DNA of 64,000 bases from Armatimonadota bacterium (GTDB lineage Bacteria > Armatimonadota > HRBIN16): contig OY781964.1 in assembly GCA_963677485.1 (NCBI GenBank), positions 2,624,001 through 2,688,000 of the forward strand, read 5' to 3'. A program made the translations under genes and the position numbers. The number at the start of each line of letters is the position of its first letter. Position 1 is the first letter of the stretch. The notes beneath the pieces are model-generated. The model was not told where the DNA came from. It made no database searches and worked only from the letters and a program-made list of their open reading frames with translations. Below, in pieces: positions 1 through 64,000 of this stretch.

Positions 1-1
1 C

Positions 2-1399
2 ATGTTTATAAGTAAGCTGCAAGATATCGCCAAAGCGTCTGGAGGAGCCCTATGGGGCCCCGGTGATGTCGAGGTGAAGGGCGTAGCCATCGACAGCCGT
101 GCTGTCCAACCCGGCGATCTGTTTGTAGCTATCCCTGGTGACCGTGTAGACGGGCACCAGTTCATATCAGCTGCCATTCAAGCGGGAGCCGTGGCGGTCA
201 TGGCCAGCAATGCGGCCTACGTGCCTGAGGGTTTCCCGGCTGTGCTGATTGGCGATACCGTATGGGCCTTAGGCAATCTGGCGAAGTGCTGCCGTATGGC
301 CTGGCAGGTCTATCGATACGAAGTCGATGAAAACCCCAGCGCGCCTCTTGTGGCTGTCACCGGCAGCGTCGGTAAATCCACGACCCGAGAAATGATAGCT
401 GCGGTGATGAGTGCCAGTTACAACGTGCTGCGGACACCACGAAACTACAACACGGAGATCGGTCTGCCCCTGACCATCATTAATCTGAACGAACAGCATA
501 CCGCTGCGGTGCTGGAGATGGGTATGCGAGGCCGTGGACAAATCGACCTTCTGGCGGATATGGCTCAGCCCAATATCGGTGTCATCACGAACATCGGAGA
601 TGCTCATCGCGAGTTGCTGGGCAGCCGTGACGAGATCATGCTGGCAAAATCGGAACTGCTCAACCGACTGCCGGAAGACGGTGTGGCAATACTGAACGCC
701 GACGACCCTTATTACCAGCAGCTACGAGAACTGGTGCCTTGCCGTGTCATCAGCTTTGGATGCAGCGACTGGGCCGGGTTGCGGGCCAAGAATATTAAGG
801 CCTTTATCGATGGCCACGTGGAGTTCACTCTGCGCACAGGACAGCGGAACCTCCCAGTCACGGTGCCATTGGCTGGTACCCACAATGTGATGAATGCACT
901 GGCCGCTTTGGCCGTCGCCCAAGCCGCAGGTATTGATCTTGAGCTGGCGATCGAAATGCTGCAGCAGGTCAAGCCGCTTGATATGCGTATGAATGTTAAA
1001 ACACTGAAAAACAGCGTCACCATCCTGGACGACACATATAACGCCAATCCCACTAGCACACGGGCTGCACTCGACACGCTGGTCAGCATGAGCGAATCCG
1101 CCCGCAAGGTAGTGGTGCTGGGTGACATGCTGGAGCTGGGCGATAACAGCAGCAGCATGCACAGGGAAATCGGTCGGAATGTGGGCCAGGCAGGGGCGCA
1201 TCTTTTCATCGCCGTCGGCAGTAAGGCGCGTGATATGGTCGCCGGGGCTAAGGAGATAGAACGTCCACCGCTGTGCATGTGCTTCAATTCGAGTGTGAGT
1301 GCTGCGGCACATATCAATGAATGGATCATGCCCGGTGACATTGTACTGGTTAAAGGCTCGCGAGGCGTTCAGATGGAATCCATCGTGGAGGCCATCTAG
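2..1399 (+). CDS. murF: UDP-N-acetylmuramoyl-tripeptide--D-Ala-D-Ala ligase
   Basis: IDSR, VTGSVGKSTT P-loop, YNTEIGLP, EMGMRG, DDTYNANP, LGDMLELG and VKGSRG motifs; first gene of the dcw run. Confidence 0.96.
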   Translation: MFISKLQDIAKASGGALWGPGDVEVKGVAIDSRAVQPGDLFVAIPGDRVDGHQFISAAIQAGAVAVMASNAAYVPEGFPAVLIGDTVWALGNLAKCCRMAWQVYRYEVDENPSAPLVAVTGSVGKSTTREMIAAVMSASYNVLRTPRNYNTEIGLPLTIINLNEQHTAAVLEMGMRGRGQIDLLADMAQPNIGVITNIGDAHRELLGSRDEIMLAKSELLNRLPEDGVAILNADDPYYQQLRELVPCRVISFGCSDWAGLRAKNIKAFIDGHVEFTLRTGQRNLPVTVPLAGTHNVMNALAALAVAQAAGIDLELAIEMLQQVKPLDMRMNVKTLKNSVTILDDTYNANPTSTRAALDTLVSMSESARKVVVLGDMLELGDNSSSMHREIGRNVGQAGAHLFIAVGSKARDMVAGAKEIERPPLCMCFNSSVSAAAHINEWIMPGDIVLVKGSRGVQMESIVEAI

Positions 1400-2415
1400 T
1401 GACGGCATTTTACGTCGCCTTAATAGTGGCAGCCATCAGCTCTGCCGCGTTGGGATACCCCATCATCAAGGTATTGCGTAACCTTAAGGCGAAGCAGATC
1501 ATCAGCATGGATGCACCGAAACAGCATCAGAAAAAGGCGGGCACCCCCACCATGGGCGGGATTATTATCCTGGCTGGATTTCTGATCGCCTTGTTAATCA
1601 CTTCGATGATATACCCTGAGATGACGCTGGGTGCGAAATACGGAAACGCGCACCGCGCAGCGTTGGCGCTGCTGACCGTACTCTGCAGTGCTATCGGCTT
1701 TGCCGATGACTACCTCATCGTCAAGCGAGGGAAAAACCTCGGGCTGAAAGCACGCCAGAAACTGGCTATGCAGATCGTTGTCGCCGTGGCGTTTGTGGGC
1801 TATCTGGCTAGCACATCAGGTGCAGCACTCACCCTCGTCTATATCGCTCCGCATCACACTATCGACCTGGGGTGGTTCTACTATCCATTGGCCGTGTTGA
1901 TGATTGTCGGGTTGTCAAACGCCGTGAACCTTGCTGATGGGCTTGATGGGCTGTGCGGCGGGCTTACTGCGATTGCCGCCGCGGCTTTAGGAGCCTTGCT
2001 GATGACTATCAACCCCATCGGTGACTTTCGCCCCTGGTTGATGGCATTCAGTGGCGCCTTAGCGGGAAGCTGTATCGGCTTCTTGCTGCATAACATCCAT
2101 CCCGCAAAAGTGTTCATGGGCGACACCGGCTCATTGGGTCTGGGGGCCGCTTTGGGCGGACTCTGTATCATGATGAAGCAGGAGCTGATTGGGCTGATCA
2201 TCTGTGCTGTTTTCGTCGCAGAGGCCTTATCTGTGATGATTCAAGTGGGCTCCTTCAAACTGCGGGGTAAACGCGTCTTTCGCATGGCCCCTCTGCACCA
2301 TCATTTTGAACTTAGCGGCTGGAAAGAGACCAAGATCGTAGCTGTGTTTTGGGCATGGGGCATCGTATTTGCATTCATCGCGCTAGGGCTTGGAGTCTGG
2401 AGTGCCCGCTCATGA
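1399..2415 (+). CDS. mraY: Phospho-N-acetylmuramoyl-pentapeptide transferase
   Basis: KAGTPTMGG, GFADDY, NAVNLADGLDGL, FMGDTGS and MAPLHHHFE motifs; multiple TM helices; GTG start overlaps the murF stop. Confidence 0.97.
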   Translation: MTAFYVALIVAAISSAALGYPIIKVLRNLKAKQIISMDAPKQHQKKAGTPTMGGIIILAGFLIALLITSMIYPEMTLGAKYGNAHRAALALLTVLCSAIGFADDYLIVKRGKNLGLKARQKLAMQIVVAVAFVGYLASTSGAALTLVYIAPHHTIDLGWFYYPLAVLMIVGLSNAVNLADGLDGLCGGLTAIAAAALGALLMTINPIGDFRPWLMAFSGALAGSCIGFLLHNIHPAKVFMGDTGSLGLGAALGGLCIMMKQELIGLIICAVFVAEALSVMIQVGSFKLRGKRVFRMAPLHHHFELSGWKETKIVAVFWAWGIVFAFIALGLGVWSARS

Positions 2416-3809
2416 CGCTGCCCGATAACAACATCGCGGTATTGGGATTAGCTCGCAGTGGTAGTGACCTCATGCGTGCGCTGGTGGCTCTGGGTGCTGG
2501 CAGCCGCACCATCGGTATCGACCGTGGTGACCCGATCTCAAGCGACAACTCTTTTCTCTCTAGTCTGCAGCAGGCAGGCGTACGGCTTCTTCTGAACTAT
2601 GACGGCTCTCTGCCGGGCGACTGCGGTTTGCTGATCACCAGCCCGGTGATACCGGAAGACCATGCGATGATCCTGGAGGCCAAACGCCAGAATATTCCGG
2701 TCTGGGGTGAGGTAGAGTTCGCCTACCAGATACGTGAGGCGCCGCTGATCGCCGTCACCGGCACGAACGGCAAGAGCACGACCGCTATGATCGCCGCCGA
2801 ACTCCTGAACGCCGCATCAAGGCGGGCGTTGCTATGCGGAAACATCGCAGCAGACCATATTGCACTAACCTTGACAAAGGCGGCGTTACAGGCTGGGCCA
2901 GCCGATGTGCTGGTGGCGGAAATCAGCAGCTTCCAACTGGAGCAGACCGTGAAATTCCGACCGCGGTCGGGGGTATGGACTACCCTTTCTCCAGATCACC
3001 TCAACCGGCACCCGGATATGGAGAGCTACGCGCGGGCCAAGGCACGGATGTTTCTACACATGCAGCCTGAGGACTTGGCGATACTACCGGTCCGGCAGCC
3101 GGAAATCCGAGATTATATCAGCACCAAAGCGCGTATTTTTCTGTTTGATGACCAACCTGTTGCCGAAAATATGGATGCCATGTGGTGTACACCGGAAGGT
3201 CTCTACCTGCGGCGGCAAGGCTCGGAGATGCGGATTAGCGACATCGCGGAGTTTCAGCTCATCGGGGCCCATAACCGACGCAACCTGGCGGCTGCTGCGG
3301 CTGCCTGTCTGCCGTTTGTAGATGACCCAATGCGGCTTGCCGCTGGTATTGGCGCCATTCGCGCCTTGCCGCACCGTATGGAGCCTCTGGGGAGCGTACG
3401 TGGCATCCGTATGATCAACAACAGCATGTGCAGTAACCTTGAAGCGGTGATAGAAAGCCTGAGGGGCATGGAGTGGCCGTATGTGGCCATTCTGGGCGGC
3501 CTTGATAAAAGCGACAGTCCGTTTGAGCTTCTGGTGCCCATTTTACAGCAGTGCTGTAAAGCTGTGGTGGTCATTGGTCAGGATGGTCCTGCTATTGGTC
3601 AGAAGCTGGTAAGTGGTGGCTGGTCAAAGGTGTTAAGCGCCGATGACATGCAAAGTGCTGTGGACCAGGCTATGCAACTGCTGGTGGCTGGTGATGCGCT
3701 GGTACTGGCCCCCGGCTGTGCCAGTTTTGGGATGTTTGCCAATTTCGAGGATCGTGGCCGCGTATTCCGTGAGGTGGTAGGCAGCCTGGAGGCACAACAT
3801 GCGTCCTGA
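2412..3809 (+). CDS. murD: UDP-N-acetylmuramoyl-L-alanine--D-glutamate ligase
   Basis: GLARSG, VTGTNGKSTT, GNI, EISSFQLE, PDHLNRH, LPHRME and APGCASFGMFANFEDRG motifs; ATG 2412 overlaps the mraY stop (ATGA). Confidence 0.95.
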   Translation: MTLPDNNIAVLGLARSGSDLMRALVALGAGSRTIGIDRGDPISSDNSFLSSLQQAGVRLLLNYDGSLPGDCGLLITSPVIPEDHAMILEAKRQNIPVWGEVEFAYQIREAPLIAVTGTNGKSTTAMIAAELLNAASRRALLCGNIAADHIALTLTKAALQAGPADVLVAEISSFQLEQTVKFRPRSGVWTTLSPDHLNRHPDMESYARAKARMFLHMQPEDLAILPVRQPEIRDYISTKARIFLFDDQPVAENMDAMWCTPEGLYLRRQGSEMRISDIAEFQLIGAHNRRNLAAAAAACLPFVDDPMRLAAGIGAIRALPHRMEPLGSVRGIRMINNSMCSNLEAVIESLRGMEWPYVAILGGLDKSDSPFELLVPILQQCCKAVVVIGQDGPAIGQKLVSGGWSKVLSADDMQSAVDQAMQLLVAGDALVLAPGCASFGMFANFEDRGRVFREVVGSLEAQHAS

Positions 3810-4995
3810 GACCAACCATATTCGGAAGACTGAATCGGACCGTCAAGCCAACGCGCTGACTATCTTTGCCCTTACTTTCGTTGTGTTCATGTTGGGCACA
3901 TTCTTTATCTTCAACTCTTCGTACTCTCGTGGTCCGAATATGGAGTATCGCGAGCCGGTCACACAATTTGTGGCGGCCATCGCTGCAGTGTCAGGCATTG
4001 CCGTGCTGTACTGGATGCGTTTCAGGCTCGAACCCACAAAGAAACACATCTGGTTGATGGTGTTTTTCTGTATCTTGTTATCGCTCAGCCCGCTTTGCCC
4101 CGGGCTGGGAGTGGAGCGGAACGGAGCCAGGCGCTGGATACTGATCTATAAGCTCATGATTCAACCTTCTGAGATAGTGAAGTTATTGCTCATCATGACG
4201 CTGGCTGCGATTTTGGATCCATTCAAGCAGTCCAAAACTGCGACAGGTAACATTGCAGCTAGAAACGGCATCAACGCGTTGCTCTTAATCGGTGTTGTCT
4301 GTGGAATTCTCGTTGCCCTACAAGATGATCTGGGAACAGCGTTCGTGGTAGGAATGATGGGCTTGGTTCTGTGCATCATAGCAGGTGTGGATCTCAGGCA
4401 CATTATGATCAGCAGTGGTGCGGCTATCCTTATGTTTGTGTGTGCTCTTATCATGGAGCCATACCGGCAAGTCCGTATGCATGTATGGTGGGATCCTCTG
4501 GCCCATCTGAAAGATGAAGGGATGCAGACAGCCGAAACACTGATGGGTATTGGTCATGCAAGCTGGCTTGGCGTCGGCCTTGGCCAAGGCCGTATCAAAT
4601 GGAATATACCCGCAGCCAATACCGACTTCGCATATGCGACGGTGGTAGAAGAACTCGGCTTGATCGGTGCAATACTGTTCGCAATACTCATCTTCGCACT
4701 GGCCTATTTCTGCGTGTTAGGTGCAGCCAGATACGCTAAAAGCCGGTATACGATGCTGATAGGAACGGGCGTCGGTCTCTGGCTGATGATACAAAGCGGA
4801 ATGAATATGATGGTGGTGCTGAATGTGCTGCCCCCTACTGGCTTTCCTTTGCCTTTTGCAAGCAGTGGTGGAACTGCGATCTTCATGAACATAATGGCGA
4901 TCGGGATCGCCCTGTTCGTAGTGCTAGGCGATGCTCCTGTCAAGGAAAAAGTTGTCAAGCCCAAAGTGCCGAAGAAAGGTCAAGTTAGTAGATGA
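3799..4995 (+). CDS. ftsW: SEDS family peptidoglycan polymerase FtsW
   Basis: NGARRWI, QPSEIVK, DLGT, TDFAYATVVEELG and PTGFPLPFASSGGT motifs; between murD and murG. Confidence 0.92.
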   Translation: MRPETNHIRKTESDRQANALTIFALTFVVFMLGTFFIFNSSYSRGPNMEYREPVTQFVAAIAAVSGIAVLYWMRFRLEPTKKHIWLMVFFCILLSLSPLCPGLGVERNGARRWILIYKLMIQPSEIVKLLLIMTLAAILDPFKQSKTATGNIAARNGINALLLIGVVCGILVALQDDLGTAFVVGMMGLVLCIIAGVDLRHIMISSGAAILMFVCALIMEPYRQVRMHVWWDPLAHLKDEGMQTAETLMGIGHASWLGVGLGQGRIKWNIPAANTDFAYATVVEELGLIGAILFAILIFALAYFCVLGAARYAKSRYTMLIGTGVGLWLMIQSGMNMMVVLNVLPPTGFPLPFASSGGTAIFMNIMAIGIALFVVLGDAPVKEKVVKPKVPKKGQVSR

Positions 4996-6056
4996 AATTG
5001 TTGATGGCGGGGGGAGGCACCGGAGGCCACCTGAGCCCTGCGCTCAGTGTGGGTGAGGCCCTCATGGCTTTAGGCCATGAAGTGGCTTTCGTGGGTGCCC
5101 CGGACCGCATTGAGGGCCGTGAGATTCCGCAGTTGGGCTATCGCTTTTTTCCAGTCAAGGCGCGTGCCTGGAGCGGGCGCAACTTCCCATGGATGATCAA
5201 ATCGCTGTTGGATGCCCGCAAGGTGATCTCGCAGTTCGAACCGGACGCAGTGGTCTGCTTTGGTGGTTTCGCGGCCGCTTCAACAGCGCTGGCCCAAGGT
5301 CTGCGTAAGGGTAAGCTGATCATTCATGAAGGGAATGCCGTACCCGGCAGAACCAATCTTCTATTAAGCCGATATAGCCAGGCGGTGTGCGTGACTTTTG
5401 ACAACACGATCAACAGTTTCCATGCACCGCAGGTCGTCTGTACCGGCTATCCGCTTAGGCGGCAGTTCCTCAGCCTGCCGACAAAAGCGGATGCATTCAA
5501 GCAATTTTCGTTTAATCCAAAACGCCGTGTGCTATTCGTTCAGGGTGGCAGCCTCGGCGCACTCGCTTTGAATGAGCTGTTGTTTGCTGTCGCTCCAAAG
5601 CTGCTGGACCAGGGCTTTCAGATACTGCATCAGACGGGCTTCAGCAAAGCGGACGGGGTTTCAGATGCCACGCGAAACCACCCCAACTACCGCGGTTTTG
5701 AGTATCTATCCGCTCAGCAGATGGCTGCAGCCTACATGGCCGCGGACCTTCTACTGGGACGCAGTGGGGCCGGTAGCTGCACGGAAGCGGCGGTCACATC
5801 AACCCCCGCGGTTCTGGTGCCTTACCCGTATGCATACGCCAACCACCAGAACGAAAATGCGGTGCAGTTGCAATATTCGGGTGGAGCCGTATTGGTGGAG
5901 CAAAAGTCACTCACGCCAGACTCTCTCTACACGCTTCTTTCGGAGATGTTGTATGACATCCGACGGCTTGAAGCGATGGGTGTCGCCATACGACAGTGGT
6001 CGAAGCCTGATGCTTGCGATCGAATTGTGGATGTTGTGAAGGAGGTAGTCGCTTAA
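4992..6056 (+). CDS. murG: Lipid II GlcNAc transferase
   Basis: GGGTGGHLSP, HEGNAVPG, GGSLGA, RSGAG and HQNENA motifs. Confidence 0.96.
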   Translation: MKLLMAGGGTGGHLSPALSVGEALMALGHEVAFVGAPDRIEGREIPQLGYRFFPVKARAWSGRNFPWMIKSLLDARKVISQFEPDAVVCFGGFAAASTALAQGLRKGKLIIHEGNAVPGRTNLLLSRYSQAVCVTFDNTINSFHAPQVVCTGYPLRRQFLSLPTKADAFKQFSFNPKRRVLFVQGGSLGALALNELLFAVAPKLLDQGFQILHQTGFSKADGVSDATRNHPNYRGFEYLSAQQMAAAYMAADLLLGRSGAGSCTEAAVTSTPAVLVPYPYAYANHQNENAVQLQYSGGAVLVEQKSLTPDSLYTLLSEMLYDIRRLEAMGVAIRQWSKPDACDRIVDVVKEVVA

Positions 6057-6057
6057 G

Positions 6058-7446
6058 ATGGACATTAATAGCCGAGTTCACTTCATGGGCATTGGCGGAA
6101 TCGGAATGAGCGGAATCGCACAGATGCTCTACAAACAGGGATGGAAAATCTCAGGCTGCGACGCCTATGATACCGAAATGGTGAAACGCCTGCGTGCCAT
6201 AGGCATCCCTGTGAGCGTTGGACATCAGCCTGAACATATCGATGAGGTTGACGCGCTTGTGATCACCGCTGCGATCAAGCATGATAACCCCGAGCTTTTG
6301 GCCGCCCAAGCGGCTGGAGTGCAGATACTGCGCCGGTCTGAGGCGCTTGATCTGCTCATGCGCTCGCAGCAGGGGCTGGCAGTCACCGGCACCCATGGCA
6401 AGACCACTACCACCGGTATGTTGTCAGCCGTGCTTGAGGGAGCTGATCTGGACCCCTCGGTAGTGATTGGCGGTGATGTCCGGCGATATGGGGGAAACTG
6501 GCGACTTGGCTCTGGACAGTATGTGGCTGTTGAAGCGTGCGAGGCGTACGGATCATTTTTAGACCTGCATCCATTTGCGGCCATCGTCACCAATGTAGAG
6601 GCCGACCATCTCGATTACTATCATACCGAGCAAAACATGATGGAGGCCTACCGCACATTCCTGAGTCAAGTCAGCCCCGATGGAGTGATCGTGGTGCCCT
6701 CTGAGGATGCAAAGGCGGTGGCCGTCTCCGTAGACCATCCCGCCCGCATGGTGACCGTGGGTGAGAGCGAGACCTCGGATTATTGCTGGCGGCCGACCAG
6801 ACAGGGTATCTGTCTGCGAGATGCGCAGATGGTGTGGCACACGATGCCCATGCACGTGTTCGGCCTGCAGAACAAAGCCGATGCCGCGTTGGCGGTTGCG
6901 ATGGGGTTAGAGCTGGGGCTCACACCGGATCAGGTGGCCAATGGGCTGGCCCTGTTTCATGGCGTAGACAGACGGCAGCAATTTATCGGTCATGCTTTCG
7001 GTGTAGATGTTTATGATGACTATGCCCACCATCCCACCGAAATTGCGGCTGTGCTGAGAAGTTTCCGTGAGGTGATACAGGGACGGCTGGTGGTGGCCTT
7101 CCAGCCGCATCTCTTCAGCCGCACCGCTGACTTTTTCCAGCAGTTTGCCACTGGACTTGCGAATGGTGCCGATGAGTTGGTGCTGGTCGAAATCTACCCA
7201 GCCAGGGAACGTGCCGAAGACTTTCCTGGCATCAGCAGCTCCAGCCTGGCTGATACCGTACGGCTTGTGAAACCCTCGTTACCTGTGACGGTGGTGGACA
7301 CGCCACTTGCCGCAGCGGAGGCATTGGTAAAGCAGTTAAAGCCGACGGACACATTAGTGACACTGGGTGCTGGTGAGCTGAACCAGACAGCGATGTGGGT
7401 ATATGAGGCCTTATCGAGGGCTGAGAAGGAGAATGGCGGGTTATGA
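6058..7446 (+). CDS. murC: UDP-N-acetylmuramate--L-alanine ligase
   Basis: GIGGIGMSG, GTHGKTTTT, DHLDYY, DDYAHHPTEI and FQPHLFSRT motifs. Confidence 0.97.
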   Translation: MDINSRVHFMGIGGIGMSGIAQMLYKQGWKISGCDAYDTEMVKRLRAIGIPVSVGHQPEHIDEVDALVITAAIKHDNPELLAAQAAGVQILRRSEALDLLMRSQQGLAVTGTHGKTTTTGMLSAVLEGADLDPSVVIGGDVRRYGGNWRLGSGQYVAVEACEAYGSFLDLHPFAAIVTNVEADHLDYYHTEQNMMEAYRTFLSQVSPDGVIVVPSEDAKAVAVSVDHPARMVTVGESETSDYCWRPTRQGICLRDAQMVWHTMPMHVFGLQNKADAALAVAMGLELGLTPDQVANGLALFHGVDRRQQFIGHAFGVDVYDDYAHHPTEIAAVLRSFREVIQGRLVVAFQPHLFSRTADFFQQFATGLANGADELVLVEIYPARERAEDFPGISSSSLADTVRLVKPSLPVTVVDTPLAAAEALVKQLKPTDTLVTLGAGELNQTAMWVYEALSRAEKENGGL

Positions 7447-8432
7447 ATGTCTGGCTGTTAATGGGCGGCGATTCGGGTGAACGTGAGATATCGCTGAAAA
7501 GTGGTGCGAATGTCTATCAGGCATTGAAGAATCTGGGCCATGATGTCACACCGCTGGATGTGGTTTTCAACGCAGACAAGGCGTCGGAATGGGGTATCAG
7601 CAGCGACGAAACCCATGCGGTCGGCCTCGTGGAACTGGTGCAGCGCATCACAGATGCCGGTCCTGACGCCGTTTACCTCGCTTTCCATGGCTCACCAGGT
7701 GAAGATGGTCAGATTCAAAGCGTGCTCAATCTTCTGCGGATTCCTTATACAGGCTCCGGTGTGGCGGCCAGCGCGGCTGGTATGAACAAGATCACCACCA
7801 AACGGCTGATGGCACCCTGTGGTATGCCCATGACGCCTGATGTGGTGGTGACTGCAGCGCACATCGACTGGGAGCAGATTCATCAAGATGTCGCCGCGTT
7901 GGGTTATCCTGTCATCATCAAACCGGTGTTGAGCGGCAGCACAGTTGGGGTCACGCGGGCATTCAATGAGGCGGAGTTAACATCGGCGGTTGAGGAGTCT
8001 CTACAGACCGGTGACACACTCATCATCGAGCCAATAGTCACGGGGGTAGAGTTGAGCACTCCTGTGATCGGCGGGATGGACCCGGAAAGGCTGCCCTCAG
8101 TTGAGATTAAGCCGCAAGGCGGATTTTACGACTTCGAGCGTAAATACACCTTGGGAGCCACCGAGGAGATCATCCCTGCCGGCATACCGGCGGAGATCGA
8201 AGCCGAATGCCAGAGGCTATCTGCACTGGCACACAGCACCCTTGGATGTAAAGGGGTGACTCGGAGTGACTTTTTCTGGCTTCCCGAGACGAACGAGATC
8301 ATATTTCTTGAGATCAACACCATTCCTGGGATGACAGTCACCTCACTGGTGCCCCGCGCAGCCCAGCATGTGGGGGTGAGCATGGATGAACTGGTCAGCA
8401 GAATTCTTGGGATGGCCGATTTTGAACGGTAG
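7443..8432 (+). CDS. ddl: D-alanine--D-alanine ligase
   Basis: GGDSGEREISLKSG, HGSPGEDG, PYTGSG, FYDFERKY and LEINTIPGMT motifs. Confidence 0.96.
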   Translation: MNVWLLMGGDSGEREISLKSGANVYQALKNLGHDVTPLDVVFNADKASEWGISSDETHAVGLVELVQRITDAGPDAVYLAFHGSPGEDGQIQSVLNLLRIPYTGSGVAASAAGMNKITTKRLMAPCGMPMTPDVVVTAAHIDWEQIHQDVAALGYPVIIKPVLSGSTVGVTRAFNEAELTSAVEESLQTGDTLIIEPIVTGVELSTPVIGGMDPERLPSVEIKPQGGFYDFERKYTLGATEEIIPAGIPAEIEAECQRLSALAHSTLGCKGVTRSDFFWLPETNEIIFLEINTIPGMTVTSLVPRAAQHVGVSMDELVSRILGMADFER

Positions 8433-8441
8433 CTCAGGCCC

Positions 8442-9704
8442 ATGAATCAGTACGACTCTCAAGGTAAAAGGACAGGAGGCAAGCTGCCGAAACTGCGCGA
8501 CACGTATGGACCTCGTCACAGGGGGAAGGATCGTGTGCTGCCAAAACGCCCGTTTAACTATGAGCCGTACTATCGGATATGTCTTGCTGTCTTGTGGATC
8601 GAGATACTGGCTGCGCTTATCACGAGCAAGGGTATGGTGGTCAGGCATGTGGATATCAGCGGTAATCGTCTGATTCAACCGCCGGCTATCGAACGCTGTG
8701 TGGATTTTCGTACCGGCCAAAACTGGCTGTTTTGGCGGCCAGGAATACGTGAGAAACGGCTGAAGGCCTTCGCCCAGGTGAAAGACGCGACGGTCAAACA
8801 CAGTTGGGTCGGCACAATCACAGTCAAAATCGAAGAGCGGAAAGCAATTGGTATACTCGTTGCGCCTTTGATCACGCCACAGGGTAAAAGATACCAGACC
8901 TATATGCTGGCATCGGATGGGGTTCTATATAACAGGCTGACCAACCCGGTCAAGCTGCCACGCGTGGAGCTTCGCGGGCCGACAGAGTTGTTTTTGGGGA
9001 TGAATGTGTTTGATGGTATTAGTATCAAGCGCACCGACATCAAGAACCCCGTGGCTGTATACGAGTTGTTGACCGATAAGGAGCTGCTGAAAGGCGACCC
9101 CAGGCGAAAGATAGCCGCACTTCTCAGTAAGAAGACTCGGCACCTGTTCGACCCAGTCACCGGAAATCCAAGCAGCCTGGATGCCCGCATCAGTTTGGTC
9201 GATGACCTGAACAGCATCATCTCAAAAGGTGAGATCACGGCTGGTGGGATTTCATCTCGGGTGGAACTACCGCCAGAAATACGAAATGATATTGATTTAA
9301 GGCCTGAGGGCAAAGAGTTAGCGGACGTCAATCGCAAGTTGCTAGAGTTCCTGTTGCCTTCACAGATTGTGAGTTCACGGATACCAGGTGATTCATTACG
9401 TGTTGCAGTCAATACGCTCACTCAGGTTCTTCCGAAATACAGATTCCGTGTGAAAAGCGTCGTGGTTGACCCTTTTGGCTTTTTATGCTTTAATATGGAA
9501 TCTGGGGTGATTGTGAAACTAGGTGATGAAAACGACATGGAGGCTAAGCTGTTGATGCTCGATAAGGCACTGTGCAGTCGAGAAGGAAACACAGCGATCA
9601 AGATTGACGTGAGTGCTGTCACCGATGAAGCGGTGAAGTCTGGATCATCAGGTTACTTCACGACGCCCAGAACAGAACCAAATGTGCCAAAACAGGAGCA
9701 ATAG
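8442..9704 (+). CDS. ftsQ: FtsQ/DivIB-like cell division protein (TM + POTRA + beta domain) with an internal insertion
   Basis: Basic N-terminal tail, single TM, POTRA-like VRHVDISGN...ITVKIEER, C-terminal VKLGD...IDVS; located after ddl. Confidence 0.75.
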   Translation: MNQYDSQGKRTGGKLPKLRDTYGPRHRGKDRVLPKRPFNYEPYYRICLAVLWIEILAALITSKGMVVRHVDISGNRLIQPPAIERCVDFRTGQNWLFWRPGIREKRLKAFAQVKDATVKHSWVGTITVKIEERKAIGILVAPLITPQGKRYQTYMLASDGVLYNRLTNPVKLPRVELRGPTELFLGMNVFDGISIKRTDIKNPVAVYELLTDKELLKGDPRRKIAALLSKKTRHLFDPVTGNPSSLDARISLVDDLNSIISKGEITAGGISSRVELPPEIRNDIDLRPEGKELADVNRKLLEFLLPSQIVSSRIPGDSLRVAVNTLTQVLPKYRFRVKSVVVDPFGFLCFNMESGVIVKLGDENDMEAKLLMLDKALCSREGNTAIKIDVSAVTDEAVKSGSSGYFTTPRTEPNVPKQEQ

Positions 9705-9713
9705 GCCTTCCGT

Positions 9714-10490
9714 ATGAATATCTTTGCTTCCGCAATTAACGGAAATAAGTATATCGGTCCCTTGACCGCATTTGCGGTGGTATTGGGGGGGCTGATTGGT
9801 CTGTCGCTAAAAACGCAGATAAATCTGCGCCAACAAAGTTTGCCAAGCAACCGGTTCCCTGGACTGGCCAGTGCCTACCTTGATCAGCAGGATAAGTTGA
9901 AGGATGCCAATAGCGAAATCGCACGGCTGCGCATTCGCATCACCAAATACGAAAATGAGATGAGCAGTGCCTCTGGACGGGTGGAGCTGATAAATCAGTC
10001 TCTCCAGGAGGCTAAGTTCTTGTCAGGACTGACGGAAGTTCAGGGCCCTGGAGTTGAAGTGGTGTTGCAGGACAGCAAAAAGCGCAATACAGGCATGACT
10101 GGACTGGCACTTGAGAACTATATCATACATGATGTAGATATCCAGCGAATGGTGAACGAACTGCACGCCGCAGGATGTGAGGCTGTTTCCGTGAACGGCC
10201 AGAGAGTGGTGGCGAACACGGCGATCCGGTGTGTAGGGCCAAGTATTCAGGTGAATGGAATTGCACTCTCGCCCCCTTATATCATCAAGGCGATTGGCGA
10301 TTCAGAAGGTATGGCGACTGCACTAGATATGCTGGGTGGACTTATAAAGGATGTTGAGGCAGTAGATCCCTCGATGATCCAGCTTGCAAAAAAGACCACG
10401 ATCGTGGTGCCGGCATACAACGGCAGCAGCGTGTTTCGGTTTGCTAAGCCAGTGAAGGCGAAAAGCGCCGAATACGAGGTTCCACAATGA
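9714..10490 (+). CDS. DUF881 family protein
   Basis: TM plus coiled coil, GLTEVQGPGVEV, IHDVDIQRMVNELHAAGCEAVSVNGQR and PPYIIKAIGD motifs. Confidence 0.9.
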   Translation: MNIFASAINGNKYIGPLTAFAVVLGGLIGLSLKTQINLRQQSLPSNRFPGLASAYLDQQDKLKDANSEIARLRIRITKYENEMSSASGRVELINQSLQEAKFLSGLTEVQGPGVEVVLQDSKKRNTGMTGLALENYIIHDVDIQRMVNELHAAGCEAVSVNGQRVVANTAIRCVGPSIQVNGIALSPPYIIKAIGDSEGMATALDMLGGLIKDVEAVDPSMIQLAKKTTIVVPAYNGSSVFRFAKPVKAKSAEYEVPQ

Positions 10491-10873
10491 ACTGGCTGCC
10501 AGTGATCGGCATGATCTTAGGATTTATGGTGGTGTATGCACTGCCAATTAGTGTACCTGGCGGTGTGGCTGCTTATATCAGCCTCGCCACCCTTTCCGCC
10601 ATGGATACCATGCTGGGCGGTGTTCGCAGCGGCATGGAAGGCAAATTCCATGTAGATGTTTTTGCCAGCGGATTTGTAGTGAATACACTGCTGGCAGCCT
10701 TATTAGCGTATATCGGTGACCAGATAGGTGTGGACCTGTTCCTGGCTGCCGTAGTTGCTTTGGGTGGACGTATGTTCTTGAACCTGTCGCTCATCCGGCG
10801 TTTTTGGTTGACACAGCGTTCGATGGTAAAACAGCAGCGCGAGATGGAGCAGAGTACTCCACCCATGCGCTAA
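10487..10873 (+). CDS. sbp: Small basic protein (DUF1290/Sbp family)
   Basis: Hydrophobic 128 aa; FASGFVVNTLLAALLAYIGDQIGVDLFLAAVV...NLSLIRR; typical DUF881-Sbp-ftsZ context. Confidence 0.85.
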   Translation: MNWLPVIGMILGFMVVYALPISVPGGVAAYISLATLSAMDTMLGGVRSGMEGKFHVDVFASGFVVNTLLAALLAYIGDQIGVDLFLAAVVALGGRMFLNLSLIRRFWLTQRSMVKQQREMEQSTPPMR

Positions 10874-10918
10874 CGAGATGCGAAAACACTTTGAGATGTC
10901 GGAGGACTGGAGATTACC

Positions 10919-12130
10919 ATGACTAAAGATGCCAAGATAACTGTGGTCGGCGTAGGCGGCGGTGGAACAAACGCTGTCAATCGCATGATCGAAGCAGGCC
11001 TGATCGGAGTCGAATTCTGTGTGATGAACTCAGAATTACAGGCTCTGGATAACAGCCCAGCAGAAAAAAAGCTGCAACTGGGACCAGAAACCACCCGCGG
11101 TTTGGGAGCCGGGGGCAACCCTGACACCGGAGCCCGCGCCGCTGAGGAAAGCCGCAGCGAGATCGGTAAGATGCTTGAGGGTTCCCAACTGGTGTTCATC
11201 AGCGCAGGAATGGGCGGAGGCACCGGAACAGGTGCTGCGCCTATGGTGGCCAACATCGCCAGGCAAGCAAAAGCACTGACGGTGGCCGTCGTCACCAAGC
11301 CATTTGCATTTGAGGGTGCCCGCCGTATGAGGTTGGCACTTGAGGGTATTGAAGCTCTGCGCCAGCAGGTTGATGCCATCATCGTCATCCCCAACGAAAG
11401 GCTTCTGACCAACACAGAGAAGCGCACCACCCTTCTGGATGCCTTCCGCATGGCAGACGATATCCTTCTTCAGGGCGTGCAGGGGATTTCGGATATCATC
11501 ACCGTCACCGGTCTGGTGAACGTCGACTTCTGCGACGTGGAAGCGGTCATGAGCAACGCTGGCCCTGCATTGATGGGTATTGGCCGCAGCTCTGGCGACC
11601 ACCGAGCCCGCGAAGCCGCCGAACTGGCAACCCGCAGCCCGTTGATGGAAACCCCAATCGAAGGCGCGCAGCGCATTCTGATCAACATCACATCCAGCCC
11701 AGACTTCGCCCTTCAGGAACTGATGGAAGCGACTGGCGTGGTAGCTGCACTGGCCGATCCGGACAGCCTCATCATTTATGGTCACGTGTTTGATCACGAC
11801 ATGGAAGATGAAGTGAAGATCACGGTGCTGGCCGCAGGTCTGCCTGGCCGTCCAGGTGAACCCGCTCAGCCACAGAGAACTGCCACCAATGACAGCGTCA
11901 TGCCGCAGTTTAATACCCGGCCTACGCAATTTACACCGCAGGCTGCACCTGCTCCGGCACCGGCACCAGTGCCCGCGTCGCAGCCCCAGCCTCAGCAGCC
12001 GCAACCGCGCCCAGCTCCGCAGCCCCAGCCAGTGCAGCCCCGCCCGGCTCCACAGCCTCAGCCTGCTCAGCCTAAGGCCGATTCGGACAGCGATTATGAG
12101 ATACCCGCATTCCTGCAAGGCAAGAAATAA
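10919..12130 (+). CDS. ftsZ: Cell division protein FtsZ
   Basis: GVGGGGTNA, GGGTGTG tubulin signature, NVDFCDV, Pro/Gln-rich linker and C-terminal EIPAFL peptide. Confidence 0.98.
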   Translation: MTKDAKITVVGVGGGGTNAVNRMIEAGLIGVEFCVMNSELQALDNSPAEKKLQLGPETTRGLGAGGNPDTGARAAEESRSEIGKMLEGSQLVFISAGMGGGTGTGAAPMVANIARQAKALTVAVVTKPFAFEGARRMRLALEGIEALRQQVDAIIVIPNERLLTNTEKRTTLLDAFRMADDILLQGVQGISDIITVTGLVNVDFCDVEAVMSNAGPALMGIGRSSGDHRAREAAELATRSPLMETPIEGAQRILINITSSPDFALQELMEATGVVAALADPDSLIIYGHVFDHDMEDEVKITVLAAGLPGRPGEPAQPQRTATNDSVMPQFNTRPTQFTPQAAPAPAPAPVPASQPQPQQPQPRPAPQPQPVQPRPAPQPQPAQPKADSDSDYEIPAFLQGKK

Positions 12131-12153
12131 GCAGCTCCAAAACTCCGCATCTC

Positions 12154-12186
12154 AAGCTCCGTGGACAACATCCACGGAGCTTTGTT
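12154..12186 (+). terminator. Putative intrinsic terminator after ftsZ
   Basis: Perfect 12-bp stem AAGCTCCGTGGA/TCCACGGAGCTT, 5-nt loop, T-rich tail. Confidence 0.7.
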
Positions 12187-12207
12187 ATTGATCCAACAGG
12201 AGGCGTT

Positions 12208-12672
12208 ATGTTAGCATCTGATCTGTTTTTCAACGGAAGCCGATACGCCATCTTCGGCGTGCGATCCCCCGGACGTGCGCACGGCCCCATACTGATAGCC
12301 GCGTTGCGGAAAGCAGGCAAAACGGTGGCAGCCATTGAGCCCGAAGGTACCTTGGTGAAGGGTGCCGAGGTTTACCCCACACTGGCCGCCGCCGGTGCGG
12401 TGGATGGAGTGGTGCTGCTGCCCCCCTCGCCATGGACTGACTCCAGTGCTGAGTGGACGGTGCAGGCATTGCAGCAGTGCCTGCAGAATGGGCTGAGCAG
12501 CGTGTGGATCTACCCCGACGGTAGCGTGCCGCAGGCGGCTGAGTTGGCAAGTCGCCTTGGTTTGGATGCGGTGATTGGGGTTTGCCCCTGCCTGTACATC
12601 GCCGGCGGCGGGTTCCCGCATAACCTGCACCGCTGGATCGTTGGCTGGCACCGGAAGAAGTCAGGAGTGTAG
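12208..12672 (+). CDS. CoA-binding domain protein (YccU-like)
   Basis: YAIFGV...VYPTLAA..VDGVV...VWI...CP pattern; GGAGG RBS upstream. Confidence 0.7.
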   Translation: MLASDLFFNGSRYAIFGVRSPGRAHGPILIAALRKAGKTVAAIEPEGTLVKGAEVYPTLAAAGAVDGVVLLPPSPWTDSSAEWTVQALQQCLQNGLSSVWIYPDGSVPQAAELASRLGLDAVIGVCPCLYIAGGGFPHNLHRWIVGWHRKKSGV

Positions 12673-12679
12673 GAGGGAA

Positions 12680-12980
12680 TCTCTCACGCGGAGACGCGGA
12701 GGACACAGAGTCGGAGGGGTAGGACTCCCCCCATCTGCGACATCTGCGAAATCTGTGTATTTACCAGCCCTTCGCGCCTTTGCGTTAATATACCCACCAT
12801 CCGCGTTCAATCGTGTTTATCCGTGGTTTACTGATCAACATCCACTCGGTCAAAGACCCTTCGCGCCTTCGCGTCTTCGCGTGAGACTTCTCGCCACCGG
12901 TCGTCACCTAATCTGCGTCATCTGTGTAATCTGTGGATGAATTTATCTCATTCGCGTCTTCGCGTCTTCGCGTGAGACCA
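12680..12980. repeat. Cluster of short 8-9-bp-periodic intergenic repeats
   Basis: CTTCGCG(C/T)CTTCGCGTGAGA, ATCTGCG..ATCTG(C/T)G..ATCTGTG and related motifs; the same motifs recur near 22490, 30000-30120, 32400-32550, 48070, 50010 and 58620. Confidence 0.7.
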
Positions 12981-13093
12981 TCAACCTACCTCGCCACGAA
13001 ACGGTTTGTAGGATAATATGAGTATAGGATATTCAGGGTGCGACGGCACCGGCGTTGGTGATCGAAACTAGCACCCACAGGGGAGGCTCGGCG

Positions 13094-14056
13094 ATGGGAT
13101 TTGCACGCGCTTACATCAAGTCGATGCGGCTGTATTACGCCTTCATTACGGGCATAGCGGGCTGGGTCGGGGTCTCCTTCTACCATTGGCTGATGCCTGG
13201 GCATGTGGACTACACCCGCAGCACCATCATCCTGGTGATGCTCTTCCTAAGCTGGGGCATCAACCAGATTTTCAACGACTACCTGGGGTTACCAGAAGAC
13301 CGCATCAACGCGCCAAACCGGCCGATGGTGACCGGTGAGCTGAACGCCAAGCCCGCGTTGTGGCTCTCCTCGGTACTGCTGCTGGGGGTGCTGGCGATAT
13401 CCTACGCCCTCAACCCGCTGTCGATGATTCCTGTGGTCGTCGGCGTGCTGCTGAACATTTTATATGAATACGCCAAGGCCTGGTCGCTGATCGGCAACGT
13501 CGTGTTCGGGCTCTCGATCTCGATGTGTTCGCTCTACGGCTTTTTCGCGGCGGGTCCGACCCCTGATCCCATCTTCACCCCAAACCGCGTCAGCGTACTG
13601 ATCCTGGTAGCCTTGCTGAATGGACTGATGACCTATTTCACCTACTTCAAAGACTACTACGGTGACAAATCCGCCGGCAAGCGCACCTTCATCGTGAAGC
13701 ACGGTCTGAAGATAGCCCGCAAAGTGGGCGTGATCGGCGCTTTCCTGCCGACGGTGACTTTCCTGTTGATGGTCTCCTTTGGCATGATGGCGGCCAAAGA
13801 TATCCTGTATATGCACCAATTTGTGTATTGCGGCTTGATGACCCTGTTCCTGCAGGTCTGGACGGCGGTATTATACTATCGCAGCCCGGTGGGCGAGCCG
13901 ACCTACTTCAGCCTGGTCACGAACATCCGTGCGTGTGTGGCGGGGATGGTCACCTTGATCGCTATCTTCAACGGTACGCTGGCGCTGTATCTTCTCTCCG
14001 CGAGCTACATCTTCATCGGGTTCCTGTTCGACCTGTATAAGGACGCGAAGTCATGA
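13094..14056 (+). CDS. UbiA superfamily prenyltransferase
   Basis: Multiple TM helices; NDYLGLPEDRINAPNRPMVTG and FKDYYGD Asp-rich motifs; GGGAGG RBS before ATG 13094. Confidence 0.88.
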   Translation: MGFARAYIKSMRLYYAFITGIAGWVGVSFYHWLMPGHVDYTRSTIILVMLFLSWGINQIFNDYLGLPEDRINAPNRPMVTGELNAKPALWLSSVLLLGVLAISYALNPLSMIPVVVGVLLNILYEYAKAWSLIGNVVFGLSISMCSLYGFFAAGPTPDPIFTPNRVSVLILVALLNGLMTYFTYFKDYYGDKSAGKRTFIVKHGLKIARKVGVIGAFLPTVTFLLMVSFGMMAAKDILYMHQFVYCGLMTLFLQVWTAVLYYRSPVGEPTYFSLVTNIRACVAGMVTLIAIFNGTLALYLLSASYIFIGFLFDLYKDAKS

Positions 14057-15336
14057 GCCATTACGTCACAGGCATCAAGAAGCAACTGATCTACGCCGCC
14101 ATCGCGCTGACGGTGGCGGTGAGATACGCTCTGCGGCCCAAGCTGTTCGGATGGTCGCCTGTGGCGTATGCGCGGTTCCTCACTCGGGCGTCAGTGCTGC
14201 TGCTTGCGTTCCGCCACAACAAGCTCGTACGGGTTCGCACAGGCTCCAAGCTGCACCTCTATCTGCCGGCGTTCCCCACCCCCGCATTCTTTTATGCGAT
14301 TGAGAGTAAATTGATCCGCACCCCCGCCCGAGCCACCACCGTGGTTTACTCGATGACCAAAGCGTGCAGCTACCACTGCGAGCACTGCTATCAGCGCAGG
14401 GATGGCGGTCCAGACCTGGACGAAGAGCTGCTGCTGAGCACTGCGAAGACCATTCAAGAGAACGGCGTGGCGTTGTTCGACATCGAGGGCGGTGAGCCGC
14501 TTGCACGCTACGACCGTCTGTTGCGGCTGGTTCAGGCGCTTGACAGCCGATCGGAGATATGGATCAACACCGTCGGGGCCGGTCTGACAACCGAAATGCT
14601 GACCGAGTTAAAAGGGGCCGGGCTGTTCGGGCTGATGGTCTCTGTGCACTCGCCAGATTCCTCCATACACGATGCCTTTACTGGCGTTCCTGGTTCCTTT
14701 GATGTGGCCTGCCAGGCGTTACGGCTCTGCCGTGAGACCGGCGTCGCCAGCAGCGTGAACTGCGTGCTTTCGGAGGCTGATGTGCGCAGCGGTGGACTCT
14801 CCAGGCTGATGGATATGGCCAAGGAGCTGGAGGCCGATTATGTTCAGTTGATCCACCCCAAACCGGCAGGCAAGTGGCTGGGTAAGCAGACCGAGATGCT
14901 GCTGGACCCCGAGCTCATCGCGTTGATCCGTCAGGAGCATATACGCTACAACAGCTCTGCGATGCACGACTACCCCTCACTCGCGGCGCAGGTTTTCGAG
15001 GAGTCTGAGACGATGCTGGGATGCACCTGCGGCGGCATCGACCGGTTCTACGTGAACGCCACGGGAGAGGTGCAGCCCTGCGAGTTCCTGAACCTGTCGT
15101 TTGGTAACGTGCAGGATGAGCCGTTTGATGACATCTACCACCGTATGAGAGAGTATTTCCAGACACCCGGCTGCAACTGGCTCTGCTGCACGCAGGCGCA
15201 GGCGATCGATGAACTGTTCCGACAGAACGGCTTGACCCGCACGCCGCTGACCCCTGAGATCACGCTGCAACTGATGCAGAACCTCGACCCAGGTCAGCCG
15301 ACGCCGTTATACAAAAAGCTGGGCATCTATAAGTGA
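14053..15336 (+). CDS. Radical SAM protein with SPASM/twitch-like C-terminus
   Basis: CSYHCEHC motif, GGEP, C-terminal CTCGG...GEVQPCEF...CNWLCC. Confidence 0.92.
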   Translation: MSHYVTGIKKQLIYAAIALTVAVRYALRPKLFGWSPVAYARFLTRASVLLLAFRHNKLVRVRTGSKLHLYLPAFPTPAFFYAIESKLIRTPARATTVVYSMTKACSYHCEHCYQRRDGGPDLDEELLLSTAKTIQENGVALFDIEGGEPLARYDRLLRLVQALDSRSEIWINTVGAGLTTEMLTELKGAGLFGLMVSVHSPDSSIHDAFTGVPGSFDVACQALRLCRETGVASSVNCVLSEADVRSGGLSRLMDMAKELEADYVQLIHPKPAGKWLGKQTEMLLDPELIALIRQEHIRYNSSAMHDYPSLAAQVFEESETMLGCTCGGIDRFYVNATGEVQPCEFLNLSFGNVQDEPFDDIYHRMREYFQTPGCNWLCCTQAQAIDELFRQNGLTRTPLTPEITLQLMQNLDPGQPTPLYKKLGIYK

Positions 15337-16250
15337 GTTATTTGTTGATCATGAACCCCGGCTCACGCTCCGGCAAGGGCCAACGACTGTGGCAGCACTG
15401 GGAAACCGCACTGCAGGCGGCTGGGGCTGATTATACCTGCTCTTATACAAAGGGCATCGGCCATGCGGTAAGCCTGGCGCGCGAATCCCAGGCCAGCACA
15501 GTGGTGGCGGTCGGCGGAGACGGCACCATCAACGAGGTGCTGGATGGAGTGATGCAATCGGGTAACCCGGAGCTTCAGATGGGGGTGCTCTATTCGGGTA
15601 CCAGTCCCGACTTCTGCCGGTTTCATGGCATCCCTATCGAGCCTCAGAAGGCGGTGGCGGCACTGCTCGTTGGCCATGTCCGAAAAGTCGATGTGGCGCG
15701 GATCGAGTACCACGACGTGGAAGGCAAGGCGGTGACCGCCCATTTTGGGTGTAGTTGCAACATCGGGATGGGTGCGTCGGTGGCCCGATATGCCAACATG
15801 TGGCGCCGTTATCTCGGCGATATTCTGGGTACAGGCGCGGGGGTGATCCGCACCATCGCCACGAATGCCCGACTGGATACCGAGCTGGAGATCGATGATG
15901 TGCCGCAGCAACTGTCGGCCGTCAACCACCTGACTGTCGCCAAGAACCCCTATATCGCCTCCGGGCTGAAGGTCGATGTCGATCTCAAGCCAGATGACGG
16001 GAAGCTGGTGCTGATCGGCATCCATGGCAAGAGCCGCCTCGGCATACTCGCCATGGTGCCCAGCTTTTACTCCGGTTCCGTGGCGAACGTCAGAGGGGTG
16101 ATCCTCACCGAGGCGCATACAGTATGCATCCGCGCCAAGGGCGCGCAGGAGATCGAGTTTGACGGTGACCCGCGCGGCTACCTGCCCGCTCAGATCACGC
16201 TGCTCCCCAAAGCTCTGAGCTTAATAGGAGGCCAGGATGAACGAAGCTGA
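15333..16250 (+). CDS. Diacylglycerol/sphingosine kinase family lipid kinase
   Basis: MNPGSRSG, GGDGTINEV, DDGKL and EFDGD motifs. Confidence 0.88.
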   Translation: MSYLLIMNPGSRSGKGQRLWQHWETALQAAGADYTCSYTKGIGHAVSLARESQASTVVAVGGDGTINEVLDGVMQSGNPELQMGVLYSGTSPDFCRFHGIPIEPQKAVAALLVGHVRKVDVARIEYHDVEGKAVTAHFGCSCNIGMGASVARYANMWRRYLGDILGTGAGVIRTIATNARLDTELEIDDVPQQLSAVNHLTVAKNPYIASGLKVDVDLKPDDGKLVLIGIHGKSRLGILAMVPSFYSGSVANVRGVILTEAHTVCIRAKGAQEIEFDGDPRGYLPAQITLLPKALSLIGGQDERS

Positions 16251-17220
16251 GATCATCCGCTGTTTTTCGTCCGCGTTTACCCGCAGCCCACTGCAGCGCA
16301 ACGGCCTGTTCGAGTGCGATGCGGAGATCATCAGTATCGGCGATCAGCTTTGGGCACTCACCATGGACGAGTTCACGCCCGATGAGGACCTGTTCAGCTC
16401 CGAATTCCCGCAAACACTCGGGGCGAACCTGGCGGTGGCAACCATCAGCGACTTGCTCGCGGCCGGGGCCACGCCGACCTGGTTTATGCACGCCGTTTCG
16501 CTGCCGAAGTCGGTAGATAATAACTTCGTGGCGGGCCTCGCAGAGGGTATCCGCCGCGTATTGAAACAGGCAAGCTGCCAGCTCTGCGGCGGCGATATCG
16601 GCTGTGCGGAAACCTGGCGGTATTGCGGACATGCGATGGGTCCAGTGCCAGGCAACCGACCGCTGACGCGGGTGCTGCCCCGCACACAGCAAAAGCTGTG
16701 GGTGACTGGTCAGCTAGGCGATGCCAACCTGGCGGCGCTTTCGGGTTCGCCAACCCCCAGCTTCGAGTTGCGGTTGGCCGAATCCCTGGCGTTCCGGGAG
16801 CTGGCGACCGGCTGCATTGACACCAGCGGAGGCTTCTTTGATGCGCTGTGGACACTGCACTCGTTGAACCCCTCTTTAGAAATGGAGATCGAGCTCGACG
16901 CCTTGCCCCTGGCTTCAGGGCTCGTTGAGGCATCCCATGCCCTCGGGTTTCCCGCTGACGCAGCCCTGCTGGGAGGTGCTGGAGAATACGAGCTGCTGTT
17001 CGCATTGCCCTCGAAGCTCACACCGCCAGAGGGTGTGGCGACCTGCGTCGGCACCATAAGGCCTGATGGCGAAGCTGGGATCCGCCTCAACCGCGAAGGC
17101 GCCCTGCTCAGCGAAATGGACACACCGCCACCCTGCCCGCGCGATGCCGCCACGGTGGCCCAACACGTCCAAGAGGTGATGCAGATGGCGCATCGGCTGT
17201 TCGGGAAGGTCGCCAGATGA
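16237..17220 (+). CDS. ThiL/AIR-synthase-related (PurM superfamily) protein
   Basis: TISDLLAAGATP, LCGGD, VTGQLG, CIDTSGG and GEYELLF motifs; divergent from canonical ThiL. Confidence 0.75.
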   Translation: MNEAEIIRCFSSAFTRSPLQRNGLFECDAEIISIGDQLWALTMDEFTPDEDLFSSEFPQTLGANLAVATISDLLAAGATPTWFMHAVSLPKSVDNNFVAGLAEGIRRVLKQASCQLCGGDIGCAETWRYCGHAMGPVPGNRPLTRVLPRTQQKLWVTGQLGDANLAALSGSPTPSFELRLAESLAFRELATGCIDTSGGFFDALWTLHSLNPSLEMEIELDALPLASGLVEASHALGFPADAALLGGAGEYELLFALPSKLTPPEGVATCVGTIRPDGEAGIRLNREGALLSEMDTPPPCPRDAATVAQHVQEVMQMAHRLFGKVAR

Positions 17221-18449
17221 TGGAGCCACAGCAGACGCTCTTCTCGGAGCTGAAGCTCCAACACATCACCCTGCCCAACCGGCTGGTGAGGTCTGCCACC
17301 TACGAAGGGCTGGCCGAAGCCGATGGAACCCCAAAACCGGAACTGGCGGAACTCTACTGCGATCTGGCGCGTGGCGGCGTGGGCACCATCATCACCGGCT
17401 TCGTCTATACCTCGCAGCAGGGGCGCGCGATGCACCCGGCTCAGTGCGGCATCGACTGCGACGCGAAAATCATCCCATGGCGTCAGATCGTGAAGCGCGT
17501 CCGGGCGGCCAACCCCAGCACGAAACTGATCATGCAGCTCGCGCATACCGGTCGGCAAACCCAGGCGCAGGTCACCGGTCAGCCTGTAGTCGGTGCCTCC
17601 TCACGAGCTTGCAGTTATTTCCGGCAGCGTGTCCGCACGCTGGACGAGAAAGCCATAATGGGCATCATTCAAGAGTTCGCCGAGGACGCCTGTCGCGCCA
17701 AGCAGGCCGGATTCGACGGCGTGCAGATACACGCGGCACATGGCTACCTCATCCACCAGTTCCTTTCACCCTGGACCAACAACCGCAAAGACCGCTGGTC
17801 CGATCGCCCCCTGCTGCTGGAGAAGGTCATCACTGCGGTGCTGGAAGCCTGCGGTGAGCAGTTCCCCATCCTGCTGAAGCTGAGTTCGTCCGAGGACCGC
17901 TCACCGGGTATCCGAGTGGAGCAGACCATCGAGACAATCCAGCGGCTTAAGGCACTCCACATCGACGCGGTGGAGATCAGCTATGGCACGATGGAGTATG
18001 CGTTGAATATCATCCGCGGCGACGTGCCTGTGGCTGCGGTGCTGAAGGTCAACCCGATGTTCCGCCGCGTGCCGAAATTGATCCAGGGCCTGTGGAAGAG
18101 ATACTGCGCGCCGGCTTACATCCGCAAGTTCATCCCCTTCACGGAAAACTACAACCTGCAGGATGCTCTGCGCATCCGCACCGAAACGGGAATGCCCGTA
18201 CTGGCGGTCGGCGGGATCAGGTCACTCGAGAGTATGATCAGCATGGTGGGGGAGATGGGCATTGATGCCGTCTCGCTGTGTCGCCCGCTGATCTACGAAC
18301 CCGATCTGCCAAACCGGATACTGGACGGCCGCTTCACACGCTCCCAATGCACCAACTGCAATCTGTGTGCCATCTATTGCGACAGCCGGCAGCCGCTGCG
18401 CTGCCATCGACAGAAAAGGACAGGTCAAAGCGTTGAAAGAGACAAATGA
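17217..18449 (+). CDS. NADH:flavin oxidoreductase (old yellow enzyme family)
   Basis: LPNRLVRSATYE, MQLAHTGRQ, GFDGVQIHAAHGYLIHQFLSP..N.R.D and C-terminal CTNCNLC motifs. Confidence 0.92.
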   Translation: MMEPQQTLFSELKLQHITLPNRLVRSATYEGLAEADGTPKPELAELYCDLARGGVGTIITGFVYTSQQGRAMHPAQCGIDCDAKIIPWRQIVKRVRAANPSTKLIMQLAHTGRQTQAQVTGQPVVGASSRACSYFRQRVRTLDEKAIMGIIQEFAEDACRAKQAGFDGVQIHAAHGYLIHQFLSPWTNNRKDRWSDRPLLLEKVITAVLEACGEQFPILLKLSSSEDRSPGIRVEQTIETIQRLKALHIDAVEISYGTMEYALNIIRGDVPVAAVLKVNPMFRRVPKLIQGLWKRYCAPAYIRKFIPFTENYNLQDALRIRTETGMPVLAVGGIRSLESMISMVGEMGIDAVSLCRPLIYEPDLPNRILDGRFTRSQCTNCNLCAIYCDSRQPLRCHRQKRTGQSVERDK

Positions 18450-19695
18450 ACCCTCCGGACAGTTCGAAAACTACCTGCCGACAGACGGCCAGGCTGACAT
18501 CTTTGCGAAGGTAGATGCCGTCGCCGACTACCTGGAGGCACACCACTCGGATTATACCGAGGGGCTGGGCATTCAGATGCTGGGCCCGATTGGCCCCAGG
18601 ACGATGGTGCGTGAGCCCAATGGTGATGCCCATGAGGTGATCATGCTTGGCTCAAACTCCTATCTGTCACTCACCACCCATCCGGCTGTGGTGGCGGCGT
18701 CGAAGGCCGCGGTCGACCGATACGGCTACGGCATGGGTGCGGTCTCGCTCTACGCGGGCACCACCGATCTGCATAAGGAGCTGGAGCACTCCATCGCCGC
18801 GTTCTACGGCACCGAAGATGCCATCATCATCCCGTGTGGTTACTCCGCCAACGTGGGCGTGATAGCCAGCCTTTGCGGTCCGGGTGATGTGATCATCTGC
18901 GATGCGTATAACCACGCCTCCATTTTCGACGGCTGCAAGTTGTCGGGGGCCACGGTGAAGATATACCTGCACCGCAACATGAAACACCTGGAGAAGATAC
19001 TCAGGTCGCTGCCGGAGTCGCAAGCAGGCCGGCTGATCATCACCGACGGGGTGTTTTCCATGGATGGCGACCTGGCCACACTGGATGAGATCACCGCGTT
19101 GGCGGAGAAATACGGCGCGCGGGTGATGGTGGATGATGCCCATGGTGTTGGGGTGGTGGGACCCACCGGGCGCGGAAGTGCGGAGGCGCACGGCTGCCTT
19201 CAGAAGATAGACATTAACCTGGGCACGCTCAGCAAAACCCCGGGCGCGCTGGGCGGTTACGTGGCGGGCAGTGCGCGGTTGATACAGTATCTGCGGCTGT
19301 ATACCCGCACCTATTTCTTTTCCACCAGCCTGCCGCCATCGGTGGTGGGCGGTCTGGTGGAGGTGTTCAAGATGCTTCAGGCGGACACGGCAGGCCGCGA
19401 CAGGCTCTGGCACAATGTGCGCTACATGCTCAGCTCCCTGAAGGCGATGGGCTTTGACACCGGCGATTCGCAGTCGGCGATCATCCCCATCATGGTGGGC
19501 GATGAGGATATCCTGGGCAAGTTCAACAACGAGCTGCGCCGGCGTGGGGTTTACACCAATGTGGTCACCTACCCGGCGGTGCGGCGCAAGGAGTGCCGGC
19601 TGCGGCTGTGTATCATGAACTCGCTGACTCAGGCGGATATGGACGAGGCACTGGCGATCATGCAGCAACTCGGCCATAAATACGGGCTGATCTAG
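18433..19695 (+). CDS. PLP-dependent alpha-oxoamine synthase (BioF/Kbl/serine palmitoyltransferase family)
   Basis: GSNSYL, NHASIFDG, DGVFSMDGD, DDAHG and GTLSK motifs; start uncertain (TTG 18433 after AAAGGA). Confidence 0.9.
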   Translation: MKETNEPSGQFENYLPTDGQADIFAKVDAVADYLEAHHSDYTEGLGIQMLGPIGPRTMVREPNGDAHEVIMLGSNSYLSLTTHPAVVAASKAAVDRYGYGMGAVSLYAGTTDLHKELEHSIAAFYGTEDAIIIPCGYSANVGVIASLCGPGDVIICDAYNHASIFDGCKLSGATVKIYLHRNMKHLEKILRSLPESQAGRLIITDGVFSMDGDLATLDEITALAEKYGARVMVDDAHGVGVVGPTGRGSAEAHGCLQKIDINLGTLSKTPGALGGYVAGSARLIQYLRLYTRTYFFSTSLPPSVVGGLVEVFKMLQADTAGRDRLWHNVRYMLSSLKAMGFDTGDSQSAIIPIMVGDEDILGKFNNELRRRGVYTNVVTYPAVRRKECRLRLCIMNSLTQADMDEALAIMQQLGHKYGLI

Positions 19696-20732
19696 TGCGC
19701 TCGGTGCTGATTACCGGAGCGGCTGGGTTCATCGGCGGTTACACGGTAGATGAGTTCGTCAACGCGGGTTGGCATGTCTACGCGCTTGTCCACAACTCCG
19801 TCACGCCCGGGTTGGAGCAGATGGCGGCTTCGGGTGATGTCACGCTGATCCGCGGCGACCTCACGCAGTTCGCGGCGTTTGAAGCCAGCCTGCAGCACGA
19901 GTTGGAGCGTCGCGATGAGAAGCTTGATGCGGTGGTTCACTGCGCTGGCAGGGCCTCCGATGTTGGCCGTCGGCACGAGTTCCGTGGATTGAATTACGAA
20001 TCGGTGCTGAAGCTGGGTGAGCTCTCGCTGCGCCTGGAGGTCGGGCGGTTCGTGTTCATCTCCACCACCGATGTCTACGGCTTGCGCGACTTCCACGGCG
20101 AAACGGAGACGGAGTTGCCGCTGCAGAACAACCGGCACAACCCGTATCCTGAGTTCAAAATCGCCGCTGAGGGGTGGATTCGGGCTCATATACACGCTGA
20201 GCGGTATGTCATCATCCGGCCCGCCGCGGTATGGGGTGTGGGTGATCCGACGCTGAGCCCGCGGATCGTGGATTTCTTGCGCAGCTCCCCTTGGATTATC
20301 CACTTCGGCAAGTGGCGAGGCCAGAACCGCTGGCCGTGTGCGTATGTGCGCAACGTGGCGAAAGCGATCCTGCTGGCCGTCACCAGGACCGAGGCGGCTG
20401 GGCGAGCGTTCAACATACTCGACTCGGAGCATACCACGATGGACGAGTTCTATCGTATTCTGGCCTCGATTGCCCTGCCGGAGAAGCAGTTTCGATCCGT
20501 CACACTGCCGCTGTGGGTGGGTCAGGCCATTGGCGGGGTGGTGTCCGGTATCTCGGATGCGTTGAACCTGAACCACCCGTTCACCGACCCCAGCCTGTAT
20601 GCGCTGTATTCTGTGTCCAGCCATCTGGATTTTAGCAACGCCGCGTTTCTGGAGCTGCTGGAAGGAGCTGGTCAAACTATCCTAAGCCGTGATGAGGGAA
20701 TCGAAGAACTGAAGAGGAGTGTCGAAAGATGA
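19695..20732 (+). CDS. Extended SDR (NAD-dependent epimerase/dehydratase, 3-beta-HSD-like)
   Basis: TGAAGFIG, HCAG, YPEFK (YxxxK) and IIRPAAVWG motifs. Confidence 0.88.
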   Translation: MRSVLITGAAGFIGGYTVDEFVNAGWHVYALVHNSVTPGLEQMAASGDVTLIRGDLTQFAAFEASLQHELERRDEKLDAVVHCAGRASDVGRRHEFRGLNYESVLKLGELSLRLEVGRFVFISTTDVYGLRDFHGETETELPLQNNRHNPYPEFKIAAEGWIRAHIHAERYVIIRPAAVWGVGDPTLSPRIVDFLRSSPWIIHFGKWRGQNRWPCAYVRNVAKAILLAVTRTEAAGRAFNILDSEHTTMDEFYRILASIALPEKQFRSVTLPLWVGQAIGGVVSGISDALNLNHPFTDPSLYALYSVSSHLDFSNAAFLELLEGAGQTILSRDEGIEELKRSVER

Positions 20733-22435
20733 AGTTGCCGCTGTTTTTGTGCGTGTTATTGGCCACCGTGAGCTTTGGTGGTTTGCCGGTCGAGGCCAGC
20801 AAAGCCTCCGATCTCCACGTGAAGAGTTACGGGGCCTTGCCGGACGACGGGCTTGACGACACGAAGGCAATCCTGACCGCCCTGAGCTATTGTAAAGCCC
20901 AAAAGAGCAAACGGCTGCTGCTTGCCAGCGGCATCTATGACATCTCAGTAGGGGTAGAGAAGGAGGCTGTGTTCGATCTGGCGGGTTACCAAAACCTCAG
21001 CATGGAGGGTCATGACACCCAGTTTCTGGTGCATGGTATGGGCGGCGTATTAAAGCTTTCGAACTGCAGTAAAGTGACTATTAAAGGGTTGAGCATCGAC
21101 TACGCGTATGTCCCGTTCTCAGAGGCCAAAGTGGTGGCAGTCGATGGTCAGCACTTCGACGTGGAGTTTGCCCCGGATCGAACCTGCTTCAGCGGCATGG
21201 GCGTGATCGCTTATATGGACTTCGAGCCTGACACCCGCCTTCCTGTGCAGCATGGGATCGACGCCTACAACACGGTGATATCCACGGAGCTTGTGAAACC
21301 GCAGGTGCTGCGTCTCAACCTGAGCGATAAGGCCACCATCAAGCCCGGTAAGCTGGTGCTGCTGCGGCACTGGGTCTACAACTGTGATGCCTTTACCCTC
21401 ACAAAATGCTCGGACTTCCGTATGGAGCAGGTCACCATCTACACCGCACCAGGGATGGCGGTTCGCTCAATGGCCTGTCAGAACCTCACATTTACCAAAC
21501 TGCGGATTGTGCCCAAGCAGGGCCGGTTGATGTCCACCACGGCCGATGGGCTGCACATCATAGGCTGTAAAGGAGCTGTGACGGTCAACGGATGTGAGTT
21601 TGAGGGTATGGGCGATGATGCCATCAATATCTACCCAGGCCTCTACCTCACCGCACTGGAGAAGCCCACGGAGAGCTCCATCATCGGACGTCACAACCTG
21701 AAGATCGCCGACCCACCCGACCCCGGCGAGACCATGGAGCTGGTGCATCAAGAGACCCTGCTTCGTTACGGCACCGCCGTGGTGAAGAATATTGAGCGGA
21801 ACCCGAAGGATAAGACCTATCGGGTGGTGTTCACGAAGCCCCTGCCGGCAGAGTTCAAAATCGGCGATGTAATCTGTAACGCCACCAGACTGGCCAAAGT
21901 GCGCATATCGAACTGCTCCATCAGTAAGAACCGCGCCAGAGGGTTCCTGGTGCAGGGGCGCGACATCGAGGTGAAGAACTGCCGGTTCAATAACTGCACC
22001 TCCGGTGGCGTGTGGGTGATCCCGGAGGTCACCTTCTTCTACCAGGGAGTTGGATCACGGGATGTGGTGATCTGCGACAACCAGTTCACAAATTGCAACT
22101 ACTCGGGCCCCATTGGCGAGGGTGTGATTTCCGTGTGTGCCTATCTGAACAACTTTGGATACCCCACAATACCGGGCGTGCATCGGAATATCCGAATTGA
22201 GAACAACACCATCAATGGCTCGGATAACTCCGGCATTTTCATTACTGGGGTGGATGGCCTGAGGATCACCGGCAACACGCTGACCAACGTCTGCCGGAAG
22301 CCCACCTGGCCCACGGGAGTATCCGCGGTCCACATCCAGGGCAGCCGAAAGGTGACGATGCGTGGCAACACCATCGACGAATCCGCACAGGGAGCGGGCA
22401 TGAAGACCGTCCTGCGTGAGGTCCAATCCGACTGA
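20729..22435 (+). CDS. Secreted right-handed parallel beta-helix protein, GH110-like
   Basis: Signal peptide, YGALPDDGLDDT, STTADGLH, GMGDDAINI and NRARGFLV motifs, repeated IENNTI-type strands. Confidence 0.75.
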   Translation: MKLPLFLCVLLATVSFGGLPVEASKASDLHVKSYGALPDDGLDDTKAILTALSYCKAQKSKRLLLASGIYDISVGVEKEAVFDLAGYQNLSMEGHDTQFLVHGMGGVLKLSNCSKVTIKGLSIDYAYVPFSEAKVVAVDGQHFDVEFAPDRTCFSGMGVIAYMDFEPDTRLPVQHGIDAYNTVISTELVKPQVLRLNLSDKATIKPGKLVLLRHWVYNCDAFTLTKCSDFRMEQVTIYTAPGMAVRSMACQNLTFTKLRIVPKQGRLMSTTADGLHIIGCKGAVTVNGCEFEGMGDDAINIYPGLYLTALEKPTESSIIGRHNLKIADPPDPGETMELVHQETLLRYGTAVVKNIERNPKDKTYRVVFTKPLPAEFKIGDVICNATRLAKVRISNCSISKNRARGFLVQGRDIEVKNCRFNNCTSGGVWVIPEVTFFYQGVGSRDVVICDNQFTNCNYSGPIGEGVISVCAYLNNFGYPTIPGVHRNIRIENNTINGSDNSGIFITGVDGLRITGNTLTNVCRKPTWPTGVSAVHIQGSRKVTMRGNTIDESAQGAGMKTVLREVQSD

Positions 22436-22600
22436 TCCGTGAAGCCGACTGGTGTATAGGCTATCCGCTAACAGACGTGGCCATGTGTCCTTCGCGTCTT
22501 CGCGTCTTCGCGTGAGATGATACCCCTTTCATGGGTAAGGGCAGGGATTTCCCTCGTCTTTGGTGAAATAGGTACTATTATGATGCCAAAGGAGTCAAAT

Positions 22601-23869
22601 ATGCGCATAGGAACAATCATCATCAGCAGCTTACTGCTTGCCGGTCTGGCAGCGGCCACTCAGGCCGCTAAGGAGAACCCGTATACGGCCGGACGTGTCA
22701 ACGCCCGTGATTTCATCATCCTGCCCTGGGGCGGAATGCCCGATCTGGACAAAACCAGCGACCCTTGGCTGAAGGGCTTCTGGGGAAGCACCCATGACAT
22801 GGACGCCACGATGAAGGATCTGTGGGAGTGCGGCTTCAACGCCACCGGGTTTGCCCCGATATCCACACTGAAGTATGCAGAGAAATATGGCCTTGGGGTC
22901 ATCACTTCGGACAACCCCATCAGGGAAAAGATGACCGATGAGCAAGCCGCTGATGCGGTGAAAAAGCTGATCGCCTCCGCCAAAGGCAGTCCGGCACTGA
23001 TCGGGGTCAACCTGCGCGATGAGCCGCTGCCTTCGGATTTCCCGTGGCTGTCGTTCATGGTAAAGGCGGTGCGCAAAGCCGACCCCAAACTGCTGCCGTA
23101 TATTAACCTATATCCCAGCACGATGGCCTTCCCGTTTTTCGGCTGCACTAGCTATGGCGACTACGTAGATCAGTTCGTCAAAGGCTGCAGCCCCTCATTC
23201 CTCAGCTATGACAACTACTCGATGGTGGAAGGTGCTAGCTTTTTAGACGACCAGTTCTATGCCAACCTGGAAGATATGCGCAAGAAGTCGCTGGAGTATA
23301 ACCTGCCGTTTTGGAATATCATCCTCGGCAACTGCCACTTCACGTATGCTCAGCCCACTCAAGCCACCATCAACGTGCAGGCCTTTTCCAGCCTGGCTTA
23401 CGGTGTGCGCGGCCTGTCCTACTTCACCTACTATGCGCCGATCTCAGGTAACTACCGGCTGGCGGCGGTCGACCAGTTTGGCAAACGGACGGACACCTGG
23501 GACTACATCCGGTCGGTGAACTACCAGATACATAAGCTGGCCCCGACCTATCTCAAGCTGAAAAGCGTGAATGTGTTCCACACCAACGGCAAACTGCCCC
23601 GACTGTGCCAGGGGATCGAGACCAGCAAGTATCTGAACAAGGTGGATGGCCGAAACCTGCTGGTGGGTGAGTTCGCCGGGCCAGATAACACGCCCTATAT
23701 CATCGTGGTGAACAAGAGCATCACCAACAGCACCTCATTCGGCGTGGAGTTCAAAGAGAAGGGCACCATCAAGTGCGTGAACGCCTACCGCGGCAACGTG
23801 GTTGACCATACTGGGGAGAACGTGTTCCTGGCCCCTGGTCAGGGCATGATGCTGTTTTTGCAGAAGTAA
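22601..23869 (+). CDS. Secreted putative glycoside hydrolase-like protein (paralog 1 of 3)
   Basis: Signal peptide; LRDEP, YINLYP, SYDNY and LAYGVRGLSYFTY motifs; GGAG RBS. Confidence 0.7.
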   Translation: MRIGTIIISSLLLAGLAAATQAAKENPYTAGRVNARDFIILPWGGMPDLDKTSDPWLKGFWGSTHDMDATMKDLWECGFNATGFAPISTLKYAEKYGLGVITSDNPIREKMTDEQAADAVKKLIASAKGSPALIGVNLRDEPLPSDFPWLSFMVKAVRKADPKLLPYINLYPSTMAFPFFGCTSYGDYVDQFVKGCSPSFLSYDNYSMVEGASFLDDQFYANLEDMRKKSLEYNLPFWNIILGNCHFTYAQPTQATINVQAFSSLAYGVRGLSYFTYYAPISGNYRLAAVDQFGKRTDTWDYIRSVNYQIHKLAPTYLKLKSVNVFHTNGKLPRLCQGIETSKYLNKVDGRNLLVGEFAGPDNTPYIIVVNKSITNSTSFGVEFKEKGTIKCVNAYRGNVVDHTGENVFLAPGQGMMLFLQK

Positions 23870-23938
23870 ACATCCCGCAGGATGATAAGATAATTGCGAT
23901 TTAGAGCGGTGCAGGTAAACTGCACGAGGAGGTCGGCA

Positions 23939-25207
23939 ATGCGGATCGGAACCATATTGATAAGCAGCTTACTACTGGCAAGCCTGGCAGTGGGCTCTCA
24001 AGCCAAAAAGGAGGACAATGTGTACACAACCGGACGTGTCAACGCGCATGATTTCATGATTTTCCCATGGGGCAGCATGCCCGCGGAGGGCGAAATCGGC
24101 AGCTATATGCCGGAAGGCCCCGCGGGGAAGAAGCCCAACTGGGACAGCACCATGAAGGATCTGTGGGAGTGCGGCTTCAACGCCACCGGCTTCACCAGCC
24201 TGGATGCCCTCCCCACCGCGAAAAAGTATGGTCTTGGGGTGTTTGCTCAGAACAACCCCATGAACCCGCAGATGACGGAGGAGCAGGCGGTTCAGGCCGT
24301 CAAGAAGCTGCTGGATTCTTGCCACAACGACCCGGCTCTGCTGGGCATCTACATCCGCGATGAGCCCAACTCCGCGGATTTCCCGCATTTGGCGATGATG
24401 TCCCGAGCCACGCAGAAGGCCAGCAAAACCCTGCTGCCATACCTGAACCTGCTGCCCGACTACGCCACCAATGGGCAACTGGGCGCCGAAAGCTACGGTG
24501 AATACATCGACAAGTTCGTGAAGACCTGCAGCCCCGTGTTCCTGAGTTATGACAACTACTCGCTCTTCGAGGGCACTGGACTCAATGAGGACCGATTTTA
24601 CTCCAACCTGGAGTCGATGCGGGCCAAAGGACTGCAGCACAACCTGCCCTTCTGGAACATCGTGCTGGGCAACTGCCACTTCGAGTACCAGGAGCCTTCA
24701 CAGGCTACCATCAACGTGCAGGTATGGTCAAGCCTGGCGTATGGTGCCCGCGGCATCAGCTACTTCACCTACTATGCGCCGCTGATCGGCAACTACCGGT
24801 CGGCGTCGATCGACCAGTTCGGGTTCCGCACCAAGACCTGGGGCTACATCCAGCATATGAACTACCAAATTCACAAACTGGCACCCATCTATCTCAAGCT
24901 GAAGAGCGTGAATGTGTTCCACACCGGCTACATGCCCAAAGGCAGCCAGGGGTTGGAGAGCAGTCACTACCTCAGCGGCATCGAGGGTAAGAACCTGCTG
25001 GTGGGTGAGTTCATGGGGCCGAATCAGCAGCAGTATGTGCTCGTGGTAAACAAGAGCACCACCAACAGCACCTGGTTCAACCCCGCTTTCAAGGATAAGG
25101 GCACTGTCATGTGCGTGAACGCATACCGCGGCATCGAGTGGGGATTTACGGGCGAGAACCTGTACCTGGCCCCCGGCCAGGGGATGCTGCTGTATCTGAA
25201 GAAGTAG
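23939..25207 (+). CDS. Secreted putative glycoside hydrolase-like protein (paralog 2 of 3)
   Basis: Colinear with 22601-23869 (IRDEP, SYDNY, LAPGQGMLL); GAGGAGG RBS. Confidence 0.7.
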   Translation: MRIGTILISSLLLASLAVGSQAKKEDNVYTTGRVNAHDFMIFPWGSMPAEGEIGSYMPEGPAGKKPNWDSTMKDLWECGFNATGFTSLDALPTAKKYGLGVFAQNNPMNPQMTEEQAVQAVKKLLDSCHNDPALLGIYIRDEPNSADFPHLAMMSRATQKASKTLLPYLNLLPDYATNGQLGAESYGEYIDKFVKTCSPVFLSYDNYSLFEGTGLNEDRFYSNLESMRAKGLQHNLPFWNIVLGNCHFEYQEPSQATINVQVWSSLAYGARGISYFTYYAPLIGNYRSASIDQFGFRTKTWGYIQHMNYQIHKLAPIYLKLKSVNVFHTGYMPKGSQGLESSHYLSGIEGKNLLVGEFMGPNQQQYVLVVNKSTTNSTWFNPAFKDKGTVMCVNAYRGIEWGFTGENLYLAPGQGMLLYLKK

Positions 25208-25218
25208 CGGAAGCTTCG

Positions 25219-25248
25219 GTCTGCTGCTGGCTAGTCCAGCAGCAGACT
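25219..25248. terminator. Hairpin between convergent genes, possible bidirectional terminator
   Basis: GTCTGCTGCTGG...CCAGCAGCAGAC stem. Confidence 0.55.
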
Positions 25249-25270
25249 TGCGGACATCGAGATAGTGTGG

Positions 25271-25702
25271 CTAATCACATACTTCAGGGATAAATTCCAG
25301 AGGTGACTTAATTTTGTGTTTTTCCATGAACACTTGGGATGCGTTATCATCCTTCGCACGATATTTATAACCGTATTGCCTATTGATGAACAGAACGCCG
25401 TCACCTGCCTTAAGTTTCAAGATTATGTAATGCGGTGTGAGCTCAATACCTTCGATTCGAAAAGGGATATCGACTGACGACCATGTAGACGAATTGCCGT
25501 GCTGGATTGCTCGTTGAGGTGAGAAACAGTTACCTGTTGGATCTAAGATGAGACTATCACCTCCAGGGAACTTATATTCGTCACAACCATACACTCTTAC
25601 TCTGCTGAGCATTATATGGAGATAGCTACCGATGAACACCGCTGAGACGACACAGCATATTATGATTGTCAGCCAATTCCAAGCCTTGCGCGTTTGTTTC
25701 AT
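25271..25702 (-). CDS. Hypothetical membrane-anchored protein
   Basis: 143-aa ORF with N-terminal TM helix; visibly more AT-rich than its neighbours. Confidence 0.55.
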   Translation of the reverse strand: MKQTRKAWNWLTIIICCVVSAVFIGSYLHIMLSRVRVYGCDEYKFPGGDSLILDPTGNCFSPQRAIQHGNSSTWSSVDIPFRIEGIELTPHYIILKLKAGDGVLFINRQYGYKYRAKDDNASQVFMEKHKIKSPLEFIPEVCD

Positions 25703-26756
25703 AGTGCCACCTGCGAGATCATCTTAATACGTAATCTACTCCCGCTTGATATCACTATACGCTATCGTTTCATGGCTGTCAAAAGCACGCACATCCCCGT
25801 CGTAACAACCGATCGACCGGACGGGGGTAGGGTATCGTGGACTTTTCCAGGGGTTTCGCTGCGCTCACCCCTGGCTGTAAATCGAGTAGGCGGGCTGTTA
25901 CCCCCGCCTCTCACACCACCGGACGTGCCATTTATGGCATCCGGCGGTTTCTACCCTGTTATCTCAGACTACACCCATGCGCAAGAGCTGGAACTCCAAT
26001 AAACCTAAACCACTGATTGTCCATGGCGTAGTGCGATGGTTTCGACTTCGATATATGCCACCATCCCTTGGATGACCCTGCTAGAGCCCGTGCGGCCCAG
26101 TCGCTCACATACCGCGACCGCAGGAAGTAATATATACCTGACGCCACCTTACACTGTTTCAGTCTGTAACAACGGACCCGTCTTCGGACCCAGCCGTCCA
26201 GACCTTCAAACAGGCTCTTCGACCAATTCAACTTAAAGTAGTGATACCACCCTATAAGAAACTGGCGAAGCTCCCGACATATCATCCACAAAGCACGGCC
26301 TCGGTTGCGTGATGAGATTTCGCGGATTTTCTCGTGGAATTTCACAACACTCTGAGGAGATACTTCCAGTCTTCCGTCCCGAAGGATACGGTAGCTTAGA
26401 AACTTGCGCTGATCCACCACGTCCACTGCACTCTTCTTGGCATTCACCACCAGCTTCAACCTCTTCTGAAGAAACTGCGTGATCGAGGTCATCACCCGTT
26501 CGCCAGCAACCTGACTGCGCACATATATGTTGCAGTCATCGGCATAGCGGCAGAAGCGGTGGCCTCGCTTTTCGAGTTCCTTGTCGAGTTCATCGAGCAG
26601 GATGTTGGACAGCAAAGGAGACAGTGGGCCGCCCTGGGGCGTCCCCTCATCCGATGACACGCACACGCCCTCCTGCATCATGCCAGCCGTAAGAAAACGG
26701 CGGATGAGCCGAAGAACTGTCTTGTCAGTGATACGTCGAGATAACCGTTCCATTAG

Positions 26757-28412
26757 TATCTTACCAACCATATTTTGAACACGGTGTATAGAATATTCTG
26801 ATATTACGCACCACACAAAGCGTTAGGCACAACGATCTGGCGAATAGCAAGTGCTGCCATGATGATACGCTTGCCAAGTGCAGTGAGGTAGTATTTGTAG
26901 CGTTTACCGCATTTTTTAACGAGCCGGAATACTCGGCATCGCTTGATGAAGTATGATATCTGAGAGCTGGACATCTGCGGTAAGGCTTTTTGAAGCATAC
27001 GGTTTGTGATCCCGCTGATGCATCCCTCTCCGCGAGCAAGTGCAATGAGACATTCCAAATCCTTCTTGAGGAAAAGGTTGAATCCTCGATACGAGCGATG
27101 ATCACGGGTGGTCGAGGTCGCGATTTTGATGATCTGATGTTCACCATCGCTGTTGTCATCAAGGGCGGAAAGAAAGTCAAGATATCTGTTGTTTGCAGAT
27201 AATAACAGTTCCCTCAATGGAGGAAGGCTGTAGATGGTCTTTTGCATAGGGGCGTATTTAATCTCAGTCGTCCCATCATGATGTTCTACCTCACGGTAGT
27301 GTTTAAATTCAGAGACGTCATTCACAGTCGTCTCGATACGCAAGATTATCCCTTGCTTGTCATACATTTTGATAGAAGCCCATCCCATGTAGTGTTTGAT
27401 GCGCGTGCCTTGTATGCGGCGATCGAACTTGTAGTCAGTGCCGATCTCAGCGAGTGTTCGCCCATCAAGTTTCTTACCAAGAAACATCGCGATAGACTCT
27501 GGCGTTACCGTATGTATCGCTGTTTTGACTAGATTATCGTAGATGGCTTTGAGGTCTTCGGCGCGTTTGAACACGATGTCTGTAGCATATTCCACCTGCA
27601 TTAGCGACCAATGATATGAATTGTCAGCAAGCCGTATCACGGGGCAATACATTCTGGCAAATGCATCCAGCGCATGGTGCAGCTTATCAGCAGGAAAAGC
27701 GTCTGCCAGCCTCTGAGCACAGCTAAAGTCGTCGATTTTTACAAAGGCGTTGTCCAGTGGAGTGAAAACTACTCCCTCGGATTGAAGGCAATGCGCGAGA
27801 TAATTGTGTCCATTACAATAGAATTGCAGACGGAAGGGCACCCAGGTCGGAACTCGTAGATAGCACAGTCCAAACTCTGCATCGATGAAATAGAAGTAGT
27901 AATGAAGACACTTGGTCTCCTTGATATTCAGCCGGGTTTTGTGGGTAATCTTGTCGTGCCACGGGGTGTATGCAGGACATTTTTCCAACACTGAGAATAT
28001 GTGGACGAGACCGGGGTGACACCCTCGACTACTAATGATCTCTTTGATGCGGTCTTCTTTTCGAAATGAAGAGGCACGGCGTATATACTCAATTTCAATG
28101 CTGTTGGTAACGGCAAGGCGTTCCGCATTGGCTTTGATCTCATCTCGTAGAGGTTCGGCAAATTCCTTAGGAAAGTCAAATAGCCTGATGTTGCGTTGAT
28201 GAAGATAGATGCCCATTCCGTCGCTATGACACCAGCCTGGGATTGTACCGGTGATAACTATGCGGTCGAAGCATGAATATACCCCAGCTATCTGCTTTGC
28301 ATAGCGTTCTTGAAGTGATGTCATTCTGGGCAACCTCACGAAAGGGTGTTTGAATGTATATTACGTGGCGAATGCAATCATTCCTTTTTTGGTTGCGGCT
28401 AAGCCGCCTTAG
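26757..28412 (-). mobile_element. Unclassified 1656-bp insertion element
   Basis: Flanked by TTAG at 26753-26756 and 28409-28412; exact removal restores the RT frame; no terminal inverted repeats; palindrome GCGGCTAAGCCGC at 28395-28407. Confidence 0.9.
26804..28324 (-). CDS. Putative transposase of the unclassified element (Rep-like core plus C-terminal winged HTH)
   Basis: Single ORF filling the element; HYYFYFID, QVEYATDIVF, IKMYDKQGIILRIETT motifs; C-terminal wHTH-like segment (...YKYYLTALG). Confidence 0.7.
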   Translation of the reverse strand: MTSLQERYAKQIAGVYSCFDRIVITGTIPGWCHSDGMGIYLHQRNIRLFDFPKEFAEPLRDEIKANAERLAVTNSIEIEYIRRASSFRKEDRIKEIISSRGCHPGLVHIFSVLEKCPAYTPWHDKITHKTRLNIKETKCLHYYFYFIDAEFGLCYLRVPTWVPFRLQFYCNGHNYLAHCLQSEGVVFTPLDNAFVKIDDFSCAQRLADAFPADKLHHALDAFARMYCPVIRLADNSYHWSLMQVEYATDIVFKRAEDLKAIYDNLVKTAIHTVTPESIAMFLGKKLDGRTLAEIGTDYKFDRRIQGTRIKHYMGWASIKMYDKQGIILRIETTVNDVSEFKHYREVEHHDGTTEIKYAPMQKTIYSLPPLRELLLSANNRYLDFLSALDDNSDGEHQIIKIATSTTRDHRSYRGFNLFLKKDLECLIALARGEGCISGITNRMLQKALPQMSSSQISYFIKRCRVFRLVKKCGKRYKYYLTALGKRIIMAALAIRQIVVPNALCGA

Positions 28413-29423
28413 GATATCATGGTTTACCCGGTCGAAGAACTTTTCTAGGTCGAGATCGACGACTATCGTATAGCCGTCTTTCACGAAGGCAGCACCCGCC
28501 TTCAGGGCATCGTGAGCACTTCGCTTCGGGCGGAAGCCATAACTCGACCGCGAAAAGGTGCGGTCGAACATTGGCCCCAGTATCTGGAATATCGCCTGTT
28601 GAACCAGACGGTCTTTCACCGTCGGGATACCGAGTTGTCTCTCACCTCCGCCGGGTTTGGGGATCTGCACCCCTCGCACCGGTGTAGGCAGATACTTCTC
28701 GGTCAACAGCTGTGCTTGCAGCGTGGTCAAGTGGTCGGGAAGCCATTTCGCCAGTTCATCGACGGTCATACCGTCTATCCCTGCCGATCCTTTGTTGGAC
28801 TTCACCTTCTTGCACGCTAAACGCAGGTTCGCCGGACTGGCGATCTGCTTCATGAGCGATAGGTCTGCGGATCGATCCTCTATCGGTGCCATGGACACTT
28901 GACGCTCCACCGCAGCACCTGAATTGGGAGTTCCACCCTTTCCAGTTGGTGCGTGGCAAGCGGCTTCAAATTCTGGTAATACCAGTTGATAGCCAGCTCC
29001 TTGCTGCTTCTTCATGTTCATAAACCTCCAGCGTCTTTCCGACATGGTAAATTCGGCCCTTCGTCTGACAAAGGCAGACTACTATGGCTTCTGCTGACTT
29101 CCTGATCTCCATCCGCTTTCCTCTCGGTCGGCATAGCCCGAAGGCGGAGGTCAGGATCTCTCAGGATAAGGCGTGTTACTTTCCCTTGGTGCGAATTGGA
29201 TCTACACATATAGCTTTTAGCGAAATATCGGGCTTAGTGCGATCCGCCACCATACCCGCCATATGTGCCTCATATCCACTTACTGTTCGTTCCGTCCAAG
29301 GTTCGCCGCCAGCTTCCTTCAGACCCCGCCTTACGACGACGCCCTTGCTCTTGGCTATGTGGTTCCGTTTCGCCACGGCCCCTTGGGAACTTACATCCCA
29401 GCAACACGTCATGCCTGACGTAC

Positions 29424-29950
29424 GAATCTTACCCACTTCGTGGGTGCCCGGACGGCCTTGCTGCGCCTCAGACTGCTTCAGCAGTCTAGTGGTCAATAGC
29501 CGAGACATTTATGTCGCGGTGAAATGGCGGTTGTTGTAGACGAACTGGCGTATTACCGAAGACCCCCGTTCGGGGGTAGGGGTTCGTGGCCTTTTCCAGG
29601 GGTATCGCTTCGCTCACCCCTGGCTGTAAGAATCTTACCCACTTCGTGGGTGCCCGGACGGCCTTGCGGCGCCTCAGACTGCTTCAGCAGGCTTAGTGGT
29701 CAATAGCCGAGACATTTATGTCGCGGTGAAATGGCGGCTGTTGTAGAGGAACTGGCGCATTACCGAAGACCCCCGTTCGGGGGTAGGGTTTACGGGCCTT
29801 TTCCAGGGGTATCGCTTCGCTCACCCCTGGCTGTAAGAATCTTACCCACTTCGTGGGTGCCCGGACGGCCTTGCTGCGCCTCAGACTGCTTCAGCAGTCT
29901 AGTGGTCAATAGCCGAGACATTTATGTCGCGGTGAAATGGCGGTTGTTGT
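29424..29950. repeat. Tandem 206-207-bp REP-like palindromic repeat units (continuing from 25820-25880 across the intron)
   Basis: GAATCTTACCCACTTCGTGGGTGCCCGGA at 29424, 29630 and 29837; internal hairpins CCAGGGG..CCCCTGG, ACCCAC/GTGGGT and CCCCGTTCGGGGG. Confidence 0.9.
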
Positions 29951-29984
29951 AAGCACTCCGCCAAACCGGCGCCGACATTCCCCA

Positions 29985-30160
29985 TTTGTGTTCATTCGTG
30001 TGTATTCGTGGTTAACATAAGACCTGTAGGATGAGGTGGACGAGTAGGACCGCATCGGGCCCTTTGCGTCATTTCGTTGAATCCACCCTTCGTGTTCATT
30101 CGTGTGAATTCGTGGTTAAAGAAGACCTGTAGGATGAGTATGACGAGTAGGACCGCTACC
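29985..30160. repeat. Direct repeat family ATTCGTGGTTAA...GACCTGTAGGATGAG...GACGAGTAGGAC
   Basis: Two copies here, a third at about 32405-32470, and a partial inverted copy near 58700-58730. Confidence 0.75.
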
Positions 30161-30278
30161 GGCCCCTTTCCGTCTTTGCGTGGAATTGCCCGTGCTATCC
30201 GCCAACCCCCGGGTATCATGTTAGTGTGGTCCAGCAAGACCATCCACCTTCCACACAACGATGTCACGAGGAGTTGAT

Positions 30279-31535
30279 ATGAAGTTTAGGAACCTGCTGT
30301 GCTGCTGTCTGGGGCTGATGGTGCCCATAATGGGTCTGCAAGCCAACGACGCGGATACGATCTATACGAAAGACAGGGTGAGCGCGCAGCAGTTCGTGCT
30401 GTTCCCCTGGGGCGGGATGCCCGGCAAGACCGCCAACTTCTGGGGCGCTCCTGCCAGCATGGATGCCACCATGAAGGGCCTTTGGGAGGCGGGTTTCAAC
30501 ACCACGGGATTTACCGAACTCGAGAACATCAAGGTTGCCCGCAAGTATGGCCTCTCCGTGATCGCCAACGGATACCCGATGAAAGCCAAGATGGACGACG
30601 AACAGGCACTGGCTGCCGTCAAGAAGATGCTGTCGCCATACAAAAATGACAAGAACCTGCTGGCTATTTACCTTCAGGATGAACCGCCATCGTCATCCTT
30701 CAAACGGCTGGGGATCGCCGTGAAGGCGATCAGGGCTGTTGACAGCCGTGTATTGCCCTACATCAACCTGCTGCCCAACTACGCCTCCAATGGGATGCTG
30801 GGTGCGGAGAGCTACGAGGCCTACATCGACAAGTTTGTGCAGCAATGCAACCCCAAATTCCTCAGCTATGACAACTACGCCATCTTTGAGAGCACCGGTC
30901 TCGATGCCGACAGGTTCTATTCCAACCTGGAGACCATGCGGGCGAAGGCGCTGCACTTCAAGCTTCCCTTCTGGAATATCGTGCTGGGTAACTGCCACTT
31001 TGAATACGCTCCGCCCTCTCAGGCGACCATCTCGCTGCAGATGTACTCCAGCCTGGCGTATGGCGTGCGTGGTCTGGCCTATTTCACCTACTTCACACCC
31101 ACCAGCGGGAACTACCGGCTGGCGGCGATTGACCAGTTCGGGCACAAGACCAAAACCTGGGACTACATCCAGTTTGCCAACCTGCAGTTACACAAACTGG
31201 CTCCCACCTACCTGAAGCTGAGCTCGGTGGGCGTGTTTCATACACCCAACGTCCCCAAAGGCTGCCGCGGTCTGGAAAGCAGCGTTTACCTGAGTGGCAT
31301 CACCGGCAAGGACCTGCTGGTGGGGGAGTTTGAGGCTCCGGACAAGACACCCTACATTTTGGTGGTCAACAAAAGCCTGACCACAAGCACCCCGTATATG
31401 CCCACATTCAAGGCAAGCGGAAAAGTGATGTATACTAACGCCTATCTGGGCACGGACGATGACTTTTCGGGTGAGAACTGTTTCCTCGCTCCTGGTCAGG
31501 GGATGCTGCTGCACCTGCAGCGGGTGAAGGAGTAA
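30279..31535 (+). CDS. Secreted putative glycoside hydrolase-like protein (paralog 3 of 3)
   Basis: Colinear with paralogs 1 and 2 (LQDEP, SYDNY, FWNIVLGNCHF); GAGGAG RBS. Confidence 0.7.
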   Translation: MKFRNLLCCCLGLMVPIMGLQANDADTIYTKDRVSAQQFVLFPWGGMPGKTANFWGAPASMDATMKGLWEAGFNTTGFTELENIKVARKYGLSVIANGYPMKAKMDDEQALAAVKKMLSPYKNDKNLLAIYLQDEPPSSSFKRLGIAVKAIRAVDSRVLPYINLLPNYASNGMLGAESYEAYIDKFVQQCNPKFLSYDNYAIFESTGLDADRFYSNLETMRAKALHFKLPFWNIVLGNCHFEYAPPSQATISLQMYSSLAYGVRGLAYFTYFTPTSGNYRLAAIDQFGHKTKTWDYIQFANLQLHKLAPTYLKLSSVGVFHTPNVPKGCRGLESSVYLSGITGKDLLVGEFEAPDKTPYILVVNKSLTTSTPYMPTFKASGKVMYTNAYLGTDDDFSGENCFLAPGQGMLLHLQRVKE

Positions 31536-31612
31536 GGCTGAGGCTGTAGGCTAACCGGGACATTGGATTCGCAACGGGTATATGTCTGAACCACGGATTA
31601 CACGGATGGACA

Positions 31613-32380
31613 GGATGGCCTTGCGGCGCCTCAGACTGCTTCAGCAGGCTTAGTGGTCAATAGCCGAGACATTGATGTCGTGGCGGGGGGGTGGTTGGTG
31701 TGCTTACCGGCGTATCAACCGGATTGACCCCCGTCCGGGGGTAGGATTTACGTGCCTTTACCAGGGGTTTCGCTGCGCTCACCCCTGGCTGTAAGAATCT
31801 TACCCACTTCGTGGGTGCCCGGATGGCCTTGCGGCGTCGCAGACTGCTTCAGCAGGCTTAGTGGTCAATAGCCGAGACATTGATGTCGCGGCGGGGAGGC
31901 GGTTGGTGTGCTTACCGGTATAACAGCGAATTGACCCCCGTTCGGGGGTAGGGTTTAAGGGCCTTTTCCCAGGGGTTTCGCTGCGCTCACCCCTGGCTGT
32001 AAGGAATCTTACCCACTTCGTGGGTGCCCGGACGGCCTTGCGGGCATATGCATATGGCTGCTCCGGAGGCTTCCCCCGCGCCCGCTTGCGGGCTGCTATA
32101 TCAATTAGCGATGGGTGATGGAACCCCGTTTACGGGGTGATGGAACCCGTCGCAGCGGGGCTGGTGGTTTGTACCGAAGGTGACCGGCCACTATGCCGCG
32201 GGTTTAGTCACCCCGCTCTTTTCCAGGGGTATCGCTGTGCTCACCCCTGGCTGTAAGAATCTTACCCACTTCGTGGGTGCCCGGATGGCCTTGCGGCACC
32301 GCAGACTGCTTCAGCAGGCTTAGTGGTCAATAGCCGAGACATTTATGTCGCGGCGGGGGGGCGGTTGGTGTAGGCACTTC
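31613..32380. repeat. Further copies of the ~207-bp REP-like repeat
   Basis: Same CCCCTGGCTGTAAGAATCTTACCCACTTCGTGGG core at about 31780, 31990 and 32245. Confidence 0.88.
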
Positions 32381-32596
32381 GCCAGACGGCTCCCAAACGC
32401 CCTTCGTGTTCATTGGTGTGAATTCGTGGTTAACACCAGACCTGTAGGATGAGTTGGACGAGTAGGACAGCTATCATACCCTTTGCGCCATTGCCCCTTT
32501 GCGCCTTTGCGTTGAATCCCCTCCGCGCCCTCCGCGTCTCCGCGTGAGATAACAGCCCTTGCATTTTCTGAAAAAACATGCCAAACTTAAATTACT

Positions 32597-32689
32597 ATGA
32601 AACACATGGCGTCTCAGCAATATAGTTCGCCTGTCACATTGTGGCAGTGGTGGTGGTCTTCCGTAGGGGGAACCGCCGCCGGACGCTGA
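32597..32689 (+). CDS. trpL: trp operon leader peptide MKHMASQQYSSPVTLWQWWWSSVGGTAAGR
   Basis: 30-aa ORF with TGG CAG TGG TGG TGG, directly upstream of an attenuator hairpin and trpE; too short for the ORF track. Confidence 0.88.
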   Translation: MKHMASQQYSSPVTLWQWWWSSVGGTAAGR

Positions 32690-32705
32690 CGTAAAGACAG
32701 TTTTC

Positions 32706-32745
32706 AGGCCGCTAGCTGGTTCCACCCAGCAAGCGGCCTTTTTTT
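32706..32745 (+). terminator. trp attenuator terminator
   Basis: AGGCCGCT-AGCTGG...CCAGC-AAGCGGCCT stem followed by a T run. Confidence 0.88.
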
Positions 32746-32820
32746 GTGACCAAAATCTACCAAAAGAGGCCAAGGGAGTAAACCCTTAGGCCTCTTTAAG
32801 CATTTCTGGAGAGTGAACAG

Positions 32821-34257
32821 ATGCAAAGCATTCATCCGACATACGATCAGTTCTGCCAAATGGCGGAACCCGGCTGCGTGATACCGGTCTACCGCGAGAT
32901 CCTGGCCGATATGGAGACACCCGTTTCGGCTTACCGTAAGCTGATGGCACCGGGTGCTGGCTTCCTGCTGGAGTCCGTGGAGGGCGGAGAGCGCATCGGC
33001 CGATACTCCTTCTTGGGCACGGGCGTGACCGATGTGATGCGGATCGATATCGGCGAGGGAGTGAACCCCATGCCGGCCATCCGAGAGCGGCTGACTGCCC
33101 GTAAATACATCGCCAACCCGGAGCTGCCGCGCTTCTGCGGCGGATGCGTGGGCTACCTTGGTTATGACACCGTACGCGGCTTTGAGAGTCTGCCCGATAC
33201 CCCGCAGGATGACCTCAATATGCCCGACGGCCTGTTGATGTTCCCCGAAACGGTGCTGGTGTTCGACCAGGTGAAGCGCACCATCAAGATCGTCACCGAG
33301 GCAAGAGTGCAGGATGACCCTGGGGCAGCCTACGCGGCGGCGGTCGACCGCCTGGGTCTGACCCTCGCCCGTCTGCGATACCCGCAGAGCGCACCGAACC
33401 CTCAGCCATCGACCGTCAGCTCAGAGGTGTGCAGCAACCTCACCAAGCAGCAGTTCATGCGGTCGGTGGAACAGGCCAAGGAGTACATCGCGGCTGGCGA
33501 GATCATCCAGGTGGTGCTCTCCCAACGCTTCTCCATGGAGCTAAGTGCTCACCCATTCGACCTCTACCGCTCTCTGCGCTGCCTGAACCCCTCGCCCTAC
33601 AGCTTCTATCTCGACTACGGCGACTATCAACTGGTGGGCTCCAGCCCAGAGATACTGGTCACCTGCGAGGGCGGCGAGGTGCGTAACCGTCCGATAGCTG
33701 GCACCCGTCGCCGAGGTGCCACCGACGCCGAGGACCTGCTTCTCGAACGCGAGCTGCTGGCGGACGAAAAAGAGCGTGCGGAGCACATCATGCTGGTCGA
33801 CCTGGGCCGCAATGACATCGGCCGAGTAGCGGAATACGGCACGGTGCGGGTGAACGAGTTGATGGTGGTGGAGCGGTATTCGCACGTGATGCACATCGTC
33901 AGCGATGTGCGCGGCAAGCTTCGCTCCGACCTGGACATGCTGGACACCTTCGAGGCATGCTTCCCGGCCGGCACCGTCTCTGGTGCGCCGAAAGTGCGCG
34001 CGATGCAGATCATCGATGAGCTGGAGACTACCAAACGCGGTCCGTACGCCGGAGCCGTGGGCTATTTCAGCTACGCAGGTGACAGTGACACCTGCATCAC
34101 CATCCGCACCATTCTGGTGAAAGACGGCCGGGCGTATGTGCAGGCCGGCGCGGGGATCGTAGCCGACAGCGACCCTGAAACCGAATTCGTAGAGACCCAA
34201 ACCAAGGCGAAAGCGATGCTCCGATCAGTGGAGCTGGCTCAGCAGGGGCTGGAATAA
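32821..34257 (+). CDS. trpE: Anthranilate synthase component I
   Basis: LLESVEGG, NPSPY, RPIAGTRRRG, EHIMLVDLGRND and FPAGTVSGAPKVRAM motifs. Confidence 0.97.
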   Translation: MQSIHPTYDQFCQMAEPGCVIPVYREILADMETPVSAYRKLMAPGAGFLLESVEGGERIGRYSFLGTGVTDVMRIDIGEGVNPMPAIRERLTARKYIANPELPRFCGGCVGYLGYDTVRGFESLPDTPQDDLNMPDGLLMFPETVLVFDQVKRTIKIVTEARVQDDPGAAYAAAVDRLGLTLARLRYPQSAPNPQPSTVSSEVCSNLTKQQFMRSVEQAKEYIAAGEIIQVVLSQRFSMELSAHPFDLYRSLRCLNPSPYSFYLDYGDYQLVGSSPEILVTCEGGEVRNRPIAGTRRRGATDAEDLLLERELLADEKERAEHIMLVDLGRNDIGRVAEYGTVRVNELMVVERYSHVMHIVSDVRGKLRSDLDMLDTFEACFPAGTVSGAPKVRAMQIIDELETTKRGPYAGAVGYFSYAGDSDTCITIRTILVKDGRAYVQAGAGIVADSDPETEFVETQTKAKAMLRSVELAQQGLE

Positions 34258-34269
34258 GGAGAACAGATC

Positions 34270-34839
34270 ATGATACTCATGATAGACAACTTTGATAGCT
34301 TTACCTACAACATCGTGCAGATGCTGGGTGAGCTGGGCGCGGAGGTCGATACCTTCCGCAACAACGCGATCAGCATCGATGAGATTATCAAACTGGCGCC
34401 GCAGGCGGTTATCATCAGCCCTGGACCGGGAAATCCCGACAGCGCGGGTATCTCTCTGGAGATCATCCATCAGTTGGCGGGCGAGCTGCCCATCTACGGC
34501 ATCTGCCTGGGACATCAGACCATCGGTCAGGCGTTCGGCGGTAACATCGTAAGGGCCAAAAAGCTGATGCACGGCAAGAGCTCACCCATCAGCCACGATA
34601 ATCAGGGGCTGTTCAAGGGGCTCAGCCAGCCGTTCGATGCCATCCGCTACCACTCGCTGGTCATCGACAGGGCGACCCTGCCGGAGTGCCTCAGCATCAC
34701 CGCGGAGAGCGATGATGGCGAGATCATGGGCGTGCGCCATAAGAGCCTGCCCATCGAGGGGGTGCAGTTCCACCCCGAATCCGTGTTAACCATCGAAGGA
34801 CGACAAATGCTGAAAAACCTGCTGGAGGCGGTGTCATGA
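34270..34839 (+). CDS. trpG: Anthranilate synthase component II
   Basis: IDNFDSFTYN, SPGPG, GICLGHQ, RYHSL and QFHPES motifs. Confidence 0.96.
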   Translation: MILMIDNFDSFTYNIVQMLGELGAEVDTFRNNAISIDEIIKLAPQAVIISPGPGNPDSAGISLEIIHQLAGELPIYGICLGHQTIGQAFGGNIVRAKKLMHGKSSPISHDNQGLFKGLSQPFDAIRYHSLVIDRATLPECLSITAESDDGEIMGVRHKSLPIEGVQFHPESVLTIEGRQMLKNLLEAVS

Positions 34840-35858
34840 TTAGGGAAGCCATCAAGGAAGTCGTTGCGGGACAGAGTCTTACTGAGGCCGAAGCCACCGC
34901 GGTGATGAATGAGATCATGGAAGGTGAGGCCACCTCGGCGCAGATCGCCTGCTTCGCCACGGCGGTGCGCATTAAAGGCGAGACGGTGGATGAGATCACC
35001 GGCTTCGTGCGGGCCATGCGCAAGCACTGCATCAAGGTGCGGCCGCAGTCGCAGAACCTGGTGGATACCTGCGGCACCGGCGGCGACAAGCTGCTGACCA
35101 TCAACATCTCCACCGCGGCTGCCTTCGTGGCGGCCGGAGCTGGTGCGCACATCGCCAAGCACGGCAACCGCTCAGCCACGAAAAAGAGCGGCAGTGCGGA
35201 TGTATTGCAGGCGCTGGGCGTGAACCTGAACATCACCCCCGAGGCGGTGGCACAGTGCATCGACCAAATCGGAATCGGCTTTATGTTCGCGCCTTCGCTG
35301 CACCCCGCCATGAAGCACGCGGTCGGGCCGCGAAAAGAGATTGGCATCACCACCGTATTCAATGTGCTCGGGCCGCTGACCAACCCCGCGGGAGCCAACC
35401 GGCAGTTGATGGGTGTGTTTGAAGCAAAAATCACAGAGCTGCTGGCCAACGTGCTGAAGAATCTGGGTGCTGACCGCGCGCTGGTGTTCCACGGCCTGGA
35501 CGGGCTGGATGAGCTGAGCACCATCGGCGAAAGCAAGGTCAGCGAGCTGAGGGACGGGGTGGTCAATACTTACACCGTCACCCCGGAGCAGTTTGGGCTG
35601 CGCAGGTCCGTCATCGACGAACTCGCACCGGATACCGACAGTCCGGAGGGCAACGCCAGTGCACTGCAGGCGATTCTGCGTGGTGAGCCGGGTGCCCGCA
35701 GGGATATCGTGCGGTTGAACGCAGCAGGCGCACTGGTCGTGGCTGGTTTGACCGACGACCTGCACACGGGCCTCGTGATGGCCACGGAGTCGATCGACAG
35801 CGGCGCGGCGCTGCACAGTCTGGAGCAGCTCATCGCGCTTTCGCAGCAGTTGGGCTAA
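34836..35858 (+). CDS. trpD: Anthranilate phosphoribosyltransferase
   Basis: DTCGTGGD, NIST, KHGNRS, GSADVL and GLDELS motifs. Confidence 0.97.
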   Translation: MIREAIKEVVAGQSLTEAEATAVMNEIMEGEATSAQIACFATAVRIKGETVDEITGFVRAMRKHCIKVRPQSQNLVDTCGTGGDKLLTINISTAAAFVAAGAGAHIAKHGNRSATKKSGSADVLQALGVNLNITPEAVAQCIDQIGIGFMFAPSLHPAMKHAVGPRKEIGITTVFNVLGPLTNPAGANRQLMGVFEAKITELLANVLKNLGADRALVFHGLDGLDELSTIGESKVSELRDGVVNTYTVTPEQFGLRRSVIDELAPDTDSPEGNASALQAILRGEPGARRDIVRLNAAGALVVAGLTDDLHTGLVMATESIDSGAALHSLEQLIALSQQLG

Positions 35859-35869
35859 TTGGTATGAGC

Positions 35870-35950
35870 GTAGGGGCGTCCCTTGTGGGCGCCCGAACTA
35901 AGATATCGGCGATCAGCAACGTATAGGGCGCCCACAAGGGACGCCCCTAC
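35870..35950. repeat. Inverted pair of GTAG-type REP sequences
   Basis: GTAGGGGCGTCCCTTGTGGGCGCCC ... GGGCGCCCACAAGGGACGCCCCTAC. Confidence 0.85.
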
Positions 35951-35988
35951 GGCCAGCAGATATCAGGTTACTTCGAGGAGGGTGAAAT

Positions 35989-36783
35989 ATGATTCTGGAC
36001 ACAATACTGGACCACAAACTGACGGAAGTCGCCAAGGCGAAAAGGTATGCCCCCGTGGAGGAGCTGATCCCCTTACTGCCCGAGGCACCGCCCGTGCGGC
36101 CGTTCGCCAAAGCTCTGAACGCCAAGGGTGGGTTGCCCGCGATCATCGCGGAGGTAAAGAAGGCCAGCCCCAGCGCGGGGGACATCGCCGCGGAGGCCGA
36201 TCCCAAGCAAGTGGCCATGGGTTATGAGCAGAACGGGGCCAGCGCGTTGTCTGTATTGACCGACGAAAAGTTCTTCAACGGCTCGCTGGACTACCTTCGA
36301 CAAATCCGCCAACAGGTGCAAATCCCTCTGCTGCGCAAGGACTTCATCGTCGACCCCTACCAGTTGTATGAAGCCCGTGAGGCAGGGGCCGACGCGGCAC
36401 TGCTGATAGTGGCCGCGTTGAGCTTCCCACTGCTGCAGCAGTTGCGGGAGCTTTGCCGCGAGCTGGGGATGGACGCGCTGGTGGAGGTTCACGATGAGCA
36501 TGAGCTGCAGCACGCGCTGAAGATACAGCCTGATCTTGTGGGCATCAATAACCGCAACCTTCAAAGCTTTGAGATCGACACTGACACCAGCTTCCGGCTG
36601 GCGCGCTTGTTCTTCGACGACCCGCGCAGCGAAGGGGTCAAGCTGGTCAGCGAGAGCGGGATCACCAAGAGCGACACCCTACGCAGCCTCGCGGCGGCTG
36701 GGTTCCACGCTGCGTTGATCGGCACCGCGTTTATGAGGTATCCCGACCCCGGCTCACAGCTTCGCGAGGTGCTGCAGGGATGA
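35989..36783 (+). CDS. trpC: Indole-3-glycerol phosphate synthase
   Basis: IAEVKKASPS, LRKDF, LVEVH, GINNRNL and VSESGI motifs. Confidence 0.97.
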   Translation: MILDTILDHKLTEVAKAKRYAPVEELIPLLPEAPPVRPFAKALNAKGGLPAIIAEVKKASPSAGDIAAEADPKQVAMGYEQNGASALSVLTDEKFFNGSLDYLRQIRQQVQIPLLRKDFIVDPYQLYEAREAGADAALLIVAALSFPLLQQLRELCRELGMDALVEVHDEHELQHALKIQPDLVGINNRNLQSFEIDTDTSFRLARLFFDDPRSEGVKLVSESGITKSDTLRSLAAAGFHAALIGTAFMRYPDPGSQLREVLQG

Positions 36784-37379
36784 TCATCAAGATATGCGGT
36801 ATCACCAGCCTGGAGGACGCGCTCTGTGTGCAGGGGGCGGGTGCGCAGATGATCGGGTTTGTGTTCGCCCCCTCGCCGCGGCAGGTGAGCGTTCAGCAGG
36901 CATTAGAGATCATCAGCGGGTTGTCCGGCTCGTTGAAGACTGTGGGCGTATTCACCCAGCCGCGGCAGCAGATTCTGGACATCCTGCAGCAGGTGCCGCT
37001 GGACTACGTGCAGTTGCACGGTGACCAGCCGGAGGAGCTGACCGATGAACTGGGGCCTAATCGGGTGATCCGCGCGGTGCGTGTGCGGGATGCTGCCACA
37101 CTGGAGAAAGCGATAACCCATCAGGGAACCTTGCTGCTGGATGCCTACAGCCCAATCGCCGCTGGTGGCACGGGCCAGAGCTTCGACTGGCGCCTGCTAA
37201 CAGGTTATCCACGCGACTACATGCTATCGGGCGGGCTGACACCCGCCAATGTGGGTGAGGCGGTGTCTACGCTCAAACCCTACGGACTGGACATCTCCAG
37301 CGGGGTAGAATCGGCCCCTGGAGTGAAGAACCACAAACTAATAGAGGAGTTTATACAAAATGCCAACAGAGCTAGATAA
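36780..37379 (+). CDS. trpF: Phosphoribosylanthranilate isomerase
   Basis: [21 protein letters not shown] and DISSGVE motifs. Confidence 0.96.
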
Positions 37380-38577
37380 TACAGCATCCGCCAAACCGGG
37401 CCGTTTTGGGCAGTTCGGCGGGGCGTATGTGCCTGAGACGCTGGTGCCGGCACTGGATGAGCTGGAGGCTGTCTATCGCACCGCGAAAGACGACCCAGCC
37501 TATCAGCAAGAGCTGGACCATTACTTGAAATATTACGTGGGACGCGAGACGCCAATCACCTTCGCCTCGCGGCTGACCGAGCAGCTTGGAGGCGCACGCA
37601 TCTACCTGAAGCGCGAGGACCTCTGCCACACGGGTGCTCACAAACTGAACAACGTGATGGGTCAGATCCTGCTGGCCAGGCGCATGGGCAAGAAGCGCAT
37701 CATCGCCGAAACCGGCGCGGGTCAGCACGGCGTGGCCACCGCCACCGTGTGTGCGCTGTTTGGGTTGACTTGCGTGGTGTATATGGGCGAGGAGGACACG
37801 CAGCGGCAGGAGCTGAACGTGTTCCGCATGAAGCTGCTGGGGGCCACGGTGATCCCTGTGACCAGCGGCACCAAGACGCTCAAGGATGCCACCAGCGAGG
37901 CGATCCGTGACTGGGTGGCCAATGTGCGCGACACCTTCTACGTGATCGGCTCCGTGATTGGACCGCACCCGTATCCCATGATGGTGCGCGACTTCCAGAG
38001 CGTGATCGGCACCGAAACCCGCCGACAGATGCTGGAGCTGACGGGAAAATTGCCCGACGCGCTCGTAGCCTGTGTAGGTGGAGGCAGCAACGCCATGGGC
38101 ATGTTCTACCCCTTCCGTAACGACCGCTCTGTGCAGAAGATCGGCGTGGAGGCGGCTGGTGAAGGTCTGGATACCCCGAAGCATTGCGCCACCCTCAGCC
38201 TGGGACGCCCCGGCGTGCTTCACGGCACCATGACCTACCTGCTGCAATCCGACGACGGCCAGGTGCAGCTCACGCATTCCATCTCTGCGGGGTTGGACTA
38301 CCCGGGTGTGGGTCCTGAGCACAGCCATTTCAAGGATGCCGGCATCGCACAGTATCGCTGTGCGACCGATGAGGAGGCGCTGCAGGCCTTCATCCGGCTG
38401 AGCCAGGCTGAGGGCATCATCCCGGCACTGGAGAGCTCGCACGCGGTGGCGGAAGTGTTGAAGATGGCACCGAGCATGAGCACCGATCAGAACATTGTGA
38501 TCTGCCTGTCGGGACGTGGCGATAAGGACGTTGACCAGGTGCAGCGGATGCTGATGCAGAGGGGGGATATCCAATGA
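37360..38577 (+). CDS. trpB: Tryptophan synthase beta chain
   Basis: [24 protein letters not shown] and [10 protein letters not shown] motifs. Confidence 0.98.
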
Positions 38578-39365
38578 ACCGCTTGATGAACCGTATGAAC
38601 GAGAACAAGCAGGCTGGCCGAAAATCACTGGTCTGCTTCCTGACCGCCGGTGATCCCAGCCAGGACGAGACTTTCCAGCTCGTGTTGGCTGCAGAGCGTG
38701 CTGGCTGCGACACCATCGAGCTGGGGATACCCTTTAGCGATCCCATGGCCGATGGTCCGGTCATCCAGGCCGCGAACAGCCGGGCACTGGCGAACCACGT
38801 CAGCCTGCACGATGTGCTGGCACTGGTAGCGCGCATCCGGCAGGAGAGCCAGTTTCCGATAGTGATCATGACCTACCTCAACCCAGTGATGAGCTACGGC
38901 ATCGAGAGCTTCGCTGTTGATGCCGAGAAGGCCGGGGTGGATGGCGTGATCCTGGTGGATGTGCCTCTGGGCGAGGCCGAAGAGGGGCTGGTATTATTGA
39001 ATGCGCACAATATCTGTCCGGTGATGCTGGCCGCACCCACGAGCACCGATGAACGGCTGGAAGATATCTGCCGACAGGCGAAAGGGTTCCTATACGCCGT
39101 GGCGCGCATGGGCGTGACCGGGGCCTACACCGATGCGCCGTCTGAGCTGCCGTTGCTGATGGAGCGCATCCGCAAGCACACCGATATGCCCGTGATGGCC
39201 GGTTTTGGCATCAGCAACCCCGAGCTGGCGAAGTCGGTGGCTGTGTATACCGATGGGGTGATCGTGGGCAGCGCGCTGGTGACCGTCATCGCGGAGGCGT
39301 CCGACCGCGTCGGTGCCGCCACGGCATTCATTACCGCCATGCGCTGCGCGTTGGACGAGGTGTAG
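38574..39365 (+). CDS. trpA: Tryptophan synthase alpha chain
   Basis: [26 protein letters not shown] and DGVIVGSA motifs. Confidence 0.97.
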
Positions 39366-39387
39366 GGGGAATGTGGTCAGGGCCCAC

Positions 39388-39488
39388 GTAGGGGCGGGGT
39401 TACCCCGCCCTTGGGCACGGAAACCGCGCCTGGGTTGGATATGGTGTGGGCGGGTTGGATATGGTGGGCGGGGAGACCCCGCCCCTAC
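39388..39488. repeat. Inverted pair of GTAG-type REP sequences
   Basis: GTAGGGGCGGGGTTACCCCGCCC ... GGGCGGGGAGACCCCGCCCCTAC between convergent trpA and prs. Confidence 0.85.
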
Positions 39489-39492
39489 GGGA

Positions 39493-40671
39493 CTAAAACT
39501 CGCGCCACTTGGGGTGGCGGGGGTTCTTGCTGCTCATATCTACGCTGTAAAGCGGCGGCTCCAGGTGGCTGATGTCTTGACCCAGTGCTTCCAGCACGCT
39601 GCGGCTGACCCAACGCTCCAGCTTCAGCACCGTCAGCTTCCGGCGCAGCCGACCTTGCATGTCGCGGTTCAGTACGCTGGGGATGGTGTTGGTGGTCACA
39701 ATCTCATCGATCTCAGGACCAGCCAGGTTCTCACGACCCTCCGGTGAGGAGTAGAAGTGCGTCACGAAAAACACCACGCGCCGAGCTCCCAGCTCTTTCA
39801 GCAGACGGCAGCTTTCACGGATGGTGACGCCTGTGCGCACCATATCGTCAAAAACAATCACATCCTTGCCGGCCACTTCACTGGCGGGGGTGGGGCTTTG
39901 CGGGTCAATGGCGATTTCCACATTACGCTCGCCGCGCCGCTCTTTGCTGGCGAACACCAGATTGGTATTCAGCGTGTTCATTTGGTTGAACACCTGCACC
40001 GCAAATTCACGAGCGCCTTTATCGGGCGCGCACACCAGCAGACCGTCGCCGCTGTGCAGGTTGGGGGTCACATCGCTGTTGCGGATGTAGTCGGCGTATA
40101 CACGGGCGGGGTTCAGGTTACGCAGCCCGCCGGGCATCACCTGCTCAAACAGCCGCTGTACACTGTCGCTGTGGTTCTGCACCGTCACCACCGTGTCCAC
40201 GCCAGCCAGTGCCAGGCACTGCGCGTAGAGGCGGCTTGAGAACGGCTGACCATCGAATTTCTTGTAGTCGGCATCGGAACGAACGAAATCCACATTACCG
40301 TGATCTGGCCGAGGACCGCGGTCCTGCGCGCTATAGAACAGATCCGGCTCCACCAGGCAGATATTTTCCGCACCGTTGTCTTTGGCGGCACGAGCCACCA
40401 GCATGTTTCGCCAGGCAAGCTCATTTCGGCTAAGCTGGTTGGAGTGCGTGGTGACCAGCACCACATGCTTGCCTTTCAGCTTGTTGCCCACATCGCGCAT
40501 GTCGCCCTCGTCGCTAATAAATCGGGGACAGAACTCGCTATTGGCGTAGGATTTCAGCGCAATGATGTCATAGATATCCGTCGTTTGTCGGCACGCGGCA
40601 GCCACGTCCATAGCGAACGGATTATCCGAATCGCTCGAAATGATCAGCAGTGAAGACTCCTGGGGTATCAT
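39493..40671 (-). CDS. prs: Ribose-phosphate pyrophosphokinase (divergent)
   Basis: YSAQDR, CAPDKGA, KER, PRPP-binding VIVFDDMVRTGVT and VTTNTIP motifs. Confidence 0.85.
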   Translation of the reverse strand: MIPQESSLLIISSDSDNPFAMDVAAACRQTTDIYDIIALKSYANSEFCPRFISDEGDMRDVGNKLKGKHVVLVTTHSNQLSRNELAWRNMLVARAAKDNGAENICLVEPDLFYSAQDRGPRPDHGNVDFVRSDADYKKFDGQPFSSRLYAQCLALAGVDTVVTVQNHSDSVQRLFEQVMPGGLRNLNPARVYADYIRNSDVTPNLHSGDGLLVCAPDKGAREFAVQVFNQMNTLNTNLVFASKERRGERNVEIAIDPQSPTPASEVAGKDVIVFDDMVRTGVTIRESCRLLKELGARRVVFFVTHFYSSPEGRENLAGPEIDEIVTTNTIPSVLNRDMQGRLRRKLTVLKLERWVSRSVLEALGQDISHLEPPLYSVDMSSKNPRHPKWREF

Positions 40672-40779
40672 GCGAAAGTCCTTTCAGCCGATGCGGTGGA
40701 GTTCAGCATCGAGTGTTCACATTGGTTATTTTAACACAGCGCGCGGATTTGTTAAGATATAATAGTTATGGCGTGCTAT

Positions 40780-40866
40780 GGAGAGGTGTCCGAGCGGTTG
40801 AAGGAACCGGTCTTGAAAACCGGCAGGTGAATAGCCTCGCGGGTTCGAATCCCGCCCTCTCCGCCA
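40780..40866 (+). tRNA. tRNA-Ser (anticodon TGA)
   Basis: GGAGAGG/CCTCTCC acceptor stem, CCGGT-CTTGAAA-ACCGG anticodon arm, long variable arm, GGTTCGAATCC, encoded CCA; TATAAT box upstream. Confidence 0.97.
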
Positions 40867-40878
40867 GATTTACGCCAT

Positions 40879-40918
40879 CGGCGGCTGCGATTGATACCAA
40901 TCGCAGCCGCCGGTTTTG
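40879..40918. terminator. Hairpin terminator after tRNA-Ser
   Basis: CGGCGGCTGCGATTG...CAATCGCAGCCGCCG stem followed by GTTTT. Confidence 0.7.
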
Positions 40919-40939
40919 TATATCGTGACGGGATCTTCG

Positions 40940-42427
40940 CTATTTCCCTATCAGCTTCAGTATCTCATCCGCCGCCTTTTCCGCTTCGGCATACTGCCCC
41001 GCCTTCATGTAATTCTCCAGCTTCTGGGCTAACGGCTGAATCTCTTTCGGCCCATACTTTTGAGCATATACCGGCATCTCTTTTTGAATCCTGTGCATCT
41101 TCGTGATGAAGGCGGTGGTGGGCATACCGCCCAGCGCCTGATCCTCTTGAAGCTTCTCGCCCCGCAGGAACTCCCGGTAGGCCTCAAGCGCCTTCGGGTT
41201 TTCCGCCACTTTACGGAACGGGTTATTGGCATCCCCCACGGCCCATCCAAACACATTCACCAGCTCCGCGCCGTGGTTGTATAGGTTCCCCAGATAGGCC
41301 TCCATCGACATGCTTTTGCCGCCCTTGTCCGCCTGACCGGGATCCATCGCCGTGCCTTCAGAGGAGGCCCAGGCGATATTGCCATGCTTCTTCACCTCAT
41401 CATAGATGGCGTCCAGGTGCCCGGGCATGGGATAGGTGCTGAAACCCGGTTTATGGTGAGGTCCGAATGCCACTCGTGGCGGTGTGAAGTGGATAGACGC
41501 TAGATAGCTTCGACCCTGTTTGGCCATGTCTGGGTTATGAGCAATTTCCGGCGAGAAGGCGATGTGCGAGTATATCTTCGCATCGGGCACACCGGCGTCT
41601 GTAAGCGACTTGGCCCAAAAGTCCACAAACTCTTGAACTATGGCAACCCGCTCTTCATCAGTATCTTTCGGAAGGTTGGTGGCACTGAACCCCTTCCTCT
41701 TCAGAGCGTTGTATCCCAGCGATTCATCGCTGACGAAGTCGCGCCCAATCTGCGTCTCCCATCCGTTGATCACACCGATGAAGAGGTGCTCCTTCTTCGC
41801 GGCCTTCAATGCGGCCAGACCCCTCTTCACTTCCGCTCCAACTAAAGCCGACCGCTTTTTCACTTCCTGCAGCACCGCGGGGCTGTTCAGGCATAGCTGC
41901 GGCATGATTTTGGTGGGGGTAGACGACCAGTCAAGCCGCCGACCGGTATTGGGTGTTCCCTTCCAGTCAGTCCATTCCACATTCTCGGGTTTATTGAGGT
42001 TGGACACCCGCTCCCAGAACATCGAGTCGTCCACATGGAATCCCACGGCGATGTTGTTCTTCAGGGCGATGTCGAACGAGCTGCGCATCAACTGTTGAAT
42101 CTGCGCATCGGTGTGGTTGAATGACAGTGGACCAGTGATGAACCCCAATTTGGTGGTTTTACTGCCCACTGTGCCGATTTGCCGTATGATGGCGTCTACT
42201 GTAGTAGCTACCCCGTTCAAAAGCGGGGGGAAGTTGACCCGCCCGGTCTTGTCGTCGGCCTGGGTGAAAATCTGAAACGCAAGGTACTTGGTCGGCATGG
42301 TCTCTGCTCCCTTTGCTGATGGAAGTTCCTGCGTGTTTAACGGTGGGTTGCTATGTCTTGGAGACAAGGCCCATCCAATGAACAGGAATATCAAAATCGA
42401 GTAGATGACGGCAGATTTGCGATTCAT
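40940..42427 (-). CDS. Hypothetical exported protein, possibly TIM-barrel glycosidase-like
   Basis: Long ORF, N-terminal hydrophobic segment from ATG 42427, NGWE and WASSEG Glu-containing motifs. Confidence 0.6.
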   Translation of the reverse strand: MNRKSAVIYSILIFLFIGWALSPRHSNPPLNTQELPSAKGAETMPTKYLAFQIFTQADDKTGRVNFPPLLNGVATTVDAIIRQIGTVGSKTTKLGFITGPLSFNHTDAQIQQLMRSSFDIALKNNIAVGFHVDDSMFWERVSNLNKPENVEWTDWKGTPNTGRRLDWSSTPTKIMPQLCLNSPAVLQEVKKRSALVGAEVKRGLAALKAAKKEHLFIGVINGWETQIGRDFVSDESLGYNALKRKGFSATNLPKDTDEERVAIVQEFVDFWAKSLTDAGVPDAKIYSHIAFSPEIAHNPDMAKQGRSYLASIHFTPPRVAFGPHHKPGFSTYPMPGHLDAIYDEVKKHGNIAWASSEGTAMDPGQADKGGKSMSMEAYLGNLYNHGAELVNVFGWAVGDANNPFRKVAENPKALEAYREFLRGEKLQEDQALGGMPTTAFITKMHRIQKEMPVYAQKYGPKEIQPLAQKLENYMKAGQYAEAEKAADEILKLIGK

Positions 42428-42559
42428 AGCTTTATCAATCTCCCGCGGAAATGCAGCCTTTCCGTGAATGCTGTTTGTGAGGCTGTAGCTATACAATACA
42501 CTATTGCGACGACAAAAGTGATCCGGTGCAAATCAGCCGGGCAACCCAAGGAGACTGAC

Positions 42560-43000
42560 ATGAACTGGTATCTTCAAGCATTCAAAAAGTATGCCTATTT
42601 CGCAGGCCGCTCACGCCGGTCCGAGTTTTGGTTTTACGCCCTCTACAACATTCTGGTGCTGATTGGCTTCAAGCTGGCCTATGCGATCGCAGTGGGAGTG
42701 GGCTCATCTGCCATGAAGCATAAATCACCAGAGGGAATCCCGCCAATGCAGGGCGTCGGCGCCATCGCGCTGGCTGTGGTGATCTGTCTGGCGTTTGCAC
42801 TCTATGTGGTGGGCGTGATCATCCCGTCGCTGGCGGTGATCATCCGTCGGCTGCATGATTCTGGACGCCGTTCGTGGTGGCTGCTGCTGGCCGTGGTTCC
42901 GGTGTTCGGGTTGATCGTGCTGCTGATATTCATGCTGCTGGGAAGCAAGCCCGTGGAGAACCGCTACGGCCCCAGCCCGAAGGTATTGCCAACAGCGTAG
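42560..43000 (+). CDS. DUF805 family inner membrane protein
   Basis: MNWYLQAFKKYAYFAGRSRRSEFW...RRLHDSG...NRYGPSP; AAGGAG RBS. Confidence 0.92.
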   Translation: MNWYLQAFKKYAYFAGRSRRSEFWFYALYNILVLIGFKLAYAIAVGVGSSAMKHKSPEGIPPMQGVGAIALAVVICLAFALYVVGVIIPSLAVIIRRLHDSGRRSWWLLLAVVPVFGLIVLLIFMLLGSKPVENRYGPSPKVLPTA

Positions 43001-43144
43001 CAACACTGCGGTTCTGGGTGAATCACTGCTTCACGAGATAGTATGGGGTAAGGTGCTTGCATGTATGGTAGGCACCTTACCTTTTCTGTTACACTGGCAA
43101 GTGGATTAGCGTTGACGGTTACACAACCACACTAAGGGGCAGGC

Positions 43145-43597
43145 ATGAACTGGTATATCAAGGTGTTGAAAAAGTACGCTGACTTCAATGGCCGGGCAAG
43201 CCGTGTTGAGTTCTGGTATTTCACGCTCATCAACCTGGTGGTCTTTGCATTTAACGAAATAATTGCTCTGACCGCTGCACAGAGCTTTTTCACCTCGATT
43301 TTCAATGTGATGACGATGGAAGGTAACAAAAGCCTTGATTTCTCAGGTTTCGGTCTCGCCGTCGGAGCATTAGTGGGTCAAGCGATCTTGGGCATATACC
43401 TTCTGGCAATCCTAATTCCTTGGCTGGCTGTCACTATTCGTCGTCTTCAGGATACAGGACGTAGCGGCTTATACTGCCTGTTTCTGATGCTCCCAATTGT
43501 TGGTATTCTAGCGTTGATTGTGTTCCTTTGCGAAGACGGCCAGCCGATGGAAAACCAGTATGGCCCCAATCCGAAGGATTTGTTTGTGAGCGTGTAA
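43145..43597 (+). CDS. DUF805 family inner membrane protein
   Basis: MNWYIKVLKKYADFNGRASRVEFW...RRLQDTGRSG...NQYGPNP. Confidence 0.92.
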   Translation: MNWYIKVLKKYADFNGRASRVEFWYFTLINLVVFAFNEIIALTAAQSFFTSIFNVMTMEGNKSLDFSGFGLAVGALVGQAILGIYLLAILIPWLAVTIRRLQDTGRSGLYCLFLMLPIVGILALIVFLCEDGQPMENQYGPNPKDLFVSV

Positions 43598-43685
43598 GCG
43601 GGACGCTGCTAGCCGCACATAGGACAGATCGGGCCGAACCGCAGCCCAGTAGGGGCAGGCACAGGGGCCTGCCCCTTGTATGCTT

Positions 43686-43900
43686 ATAGATGGAGGTCCT
43701 CAGACCTTAACCCAAAACTTGAGGACCATCCTCACACCGGGACGCTGGGGTGAAAGAGAAGGGGTAGATGCCGTCGCGCCCCTTGTAGCTTTGACTACGC
43801 GACGTAGAATGGCACCCTTCTCTGCAATGACCTAACACGAACAGTATCATGGGCTAAAGCCCGCATTTACAAGGATGTCAAGGTTGATTGCTTCACCTGT
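43686..43900 (+). ncRNA. Predicted IS110 bridge RNA
   Basis: 5' stem-loop, then two internal-loop hairpins carrying CGCGCCCCT/GACGTAG (target guides) and ACAGTATC/TACAAG (donor guides); exact ends uncertain. Confidence 0.85.
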
Positions 43901-44443
43901 GTCCCTAACTAGGAGCATACCGGACTATGCAAATCAATGGCAACTCGTACAGCTACTACGCTGGGATCGACATATCTAAAGACACTTTCGACGTGTCGGT
44001 CGTTGATCAAGACGGCACCCATCTGATCCACAAGCAGTTTGTGAACAACCAGAAAGGCTTCAAAGAGCTGGTGTCACTCACCAGGAAGCAAGGCTGGATG
44101 CCTGTGTTATTCGCAATGGAAGGCACTGGCGGATGTGAGCAAAAGCTGCTTGACTACCTGTATAAGCATAAGCAGGCAGTCTCACGGCAAGAACCCTGTC
44201 GAATACACTATCATCGCCTCTCACAAGGATCTCGGCAAAAGACAGACTATGTAGACAGCCTGATCATTGCTGACTACGCACTAAAGAACCGCCTGCGGCT
44301 CTATGTCGCTAATCGGGTTACACTATACCAGCCCATTCGGCATGTGTGAGCCACCCATGTTCGGCATGACTATACCACTCTAGCCGTGTTTCGATGCCCC
44401 TGACCGCCTAAATGATAGACACAGTTTTATCAGGAGGGCATAC

Positions 44444-46003
44444 ATGGAAAGGCTAAGAATGCAGATCATAGAAGAGATCATATTCCGACTGCGGCGTGGG
44501 CAGTCCCAACGAGCGATTTCTCGTGACACGGGCTGCGCTCGTAACACCGTCAGCCAATACGCACAGTGGGCTTCTCGACTTGGATACCTGGCTCCAGATT
44601 CAGATATGCCGAGTATGGAGGCATTTCGTGACACCTTACCGCAGCGCAAACGACGCAGTAATGTGTCTAGTGCTGAACCATACCGCGAAATCATCGAGAC
44701 CTATCTCCAGACTCACATAGAGGCAGTGACCATCCACAACAACCTCAAACGACTATACGGGTTTACCGGTAGCTACTCTTCGGTTATTCGCTTCATTAAC
44801 GGACTGACCCCCAAAGAGCAGTTGGCCATTATACGTCTAGAGACAGACCCAGGAAAACAGGCCCAGGTTGACTTCGGATTTGTGGGGCAAATGAAGGACC
44901 CCGCAACAGGCAAGATGCGTTCAACGTATGCCTTCTTGATGACGCTATCACACTCTCGACATCAATATGTGGAGTTTGTATTCAATCAAAGGATACCCAC
45001 ATGGGTGAACTGCCATATCAACGCCTTTGAATTCTTCGGAGGCGTTCCAGAGGAACTTGTGATAGACAATCTAAAGTCAGCGGTTCTCAAAGCAGATATA
45101 TACGACCCTGTCATCTCGGAGCCGTATCGGCAACTGGCCTTGCACTACGACTTCCTCATTCATCCGTGTAGAGTGAGAACCCCGGAGCATAAAGGAAAAG
45201 TGGAAAACGGGGTTCATTACGTGCAGCGAAACTTCATTGCAGGCCGGGAGTTCATGGATATCGACGAAGCGAACCTGCTTGTGAAGACCTGGATCACCCA
45301 AGAGGCAGGTCTGCGTAACCATGGAACCACACATAAACAGCCATTGGCGCAGTTCAATCAGGTAGAGAAGAGCACGCTTAAGTCATTACCAGACACGGAA
45401 TTTGATCTCATTGAAGTTCGTAGTGCGAAAGTCCATCGGGACTGTCATGTTACAGTGTATGGTTCTTACTATTCCGTGCCCTACAGCTACATAGGCAGCC
45501 AAATGGACGTGCATCTGCACGAACGAGTGGTGCAGATATATGATAACGACCATAAACTAGTTGGAACACATCAAAGAGCGACACAACAAGGGCAGCGCAT
45601 TACCCGCATGACTGATTACCCAACACATAAAGTGGCCTATATGGTTCTTTCAATCGAGAATTGCCTGGAATTAGGGCATGACATCGGCCCCAGTTGTGTT
45701 ACGGTGCTTAATGCTTTGCTGGCTGACAGGCCTGTAGACCGAAGACAATCCGTGAAGAGGATCGTCCGGCTAGTTCAAACGTACAGCAGTAGTCGCCTGG
45801 AAGCGGCCTGCGCACGCTCTCTCTATTACCAAGATGGTAGTTACCAACGCATTGCTAAGATACTGAGGGCCGGTACAGATCACGAGCCAATGGGAATAAC
45901 ATCTTCTCTTCCCCCTAAAAAAGACTACCTCTTCGCTCGTAGTGCCGACGAATTCATTTTGGTCAGTAATGCTGACACCAATATGGAGGTAGAAGCGTGT
46001 TAA
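44444..46003 (+). CDS. istA: IS21 transposase IstA
   Basis: N-terminal HTH; QAQVDFG, FGGVP...DNLKS, KGKVENGV and YSVPY motifs. Confidence 0.95.
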   Translation: MERLRMQIIEEIIFRLRRGQSQRAISRDTGCARNTVSQYAQWASRLGYLAPDSDMPSMEAFRDTLPQRKRRSNVSSAEPYREIIETYLQTHIEAVTIHNNLKRLYGFTGSYSSVIRFINGLTPKEQLAIIRLETDPGKQAQVDFGFVGQMKDPATGKMRSTYAFLMTLSHSRHQYVEFVFNQRIPTWVNCHINAFEFFGGVPEELVIDNLKSAVLKADIYDPVISEPYRQLALHYDFLIHPCRVRTPEHKGKVENGVHYVQRNFIAGREFMDIDEANLLVKTWITQEAGLRNHGTTHKQPLAQFNQVEKSTLKSLPDTEFDLIEVRSAKVHRDCHVTVYGSYYSVPYSYIGSQMDVHLHERVVQIYDNDHKLVGTHQRATQQGQRITRMTDYPTHKVAYMVLSIENCLELGHDIGPSCVTVLNALLADRPVDRRQSVKRIVRLVQTYSSSRLEAACARSLYYQDGSYQRIAKILRAGTDHEPMGITSSLPPKKDYLFARSADEFILVSNADTNMEVEAC

Positions 46004-46764
46004 CTCACACACTGCTACCCAAGCTCAGGCAACTCAGATGGTCTGGCATGGTTGATAGCCTCGAAGAGAGAGCGGAGCTAGCCCGTGAGCAAAAGCTCTC
46101 ACCAACGGAGTTCCTTGCGTTATTAGTAGATGATGAGCTTGAGCGACGCAGCCAAACTAAACAGGTAAAGATGGAGAAGGCGGCCTGTTTCGAGAACACG
46201 AAACTGCTGTCCCACTTCGACTTCAACGCTGTACCTACCCTTGATCGTTCGCTGGTAAGGGAGATGGCGACCTGCCAGTTAATCGCTCAACATGCCAACT
46301 GGCTGGTGTGTGGTCCCACTGGTGTGGGCAAGACACATCTAGCCACCGCCATAGGTTATGAGGCCATTAAGCGAAGCTACAGTGTTTATAACAGTTCTGT
46401 CCACAAGTTGCAACAGGAGATGTTTGCGGCCAGGGCAGACGATGCTTATACGCGGTTGATTAAGAAATTGGTCAACGTTGACCTCCTGATACTCGACGAC
46501 TTTGGTCTTCGCCCCATCACAATTCAGGGAGCGGAAGACCTCTACGAGATCATCCACCAGAGATACGAGAAGGGCAGTATTGTATTGACATCTAATCGGG
46601 CTCCCTCCGAATGGCCGGAGATGTTTGGCGACTCTCTTCTCGCTTCAGCTGCTATGGACAGATTGACTCACCATGCCCGGGTGACTGTTGTCACCGGTGA
46701 GAGCTATCGCCAAAGGCAGCGCAGAGGGGAGGTAAGCAAGCCGGATAATGCATCCGTAGAGTGA
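45997..46764 (+). CDS. istB: IS21 helper ATPase IstB
   Basis: GPTGVGKTHLA Walker A, LLILDDFG Walker B, TSNR, DRLTHHA and GESYR motifs. Confidence 0.96.
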   Translation: MLTHTLLPKLRQLRWSGMVDSLEERAELAREQKLSPTEFLALLVDDELERRSQTKQVKMEKAACFENTKLLSHFDFNAVPTLDRSLVREMATCQLIAQHANWLVCGPTGVGKTHLATAIGYEAIKRSYSVYNSSVHKLQQEMFAARADDAYTRLIKKLVNVDLLILDDFGLRPITIQGAEDLYEIIHQRYEKGSIVLTSNRAPSEWPEMFGDSLLASAAMDRLTHHARVTVVTGESYRQRQRRGEVSKPDNASVE

Positions 46765-48340
46765 GATACCGACGCATCCAACACTTACATTGGGCAATGA
46801 ACACGAACTAGTCAAGTGGTATACATATGCCGAACATGGGTGGTAGTAATAAGGTGACTATTGACAGCTCTACATTCCTAAAGGCGAAAGCTATCGGGCG
46901 CTGCAGGAGATCGGTCGCACACGGCGCATGCTGGTCAGACACCGGAACTCCCTGCAGCAGAGGCACTCTCACGCGCAGAACCTGCATGCCAAAGCGGTTC
47001 TTCAACGCAGCATAGATCACTGCACAGAGGATATCGATCTTTTGAACTCCGCGGCTGCTGAGATTATCGCCAGCAATGACAGGCTAGCGGAAGATTATCG
47101 CCTCCTGAACAGTATTCCGGGTGTAGGTGATATCACATCCAACTACTTTCTAGGGCTCATCGGTGATATATCTTGCTTTGCGACGTCTGCGAAGATAATC
47201 CGATTTGTGGGTATGAACCCATGCCCGCACCAGTCAGGAACCAGCATCGATTCCGAAAGCAGCATATCCAAAATGGGCGATCCCTACATGCGCTCCTTGT
47301 TATACACCAGTGCCATGGCTGTATTACATATGGTGGATCACAATTCGAAAGCACTCCATCCCAGCATGTATCGGTTCGTGGCCAAAATGCGGGAGAGATT
47401 CGGCCCGAGTTCTAGCAGGAAGGTCGTATGCGCGGTGATGCGCAAGCTGCTGATCTTGATGTGGGCTGTGTTGACCAGGCGTAAGGTTTACGATCCGTGC
47501 TACGGACTAGAGCCGCAGGATGCTCCGGCCAACCAGACACCGCAATCCGACGACACTGGCCTTGTCCAGTCTCGTGCCGAAGCGGCCTCAGATTTTGCCG
47601 GCGAAGGCAATGATGCTGGGCAGGACAGTGGCGTTCCAGGATTGGGATGTCTGGATGGATAGCCACCGTGTGGTTCATCCTTGGCCCCAAGTGGTTGAGC
47701 AGCATTCCAGAGCCGGCGAGTCAGCGGTAGAAAGATATGATCACCACTAGCTAGCTGCTCTTGATCTAGCCGCTAAAATTAACATCATTAGAACGTTATC
47801 TTTAAAGCCTCAAAGATGCGGGGTGGGCGTTCATCACTACGGATGACGGGCAACCCTTTGCATAACGGTGCATCTTCGCGTGGGACCGGCTTGTGCTATG
47901 AGCTTGGGTATACCTAAGGTCTATTTGCCACATTGCATAATATAAACGTTGTCCGCAGAACGTTATGGGCATAAATCTGGTATTTCGGACAAATACCAGA
48001 TTTCACCCTCGGAGGCCTTGACAAATAACACAGTATCTACGTCATGCGCCATGTCCTATCGCCCCCCCCAAATCTGCGCCATCTGCGTAATCTGTGGATT
48101 GAATCCCCCTCCAACAAGAATTGCATGGGGACCTGCCTGAGAAGCAATGGTGAAACTCCCGCCACAGAACGTAGCTCCGCTATAATAGAACTGACTAAAA
48201 GCCCAAACAAGCGCAAACAGCAAGCATAGCAACAACTTAGCCTTGAATAAGTCGCGGTGCGATGTGCCGCTGTATTATCAACTGCACCGCGACGGTAATG
48301 ACCAATGACCTTTACAGGAGCTGCGTAGCAACAGGAGATT

Positions 48341-49948
48341 ATGAAACACACATTACCAATTGTAGGAGCACTACTCATGGCGACTGCCGCGATGGCCCAA
48401 ACGCCTTTCAAAGTGGGCATCGAGCTGCCCACGATGCTGCCCGTTGACCCCGCGGTGGAGCTGATGCTGAAGGATGTGGGGGTGAACTACCTCAATTTCT
48501 TCGTGTACAACAACGGCGGTCCGACCGAGCAGGATGCCATGGCGGTGTATGATGCACAGGCGGCACTGGCGAAACGGCTGGGTGCGGAGTATCAACTGGC
48601 GTGCCATCATGTGGACATCCCCGAAGCGGTGGTGCGAAAGGCGGCTCAAGATCCGCTCTGTAATGGCGTGCTGATTGATGAGCTGGAGCACATCCGGCTG
48701 CTGTGGCGGCTGAACCCTCCGCCCGCAAAGCTTCTGGCTGATGTGAACAGCTTCAAAGACCTGTATGACGCTCACGACAAGGCGGCTGCCGGCTGGAAGC
48801 AGCTCGGTGACAAATACCGCAGTTGGGACATCAAGAACCTGAACAGCACGCATGTGTGGCCAGTGCTGCTATCGGTGGCGGCTGAGGGTGGATGGAACCC
48901 CACACCCAAGATATGCAAGGAATACTACTCGCCAGTGTCGCTGGCCATCGGTATGGGTGCGGCGCTGCAGTATGACAAGCAACTGATGGTGGATTGTGAC
49001 CTGTGGCTGTGGGACATGCTGCCGGGGCACTCCGCTGAGGAGTATCGCAGCAATCTGCTGCTGGCCTACTGGAGCGGGGCGGACGGCATCTACACCGAAG
49101 GCTCTGGATATAACCTGCTGCCGGCTGGCAGGCAGGGGTTGCCTCACAGCCTGATGCAGAAGATATCGGATACCGAGTATGCCTTGAGCCCTCACTGTGA
49201 GGTGCTGAGGTGGTTCATCAAGGACTATATCCCCACGCATCCGCGTCTGTGGAGCTTCCGCGATATCAAGCCGGATGTGGCGATCATCCGCTTTGACGAT
49301 AGCTGTTACGGTCAGCGCTACACCGGTATGCCTGACACGCTGTATGGCTCCGATAAGCTGCACAGCGATGCTGACACCGAGGCGGTTTTCCAGATGTGGA
49401 ATATGCTGACCGGAAGTCATTCCGGGCGTGACGGTATCGTGAGCGCTCAGCGTGTCACCCAGAATATGTATAACTACGAGCACAGCCCGCAGAATACCCG
49501 GCGCGACAGCTACCTGACCCGTCCGGTGATGGCGAACGCTCACAACTTCTTCGTGCCTCTGAACAATGTAGTGGTGTTCGACGACACGGTAGGTGCAGAG
49601 AAGCTGCGCGACATCCCCTGTCTGGTGTTATCAGGCAAGCGTATCAGCCCAAAAACCTGGCGGGCCGTTCAGGCGCGGGTGCGTCAGGGAGCGGTCTGTG
49701 TGATCTGGGCACCTCTGGCCGTCAAGCTGGGACTGAAGCCAACTGGTGACGTCACTGAGCTGCCGATGGGTAAGGGCAAGTTAGTCATCACCACCGACTT
49801 CGGCTTTCTGCCGGTCTTCAATGCCATGTGGCCTTATCTGGGCCATGGTGACCAAATTCGCTACCGCTTCACGCAAGGCGAAGTGGTGCTGAAGCAGGTC
49901 GACGCCAACAAGGTAGATGTGACCACCACGGTGTATCCTAAACCGTAG
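48341..49948 (+). CDS. Secreted hypothetical protein (paralog of 56987-58594)
   Basis: Signal peptide, 535 aa, DELEH and DCDLW motifs; CAGGAG RBS. Confidence 0.75.
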   Translation: MKHTLPIVGALLMATAAMAQTPFKVGIELPTMLPVDPAVELMLKDVGVNYLNFFVYNNGGPTEQDAMAVYDAQAALAKRLGAEYQLACHHVDIPEAVVRKAAQDPLCNGVLIDELEHIRLLWRLNPPPAKLLADVNSFKDLYDAHDKAAAGWKQLGDKYRSWDIKNLNSTHVWPVLLSVAAEGGWNPTPKICKEYYSPVSLAIGMGAALQYDKQLMVDCDLWLWDMLPGHSAEEYRSNLLLAYWSGADGIYTEGSGYNLLPAGRQGLPHSLMQKISDTEYALSPHCEVLRWFIKDYIPTHPRLWSFRDIKPDVAIIRFDDSCYGQRYTGMPDTLYGSDKLHSDADTEAVFQMWNMLTGSHSGRDGIVSAQRVTQNMYNYEHSPQNTRRDSYLTRPVMANAHNFFVPLNNVVVFDDTVGAEKLRDIPCLVLSGKRISPKTWRAVQARVRQGAVCVIWAPLAVKLGLKPTGDVTELPMGKGKLVITTDFGFLPVFNAMWPYLGHGDQIRYRFTQGEVVLKQVDANKVDVTTTVYPKP

Positions 49949-49966
49949 GTCCAGGCCCTAGCAATC

Positions 49967-50102
49967 GTAGGGGCATCGCGTGCGGTGCCCAGGGAAGTCT
50001 GAACCACGGATTACACAGATTGGTCGGATTACACGGATGGGACCGTAGGGGAAGGCCCCTGTGCCTGCCCTGTGAATCGTAGGGTCATCGCGTGCGGTGC
50101 CC
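49967..50102. repeat. Cluster of GTAG REP copies
   Basis: GTAGGGGCATCGCGTGCGGTGCCC (49967), GTAGGGGAAGGCCCCTGTGCCTGCCCT (50045) and GTAGGGTCATCGCGTGCGGTGCCC (about 50079). Confidence 0.8.
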
Positions 50103-50140
50103 ACGCATCCAACCATATCCGTTATTGTGATGGGGTGATC

Positions 50141-53100
50141 ATGAACAGGAACCCTCTGTATACCATCGTTGTTTTCTTGCTGCTGGCCGCATTATCACCA
50201 TCAGTTTGGGGTAGTGCCATGATCACCAAAACGGGTCATGATATTACGATCAAGGGCAGTCACTATCGTATGGTAGTTGACCTCGGCCACAAGGTCGCCA
50301 TCACATCGCTGATGACCGATGGCACCGAATGGCTGGCAGATGGTGCGTGCATTTACACGAGCATTAAAGTGGATGGGGTATGGGCTAACAGCCTGGTCTT
50401 AACCGACAACCCGAAGGTGAAGGTGTCGAAGCAGGGCGTGACCATCAGCTTCGAGACGCGGTATACGTCCGAGAGCTGGCAGATTGACTCCAACACCGAT
50501 CAGGTCAACATCGATTTTTCCCGTCGATTTAAAGGGGATGTGGTCGTCGACGAGCAAGGCTTCCCGATGATGAGCTTTGGGCAGGATGTGGTGGAGAACA
50601 TCCGCTGGCATAAATCGGGAAGCAACTTCTGGGTGGGCGGCAAGGCATCGGCGATGAAGAGCTTTCTGGCTGCAGGATCTGGTTATCTGGCAGGTAAGGA
50701 ACCCAACTCAAATATCCGACGGGCCATGGAGGACACCTCATTTACGCTGCTCACCGGCAGCACCGCTGGAGCAGCCCTGAAGGTCACCGGCAACACGAAC
50801 AGTGATTCACTCGATTTGGGTGCGGCTGTGGAAGCGGATCGTACGGTCGCAGTTAACAAGAAGAAGCTGTTAATGATGGCGTATGTCGTGTCAAGCCCTA
50901 AGGAACGGCTCCATTATGCGACCGGCACCGAGGATGGATCGCCGCTAGCAACCGTGAAAGAAGGACATGTCCGGCCCACAGGTAGCCCGATCTTCAAACC
51001 TGTTTCGGTCGCAGCCAACCAGACTGATACGGTCAGCCTTCGATTCGAACCCTCGGAATACAACAGATACTACGATCTTGGCACTCTTCGCGGAGTCGAC
51101 GAACGCCTACTCTCGGAGGCACTCAACAACTACGGCCGCATGATGGTGCTGGATTATAAATATGGCACCACGCAGGAAAATCCCAATCTGTTCTTCGAAG
51201 TGCCGGCATTTGAGCAGCACTGGAATACCGCGATGGGCTCGATCATGTGTGACGACGGCGTGATGGAGACGCTCAAGAACGGCCTGCGCAACATCAAGAA
51301 GGGGCCGCAAGCTGCTGACGGCCACATCATTAGTCCTTACATCTGGCAAACGGAAGGCGCGTCCTGGTATTCCGACTACGGCGACATGTGCCTGGGCTAC
51401 GTGCTGGGGATCGTGAATATCTTCAACCATACGAATGATTCCGCCTGGCCGAGAGAGATGCAGCAGTCTGCCCGTAAAGCCCTCGATTACGAATACAATG
51501 TGATGTTTGATCACCAAGCGAAGCTGATCAAGAACATGCACCCCCTCAATCCACGCCTACGAAAGTCTTATAACAACTACTGGGAAAAGTCAGAAGGGGC
51601 TTACGATGGTTATAACAGCGCACTCTATTATGAAACGCTCATGAAGTGGGCGGCAGTCGAACGGGTTGCGTTGAAGGACGCGGCACAAGCCGAGAAGTAT
51701 GAGACGATGGCGGCCGAGGTGAAAGACGCCCTTAATAAGCCAACCAGTGAGGGCGGAATGTGGAACGAAGAGCTGGGTGCGCTTATGTATGGATCAGGCA
51801 ATGTGCCTGCGGCCTACCTTCCACCTAATGCGACTGCGCTGCGGGCGGGTGCGTTGACCGATGAGCACGCGCGTCAAGTGGTCGACAAGATCGAGCGGGA
51901 CAACGCGAACCTGGGCATGAATTTCCACGTGATGAACGTGCGCGACCTTCGCGATGAGTCGGTGCCTGCCCCGCAGGATGATGACCCGTACAGCACGATG
52001 CTGGGCGAAAATGGCGGCTGGTATGGTGCTCCTGACGGGGACTTCTATGCTGGTTATCCGGCTTATGGCGATCGCAACAAGATACCCCATTTCATCGCTC
52101 ACTTTGGACAGTATTTTGACAAGACCGGCTTTATAGGTGCCACCACCTGGAAGCGCGACGGCGTCACCCCGCAGGATTACAACTGGCAGCAATGTATGCC
52201 TCATATGATTATGCCGATCTGGGGGCTTTATACCTACGCCTACGGCTTCCAACCTGAGGCTGGTCGGCTGGTGATCGCGCCATTCATCAGCGGAGGTATG
52301 GTGGGTTCTCAGGTGCTTTACCGCTGGGCGAAGCAAAACATGAAGTTGAAATACAACGGGCTGTATGCCTTCAAGTTGAGCACAGAGCATCTGCCAGGTG
52401 AGGTCGTCGTGCGCTTCATCAACCAGACCCCTTCGGCGGACTATCGGGTGCTAGTGGACAGCCGCACCGTCACATTGAAAGCGGATGCCAAGGGCTATGT
52501 GGATGTGACTGTCGACCAAGCAGGGACGCACCAGTATCGACTGATGAACCCAGAACCCGAAGTGCGTCCGACCAAAGGCAACATCGCGCTGCACAAACCC
52601 GTCACGGCCTCCTCAACCAAGGCGATGAACACTCAGACGATGCACTGGCCGGAGAAGATCACCGATGGTGACACGAGCACTGGGGCCTGGTTTGCCGCCG
52701 ATAACAAATTCCCCGCCTGGGTGATGATCGACCTCGGCCGGCGGGCAGCACCGGAGCAACTCAAGCTCTATTTCGGCCGGTCGGACAGATACAGTCTGAG
52801 AATAGAGGCCTCCAACAACCGAGACAGCAAGGCGTGGACGAAGATAGCGTCAGCGATCGATGCCTCGGCTGGCCCCGTTCACCCGCTCAGCTTGACACCA
52901 AAATCAGGCACATACCAATACTGGCGAGTGGTGTTCACAGCCACCGCTAGTCAGTTGAGGGCCAACCTCAGGGAGTGGGAAATCGGAGATGTGACCGCCG
53001 GTTCTCCGGCAGGCGCAAGCGAGGAGCTGGAGTATCAAGACACCTGCGGAGAAAATTATGCCCGCAAGGCTAAGGTTGAGGTATCATCCGAGGTCGATCC

Positions 53101-54043
53101 CAGCCCGGATGCTGGTTGGAACTCCAACAAGATTAACGACGGTGTCAGGGGCGCTGAGGGGAAATCGTCAGGCTGGTCCAGTGCGGGTGGAAGTGTACAG
53201 GACCGCGAAGAGTGGGTGAAGCTCGATCTGGGTGAGGTGAAACCGGTCGGCAGAATCGCATTGTATCCTCGCAACGACCCGTTTGATGCGGGCAACTACT
53301 TCCCACTGGACTACAAGCTGATGTTGTCTGCAGACGGGCTCAACTGGACCACTGTTGCCGACGTGGTGAACCAGCCGCTGATCGCTGATGGTGCAGTCAC
53401 CTTCGAGTTTGCTCCGTGCGACGCCCGTTATGTCAAACTGCTAGCCACAAAGCTGCGAGACAAGCGGAATACGGTGTATCATTGCCAGATATCGGAGTTT
53501 GAGGTGATGCCCCCGCTCAACCCTAAGACGGTCCGAAATGCGGCCCTGAACAGGCCTGTACAGCCGAGCTCCACCTCGGGCCAGACGTCAGGCTTACCTG
53601 GGTCAAAGGCTGTTGACGGCATACCATCGACATTCGAAAGCTCTCCGGGGTGGACATCCGGCCCGGGAGCGGAGCAGCGGGAAGAGCGGCTTGTGGTCGA
53701 CCTGCAGGGCGTATACGACATGACGGAGTTCCGGCTCTACCCTGCGGACAATGGTGATGACGCTGTCTATGCGCAGCACTTTCCGGTGGACTACAAGATA
53801 CAGACATCACTAGACGGCACCGACTGGACTGACGCGGTGGCTGTGACGGGCGCCGATAAGCCCAGCAAGCTGGTGAGGCACAAGCTGAGCAAAACAACCC
53901 CAGCTCGTTATGTGCGGCTGCTGATCACCTGTTTCCGGGCTGATAGCTTGGATTATCAGGCGCAGATAGCGGAGTTCGAGGCGTATGGACGTGTGCGCGT
54001 GAGTAGCGGTGCAAGTATTGGCTATGTCCGGGGCGGTCTGTAG
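50141..54043 (+). CDS. Large secreted putative glycoside hydrolase with three F5/8 type C (discoidin/CBM32-like) domains
   Basis: Signal peptide, central helical-barrel-like region, three repeats of N(I/Y/A)A(L/R)..(P/K)V..SS...DG...W...DL...YV(K/R)...EFE type. Confidence 0.75.
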   Translation: MNRNPLYTIVVFLLLAALSPSVWGSAMITKTGHDITIKGSHYRMVVDLGHKVAITSLMTDGTEWLADGACIYTSIKVDGVWANSLVLTDNPKVKVSKQGVTISFETRYTSESWQIDSNTDQVNIDFSRRFKGDVVVDEQGFPMMSFGQDVVENIRWHKSGSNFWVGGKASAMKSFLAAGSGYLAGKEPNSNIRRAMEDTSFTLLTGSTAGAALKVTGNTNSDSLDLGAAVEADRTVAVNKKKLLMMAYVVSSPKERLHYATGTEDGSPLATVKEGHVRPTGSPIFKPVSVAANQTDTVSLRFEPSEYNRYYDLGTLRGVDERLLSEALNNYGRMMVLDYKYGTTQENPNLFFEVPAFEQHWNTAMGSIMCDDGVMETLKNGLRNIKKGPQAADGHIISPYIWQTEGASWYSDYGDMCLGYVLGIVNIFNHTNDSAWPREMQQSARKALDYEYNVMFDHQAKLIKNMHPLNPRLRKSYNNYWEKSEGAYDGYNSALYYETLMKWAAVERVALKDAAQAEKYETMAAEVKDALNKPTSEGGMWNEELGALMYGSGNVPAAYLPPNATALRAGALTDEHARQVVDKIERDNANLGMNFHVMNVRDLRDESVPAPQDDDPYSTMLGENGGWYGAPDGDFYAGYPAYGDRNKIPHFIAHFGQYFDKTGFIGATTWKRDGVTPQDYNWQQCMPHMIMPIWGLYTYAYGFQPEAGRLVIAPFISGGMVGSQVLYRWAKQNMKLKYNGLYAFKLSTEHLPGEVVVRFINQTPSADYRVLVDSRTVTLKADAKGYVDVTVDQAGTHQYRLMNPEPEVRPTKGNIALHKPVTASSTKAMNTQTMHWPEKITDGDTSTGAWFAADNKFPAWVMIDLGRRAAPEQLKLYFGRSDRYSLRIEASNNRDSKAWTKIASAIDASAGPVHPLSLTPKSGTYQYWRVVFTATASQLRANLREWEIGDVTAGSPAGASEELEYQDTCGENYARKAKVEVSSEVDPSPDAGWNSNKINDGVRGAEGKSSGWSSAGGSVQDREEWVKLDLGEVKPVGRIALYPRNDPFDAGNYFPLDYKLMLSADGLNWTTVADVVNQPLIADGAVTFEFAPCDARYVKLLATKLRDKRNTVYHCQISEFEVMPPLNPKTVRNAALNRPVQPSSTSGQTSGLPGSKAVDGIPSTFESSPGWTSGPGAEQREERLVVDLQGVYDMTEFRLYPADNGDDAVYAQHFPVDYKIQTSLDGTDWTDAVAVTGADKPSKLVRHKLSKTTPARYVRLLITCFRADSLDYQAQIAEFEAYGRVRVSSGASIGYVRGGL

Positions 54044-54090
54044 ACAGCAGGCATAACGAGCGTACTGCCAGACCGCCCCGCACTTAGGCA
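54021..54090. repeat. Inverted repeat pair (CTATGTCCGGGGCGGTCTG family)
   Basis: GGCTATGTCCGGGGCGGTCTG...CAGACCGCCCCGCACTTAGGC; a second pair lies at 61112-61275. Confidence 0.75.
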
Positions 54091-54126
54091 ACCAAGCATT
54101 CTTATACCCTCATATAGGAGCAACCG

Positions 54127-56880
54127 ATGCAGAACGAAAAACTGGCGCAGTGGGTCACCACCAAAGCCGAGAATTTGGATACCACCGCCATTCGATACCG
54201 TCTGACTGGACAACTGCCGTCGGGCTTTGATATTGCCATACTGCGAGTGATCGCCAGCGACCTGAACCGCGTCTGGTTGAACGGCGTGCCGGTGGGCATC
54301 AGCGAGGACTGGCAGGGCGATAACTGGCGTGTGAAGGGCATCGCCAGGCCTGGCACCAACGTGATTGAAGCCGAGGTCCGTACCCGAAAAGCCGAATTCG
54401 CCGGTTGCTGGCTGAATATGGACAAAACACTGCCGGCTCCGATGCCGGTGTCACAGTTCGAGTTCACGGTGGGCGATGCCAGACTGTCGGAGTGGGTGTA
54501 CGTGCAGTTCATCGACGATTGGAGCCGCTTCAGCGGCCTGTTCTGCGTGGAGGCTGGCCGTGAGGACCTGAAGTTTGACACCTCAGGCGCACCCAGGACG
54601 CTGAGAATTGATACCCGCACCGAAAAGCAGTTGGGTCCGAACGCCGCATTCGACTGGACGCGTGTGAACAAGATTCGGCTGCGCATCGATCAGAAAAGCA
54701 CACTTGTCCACCAAAAAGGGGAACTCACCTTTTCGGATATGCGAATCGACGGCACACCGGTAGCAATGTCAGGCTGGGTGGTGTCGCCGGGCCTTGGCCC
54801 CATACTCTCCCAACTCTCGACAGATAACCCAGATCGCATGCATCTGAACTACGACTTCAGCCCTTACCCAGAAGCAAGCCTGCTGTGTGAGCTCTCTGTG
54901 GCCGATCGTCACGGTGTGAAACTGGCGCAAATCATCAGCGATGATCAGACGACGGCCGATCAGGGTGCGCCGCTGGTCGCACCCTCCACCTTCGCGGTCG
55001 AATGGACGCCTTACCTGCCCACGCGTGTCTCTGACATGCTCGATGAGGGAAGGGCTCCCTGCCGTGAGATGCTGAGCATCATCACGACGGACCGTAAGGA
55101 GCTTTACGAACAAGATCAGCCGATTGGGTTGAATATCATAGTCCACGCGTTCGAGAGACCGTCTGATCTGAAGATCCAAATCCAGTTGGATGAGTGGAAC
55201 CAGACTAAGCCTGTGATCCTCTCAGCCGAGTGTCGGCCTAGTAAAAAGGGTCAGATGCAGGCCACGCTCTCCCTGCCAAAGCTTTCGGAGGGGTTGTACC
55301 GCGTGACCGCCCGGATGGCAACAGGCATGACGGCGACCGCCGCGTATGCCGTGGTGCCCAAGGGCCAAACCACCATATCCTCTCTGCTGCCGAAACTCAA
55401 GCCGTATCTCCACCGGCAGCACATGATCGGTGTGAATGACCAAGCGGTGCTGGTGCGGAATCCAGCCCATCTCTGGAGCCTTCGCGAGATGGGTGTAGGT
55501 TTATGGGTGGCGGACATCGTGCCCTCGGATACCGAGAGGGGGATCACCGACGATCTGTGCGCCTACTGTAAAGCCACGGGCACGCACTTTGCGTACAACC
55601 TGGTCATACCCAACTATGCGCCAGTGAGTGACAGCACGAACGGTAAGAACAGCTACGACACTCCTGACGGCTGCCATCGTTGGGTTGTCGACGCAGACAC
55701 GCTTCGTCATGCCGCCGCCACAGGCCTGTTTGAGGGTGTGATGTATGACGAAGTGGAGCATATGCAGCTCAACCGTAACGGCTACGCCCAACTGCCTGAG
55801 CCCAATCGCAAGCCGTTCTTCGTGGAGACCAACGGGCTGAACCTGCCTCAGGCATATGAGACTTTGAAGAAGGCGGTCAAAGAGCAAGTCAAGAACTACA
55901 TGCAGTCTGGCTCCAAAATGCTGGGTGAAAGCGTGTTTCCGGCACTGTTCCACCCCATGGCGGAGGGCGGAATGACGATCGCCCCGAAGCTGTTAAAGGA
56001 GGATATCCATCCTGTGGTTCTGGCGGAAGCATTGGGGGCGGCCATACAGCATAAGGCCCGCCTCTGGTTCAGCCCGGATCTGTGGTGGTATGCGGAGGCA
56101 CCCGGGCACAGTGCCCGCGAATACCGCATGGCGATGCAGTGCTGCCATCTGGCCGGTGTGGACGCCTGTTACGTGGAATGTACCATCAAGCTGTTCTCAC
56201 AGAACGGCAGCAGCTATCGTCTGACCCGTCACGGCCAGGAGCTTAAGGAGCACATCGCCAAGTGGGTTCCTGCCCACCCGCGTCACTACAGCTACCGCGA
56301 TTACCAGCCGGAGGTGGCCATCGTGCGCTTCCCAGACAGCGACTGGGGGCAGTCCAGCTGCACCTACTGGGACTATCTGTATGGTGCGATGAACCTGCAC
56401 TCCAGCCCGGAAACACGCGAACACATGCAGGTATGGTCACTGATTACCGATGGCGTGCTGACCGGCCGTGCTGTGAACTGCAACTCGCAGGCGCTGGGGA
56501 CACTGGTACCGCCGATCACCTGGCGGTTCACCGTGCCGAGTCCGGCGGTGGCGGTGTTCGACCACAATGTGGGATTGAAGCACTTAAAGGGCGTGGGGGT
56601 TATCTTCGTCTGTGGGATCGAGATATCGGCTCAGACCACGAGTGCTCTGCAGAGCTGCGTGAAGGCAGGTGCGGTCTGCTTCATCAGCCAGCATCTGGCA
56701 CCTTCATCGATACGCGGTTTGGGCAATGCCCCCTCTGCGCGCATATCGGAGGGCAAGGGCAGCTGGGTGGTCATGAGCAGCTTCACGCCCGAGGTGATGG
56801 CGCCCTACAAGCAGCTTCTGCCGAAGAATGATGGCTCCATGTGGCTGCGGTTCAAGAACCGGCGTGTGAAGGTAGGGTAA
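54127..56880 (+). CDS. Hypothetical protein with C-terminal domain related to the 535-aa paralogs
   Basis: DEVEH, PDLWW..PGHS..EYR, AHPRHYSYRDYQPEVAIVRFPDS and VFD motifs parallel DELEH, DLW...PGH...EYR and THPRLWSFRDIKPD.AIIRFDDS. Confidence 0.7.
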   Translation: MQNEKLAQWVTTKAENLDTTAIRYRLTGQLPSGFDIAILRVIASDLNRVWLNGVPVGISEDWQGDNWRVKGIARPGTNVIEAEVRTRKAEFAGCWLNMDKTLPAPMPVSQFEFTVGDARLSEWVYVQFIDDWSRFSGLFCVEAGREDLKFDTSGAPRTLRIDTRTEKQLGPNAAFDWTRVNKIRLRIDQKSTLVHQKGELTFSDMRIDGTPVAMSGWVVSPGLGPILSQLSTDNPDRMHLNYDFSPYPEASLLCELSVADRHGVKLAQIISDDQTTADQGAPLVAPSTFAVEWTPYLPTRVSDMLDEGRAPCREMLSIITTDRKELYEQDQPIGLNIIVHAFERPSDLKIQIQLDEWNQTKPVILSAECRPSKKGQMQATLSLPKLSEGLYRVTARMATGMTATAAYAVVPKGQTTISSLLPKLKPYLHRQHMIGVNDQAVLVRNPAHLWSLREMGVGLWVADIVPSDTERGITDDLCAYCKATGTHFAYNLVIPNYAPVSDSTNGKNSYDTPDGCHRWVVDADTLRHAAATGLFEGVMYDEVEHMQLNRNGYAQLPEPNRKPFFVETNGLNLPQAYETLKKAVKEQVKNYMQSGSKMLGESVFPALFHPMAEGGMTIAPKLLKEDIHPVVLAEALGAAIQHKARLWFSPDLWWYAEAPGHSAREYRMAMQCCHLAGVDACYVECTIKLFSQNGSSYRLTRHGQELKEHIAKWVPAHPRHYSYRDYQPEVAIVRFPDSDWGQSSCTYWDYLYGAMNLHSSPETREHMQVWSLITDGVLTGRAVNCNSQALGTLVPPITWRFTVPSPAVAVFDHNVGLKHLKGVGVIFVCGIEISAQTTSALQSCVKAGAVCFISQHLAPSSIRGLGNAPSARISEGKGSWVVMSSFTPEVMAPYKQLLPKNDGSMWLRFKNRRVKVG

Positions 56881-56890
56881 ACGGTGGGAT

Positions 56891-56960
56891 GTAGGGACAT
56901 CGCGTGCGGTGCCCTCAACCTACCGAATGATAATAAGGGCACCGCACGCGATGCCCCTAC
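56891..56960. repeat. Inverted pair of GTAG-type REP sequences
   Basis: GTAGGGACATCGCGTGCGGTGCCCT ... AGGGCACCGCACGCGATGCCCCTAC. Confidence 0.85.
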
Positions 56961-56986
56961 ATCCCACATGACGAATAGAGGAAAAT

Positions 56987-58594
56987 ATGAAATCACTGCT
57001 GATCACTATTGGAGTTGCGCTCATGACAACAGTCGCATTGGCTCAAACGCCGAAACCCTTCAAGGTGGGCATCGAGCTGCCTACCAATCTGCCTGTGGAT
57101 CCCGCTGTGGAAGCCATGCTGAAGGATGTGGGGGTGAACTACCTCAACTTCTTTGTATACAACGACGCTGGGCCGACCGAACAGGATGCGATGGCGGTCT
57201 ACGATGCGCAGGCAGCGATGGCCAAACGCATCGGGGCGGAATACCAACTGGCGTGCCACCACCGGGACATCCCCGAGGCGGTGGTCCGTAAAGCTGCACA
57301 AGACCCACTGTGCGATGGTGTGCTGATCGATGAACTGGAGCACGTCCGCCTGCTGTGGCGTGGCAACAATGCAGGCTCCACGCTTCTAGCTGATACTGAG
57401 CATATGACCGACCTGTATGACGCGCATGACAAAGCGGTCGCTGGTTGGAAGGCTCTGGGTGACAAATACCGCGGCTGGGGCATCAAGAACCTGAACAGCA
57501 CGCATGTGTGGCCGGTGTTGCTGTCGGTGGCGGCAGAGGGCGGCTGGAACCCCACACCCAAGGTATGCAAGGAGTTCTATTCACCCGTGTCGCTGGCCAT
57601 CGGAATGGGTGCCGCGCTGCAGTATGATAAGCAGCTATTGGTCGATTGTGACCTCTGGTTCTGGGACCTGCTTCCAGGCCACACTCCGGAGGAATACCGC
57701 AGCAATCTGCTGCTGGCCTACTGGAGTGGCGCGGACGGTATCTATGCAGAGGGCTCAGGTTACAATCTGGTGCCCGCCGGTCGGCAGGGGATGCCCCATA
57801 GCCTCATGTCCAAGATATCGGACAGCATCTATTCCTTGAGCCCTCACGGTGAAGTGTTGAAGTGGTTTATCAAAGAGTATATTCCCACGCATCCCCGGCT
57901 TTGGAGTTTCCGCGACATCAAGCCGGACATCGCGATCATCCGCTTTGACGATAGCTGCTTCGGTCAACGCTACACGGGCATGCCGGATGCGCTTTACGGG
58001 GCGGCGAACCTGAACAGTGATGCCGATACCGAGGCGATTTTGCAGGTGTGGAACGTGCTGACCGGCGGCCAGACCGGCCGTGATGGCATCAGCAAATACC
58101 GCGCAACTCAAAACATGTACGGCCCGAATGCTCCTTCCATCAACCAGCGGGACAGCTACCTTACACGCCCGATGATGGCAAACTCGCATAACTTCTTCAC
58201 ACCTCTTAACAATGTGGTGGTGTTCGATGATAATGTGAGTGCTGAAAAGCTGAGGGATATCCCCTGCATAATTCTGACGGGTAAGCGGATCAGCCCCAAA
58301 ACCTGGAAGGCTGTTCAAGCGTGTGTGATGCAGGGCGCGACCTGCGTGATATGGGCTCCGCTGGCCACCACGCTGGGACTGAAGCCAGTAGGGCCTGTCA
58401 CGCAGCTGCCGATGGGCAAGGGTGTGATCTGGATGACTACTGACTTTGGCTGGACACAGTCTGACTCTGCGATCGCACCCTTCCGCGGTCGTGCCGACCA
58501 GATTCGCTACCGCTTCACGCAAGGCGAGGTGGTGCTGAACCAGGTGGATGCCAACAAGGTGGACGTGGTCACCACGGTGAATGCTAAACCGTAG
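56987..58594 (+). CDS. Secreted hypothetical protein (paralog of 48341-49948)
   Basis: Signal peptide, 535 aa, colinear with 48341-49948 over the full length. Confidence 0.75.
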   Translation: MKSLLITIGVALMTTVALAQTPKPFKVGIELPTNLPVDPAVEAMLKDVGVNYLNFFVYNDAGPTEQDAMAVYDAQAAMAKRIGAEYQLACHHRDIPEAVVRKAAQDPLCDGVLIDELEHVRLLWRGNNAGSTLLADTEHMTDLYDAHDKAVAGWKALGDKYRGWGIKNLNSTHVWPVLLSVAAEGGWNPTPKVCKEFYSPVSLAIGMGAALQYDKQLLVDCDLWFWDLLPGHTPEEYRSNLLLAYWSGADGIYAEGSGYNLVPAGRQGMPHSLMSKISDSIYSLSPHGEVLKWFIKEYIPTHPRLWSFRDIKPDIAIIRFDDSCFGQRYTGMPDALYGAANLNSDADTEAILQVWNVLTGGQTGRDGISKYRATQNMYGPNAPSINQRDSYLTRPMMANSHNFFTPLNNVVVFDDNVSAEKLRDIPCIILTGKRISPKTWKAVQACVMQGATCVIWAPLATTLGLKPVGPVTQLPMGKGVIWMTTDFGWTQSDSAIAPFRGRADQIRYRFTQGEVVLNQVDANKVDVVTTVNAKP

Positions 58595-58754
58595 GGGCGA
58601 TCGACAAGATTGTTTTTAACCGCCGATGGACGCGAATGCACGCGGATGGGAAGCGAAATGCCGTCAAACTACCAAAGATTCAATACAGGCGGTAGACCTC
58701 GCCCGTCCTACTCGTCTGACTCATCAGACATGTCCTGCTGACAAGGAGAACGGA

Positions 58755-60899
58755 ATGAATTTTTGGTTACTGCGCGGAATAGTGATAATGAGCGCGATCG
58801 TGATGTGCAGCGGTGCTGTGTACGCCAAGACAGAGACCAATAAGGATAAGCAAATGGCAGAGATTCAGAAGCTCGATTTAATTCCGCAACCGCAGCAGGT
58901 GAAGGTCACCGGCAAGGGGTTCCAGCCCAAGCAAGCAAAAGCGATCTGTGTGGCGGATACGCCTGATAGCCGGTTTTCAGCCAGACTATTGCGGCAGGCA
59001 CTCCGCGAGAGCTTCGGTGTCGACTGCGAGATCGTGCTTCAGCCGGCATCCAACCCCCAGCCGAATGGGCTCACGCTCTCCGCCAGTGATGCAGCCGTCT
59101 CAGCACCTCTTTCGCCCTCAGAAGACAAGGCGGAGGGTTATGCGCTGCGGGTCAGTGAGAATGATGCGGTCATCGCAGGATCCGACAGTGCCGGTCTGTT
59201 CTACGGCGTGCAGACCTTGATCCAACTGATCGAACAGTCGGAGCGTGAAAAGCACGAAATCCCAGGGATGCTGCTGAACGATTGGCCCACATTTGGATTA
59301 CGCGCCAGCTACATCGACAGTGATCAGTTCAAAGGCTCGATCAGGGTGACGCGGGGCAACATCGAAAGCATGATCAAGCAAATGAGCAAGTTCAAATTAA
59401 ACTACATGGTCATCGAGATGTATAACCTGATGCCGTTTAAGTCCTTCCCGTATTGTGCCGACGAAGATACGCTAAGCATCGCTGACTGGAACTACCTGGT
59501 CGAGTTGGCTCACCGCTACCACGTGATCATCATGCCCAGCCTGCAGTCTTTCGCGCAAATGTACGATGTGCTCTGGCCGTGTGAGGAGGGCAAGCCCTAC
59601 CGCGAGGGTGATTCGGCCTGGCCAGGAATCATTTGCCCCAGCCGTCCGGAGAACATGGAGCTGCTCAAAGGTCTATACAAGGACCTGATGACGGTGTTCA
59701 AATACAGCCCCTACTTCGGCATCGGCTGCAGTGAGGTCGGCATGGGCTGGACGGAGTTCTGCCCTCGCTGCCAGAAGCGGCTGGACAACGGCGAAACGCT
59801 GAATGACCTCTTCGAAACCCATGTGCGTGACTGTGTGGCGGCCGTGAAGTCGGCAGCCAAAGAGCTCCACCGTGATGTCCGGCCGTGGATGTGGGCCGAT
59901 GAGTTCTATATGGCCTATTCCCATCGCGGCGGTAACAACTTCGAAGGTATGGATCTGATCGATAAGGATGTGGTGATGTGCCACTGGGCCTATTGGAGCA
60001 AGATATGGTCCAAGCCCTCCATTGGCAACTACGAGGGGATCAAGGGGCTGCTGGAGCGTGGCTACGACGTCTCCTTTGCCTCCGCAAGCTATATATACAA
60101 CAATTACCTGCTGGACCTGTCACCGGGTGAGCCTGGGGAGACCACCATGGACTTCAACGACACCAGCAAAAAGTTCTTTTTGACCGTGGACTCTGGGATA
60201 CAGAATATCGCCGAACAGTCCAAGTGGGCTGATACCTACCAGCAGCAGGTTCCGGCTAACAAGCTGATCGGCGGGGCGTGCGCCACGTTCTCTCAGCATG
60301 ACATCAAGTGCTGGGACACCACATGGTATGCGTATGCGCTTCATGCCGACTATACCTGGGGCGACCCCTCCCGCGCTGTGATGGATTACCGCGAGCGCTT
60401 TAGCTACAAATTCGCAGCCACGTTCTACGGGACTCGAGACAAGAAGACGGCCCAGACCATCGCGGACGCCTATTTAAAGCTGGATGCGGTCAAGACCGAG
60501 ATCGAGCAGAACAACTACCTGATCCGCGATGTCATGGGCGAATACGACATCCAGGACAATGCCTACATCGATAATACGCTGGACAAGTCGCTGGTGTTGA
60601 TCCGTGAGCTGATGTTGAACCCGAAGGGACGAGGCCAAACCATCGCCGATGTGCGTGCCAGGGCAGAGCACGTGAAGTCGGTCACCGCTTCCGTGAGGGG
60701 CGTTCTGGCGAAGCTAGCCCCGAAGCTGAGGAACAGCTATAGCTGGTCATACCTACTGACGGCGGCCCGTAAGATGGAAAACCACGCCACGCGCACCATC
60801 TACATGCTGGACCACGAGCAGACGCTTCAGATGTCGCCTACCACCTGGGATGCCGGTCGGATCGATAAACTGTCGGCACGGCTGACGGCCTTGAGGTAA
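58755..60899 (+). CDS. GH20-like glycoside hydrolase, probably frameshifted near the C-terminus
   Basis: Signal peptide, LIPQPQ, EGYAL...GLFYGVQTLIQL, DWPTFGLR, FKLN and WADEF motifs; coding-like continuation in another frame to 61074. Confidence 0.78.
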   Translation: MNFWLLRGIVIMSAIVMCSGAVYAKTETNKDKQMAEIQKLDLIPQPQQVKVTGKGFQPKQAKAICVADTPDSRFSARLLRQALRESFGVDCEIVLQPASNPQPNGLTLSASDAAVSAPLSPSEDKAEGYALRVSENDAVIAGSDSAGLFYGVQTLIQLIEQSEREKHEIPGMLLNDWPTFGLRASYIDSDQFKGSIRVTRGNIESMIKQMSKFKLNYMVIEMYNLMPFKSFPYCADEDTLSIADWNYLVELAHRYHVIIMPSLQSFAQMYDVLWPCEEGKPYREGDSAWPGIICPSRPENMELLKGLYKDLMTVFKYSPYFGIGCSEVGMGWTEFCPRCQKRLDNGETLNDLFETHVRDCVAAVKSAAKELHRDVRPWMWADEFYMAYSHRGGNNFEGMDLIDKDVVMCHWAYWSKIWSKPSIGNYEGIKGLLERGYDVSFASASYIYNNYLLDLSPGEPGETTMDFNDTSKKFFLTVDSGIQNIAEQSKWADTYQQQVPANKLIGGACATFSQHDIKCWDTTWYAYALHADYTWGDPSRAVMDYRERFSYKFAATFYGTRDKKTAQTIADAYLKLDAVKTEIEQNNYLIRDVMGEYDIQDNAYIDNTLDKSLVLIRELMLNPKGRGQTIADVRARAEHVKSVTASVRGVLAKLAPKLRNSYSWSYLLTAARKMENHATRTIYMLDHEQTLQMSPTTWDAGRIDKLSARLTALR

Positions 60900-61111
60900 C
60901 GAAACACGCGTGATCGCCGATGAGATGAACGAGCTGACCTGGGGCAGGGGCGTCTCGGCAGCTCCCTGGAGCCCCAGCGGCGACACCACGGGCTACACGG
61001 CCACATTGGCCATGCTGGATCAGTTCGCCGTCAAGCTGGCTGAGGTCCGCCGTGAGGGGATTGGGCCAGAGTGAGGGTTTCTGTACGGTGGGTGGAAATC
61101 CGTAAAATATT

Positions 61112-61275
61112 GCCTATGTCCGGGGCGGTCTGGGCGATGGCTTGCGATGACCACTGGATTTGGACCGCGCCGGTCTTGTTCCCGACATCAAGCTTGCGGG
61201 CTATCCGCCAGACCGACGCGGTCTTGAGCTTCCTGTAACCGCAGGTGTTCTGCCAGACCGCCCCGGACATAGGCA
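61112..61275. repeat. Inverted repeat pair (GCCTATGTCCGGGGCGGTCTGG family)
   Basis: GCCTATGTCCGGGGCGGTCTGG ... CCAGACCGCCCCGGACATAGGC. Confidence 0.8.
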
Positions 61276-61321
61276 ATCGTGGCTGATTAGTTATAAAACA
61301 AAACCATAGCAGGTGAGTGAC

Positions 61322-63091
61322 ATGAAAATCACACGCAGAGATGCCCTAAAAGGAATGGTTGCCGGAGCCAGTGTGCTGGCCTGCGGCATGGAAACTAAGG
61401 AGGTACAAGCACAAGTGCAGACGAAACAGAAAGCCATCGAGCGCGAGGGTGCGTTGTTCTGGCTCGAGACCACGCTGAAGCGGATTTACCCCAACTCGCA
61501 GCCGGGCAGTGCAGAGCCGCTCAAGCTGGCGGCTGCACGCGGCGAACGCATCTCCTTCCAGGCCTGTGTGCGCAACACGCGCATGATGCCCATCAGGGTG
61601 AAAGCGGCCGTGGGTGGGGCCGATGGCTTGGCTCCGCAGATCCGTCGCGTGGGTTATGTGCCGATGATGCACCTGAACTCCGATTCGCCCAGGGAGGAAA
61701 CAGACGGCATCGGGCACACCCCTGGTCTGGTGCCTGACCCGCTCTTCCCTACGGATGTCGCGGAAGTAGGCCCAGAGGAGAACATGGCCTTCTGGATCAA
61801 TCTCACCGTGCCGGCAGATGCAGCCACCGGTGTCAGGAAGCTGAGGGCCACCCTGACCATCAACGCGGAATACTACTTCCCCGGCTGGCAGGAGAAGCCC
61901 CCGGTCTCTGTGGATTTGGAGCTGGAGCTGGATGTCAAACCGCTGGTGCTGAAGCCCCGCAAGGCGTTCCCGGCCACGCAGTGGATTAACATCGAATCGA
62001 TCTGGGACTACTACAAGATCGAGCCCTTCTGCGAGCGGTTCTGGGAGCTGGCTGAGGCTTACATAGCCGATATGACCAGGCACGGCTTCAACGTGATCTA
62101 CAGCCCGATTTTCAACAATCGTCATGAGATCATGCCCCGCCCCGGCCAGTTGCTGAAGGTGCGCAGGACGGCACCCGATGTGTATGAGTTTGATTTCAGC
62201 GACATCCGCCGATGGATACGCATCGCGCTCAAGCATGGCGCGGAGCATCTGGAGTGGACGCACCTCTTCACCCCGGCACCCACCAGCGGGAGACACCCTC
62301 AGCGCGTTTTCGAGCGTTGGGAGAAGACCGGCGCCATGCTCTGGCCGTCCGAAACGCTCGCCACATCGGATACCTACCGCCGTTTTTTGATGCAATTGCT
62401 GCCGGCGTTCAAGAAGGTGCTGGAGGAGGAGAATGCACTGGCGGCCTCCCTGTTCCACTGCGCGGATGAGCCGGATGGCCCCGAACAGATCGCCGATTAC
62501 CGCACCGCCCGGGCGATGCTGACCGAGATTGCCCCGTGGATGAAGGTGCTGGACGCCATGAGCGACACCCTCTTCGCCAAAGAGGGGCTGTGCGACATGC
62601 CGGTGCCCAGCATCGCCACGGCGCACATATTCGATCAGGCGGGATGCCCGCACTGGGTGTATTTCTGCTGTGGCCCGCGCGGCGAATGGCTGCAGAGGCT
62701 GTTCGACACCCCGCTGCCCAAAATCCGCATGGCTGGGTGGCTGTTCTACAAGCTCAAGGCGAAGGGTTTCCTACACTGGGGTCACAACTACTGGTATAAA
62801 TTCTGCACGGGTGAAATTCTGGACCCGTTCCAGGATGGATCCACCGGCTTCTGGCCAGGTATGCCATACGGTGATGCGTTTGTGGTCTACCCGGGGCCCG
62901 ATGGGCCGATCGACTCCATCCGCTGGGAGGTGCTGGCCGAATCGATGCAGGACTACGCGCTGCTGCAGTCGGCGGGGATCAACCCGGATGCGATGCTTCT
63001 GGAAGAGCTGAAGAGCTACGCGGTATTCCCCAAGAGCGAGCAGTGGCTGAAGCACGCCCGTGAACTGGTTTTCTCGCAAGGTGCCGGGTAG
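61322..63091 (+). CDS. Tat-exported DUF4091/GH123-like protein
   Basis: TRRDALKG twin-arginine signal; RGERISFQ, ADEP, WVYFCCGP, GFLHWG, VVYPG and SIRWEVLAESMQDY motifs. Confidence 0.8.
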   Translation: MKITRRDALKGMVAGASVLACGMETKEVQAQVQTKQKAIEREGALFWLETTLKRIYPNSQPGSAEPLKLAAARGERISFQACVRNTRMMPIRVKAAVGGADGLAPQIRRVGYVPMMHLNSDSPREETDGIGHTPGLVPDPLFPTDVAEVGPEENMAFWINLTVPADAATGVRKLRATLTINAEYYFPGWQEKPPVSVDLELELDVKPLVLKPRKAFPATQWINIESIWDYYKIEPFCERFWELAEAYIADMTRHGFNVIYSPIFNNRHEIMPRPGQLLKVRRTAPDVYEFDFSDIRRWIRIALKHGAEHLEWTHLFTPAPTSGRHPQRVFERWEKTGAMLWPSETLATSDTYRRFLMQLLPAFKKVLEEENALAASLFHCADEPDGPEQIADYRTARAMLTEIAPWMKVLDAMSDTLFAKEGLCDMPVPSIATAHIFDQAGCPHWVYFCCGPRGEWLQRLFDTPLPKIRMAGWLFYKLKAKGFLHWGHNYWYKFCTGEILDPFQDGSTGFWPGMPYGDAFVVYPGPDGPIDSIRWEVLAESMQDYALLQSAGINPDAMLLEELKSYAVFPKSEQWLKHARELVFSQGAG

Positions 63092-63197
63092 CCTGCCTTC
63101 AGCCAACACCCTAAAAGCTGTACACTACTATCAGATGTAACTACTCAGCCATGGGTGAATTATGTCGGAGATAATGATTCGTAATGCCGCTGACCAC

Positions 63198-63434
63198 TTC
63201 CGGACACCCACAAAGTGGGTAAGACTCTTTACAGCCACGGGTGAGCGAAGCGATACCCGTGGTAGGCAGACAGATACCATTTACCCCGAAGGGGTCTACT
63301 GTGGCGACTTGCGAGAGCGATTACAGCAAAAAAGGCGACCCACTTCGGGGTAGGAAAAGTGCAACCTTTACCAGGGGTATCGCTTCGCTCACCCCTGGCT
63401 ATAAGAATCTTACCCACTTCGTGGGTGCCCGGAG
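63198..63434. repeat. Inverted pair of the long REP-like repeat core
   Basis: CCGGACACCCACAAAGTGGGTAAGA...GGTGAGCGAAGCGATACCC facing GGGGTATCGCTTCGCTCACCCCTGGCTATAAGAATCTTACCCACTTCGTGGGTGCCCGG. Confidence 0.85.
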
Positions 63435-63611
63435 GGAAACTCACGGAGTTCGCCAACCATATTTCGGTGGATGGTATGACAATATTGCCCGCTTCGCGTG
63501 TACCCGTAGGGATGCCTTCTGCCAATAGTCTATATGCAAAATGATACTGGCAGTATTATCTGATGGCTGAGTTGTGACAAACAGATTACGACACTCGGGA
63601 AGTAACGATTA

Positions 63612-64000
63612 GTGGATAAACTCAACGGCCTTCACCTTGCGCAGGTCTTGCATGCGCAGGTTGAGGGGAACCCCTCATTTTCAATCGATAGTATCAGTAT
63701 CGATTCTCGCCGCATCGGATCGGATGCGCTGTTTTTTGCTCTGAAGGGACACCATGTCGACGGGTCGCAGTTCGTCGGTTCGGCGTTCCGCAACGGAGCG
63801 GTGGCTTGCGTCGTAAGCCAAGACTACCGGGGCACAGAGGCAGGCGTGCTGCTGCGTGTGGATGACCCCTTGCTGGCGCTGCAGAGGCTGGCGGCCTGGT
63901 GGCGCGACCAGTTTACCGGCAAGGTGATCGCGGTGACCGGCAGCAACGGCAAGACCATCGCCAAAGATGCGCTGGTCAAGATATTGCTCAGTCAGCGATA
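63612..64000 (+). CDS. Second MurF-like protein, N-terminal part only (possibly a MurF-alanine racemase fusion)
   Basis: Manual translation from GTG 63612: ...SIDSRR...LFFALKGHHVDG...DDPLLALQRLA...IAVTGSNGKTIAK; runs off the window. Confidence 0.8.
   Translation, partial: MDKLNGLHLAQVLHAQVEGNPSFSIDSISIDSRRIGSDALFFALKGHHVDGSQFVGSAFRNGAVACVVSQDYRGTEAGVLLRVDDPLLALQRLAAWWRDQFTGKVIAVTGSNGKTIAKDALVKILLSQR

Follow-up and report, generated by a model that had tools for sequence, protein, structure and literature searches.

What is made by seven overlapping enzyme genes whose combination is unfamiliar? The question is raised by a locus on Armatimonadota contig OY781964.1, within a window of 64,000 nt (the whole stretch of DNA that was analysed), for which a prenyl/sphingoid-like membrane lipid pathway had been predicted.

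Organisation of the operon

The seven genes span positions 13055–20732 of the window, all on the + strand, in the order UbiA, radical SAM/SPASM, YegS-type kinase, ThiL-like, Fe-S old yellow enzyme (OYE), alpha-oxoamine synthase (AONS) and extended SDR. An eighth gene overlaps the last of them.

13055..14056, +, UbiA-family membrane transferase (Pfam UbiA; TTG 13055 opens the ORF, first ATG 13094)
14053..15336, +, radical SAM enzyme carrying a SPASM/twitch-type domain for auxiliary clusters (Pfam Radical_SAM and SPASM)
15333..16250, +, soluble DAGK/YegS/BmrU-type lipid kinase (Pfam DAGK_cat and YegS_C)
16237..17220, +, ThiL-like member of the PurM superfamily, ATP-dependent (Pfam AIRS)
17217..18449, +, OYE-type FMN ene-reductase with a C-terminal four-Cys Fe-S motif (Pfam Oxidored_FMN)
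18433..19695, +, PLP-dependent AONS (Pfam Aminotran_1_2; start probably TTG 18433)
19695..20732, +, extended (epimerase-fold) SDR, probable keto-reductase (Pfam Epimerase)
20729..22435, +, secreted protein with a right-handed beta-helix (Pfam matches: Beta_helix, GH28, NosD)

Pfam profiles find in each of the seven ORFs the domain claimed for it in the original prediction, confirming that the seven-enzyme operon is real. Its start had been placed at 13094, which is the first ATG of the UbiA gene, but the ORF itself begins with the TTG at 13055. The genes overlap at every junction, as claimed. Specifically, the sequence reads ATGA (4 nt) between UbiA and radical SAM, GTGA (4 nt) between radical SAM and kinase, a 14-nt overlap between kinase and ThiL-like, ATGA (4 nt) between ThiL-like and OYE, and TAGTG (1 nt) between AONS and SDR. 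The ATG at 18446, at the OYE stop, is nevertheless out of the AONS frame. In-frame AONS starts are GTG 18367, which opens the ORF and overlaps OYE by 83 nt, and TTG 18433, which overlaps it by 17 nt and is preferred because the ORF of the nearest orthologue begins there.

None of the seven proteins scores above the curated cut-off of an NCBIfam equivalog. Transmembrane segments are found in the UbiA protein and in none of the other six. Pfam and NCBIfam profiles detect no ACP, ceramide synthase or other N-acyltransferase, and no bio/thi gene, within 12208–25207, in agreement with what had been noted for the cluster.

The eighth gene begins inside the end of the SDR gene, at a shared ATGA, and encodes a beta-helix protein with an N-terminal hydrophobic segment. 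It is present in one of 78 related loci (tblastn), from the same genus, and is, as judged from this comparison, a local passenger outside the conserved set. In Elusimicrobium posterum, the overlapping gene after the operon encodes a PGA_cap protein.

Conservation and distribution

In 34 of the 78 related loci, under nine NCBI phylum labels, all seven genes recur on a single strand without any change of order. Because of this, the arrangement is far from chance, and the seven genes behave as a single unit. The original prediction was to be refuted by a lack of conservation elsewhere, and these loci show the opposite. Seven further loci, otherwise complete, lack only OYE, or keep a fragment of it with less than 50% coverage, and OYE is an optional member of the operon family. 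Another 13 have a reordered nine-gene form that adds an ACP (82 aa in the locus where it was seen) and a ketoacyl synthase; of the other 24, most are broken off at contig ends. One variant, L077, contains the kinase, ThiL-like, SDR, radical SAM and UbiA genes without AONS and OYE. Clustering of flanking ORFs gives no further recurrent gene in the seven-gene form; across the 78 loci, no polyprenyl synthase recurs, nor does any glycosyltransferase or flippase.

The operon is nonetheless rare: in two phyla sampled at 201 genomes each, it occurs in 2 and 3 genomes (~1%). Its GC content is atypical in this genome, suggesting horizontal spread. The gene combination, which the original prediction did not recognise, matches no described pathway, and a literature search found no description of it. 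Thus the operon recurs nearly unchanged but rarely across many phyla without a described counterpart, and its product is probably a so far uncharacterised lipid or lipid-anchored molecule.

The UbiA and radical SAM proteins

The UbiA protein (Pfam UbiA, 95.5 bits) has nine hydrophobic segments, and its motifs NQIxNDYxGLxEDRINAPxRPMV and TYFKDxxGD are kept in 66 orthologues. Its best NCBIfam models are an archaeal-type prenyltransferase and DGGGPS, at 62–77 bits against cut-offs of 269–353, and its sole PDB sequence match is DGGGP synthase 6m31 (E 3e-11). The radical SAM protein (Pfam Radical_SAM, 61.9 bits; SPASM, 26.6 bits) has an N-terminal extension of ~95 aa, with a hydrophobic segment in only 6 of 70 orthologues. 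Its residues C105, C109 and C112 (CxxxCxxC), together with C324, C343 and C378, are kept in 71 orthologues. Its best NCBIfam models, GeoRSP, NirJ2 and AhbD, score ~100 bits against cut-offs of 400–500, and its closest PDB chains, SkfB and BlsE, are weak matches (E ~3e-7).

This pair is reminiscent of the archaeal ether-lipid module, which is described in a review (PMC13459092) as combining DGGGP synthase, a UbiA-family enzyme, with the SPASM-type radical SAM tail modifiers Tes and Gms. Here too both enzyme types are encoded, the SPASM-type radical SAM gene adjoining the UbiA gene, and the nearest relatives of the UbiA protein are DGGGPS and archaeal prenyltransferases. In contrast to the module, the UbiA protein falls far below the family cut-offs, the radical SAM protein has no PDB sequence match to tetraether synthase at E <= 0.001, and a predicted amino-ketone module replaces the glycerol-phosphate backbone. 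Furthermore, PcrB/GGGPS is missing from this genome, and therefore the usual DGGGPS acceptor is not made.

The lipid kinase and the ThiL-like protein

The kinase (Pfam DAGK_cat, 90.5 bits; YegS_C, 69.3 bits) scores 92.4 bits against TIGR00147 (cut-off 118.65), is closest in the PDB to DgkB 2qv7 (E 5e-13), and keeps its GGDGT motif in 75 orthologues. Its gene lies immediately upstream of the ThiL-like gene in all 76 loci that have both, across three gene orders. Fusions also occur, one kinase::ThiL-like and one ThiL-like::OYE. Gene order and fusions thus couple this pair of ATP-using enzymes.

The ThiL-like protein (Pfam AIRS, 50.9 bits) resembles ThiL in profile (E ~1e-21) and in its predicted fold: its AF2 model (pLDDT 89) retrieves ThiL first in Foldseek (TM 0.69–0.72, to the Aquifex enzyme), with HypE near (0.67–0.70). 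All 76 orthologues keep the metal- and ATP-site aspartates D28, D44, D72, D120 and D195. It differs from ThiL in scoring 110.5 bits against the thiL equivalog cut-off of 184, in being always encoded after the lipid kinase, and in a C-terminal tail that is peculiar to the family and contains one invariant Arg. Moreover, the protein of the seven-gene form has IDTSGG at the site of the D-x-S-D-G found in canonical ThiL and in the nine-gene form, so that its reaction may not be phosphate-to-diphosphate. Among 10 other genomes that carry the operon, 5 also encode a separate canonical ThiL (4 of 5 and 1 of 5 in two sets). The family comprises 208 clusters (50% identity) at E <= 1e-30 among 1.84 billion representatives and, by these comparisons, is distinct from the housekeeping thiamine-phosphate kinase.

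Two successive kinases and a UbiA-family transferase also occur in plant phytol salvage, where phytol kinase VTE5 and phytyl-phosphate kinase VTE6 precede VTE2 or chlorophyll synthase. The analogy is one of logic only, a diphosphate being made for a UbiA-family enzyme; the kinases belong to unrelated families, and a prenol source is not evident.

The OYE, oxoamine synthase and SDR proteins

OYE (Pfam Oxidored_FMN, 153.7 bits) is closest in the PDB to YqjM-type OYEs and 2,4-dienoyl-CoA reductase 1ps9, and its best NCBIfam model, a mycofactocin-system oxidoreductase, is below cut-off. H172, H175 and Y177, and C378, C381, C384 and C396, are kept in 59 orthologues.

The AONS protein (Pfam Aminotran_1_2, 191 bits) has best NCBIfam matches all of the Kbl/BioF/SPT class, but scores 390 against a cut-off of 460 for Kbl, 386.5 against 535 for BioF/Kbl-related, 360 against 426 for BioF and 354 against 640 for SPT; all three SPT equivalog cut-offs are missed. 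Its PDB matches include Kbl 1fc4 (286 bits) and SPT 3a2b (264 bits). The original prediction had proposed phylogeny to distinguish SPT, BioF and Kbl; in the tree AONS forms its own clade (SH-aLRT 100), apart from the Kbl, BioF and SPT-like references. It retains the PLP-lysine and DDAH motifs, carries a conserved N-terminal extension of ~45 aa, and has YPAVRRKECRLR in the lid loop, where the references have P-x-x-P. It has no paralogue in this genome (tblastn).

The SDR (Pfam Epimerase, 103.7 bits; 3Beta_HSD, 62.5 bits) has OleD 2-alkyl-3-oxoalkanoate reductase as best NCBIfam match (88 bits; cut-off 580) and matches only GalE-type chains in the PDB (E >= 3e-8), threonine dehydrogenase being absent among them. 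TGxxGxxG and YxxxK are kept in 59 orthologues. Overall, the operon enzymes look active: CxxxCxxC of the radical SAM protein, GGDGT of the kinase, the five aspartates of the ThiL-like protein, HxxH, Tyr and the four Cys of OYE, the PLP lysine of AONS and YxxxK of the SDR are all conserved.

In the Caulobacter sphingolipid/ceramide-phosphate pathway, Spt and a dedicated ACP act with the epimerase-fold reductase CerR, the ceramide synthase bCerS and the DAGK-family ceramide kinase CpgB. The operon likewise brings an oxoamine synthase together with an SDR of the epimerase fold and a lipid kinase of the DAGK family, and in its nine-gene form with a dedicated ACP, and its SDR is 24–31% identical to SDRs of Alphaproteobacteria encoded in an SDR-ACP-SPT arrangement with SPT-like genes. 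It differs from that pathway in having no ceramide synthase or other N-acyltransferase, in having no ACP in the seven-gene form, and in an AONS outside the SPT-like clade; UbiA, ThiL-like, radical SAM/SPASM and OYE proteins set it apart from any sphingolipid pathway. With ceramide synthase absent and no SPT cut-off reached, the operon does not belong to the sphingolipid pathway as defined. The original prediction is thus partly supported: its lipid or sphingoid character is indirectly favoured by the ACP and ketoacyl synthase of the nine-gene form, by an SDR whose best family match, below cut-off, is OleD, a reductase of long-chain 3-oxo-lipids, and by the identity of that SDR with those beside ACP and SPT-like genes.

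A proposed pathway

Starting from the gene set, its conservation, its intact catalytic motifs and its distance from housekeeping enzymes, we infer the steps, their order, the substrates and the product that follow. In our best explanation, held at about even confidence, the operon is horizontally mobile and makes, by a sphingoid-like logic, an undescribed amphiphilic amino-alcohol phosphate, which UbiA joins to a hydrocarbon. The product would be an undescribed prenyl or alkyl amino-lipid, formed by reduction of an amino-ketone, two phosphorylations and coupling by UbiA. AONS would join an amino acid and an acyl thioester into a 2-amino-3-ketone, drawing on acyl-CoA in the seven-gene operon and on acyl-ACP where nine genes are present. 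An enone or enoyl intermediate might optionally have its conjugated C=C saturated by the OYE/Fe-S reductase, and the SDR would turn the ketone into an alcohol. The YegS-type kinase would phosphorylate a hydroxyl. The ATP-dependent target of the ThiL-like enzyme would be that phosphate or an oxygen close to it, the simplest outcome being a diphosphate. The DGGGPS-like UbiA protein, the sole membrane protein, would then couple the phospho-intermediate with an isoprenoid. The intermediate would either act as a GGGP analogue and accept the isoprenoid from a housekeeping prenyl diphosphate or, as the newly formed diphosphate, be the donor itself. The radical SAM/SPASM enzyme would carry out oxygen-independent tailoring.

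Several points count against parts of this scheme. OYE enzymes require an activated alkene, something that a simple saturated acyl donor lacks, and ionisation of a non-allylic diphosphate by UbiA-type chemistry is unfavourable. As an N-acyltransferase is missing, the free amine is used by no proposed step, and the absence of AONS from L077 means that an amino-ketone origin is not universal. That the product is a membrane lipid is uncertain, because UbiA alone has transmembrane segments and the operon is rare, not core: six proteins without such segments fit a soluble head-group pathway equally well, and a ~1% prevalence argues against a core membrane lipid.

Alternative explanations

We consider it unlikely that the operon instead makes a small prenylated cofactor or a carrier resembling quinones, in which the six soluble enzymes would turn an alpha-aminoketone into a polar or heterocyclic head group and UbiA would add a prenyl anchor. 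Alpha-aminoketones are classic pyrrole and pyrazine precursors, PurM-type enzymes close rings with ATP, and UbiA enzymes attach prenyl tails in quinone, chlorophyll and tocopherol synthesis. Such a product would suit the confinement of transmembrane segments to UbiA, the patchy and rare distribution expected of a specialised metabolite, the mycofactocin match of OYE, the tetrapyrrole-modifying NirJ2 and AhbD as best radical SAM models (cut-offs of 500), and a modelled ThiL-like fold as near HypE as ThiL, with PurM/SelD almost so. It sits poorly with a UbiA protein nearest a lipid-acceptor enzyme rather than aromatic prenyltransferases, a kinase of a lipid-kinase family, the added ACP and ketoacyl synthase, and an MqnP/UbiA-type quinone prenyltransferase already encoded elsewhere in the genome. 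Less probable still is prenol activation or salvage, in which the kinase and ThiL-like enzyme would convert a prenol to its phosphate and then diphosphate for UbiA, the SDR and OYE would interconvert prenol, prenal and saturated prenal, and the AONS product would be the acceptor. The invariant kinase/ThiL-like adjacency, the phosphate-to-diphosphate chemistry of ThiL, the diphosphate donor that UbiA enzymes require, the lack of a recurrent polyprenyl synthase in the 78 loci, a complete ene-reductase triad in OYE that suits enals, and the gene set of L077 all speak for it. However, three polyprenyl synthases in the genome already supply prenyl diphosphates, so that salvage seems superfluous, no source of free prenol is encoded, and we know of no PurM-superfamily enzyme acting on prenyl phosphates.

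The proposal that the kinases make a polar amino-polyol X-1-diphosphate, which UbiA transfers to polyprenyl phosphate as a donor that is exported for envelope decoration, strikes us as improbable. It has a precedent in decaprenyl-phosphate phosphoribosyltransferase, a UbiA enzyme that uses the non-prenyl diphosphate donor PRPP, and draws on the sugar epimerase/dehydratase fold of the SDR, the weak match of the radical SAM protein to the sugar-nucleoside decarboxylase BlsE, and the envelope or secreted nature of the next overlapping gene, beta-helix here and PGA_cap in E. posterum. Against it, the UbiA protein has no NCBIfam match (E <= 1e-5) to the phosphoribosyltransferase models, which a separate gene in the genome does match; glycosyltransferases and flippases do not recur in the loci; and to our knowledge oxoamine synthases do not occur in sugar pathways. 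A chance grouping of housekeeping Kbl/BioF, ThiL, threonine dehydrogenase-like SDR, quinone prenyltransferase and other genes is very improbable. The operon proteins are the best matches in the genome to the thiL and Kbl/BioF models, with no second copy, and since ThiE is present, thiamine phosphate is made; yet thiamine pyrophosphokinase offers another route to the cofactor, BioB is absent above cut-off from the genome, and threonine dehydrogenase is missing from the PDB matches of the SDR. The equivalog scores, all below cut-off, the gene order kept in 34 loci and the separate AONS clade largely refute such a grouping, and assignment to housekeeping clades, named in the original prediction as another outcome that would overturn it, is further contradicted by the ThiL-like protein, which in other carriers stands beside a canonical ThiL.

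For the preferred amino-alcohol phosphate, hints of a fatty-chain origin may be seen in the ACP and ketoacyl synthase of the nine-gene form, in the SDR nearest OleD, and in the kinase nearest the DgkB/YegS lipid kinases.

A seven-gene operon with overlapping reading frames

Seven plus-strand open reading frames at 13055–20732, forming a 7.7-kb operon, carry Pfam domains that agree with the seven enzymes listed in the original prediction.

Genes of the operon and the gene coupled to its 3′ end (window positions)
13055/13094–14056, +, UbiA (Pfam)
14053–15336, +, radical SAM/SPASM protein (rSAM), Radical_SAM and SPASM domains (Pfam, 61.9 versus cut-off 29.5 and 26.6 versus 21.5)
15333–16250, +, DAGK/YegS-type kinase, DAGK_cat and YegS_C domains (Pfam, both above cut-offs)
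16237–17220, +, ThiL-like protein, AIRS (Pfam)
17217–18449, +, old-yellow-enzyme reductase (OYE), Oxidored_FMN (Pfam, 153.7 bits versus 27)
18367/18433–19695, +, alpha-oxoamine synthase (AONS), Aminotran_1_2, oxoamine-synthase class (Pfam)
19695–20732, +, extended SDR, epimerase-fold (Pfam)
20729–22435, +, secreted beta-helix protein, eighth gene, start/stop-coupled to SDR

The six junctions overlap by 4, 4, 14, 4, 17 (or 83) and 1 nt, in gene order. Start and stop codons had been proposed to overlap at every junction; the junctions do overlap, but the ATG at the OYE stop codon is out of the AONS frame, and AONS likely starts at TTG 18433, the start aligned with that of its nearest orthologue. 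On its 5′ side the operon is preceded by the tail of a division cluster (FtsQ-like, DUF881, DUF1290, FtsZ), a hairpin and a CoA-binding protein gene; the sole strong terminator-like hairpin is at 12154–12182, after ftsZ. A promoter and terminator scan gave counts not above those of shuffles, and the region upstream has no Rfam match to a riboswitch or leader RNA at E <= 0.1. Neither the seven genes nor the neighbours at 12208–25207 encode a ceramide synthase or other N-acyltransferase or an acyl carrier protein (ACP), in line with the predicted absence of ceramide synthase and ACP from the cluster.

The beta-helix gene recurs, among 78 related loci, only in the same-genus relative L001. In Elusimicrobium posterum Dip510 (L046), the 3′ end of SDR overlaps with a PGA_cap (CapA-like capsule synthesis) gene, L046:14160–15350, so that different envelope-related passengers are coupled to the same operon end in this species and in the window.

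The gene set is conserved and occurs in variant orders

The 78 loci were retrieved with an alignment of 18 ThiL-like homologues from one-genome-per-species contigs, and the gene content of each was determined in tblastn searches that used the window's proteins as queries and required a coverage of at least 50%. The complete set, in the window's order and on one strand, is present at 34 of the 78 loci under nine NCBI phylum labels, which answers the question of whether the cluster is kept elsewhere. Specifically, the complete loci are labelled Verrucomicrobiota (7), Lentisphaerota (7), Elusimicrobiota (5), Kiritimatiellota (4), Planctomycetota (2), and Melainabacteria, Pseudomonadota, Thermodesulfobacteriota and Auribacterota (1 each), with 5 unlabelled. 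The carriers are mostly uncultured, largely anaerobic lineages; in the cultured E. posterum Dip510 the full set is intact. Seven further loci hold six genes without OYE, and 13 have a second gene order. Among the remaining 24, 21 show a partial canonical order ending at a contig end, L020 has the ThiL-like gene alone at a contig start, and L063 and L077 have other orders. When flanking open reading frames were clustered across loci, the seven-gene form yielded no additional recurring gene, and the remaining clusters were antisense or frame shadows.

The second order is a nine-gene form with an added ACP and ketoacyl synthase, found at L068:4898–14598 (Omnitrophota) and 12 similar loci. It begins with a gene for a MarR-type regulator, and in L068 reads MarR, UbiA, OYE, ACP (82 aa), AONS, kinase, ThiL-like, ketoacyl synthase, SDR, rSAM. 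In this form, rSAM is immediately followed by an open reading frame of some 129 aa that lacks a Pfam match and whose cluster is found in 10 loci. A third form, L077:5681–16149, reads kinase, ThiL-like, SDR, a 243-aa open reading frame with no Pfam match, STAS, rSAM and UbiA, and is without AONS and OYE; the gene preceding it encodes a Ser/Thr kinase of 1107 aa that contains WD40 repeats.

The kinase gene lies directly 5′ of the ThiL-like gene at all 76 loci that have both. Two metagenomic proteins, P0271 and P0272, are ThiL-like::OYE (727 aa) and kinase::ThiL-like (676 aa) fusions; as each fusion has one example, they may be true fusions, gene-calling artefacts or merges through sequencing errors.

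Rarity and composition point to horizontal transfer

The ThiL-like family comprises 208 clusters (50% identity) at E <= 1e-30 among 1.84 billion representatives, and its ESM Atlas matches are unnamed AIRS clusters only. At E <= 1e-60, with up to 10 candidates scored per genome, the window's phylum, Armatimonadota by the names of the nearest homologues, has the protein in at least 2 of 201 genomes sampled, namely the window's own and one of the same genus, and the phylum to which another sampled genome (G004) belongs has it in at least 3 of 201; in a third same-genus genome it was not found at this threshold. Identities across phyla are 50–70%. The cluster has a GC content of 60.2%, compared with 54.4% (SD 2.5) on average for the genome, a level that only 1 of 679 equal-sized windows reaches. 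Together, the rarity, the cross-phylum identities and the odd GC content point to horizontal transfer of the putatively mobile operon as a whole. A tblastn search of PLSDB plasmids gave no match to the operon.

The enzymes lie outside characterised orthologue groups

All seven proteins score below every curated NCBIfam equivalog cut-off. By this measure, the seven enzymes belong to well-known superfamilies, yet none falls in a characterised orthologue group. A search of full-text literature, with subscription journals, supplements and bioRxiv supplements outside its reach, found no description of the gene set. The UbiA neighbourhood in the accessible part of PMC12419801 differs from that of the operon, and the lipid radical SAM enzymes listed in the accessible part of a 2026 review (PMC13459092) include none from the operon.

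UbiA, the only one of the seven with transmembrane segments, has DGGGP synthase as its sole PDB sequence match (E 3e-11) and nearest solved structure, and keeps two acidic motifs in at least 93% of orthologues. Membership among DGGGP synthases was rejected: UbiA scores 62.6 and 62.0 against model cut-offs of 353 and 296, and its own genome (97% complete, single contig) has no match to PcrB/GGGPS, the partner that would supply the acceptor. The same genome encodes three polyprenyl synthases.

The rSAM protein scores about 100 bits against GeoRSP and NirJ2 models with cut-offs of 400–500, and its PDB matches are SkfB and BlsE (E 3e-7). Its CxxxCxxC motif (C105, C109, C112) and the later cysteines C324, C343 and C378 are kept in at least 93% of sequences; since only three later cysteines are conserved, a single, twitch-like auxiliary cluster and a pair of clusters are equally likely. 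A membrane anchor was dropped as a feature of the family because the N-terminal hydrophobic segment occurs in only 6 of 70 orthologues.

The kinase scores 92.4 against TIGR00147 for the YegS/Rv2252/BmrU lipid kinase subfamily (cut-off 118.65), matches DgkB in the PDB (E 5e-13), and keeps GGDGT in at least 93% of orthologues. OYE has an FMN TIM-barrel domain and PDB matches to YqjM-type enzymes and 2,4-dienoyl-CoA reductase. Its residues H172, H175 and Y177, conserved in 59 orthologues, correspond to the H-x-x-H/N substrate-binding pair and the proton-donor Tyr, the catalytic triad of YqjM-type enzymes, and four C-terminal cysteines (CxxCxxC...C) are kept in at least 93% of orthologues. SDR scores 88 bits against OleD (cut-off 580), has PDB matches to GalE-type epimerases (E 3e-8), and keeps TGxxGxxG and YxxxK in at least 93% of orthologues.

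AONS forms a clade of its own

AONS scores below the NCBIfam cut-offs for Kbl (389.9 versus 460 and 354.8 versus 493), BioF (360.3 versus 426.45) and SPT (NF047600, 353.7 versus 640; NF047599, 326.7 versus 500; NF047603, 289.9 versus 670), and its PDB matches to Kbl (286 bits) and SPT (264 bits) are about equal. We built a tree of 63 sequences by a quick IQ-TREE search under LG+G4. It contains 32 AONS from seven-gene loci (every other sequence and some selected ones), 13 from nine-gene loci, 1 Kbl-related sequence, and as references 5 Kbl and 6 BioF above equivalog cut-offs and 6 alphaproteobacterial SPT-like sequences.

The 32 seven-gene sequences form their own clade (SH-aLRT 100), separate from the Kbl and BioF references, so the phylogeny called for by the original prediction places AONS outside both housekeeping groups. 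The clade is weakly sister (SH-aLRT 81) to the SPT-like references in a tree without Bacteroidota SPT, ALAS and CqsA; nine-gene AONS sequences form a separate long branch. The SPT-like references score 438–548 bits, themselves below the model cut-off of 670, and beside their genes lies an SDR match in five of six cases and an ACP match in four of six, the arrangement described for Caulobacter.

Members of the clade share a conserved extension of about 45 aa at the N terminus, and their basic lid loop, YPAVRRKECRLR, takes the place of P-x-x-P in the references. AONS retains the PLP-lysine, His and Asp motifs, and the PLP lysine is kept in at least 93% of orthologues. The window's own genome has no AONS paralogue and no BioB above cut-off (best match 87 versus 225). 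We therefore rejected BioF, given the score, the position outside the BioF references and the lack of a BioB above cut-off. A pair of Kbl and threonine dehydrogenase was likewise dropped, on the scores, the separate clade and an SDR whose PDB matches at E <= 1e-5 include no threonine dehydrogenase.

Most of 31 sampled Desulfovibrionia genomes have 1–3 extra AONS paralogues besides BioF, at about 320–385 bits to the bioF model. Three such paralogues (L100–L102, in genomes G207 and G320) are not beside UbiA, kinase or ThiL-like genes and do not belong to related cassettes.

The ThiL-like protein differs from ThiL

The ThiL-like protein has a PurM-superfamily fold, scores 110.5 against the thiL equivalog (cut-off 184.15), and matches ThiL in the PDB (E 4e-12; by profile, 1e-21). 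In Foldseek, its AF2 model (pLDDT 89) gives TM scores of 0.69–0.72 to ThiL, with HypE nearly as close. The ATP/Mg aspartates D28, D44, D72, D120 and D195 do not vary among 76 sequences, and at least 93% of orthologues also keep R302 and AGEYELLF. The idea that the C-terminal cysteine (PPPCPR) is catalytic, as in HypE, was considered and dropped, the cysteine being kept only in close relatives; R302 is the conserved residue. The seven-gene proteins read D-T-S-G-G where ThiL has D-x-S-D-G.

A separate ThiL above cut-off is encoded elsewhere in the genome of 5 of 10 other carriers (4 of 5 plus 1 of 5), which, with the score below cut-off, argues against the housekeeping ThiL role raised as an alternative. 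The window's own genome has no thiL match above cut-off, the ThiL-like protein being the best match, followed by a HypE (beside HypD); ThiE and thiamine pyrophosphokinase are present.

A candidate lipid pathway and its alternatives

The operon is classed as a putative amino-alcohol lipid biosynthesis operon. AONS would join an amino acid and an acyl thioester to give a 2-amino-3-ketone; that the nine-gene form includes an ACP and a ketoacyl synthase favours a fatty-type chain. OYE would saturate a conjugated double bond, which fits its ene-reductase triad, Fe-S motif and optional presence, and SDR would reduce the ketone. The invariant pair of kinase and ThiL-like protein would supply two ATP-dependent steps, most simply by converting an alcohol into its phosphate and then its diphosphate. 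The DGGGPS-like UbiA would then join the phospho-intermediate to a hydrocarbon; as the genome has no GGGPS but three polyprenyl synthases, the intermediate could be a GGGP mimic accepting a housekeeping prenyl group. Alternatively, the intermediate's own diphosphate may be the UbiA donor. The rSAM protein would add an oxygen-independent modification.

A prenylated cofactor, prenol salvage, a polyprenyl-phosphate-linked donor and a set of housekeeping genes are the rival explanations. Several observations argue against an amino-lipid product: six of the seven proteins are soluble, no enzyme uses the free amine, the L077 form does without AONS, and the ThiL-like motif departs from that of ThiL. 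A non-allylic diphosphate is a poor donor for UbiA enzymes, which also weighs against it. Nor does the operon match the bacterial ceramide pathway (Spt-ACP-CerR-bCerS): it has no ceramide synthase or N-acyltransferase and no dedicated ACP. None of these recurs in seven-gene loci, ACP being found in the nine-gene form only. For housekeeping genes, the positions of AONS and the ThiL-like protein speak against the reading, and the retention of the set intact across at least nine phyla argues that its product is specific and useful.

For an amino-alcohol lipid, we put forward a fuller scheme that we regard as rather unlikely. The kinase and ThiL-like protein would make an alkyl (possibly allylic) diphosphate from a sphingoid-type alcohol built by AONS and the reductases, and UbiA would use it as a non-isoprenoid donor or prenylate it as a GGGP mimic. 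Such a scheme would yield a new class of lipids bridging sphingolipids and archaeal-type ether lipids and the first role in a lipid pathway for an enzyme of the PurM/ThiL superfamily, with oxygen-independent tailoring by rSAM and the Fe-S OYE replacing the desaturases and hydroxylases that depend on O2 in aerobes.

Should the product be a prenylated or alkylated amino-alcohol phospholipid, it would add a new class of lipids, and a possible biomarker, with a bearing on the bacterial–archaeal lipid divide. The pathway, if true, would give functions to the ThiL-like family, a new AONS clade and a new UbiA clade. Direct tests are within reach, given the compact operon and a cultured carrier, E. 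posterum Dip510.

Genes downstream of the operon

Two tandem plus-strand paralogues, at 22517–23869 (450 aa) and 23894–25207 (437 aa), each have an N-terminal hydrophobic segment and no Pfam or NCBIfam match. Further downstream, a group II intron RNA domain match (25881–25949, minus strand; Rfam, 45.9 bits versus 40) lies beside an open reading frame (25959–26816, minus strand) with the C-terminal part of a reverse transcriptase and a maturase domain. The N-terminal reverse transcriptase part is in a separate open reading frame (28224–29045, minus strand), and between the two parts is a 511-aa open reading frame (26804–28339) with no Pfam match, so that the intron reverse transcriptase gene looks split or interrupted.

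Follow-up and report, generated by a model that had tools for sequence, protein, structure and literature searches.

The locus considered here raises the question of whether an IS110-family element in an Armatimonadota genome carries, in its non-coding left end, a bridge RNA whose guide segments spell out both the site in which the element sits and the element's own ends. The window, i.e., the whole stretch of DNA that was analysed, is 64,000 nucleotides long, and positions without a contig name refer to it. A first-pass annotation had proposed an IS621-type bridge RNA with the donor of IS621 and a differently programmed target loop. We are highly confident that the left end does encode a genuine IS621-type bridge RNA. 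The anatomy of the RNA, the complementarity of its guides to target and donor, their covariation with insertion sites in a twin copy and in sibling elements, and a conserved, covarying structure carry this conclusion, and they bear out the proposal together with a one-to-one correspondence to the loops of IS621 as described in the text of PMC11208158.

Element boundaries, recombinase, and twin copy

The element (element A) occupies positions 43677-48038, with a CT core at each flank. Direct reading gives CCTGCCC (43668-74), CT (43675-76), and TGTAT (43677-81) at the left junction and ACAGTAT (48030-36), CT (48037-38), and ACGTC (48039-43) at the right one, confirming the target CCTGCCC-CT-ACGTC and the donor ACAGTAT-CT-TGTAT that the first-pass annotation had reconstructed. 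The ends were also fixed independently by a second copy in the same genome, the twin, to which identity starts and stops exactly at both junctions. In the window copy and the twin alike, the target duplication is the dinucleotide CT and nothing longer; a CT core also stands at both junctions in 12/12 copies of element B and 9/9 copies of element C, two siblings described below. The parts of the element and its flanks are as follows.

43668..43674, + strand: left target half (LT), CCTGCCC, forming the 3' arm of a hairpin of 10 bp (43651-60/43667-76) downstream of a DUF805 gene
43675..43676, + strand: CT core, left copy
43677..43926, + strand: non-coding left end (LE), 250 nt, starting with the right donor half TGTAT (43677-81)
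43927..44303, + strand: recombinase gene, N-terminal piece, DEDD RuvC-like domain
44298-303 and 46867-72: GCTCTA, 6-bp target-site duplication of the IS21-family element
44304..46866, + strand: IS21-family element, 2563 bp, inside the recombinase gene, with istA (44444-46003) and istB (45997-46764)
46873..47662, + strand: recombinase gene, C-terminal piece, Transposase_20 domain with the catalytic serine and a tail of ~60 aa
47663..48036, + strand: non-coding right end (RE), with AACGTTAT repeats and the left donor half ACAGTAT (48030-36)
48037..48038, + strand: CT core, right copy
48039..48043, + strand: right target half (RT), ACGTC

Among the neighbouring ORFs 40940-42496, 42353-43000, 43145-43597, and 48341-49948, the DUF805 match of 43145-43597 is the sole Pfam match, and none of the four matches NCBIfam at 1e-5. 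The IS21 breaks the recombinase gene at codon 126; the element length minus the IS21 and one duplicated hexamer is 1793 bp. Nine full-length copies of the same IS21 are present in the genome at 99–100% identity, and hence it looks currently active. The right end, about 376 nt long, contains AACGTTAT-like repeats at ~47793, 47946, and 47959, in blocks conserved across elements A–E, and a perfect 13-bp hairpin (47974-48004) directly upstream of a -35 hexamer.

The two gene pieces match PF01548 (1.8e-21) and PF02371 (2.4e-21), and the complete protein, taken from the twin (P0001), matches NF033542, 'IS110 family RNA-guided transposase', with 189.6 bits against a cut-off of 140. The protein has the architecture of IS110 recombinases, with a DEDD RuvC-like domain at the N terminus and the catalytic serine in a Tnp domain at the C terminus. 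P0001 aligns with the IS621 transposase (PDB 8wt6; E 1.1e-24) and the ISCro4 transposase (E 8.7e-23). Its residues D15, E65, D107, D110, and S247 fall on D11, E60, D102, D105, and S241, described as catalytic in IS621, and all five are invariant in elements A, B, and C. The C-terminal tail (residues ~330-387, window 47490-47659) is conserved among these three elements, with invariant positions including Y331, D332, P333, N345, Q346, G383, C384, D386, and G387, and reaches past the stretch aligned to the solved IS621 chain. Relatives with 27–35% identity cover just 68–88% of the P0001 query.

The twin lies 1.37 Mb away and retains an open frame of 387 aa. Rebuilding the recombinase by deleting the IS21, as had been suggested, is therefore unnecessary. 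Twin and window copy differ by four substitutions and one 3-bp indel, none of them within the two guide hairpins; the copies agree fully in both ends, in the -35 hexamer, and in the four guides. The window copy cannot make its own recombinase, since the IS21 splits the gene, and is thus non-autonomous. It is otherwise intact, with the RNA gene and both ends preserved, and since the twin encodes the same RNA and recombinase, it could be moved in trans.

Anatomy and chance expectation of the left-end guides

The left end resolves into a 5' stem-loop and, after it, two hairpins that abut inside a common closing helix.

43689..43733, + strand: 5' stem-loop of the bridge RNA, as folded
43748..43754, + strand: closing helix, 5' strand, pairing with 43892-98 and enclosing the target and donor hairpins together
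43755..43823, + strand: target-binding hairpin, with outer stems 43755-63/43815-23 and 43769-72/43811-14 and inner stem 43784-88/43795-99
43775..43783, + strand: left target guide CGCGCCCCT (RNA: CGCGCCCCU), matching the twin target at 9/9 and the window target at 7/9 positions
43801..43807, + strand: right target guide GACGUAG, i.e., GUAG with a 3-nt extension, reverse complement of CT-ACGTC (48037-43), 7/7
43808..43809, + strand: putative handshake guide position of the target loop (AA), placed by position on the IS621 description
43824..43891, + strand: donor-binding hairpin, with outer stem 43824-33/43881-91, middle stem 43837-39/43876-78, and inner stem 43850-54/43859-63
43841..43848, + strand: left donor guide ACAGTATC (RNA: ACAGUAUC), equal to the right-end terminus 48030-37
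43865..43873, + strand: right donor guide AUUUACAAG, pairing with CT-TGTAT under the scheme described for IS621, with two U flipped out
43892..43898, + strand: closing helix, 3' strand

The first-pass annotation had located four guides in the loops of two hairpins. All four are found there, and every coordinate it gave proved correct on direct reading. The outer stem of the target hairpin is formed by AGAGAAGGG (43755-63) and CCCTTCTCT (43815-23), its inner stem had been read as GTAG (43785-88) and CTAC (43795-98), and the letters of the donor inner stem are GGGCT (43851-55) and AGCCC (43858-62). The segment TACAAG, previously listed as a guide, corresponds to 43868-73 and is part of the longer right donor guide AUUUACAAG. 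By analogy with IS621, the first A of the target-loop AA (43808-09) could pair with donor T7.

To gauge chance, the 250-nt left end was shuffled 20000 times at the mononucleotide level. A match as good as the 7/9 to the left target of the window arose in 5671/20000 shuffles (28%), the 7-mer reverse complement of CTACGTC was present in 338/20000, ACAGTATC in 87/20000, and TACAAG in 1261/20000. The four matches occurred jointly in 0/20000, and the 9/9 match to the left target of the twin was equalled in 15/20000. The 7/9 match thus carries no weight alone, and the set of four is not due to chance. The match that had been reported to the left target of the window does exist where it was placed; however, taken by itself it is at chance level, and the true cognate of the guide is CGCGCCC-CT, the left half of the twin site.

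The two sites of element A can be compared directly. The twin sits at CGCGCCC-CT-ACGGT, where the left target fits CGCGCCCCT at 9/9 and the right at 5/7 positions; in the window copy, the left target has two mismatches (7/9), and the right one fits the extended right guide at 7/7. The twin and the window copy therefore show opposite half-match patterns, which with two sites only is an anecdote. The left target of the window even fits the guide of sibling D better than its own (8/9 vs. 7/9), and the window copy looks like a mismatched insertion. The genome still carries six exact CGCGCCCCTAC sites, one of which is the opposite arm of the palindrome beside the twin.

The whole 250 nt of the left end fold at -93.3 kcal/mol (z -4.64), and 0/200 shuffles fold equally well. 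For the two hairpins taken by themselves (43740-43900), the fold does not exceed chance expectation (z -1.62; 15/200 shuffles equally good). A scan of 43000-48500 against Rfam, with E values up to 10, returned only two spurious lncRNA matches; Rfam 15 may hold no bridge RNA model.

Immediately downstream of the RNA region lie a Shine-Dalgarno sequence (43911-15) and the ATG at 43927. This location, as well as the ability of 43678-84 to pair with 43914-20 beside the Shine-Dalgarno sequence, would suit a structure that is merely a 5' leader controlling recombinase translation, with the guide matches arising by coincidence. We find this barely credible, given the joint chance of the four matches and of the 9/9 twin match, as well as the guide-target covariation across 25 insertion sites described in the next section. 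A leader role may coexist with the guide role and does not replace it. The preferred reading of the left end thus remains that of a bridge RNA.

Sibling elements and covariation of guides, sites, and structure

Four relatives of element A allow the guides to be compared with the sites actually occupied. Element B is present in the same genome at 12 places (e.g., L026:1243-3054) as copies of 1812 bp encoding a 430-aa recombinase 45% identical to that of A. DNA similarity between A and B is confined to 43747-43891, i.e., to the two hairpins. Two B copies are 1796 bp long and internally divergent from the others. Element C has nine copies in the congener G001, with a recombinase 84% identical to that of A, and elements D (87%) and E (86%; protein identity to A in both cases) were found on two metagenome contigs. 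A search of 61 genomes, i.e., that of A and 60 relatives, gave matches in two only, that of A and the one congener, and a scan of genome contigs with P0001 returned only the congener copies. The left target guides of the five elements and the left halves of their sites are listed below.

Element A: CGCGCCCCU; sites CGCGCCC-CT (twin) and CCTGCCC-CT (window)
Element B: ACCGCCCCU; sites mostly ACCGCCC-CT
Element C: GUCAUCCCU; sites mostly GTCATCC-CT
Element D: CGUGCCCCU; site CATGCCC-CT
Element E: GUGGCCCCU; site GTTGCCC-CT

Over the 25 sites of A–E, the cognate left target guide fits at 9/9 positions in 13 cases, at 8/9 in 10, and at 7/9 and 6/9 in one case each; sites of a given element are not independent, being members of a single repeat family. 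When all five guides are compared, the cognate one fits strictly best at 22/25 sites, ties at two, and is outdone at one, the window copy. On the right side, CT-AC comes next at 23/25 sites and CT-ACG at 16/25, in agreement with the guide (C)GUAG. Variation among A, C, D, and E (recombinases 84–87% identical to that of A) is concentrated in the guide: 5/7 non-core left-guide columns vary, as compared with 31/245 other left-end columns (Fisher p 8e-4, which is only indicative since the sequences are kin).

Donor-side segments covary as well. Elements A, C, D, and E have the right donor TGTAT and the right donor guide AU(U/A)UACAAG, and B has the right donor AGTAC with the guide GUUCGCUAG, pairing with CT-AGTAC. 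Under the pairing scheme described in the text of the IS621 papers, and only with two bases flipped out, these changes are compensatory. Element B has the left donor half and the right target guide in common with A and differs from it in the left target guide and the right donor half.

Two further features of the sibling guides were observed. In B and C, the match of the target loop to the left target runs over 11 nt rather than nine (L026:1335-1346 and L038:1344-1354), covering GAACCGCCCCT at 6/12 B sites and GGGTCATCCCT at 5/9 C sites; these longer matches may be a coincidence, as the sites of each element form one repeat family. The left donor guide of C (L038, donor loop ACAGTAACA) mismatches the element's own right end ACAGTAT-CT at position 7, a donor position reported by Durrant et al. 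to be unusually tolerant of mismatches.

Palindromic repeats are known as preferred targets of IS110 elements. At 19/25 sites of A–E, as compared with 53/5000 random CT sites, the left target forms the 3' arm of a GC-rich, perfectly paired hairpin of 8–10 bp, which fits this preference as well as the target stem-loop described for ISPpu10.

The structure is conserved along with the guides. The alignment fold of A–E contains the 5' stem-loop, the target hairpin, and the donor hairpin, with the guides in internal loops. That the guides would lie in internal loops rather than in stems had been expected from the outset; the target guides do so wholly, and three bases of each donor guide are paired, as both the minimum-free-energy and the alignment folds place a weak 3-bp contact (GUA/UAC) between the left and right donor guides. 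In the curated structure of the five sequences, 94.9% of cells pair, as compared with 35–43% in slid controls, and seven pairs show compensatory change (0/500 shuffles).

A covariance model, R1, was built from the five RNAs of A–E. In the genome of A, R1 found only the 14 copies of A and B. It was further applied to 77 metagenome loci encoding recombinases with 24–34% identity, and full-length + strand matches were obtained in 34/77, ending 0–120 nt upstream of the gene or protein match; this is a lower bound, as some of the other 43 contigs have no upstream sequence. Across the 32 distinct sequences among these matches, 89.6% of cells pair (64.2% shuffled, 41–48% slid) and compensatory change is seen in 40/43 pairs, figures that lean towards the model because the alignment was fitted to R1. 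The closing helix is predicted by unconstrained folding in 28/37 sequences and in 72/185 controls with swapped 3' ends, and since the controls also show it, its support is moderate only.

A different account of the same repeats is that they act as DNA, serving as subterminal binding sites of the recombinase, with incidental hairpins. Many transposons carry copies of their own termini as protein-binding sites, and both ACAGTATC and the reverse complement of CTTGTA do copy the element's own ends. However, the left target guide matches host DNA outside the element and shifts with the host repeat family in A–E, a behaviour that sites binding the element's own termini cannot account for. In addition, compensatory changes preserve the pairing of the stems, a sign of selection at the RNA level, and the guides are on the strand and side described in the text of the IS621 papers. 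We thus consider the DNA-site account very unlikely, nearly as improbable as the leader, and retain the bridge RNA.

Putative expression, mobility, and comparison with known systems

Two hexamers at opposite ends of the element suggest how the RNA might be transcribed.

43679..43684, + strand: candidate -10 hexamer, TATGCT, assigned by counted spacing
48018-23, + strand: -35 hexamer, TTGACA, in the right end

The -35 hexamer is followed by 15 nt to the right terminus, and TATGCT starts 2 nt into the left end; hence a circle would set the two 17 nt apart. Both the hexamer and its distance of exactly 15 nt are kept in all five elements A–E despite differing spacer sequence. The integrated left end has no + strand sigma-70-like promoter upstream of the RNA. 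The left-end bases 43678-84, which precede the putative start of transcription, can also pair with AGCATAC (43914-20) beside the Shine-Dalgarno sequence, a pairing that is intact in A, C, D, and E and broken at 2/8 pairs in B. Judging from these positions, transcripts reading in from outside might have the ribosome site masked, and those from a junction promoter would not.

By analogy with IS621, a cycle can be proposed in which transcription, protein binding, and recombination are all carried over from that system. Excision of the circle would bring together TTGACA of the right end and TATGCT of the left end; the joined promoter would drive an RNA of ~200 nt starting near 43690 and consisting of the 5' stem-loop, the target-binding hairpin, and the donor-binding hairpin. 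The donor-loop guides ACAGUAUC and AUUUACAAG would then address the joined element ends ACAGTAT-CT-TGTAT, and the RNA-bound DEDD/serine recombinase would exchange strands at the CT cores.

Whether the window copy still takes part in such a cycle can be questioned. It could be a dead relic, immobile and with a bridge RNA that is never expressed, yet too young to have decayed: its recombinase gene is split at codon 126, the integrated state has no + strand promoter of the sigma-70 type in front of the RNA, and the four substitutions and one 3-bp indel that separate it from the twin fit a recent insertion as well as selection. We regard this as an appreciable possibility, albeit an unlikely one. 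Both ends, the -35 hexamer, and the four guides are identical to those of the twin, which supplies the same recombinase and RNA in trans, and trans action is reported for the relative ISPpu10 in bioRxiv 10.64898/2026.03.19.712850. Besides, weak expression from integrated loci has been described for IS621 itself (PMC13626964).

Sequencing-run data, consisting of assembled contigs only, add little. Three assemblies contain the element as broken contigs, and no circle junction was seen in them. A joint skipping 1804 bases was rejected as an empty site, since its shorter side has only 20 letters and 14 foreign letters lie in between. The sole metatranscriptome contig matched (209 nt) falls inside the recombinase gene and is uninformative on the bridge RNA.

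Element A provides a further clean example, from nature, of the mechanism established earlier for IS621. Within its genome and that of the congener, elements that are nearly identical differ in little more than the seven programmable bases of the left target guide, and each version of the guide matches the palindromic repeat family that the element has colonised. The two A copies, one with a perfect left half and the other with a perfect right half and a mismatched left, bear on off-target and "half-match" insertions, which are described for IS621 in bioRxiv 10.64898/2026.08.31.748434. Since thousands of bridge RNAs have already been predicted computationally, according to the text of PMC11208160, the RNA of element A raises no new question, and the orthologue tables of that study might already include it.

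Somewhat more doubtful than the relic reading, and offered tentatively, is the possibility that the clade of A–E and some of the 34 distant relatives use a variant layout: abutting hairpins clamped into a three-way junction by a covarying closing helix, with a conserved recombinase tail of ~60 aa, a right end that is long and contains AACGTTAT repeats, left guides that may reach 11 nt (B and C), and right target guides of 5–7 nt. As clade-specific traits, the closing helix, the ~60-aa tail, and the 376-nt right end with AACGTTAT repeats are suggestive only. Were these features to tune specificity or expression, the clade would represent a naturally more specific bridge system and provide a ready-made series of retargeted guides, with recombinases 84–87% identical to that of A. 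No publication tying an IS110 bridge RNA to a three-way junction was found in a search of paper texts, and the helix may be published in figures or supplements.

The closest known system is IS621 of Escherichia coli, with its bridge recombinase and 177-nt bridge RNA. As given in the text of PMC11208160 and PMC11208158, pairing is to the bottom strand for its left guides and to the top strand for its right guides. C-G-U precedes and U follows the 9-nt left target guide; GUAG serves as the right target guide, with three more positions open to extension; the 8-nt left donor guide is followed by A-U; and in the right donor guide two U are flipped, with a G:T pair formed at donor position 12. In the orthologues of IS621, the first loop is variable and the second one conserved, according to the same text. 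Intact element A has no blastn (distant) match among 20,395 E. coli records, and hence the comparison rests on nucleotides and positions named in the text of these papers.

Against this description, element A agrees in carrying the RNA within its left end, upstream of the gene for a DEDD/serine recombinase, with a 5' stem-loop followed by target- and donor-binding hairpins with internal loops. In both, the left guides have the sequence of the top strand, the right guides have its reverse complement, and the core is CT; the -35 of IS621 in the right end and its -10 in the left have putative counterparts in A. The right target guide GUAG and the target CT-AC are shared with IS621, whose wild-type target is ATCAGGCCTAC. 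At the level of single positions, A has CGU at 43772-74, U at 43784, GAC-GUAG at 43801-07, ACAGUAUC-AU at 43841-50, and AUUUACAAG, with two flipped U, at 43865-73. The donor 14-mer ACAGTATCTTGTAT is identical: its identity with IS621, proposed in the first-pass annotation, is verified by the IS621 donor oligo in PMC13396178, and the donor positions 6-14 that PMC11208158 names are consistent with it.

Element A also differs from IS621. The recombinase of A is distant (E 1.1e-24; ~30% identity, estimated from the printed alignment) and has 387 aa with a conserved C-terminal tail of ~60 aa, whereas the IS621 chain in PDB has 328 residues. Element A has CGCGCCCCU as left target guide and a naturally extended right target guide that pairs over 5 to 7 nt, and an A at the position equivalent to G161 would form a canonical pair with donor T12. 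Relative to the IS621 description, the inner stem-loops of A are shorter, and its hairpins abut inside a 7-bp closing helix that is unmentioned for IS621 in the text available from PMC11208160 and PMC11208158. The non-coding right end of A is 376 nt long.

Other members of the family offer looser parallels. For the IS110 elements ISPpu10 and ISPpu9 of Pseudomonas putida, insertion at repetitive extragenic palindromes or at stem-loops is described (bioRxiv 10.64898/2026.03.19.712850; PMC12288879), and the insertion of A–E directly 3' of a GC-rich hairpin at 19/25 sites resembles this behaviour. The elements and the hosts are different. In IS1111 elements, the guide RNA lies downstream of the gene, whereas that of element A lies upstream, as in the IS110 group. 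The IS1111 group with its seekRNA (PMC13604230) shares with element A an RNA-guided DEDD/serine recombinase and membership of the wider IS110 family.
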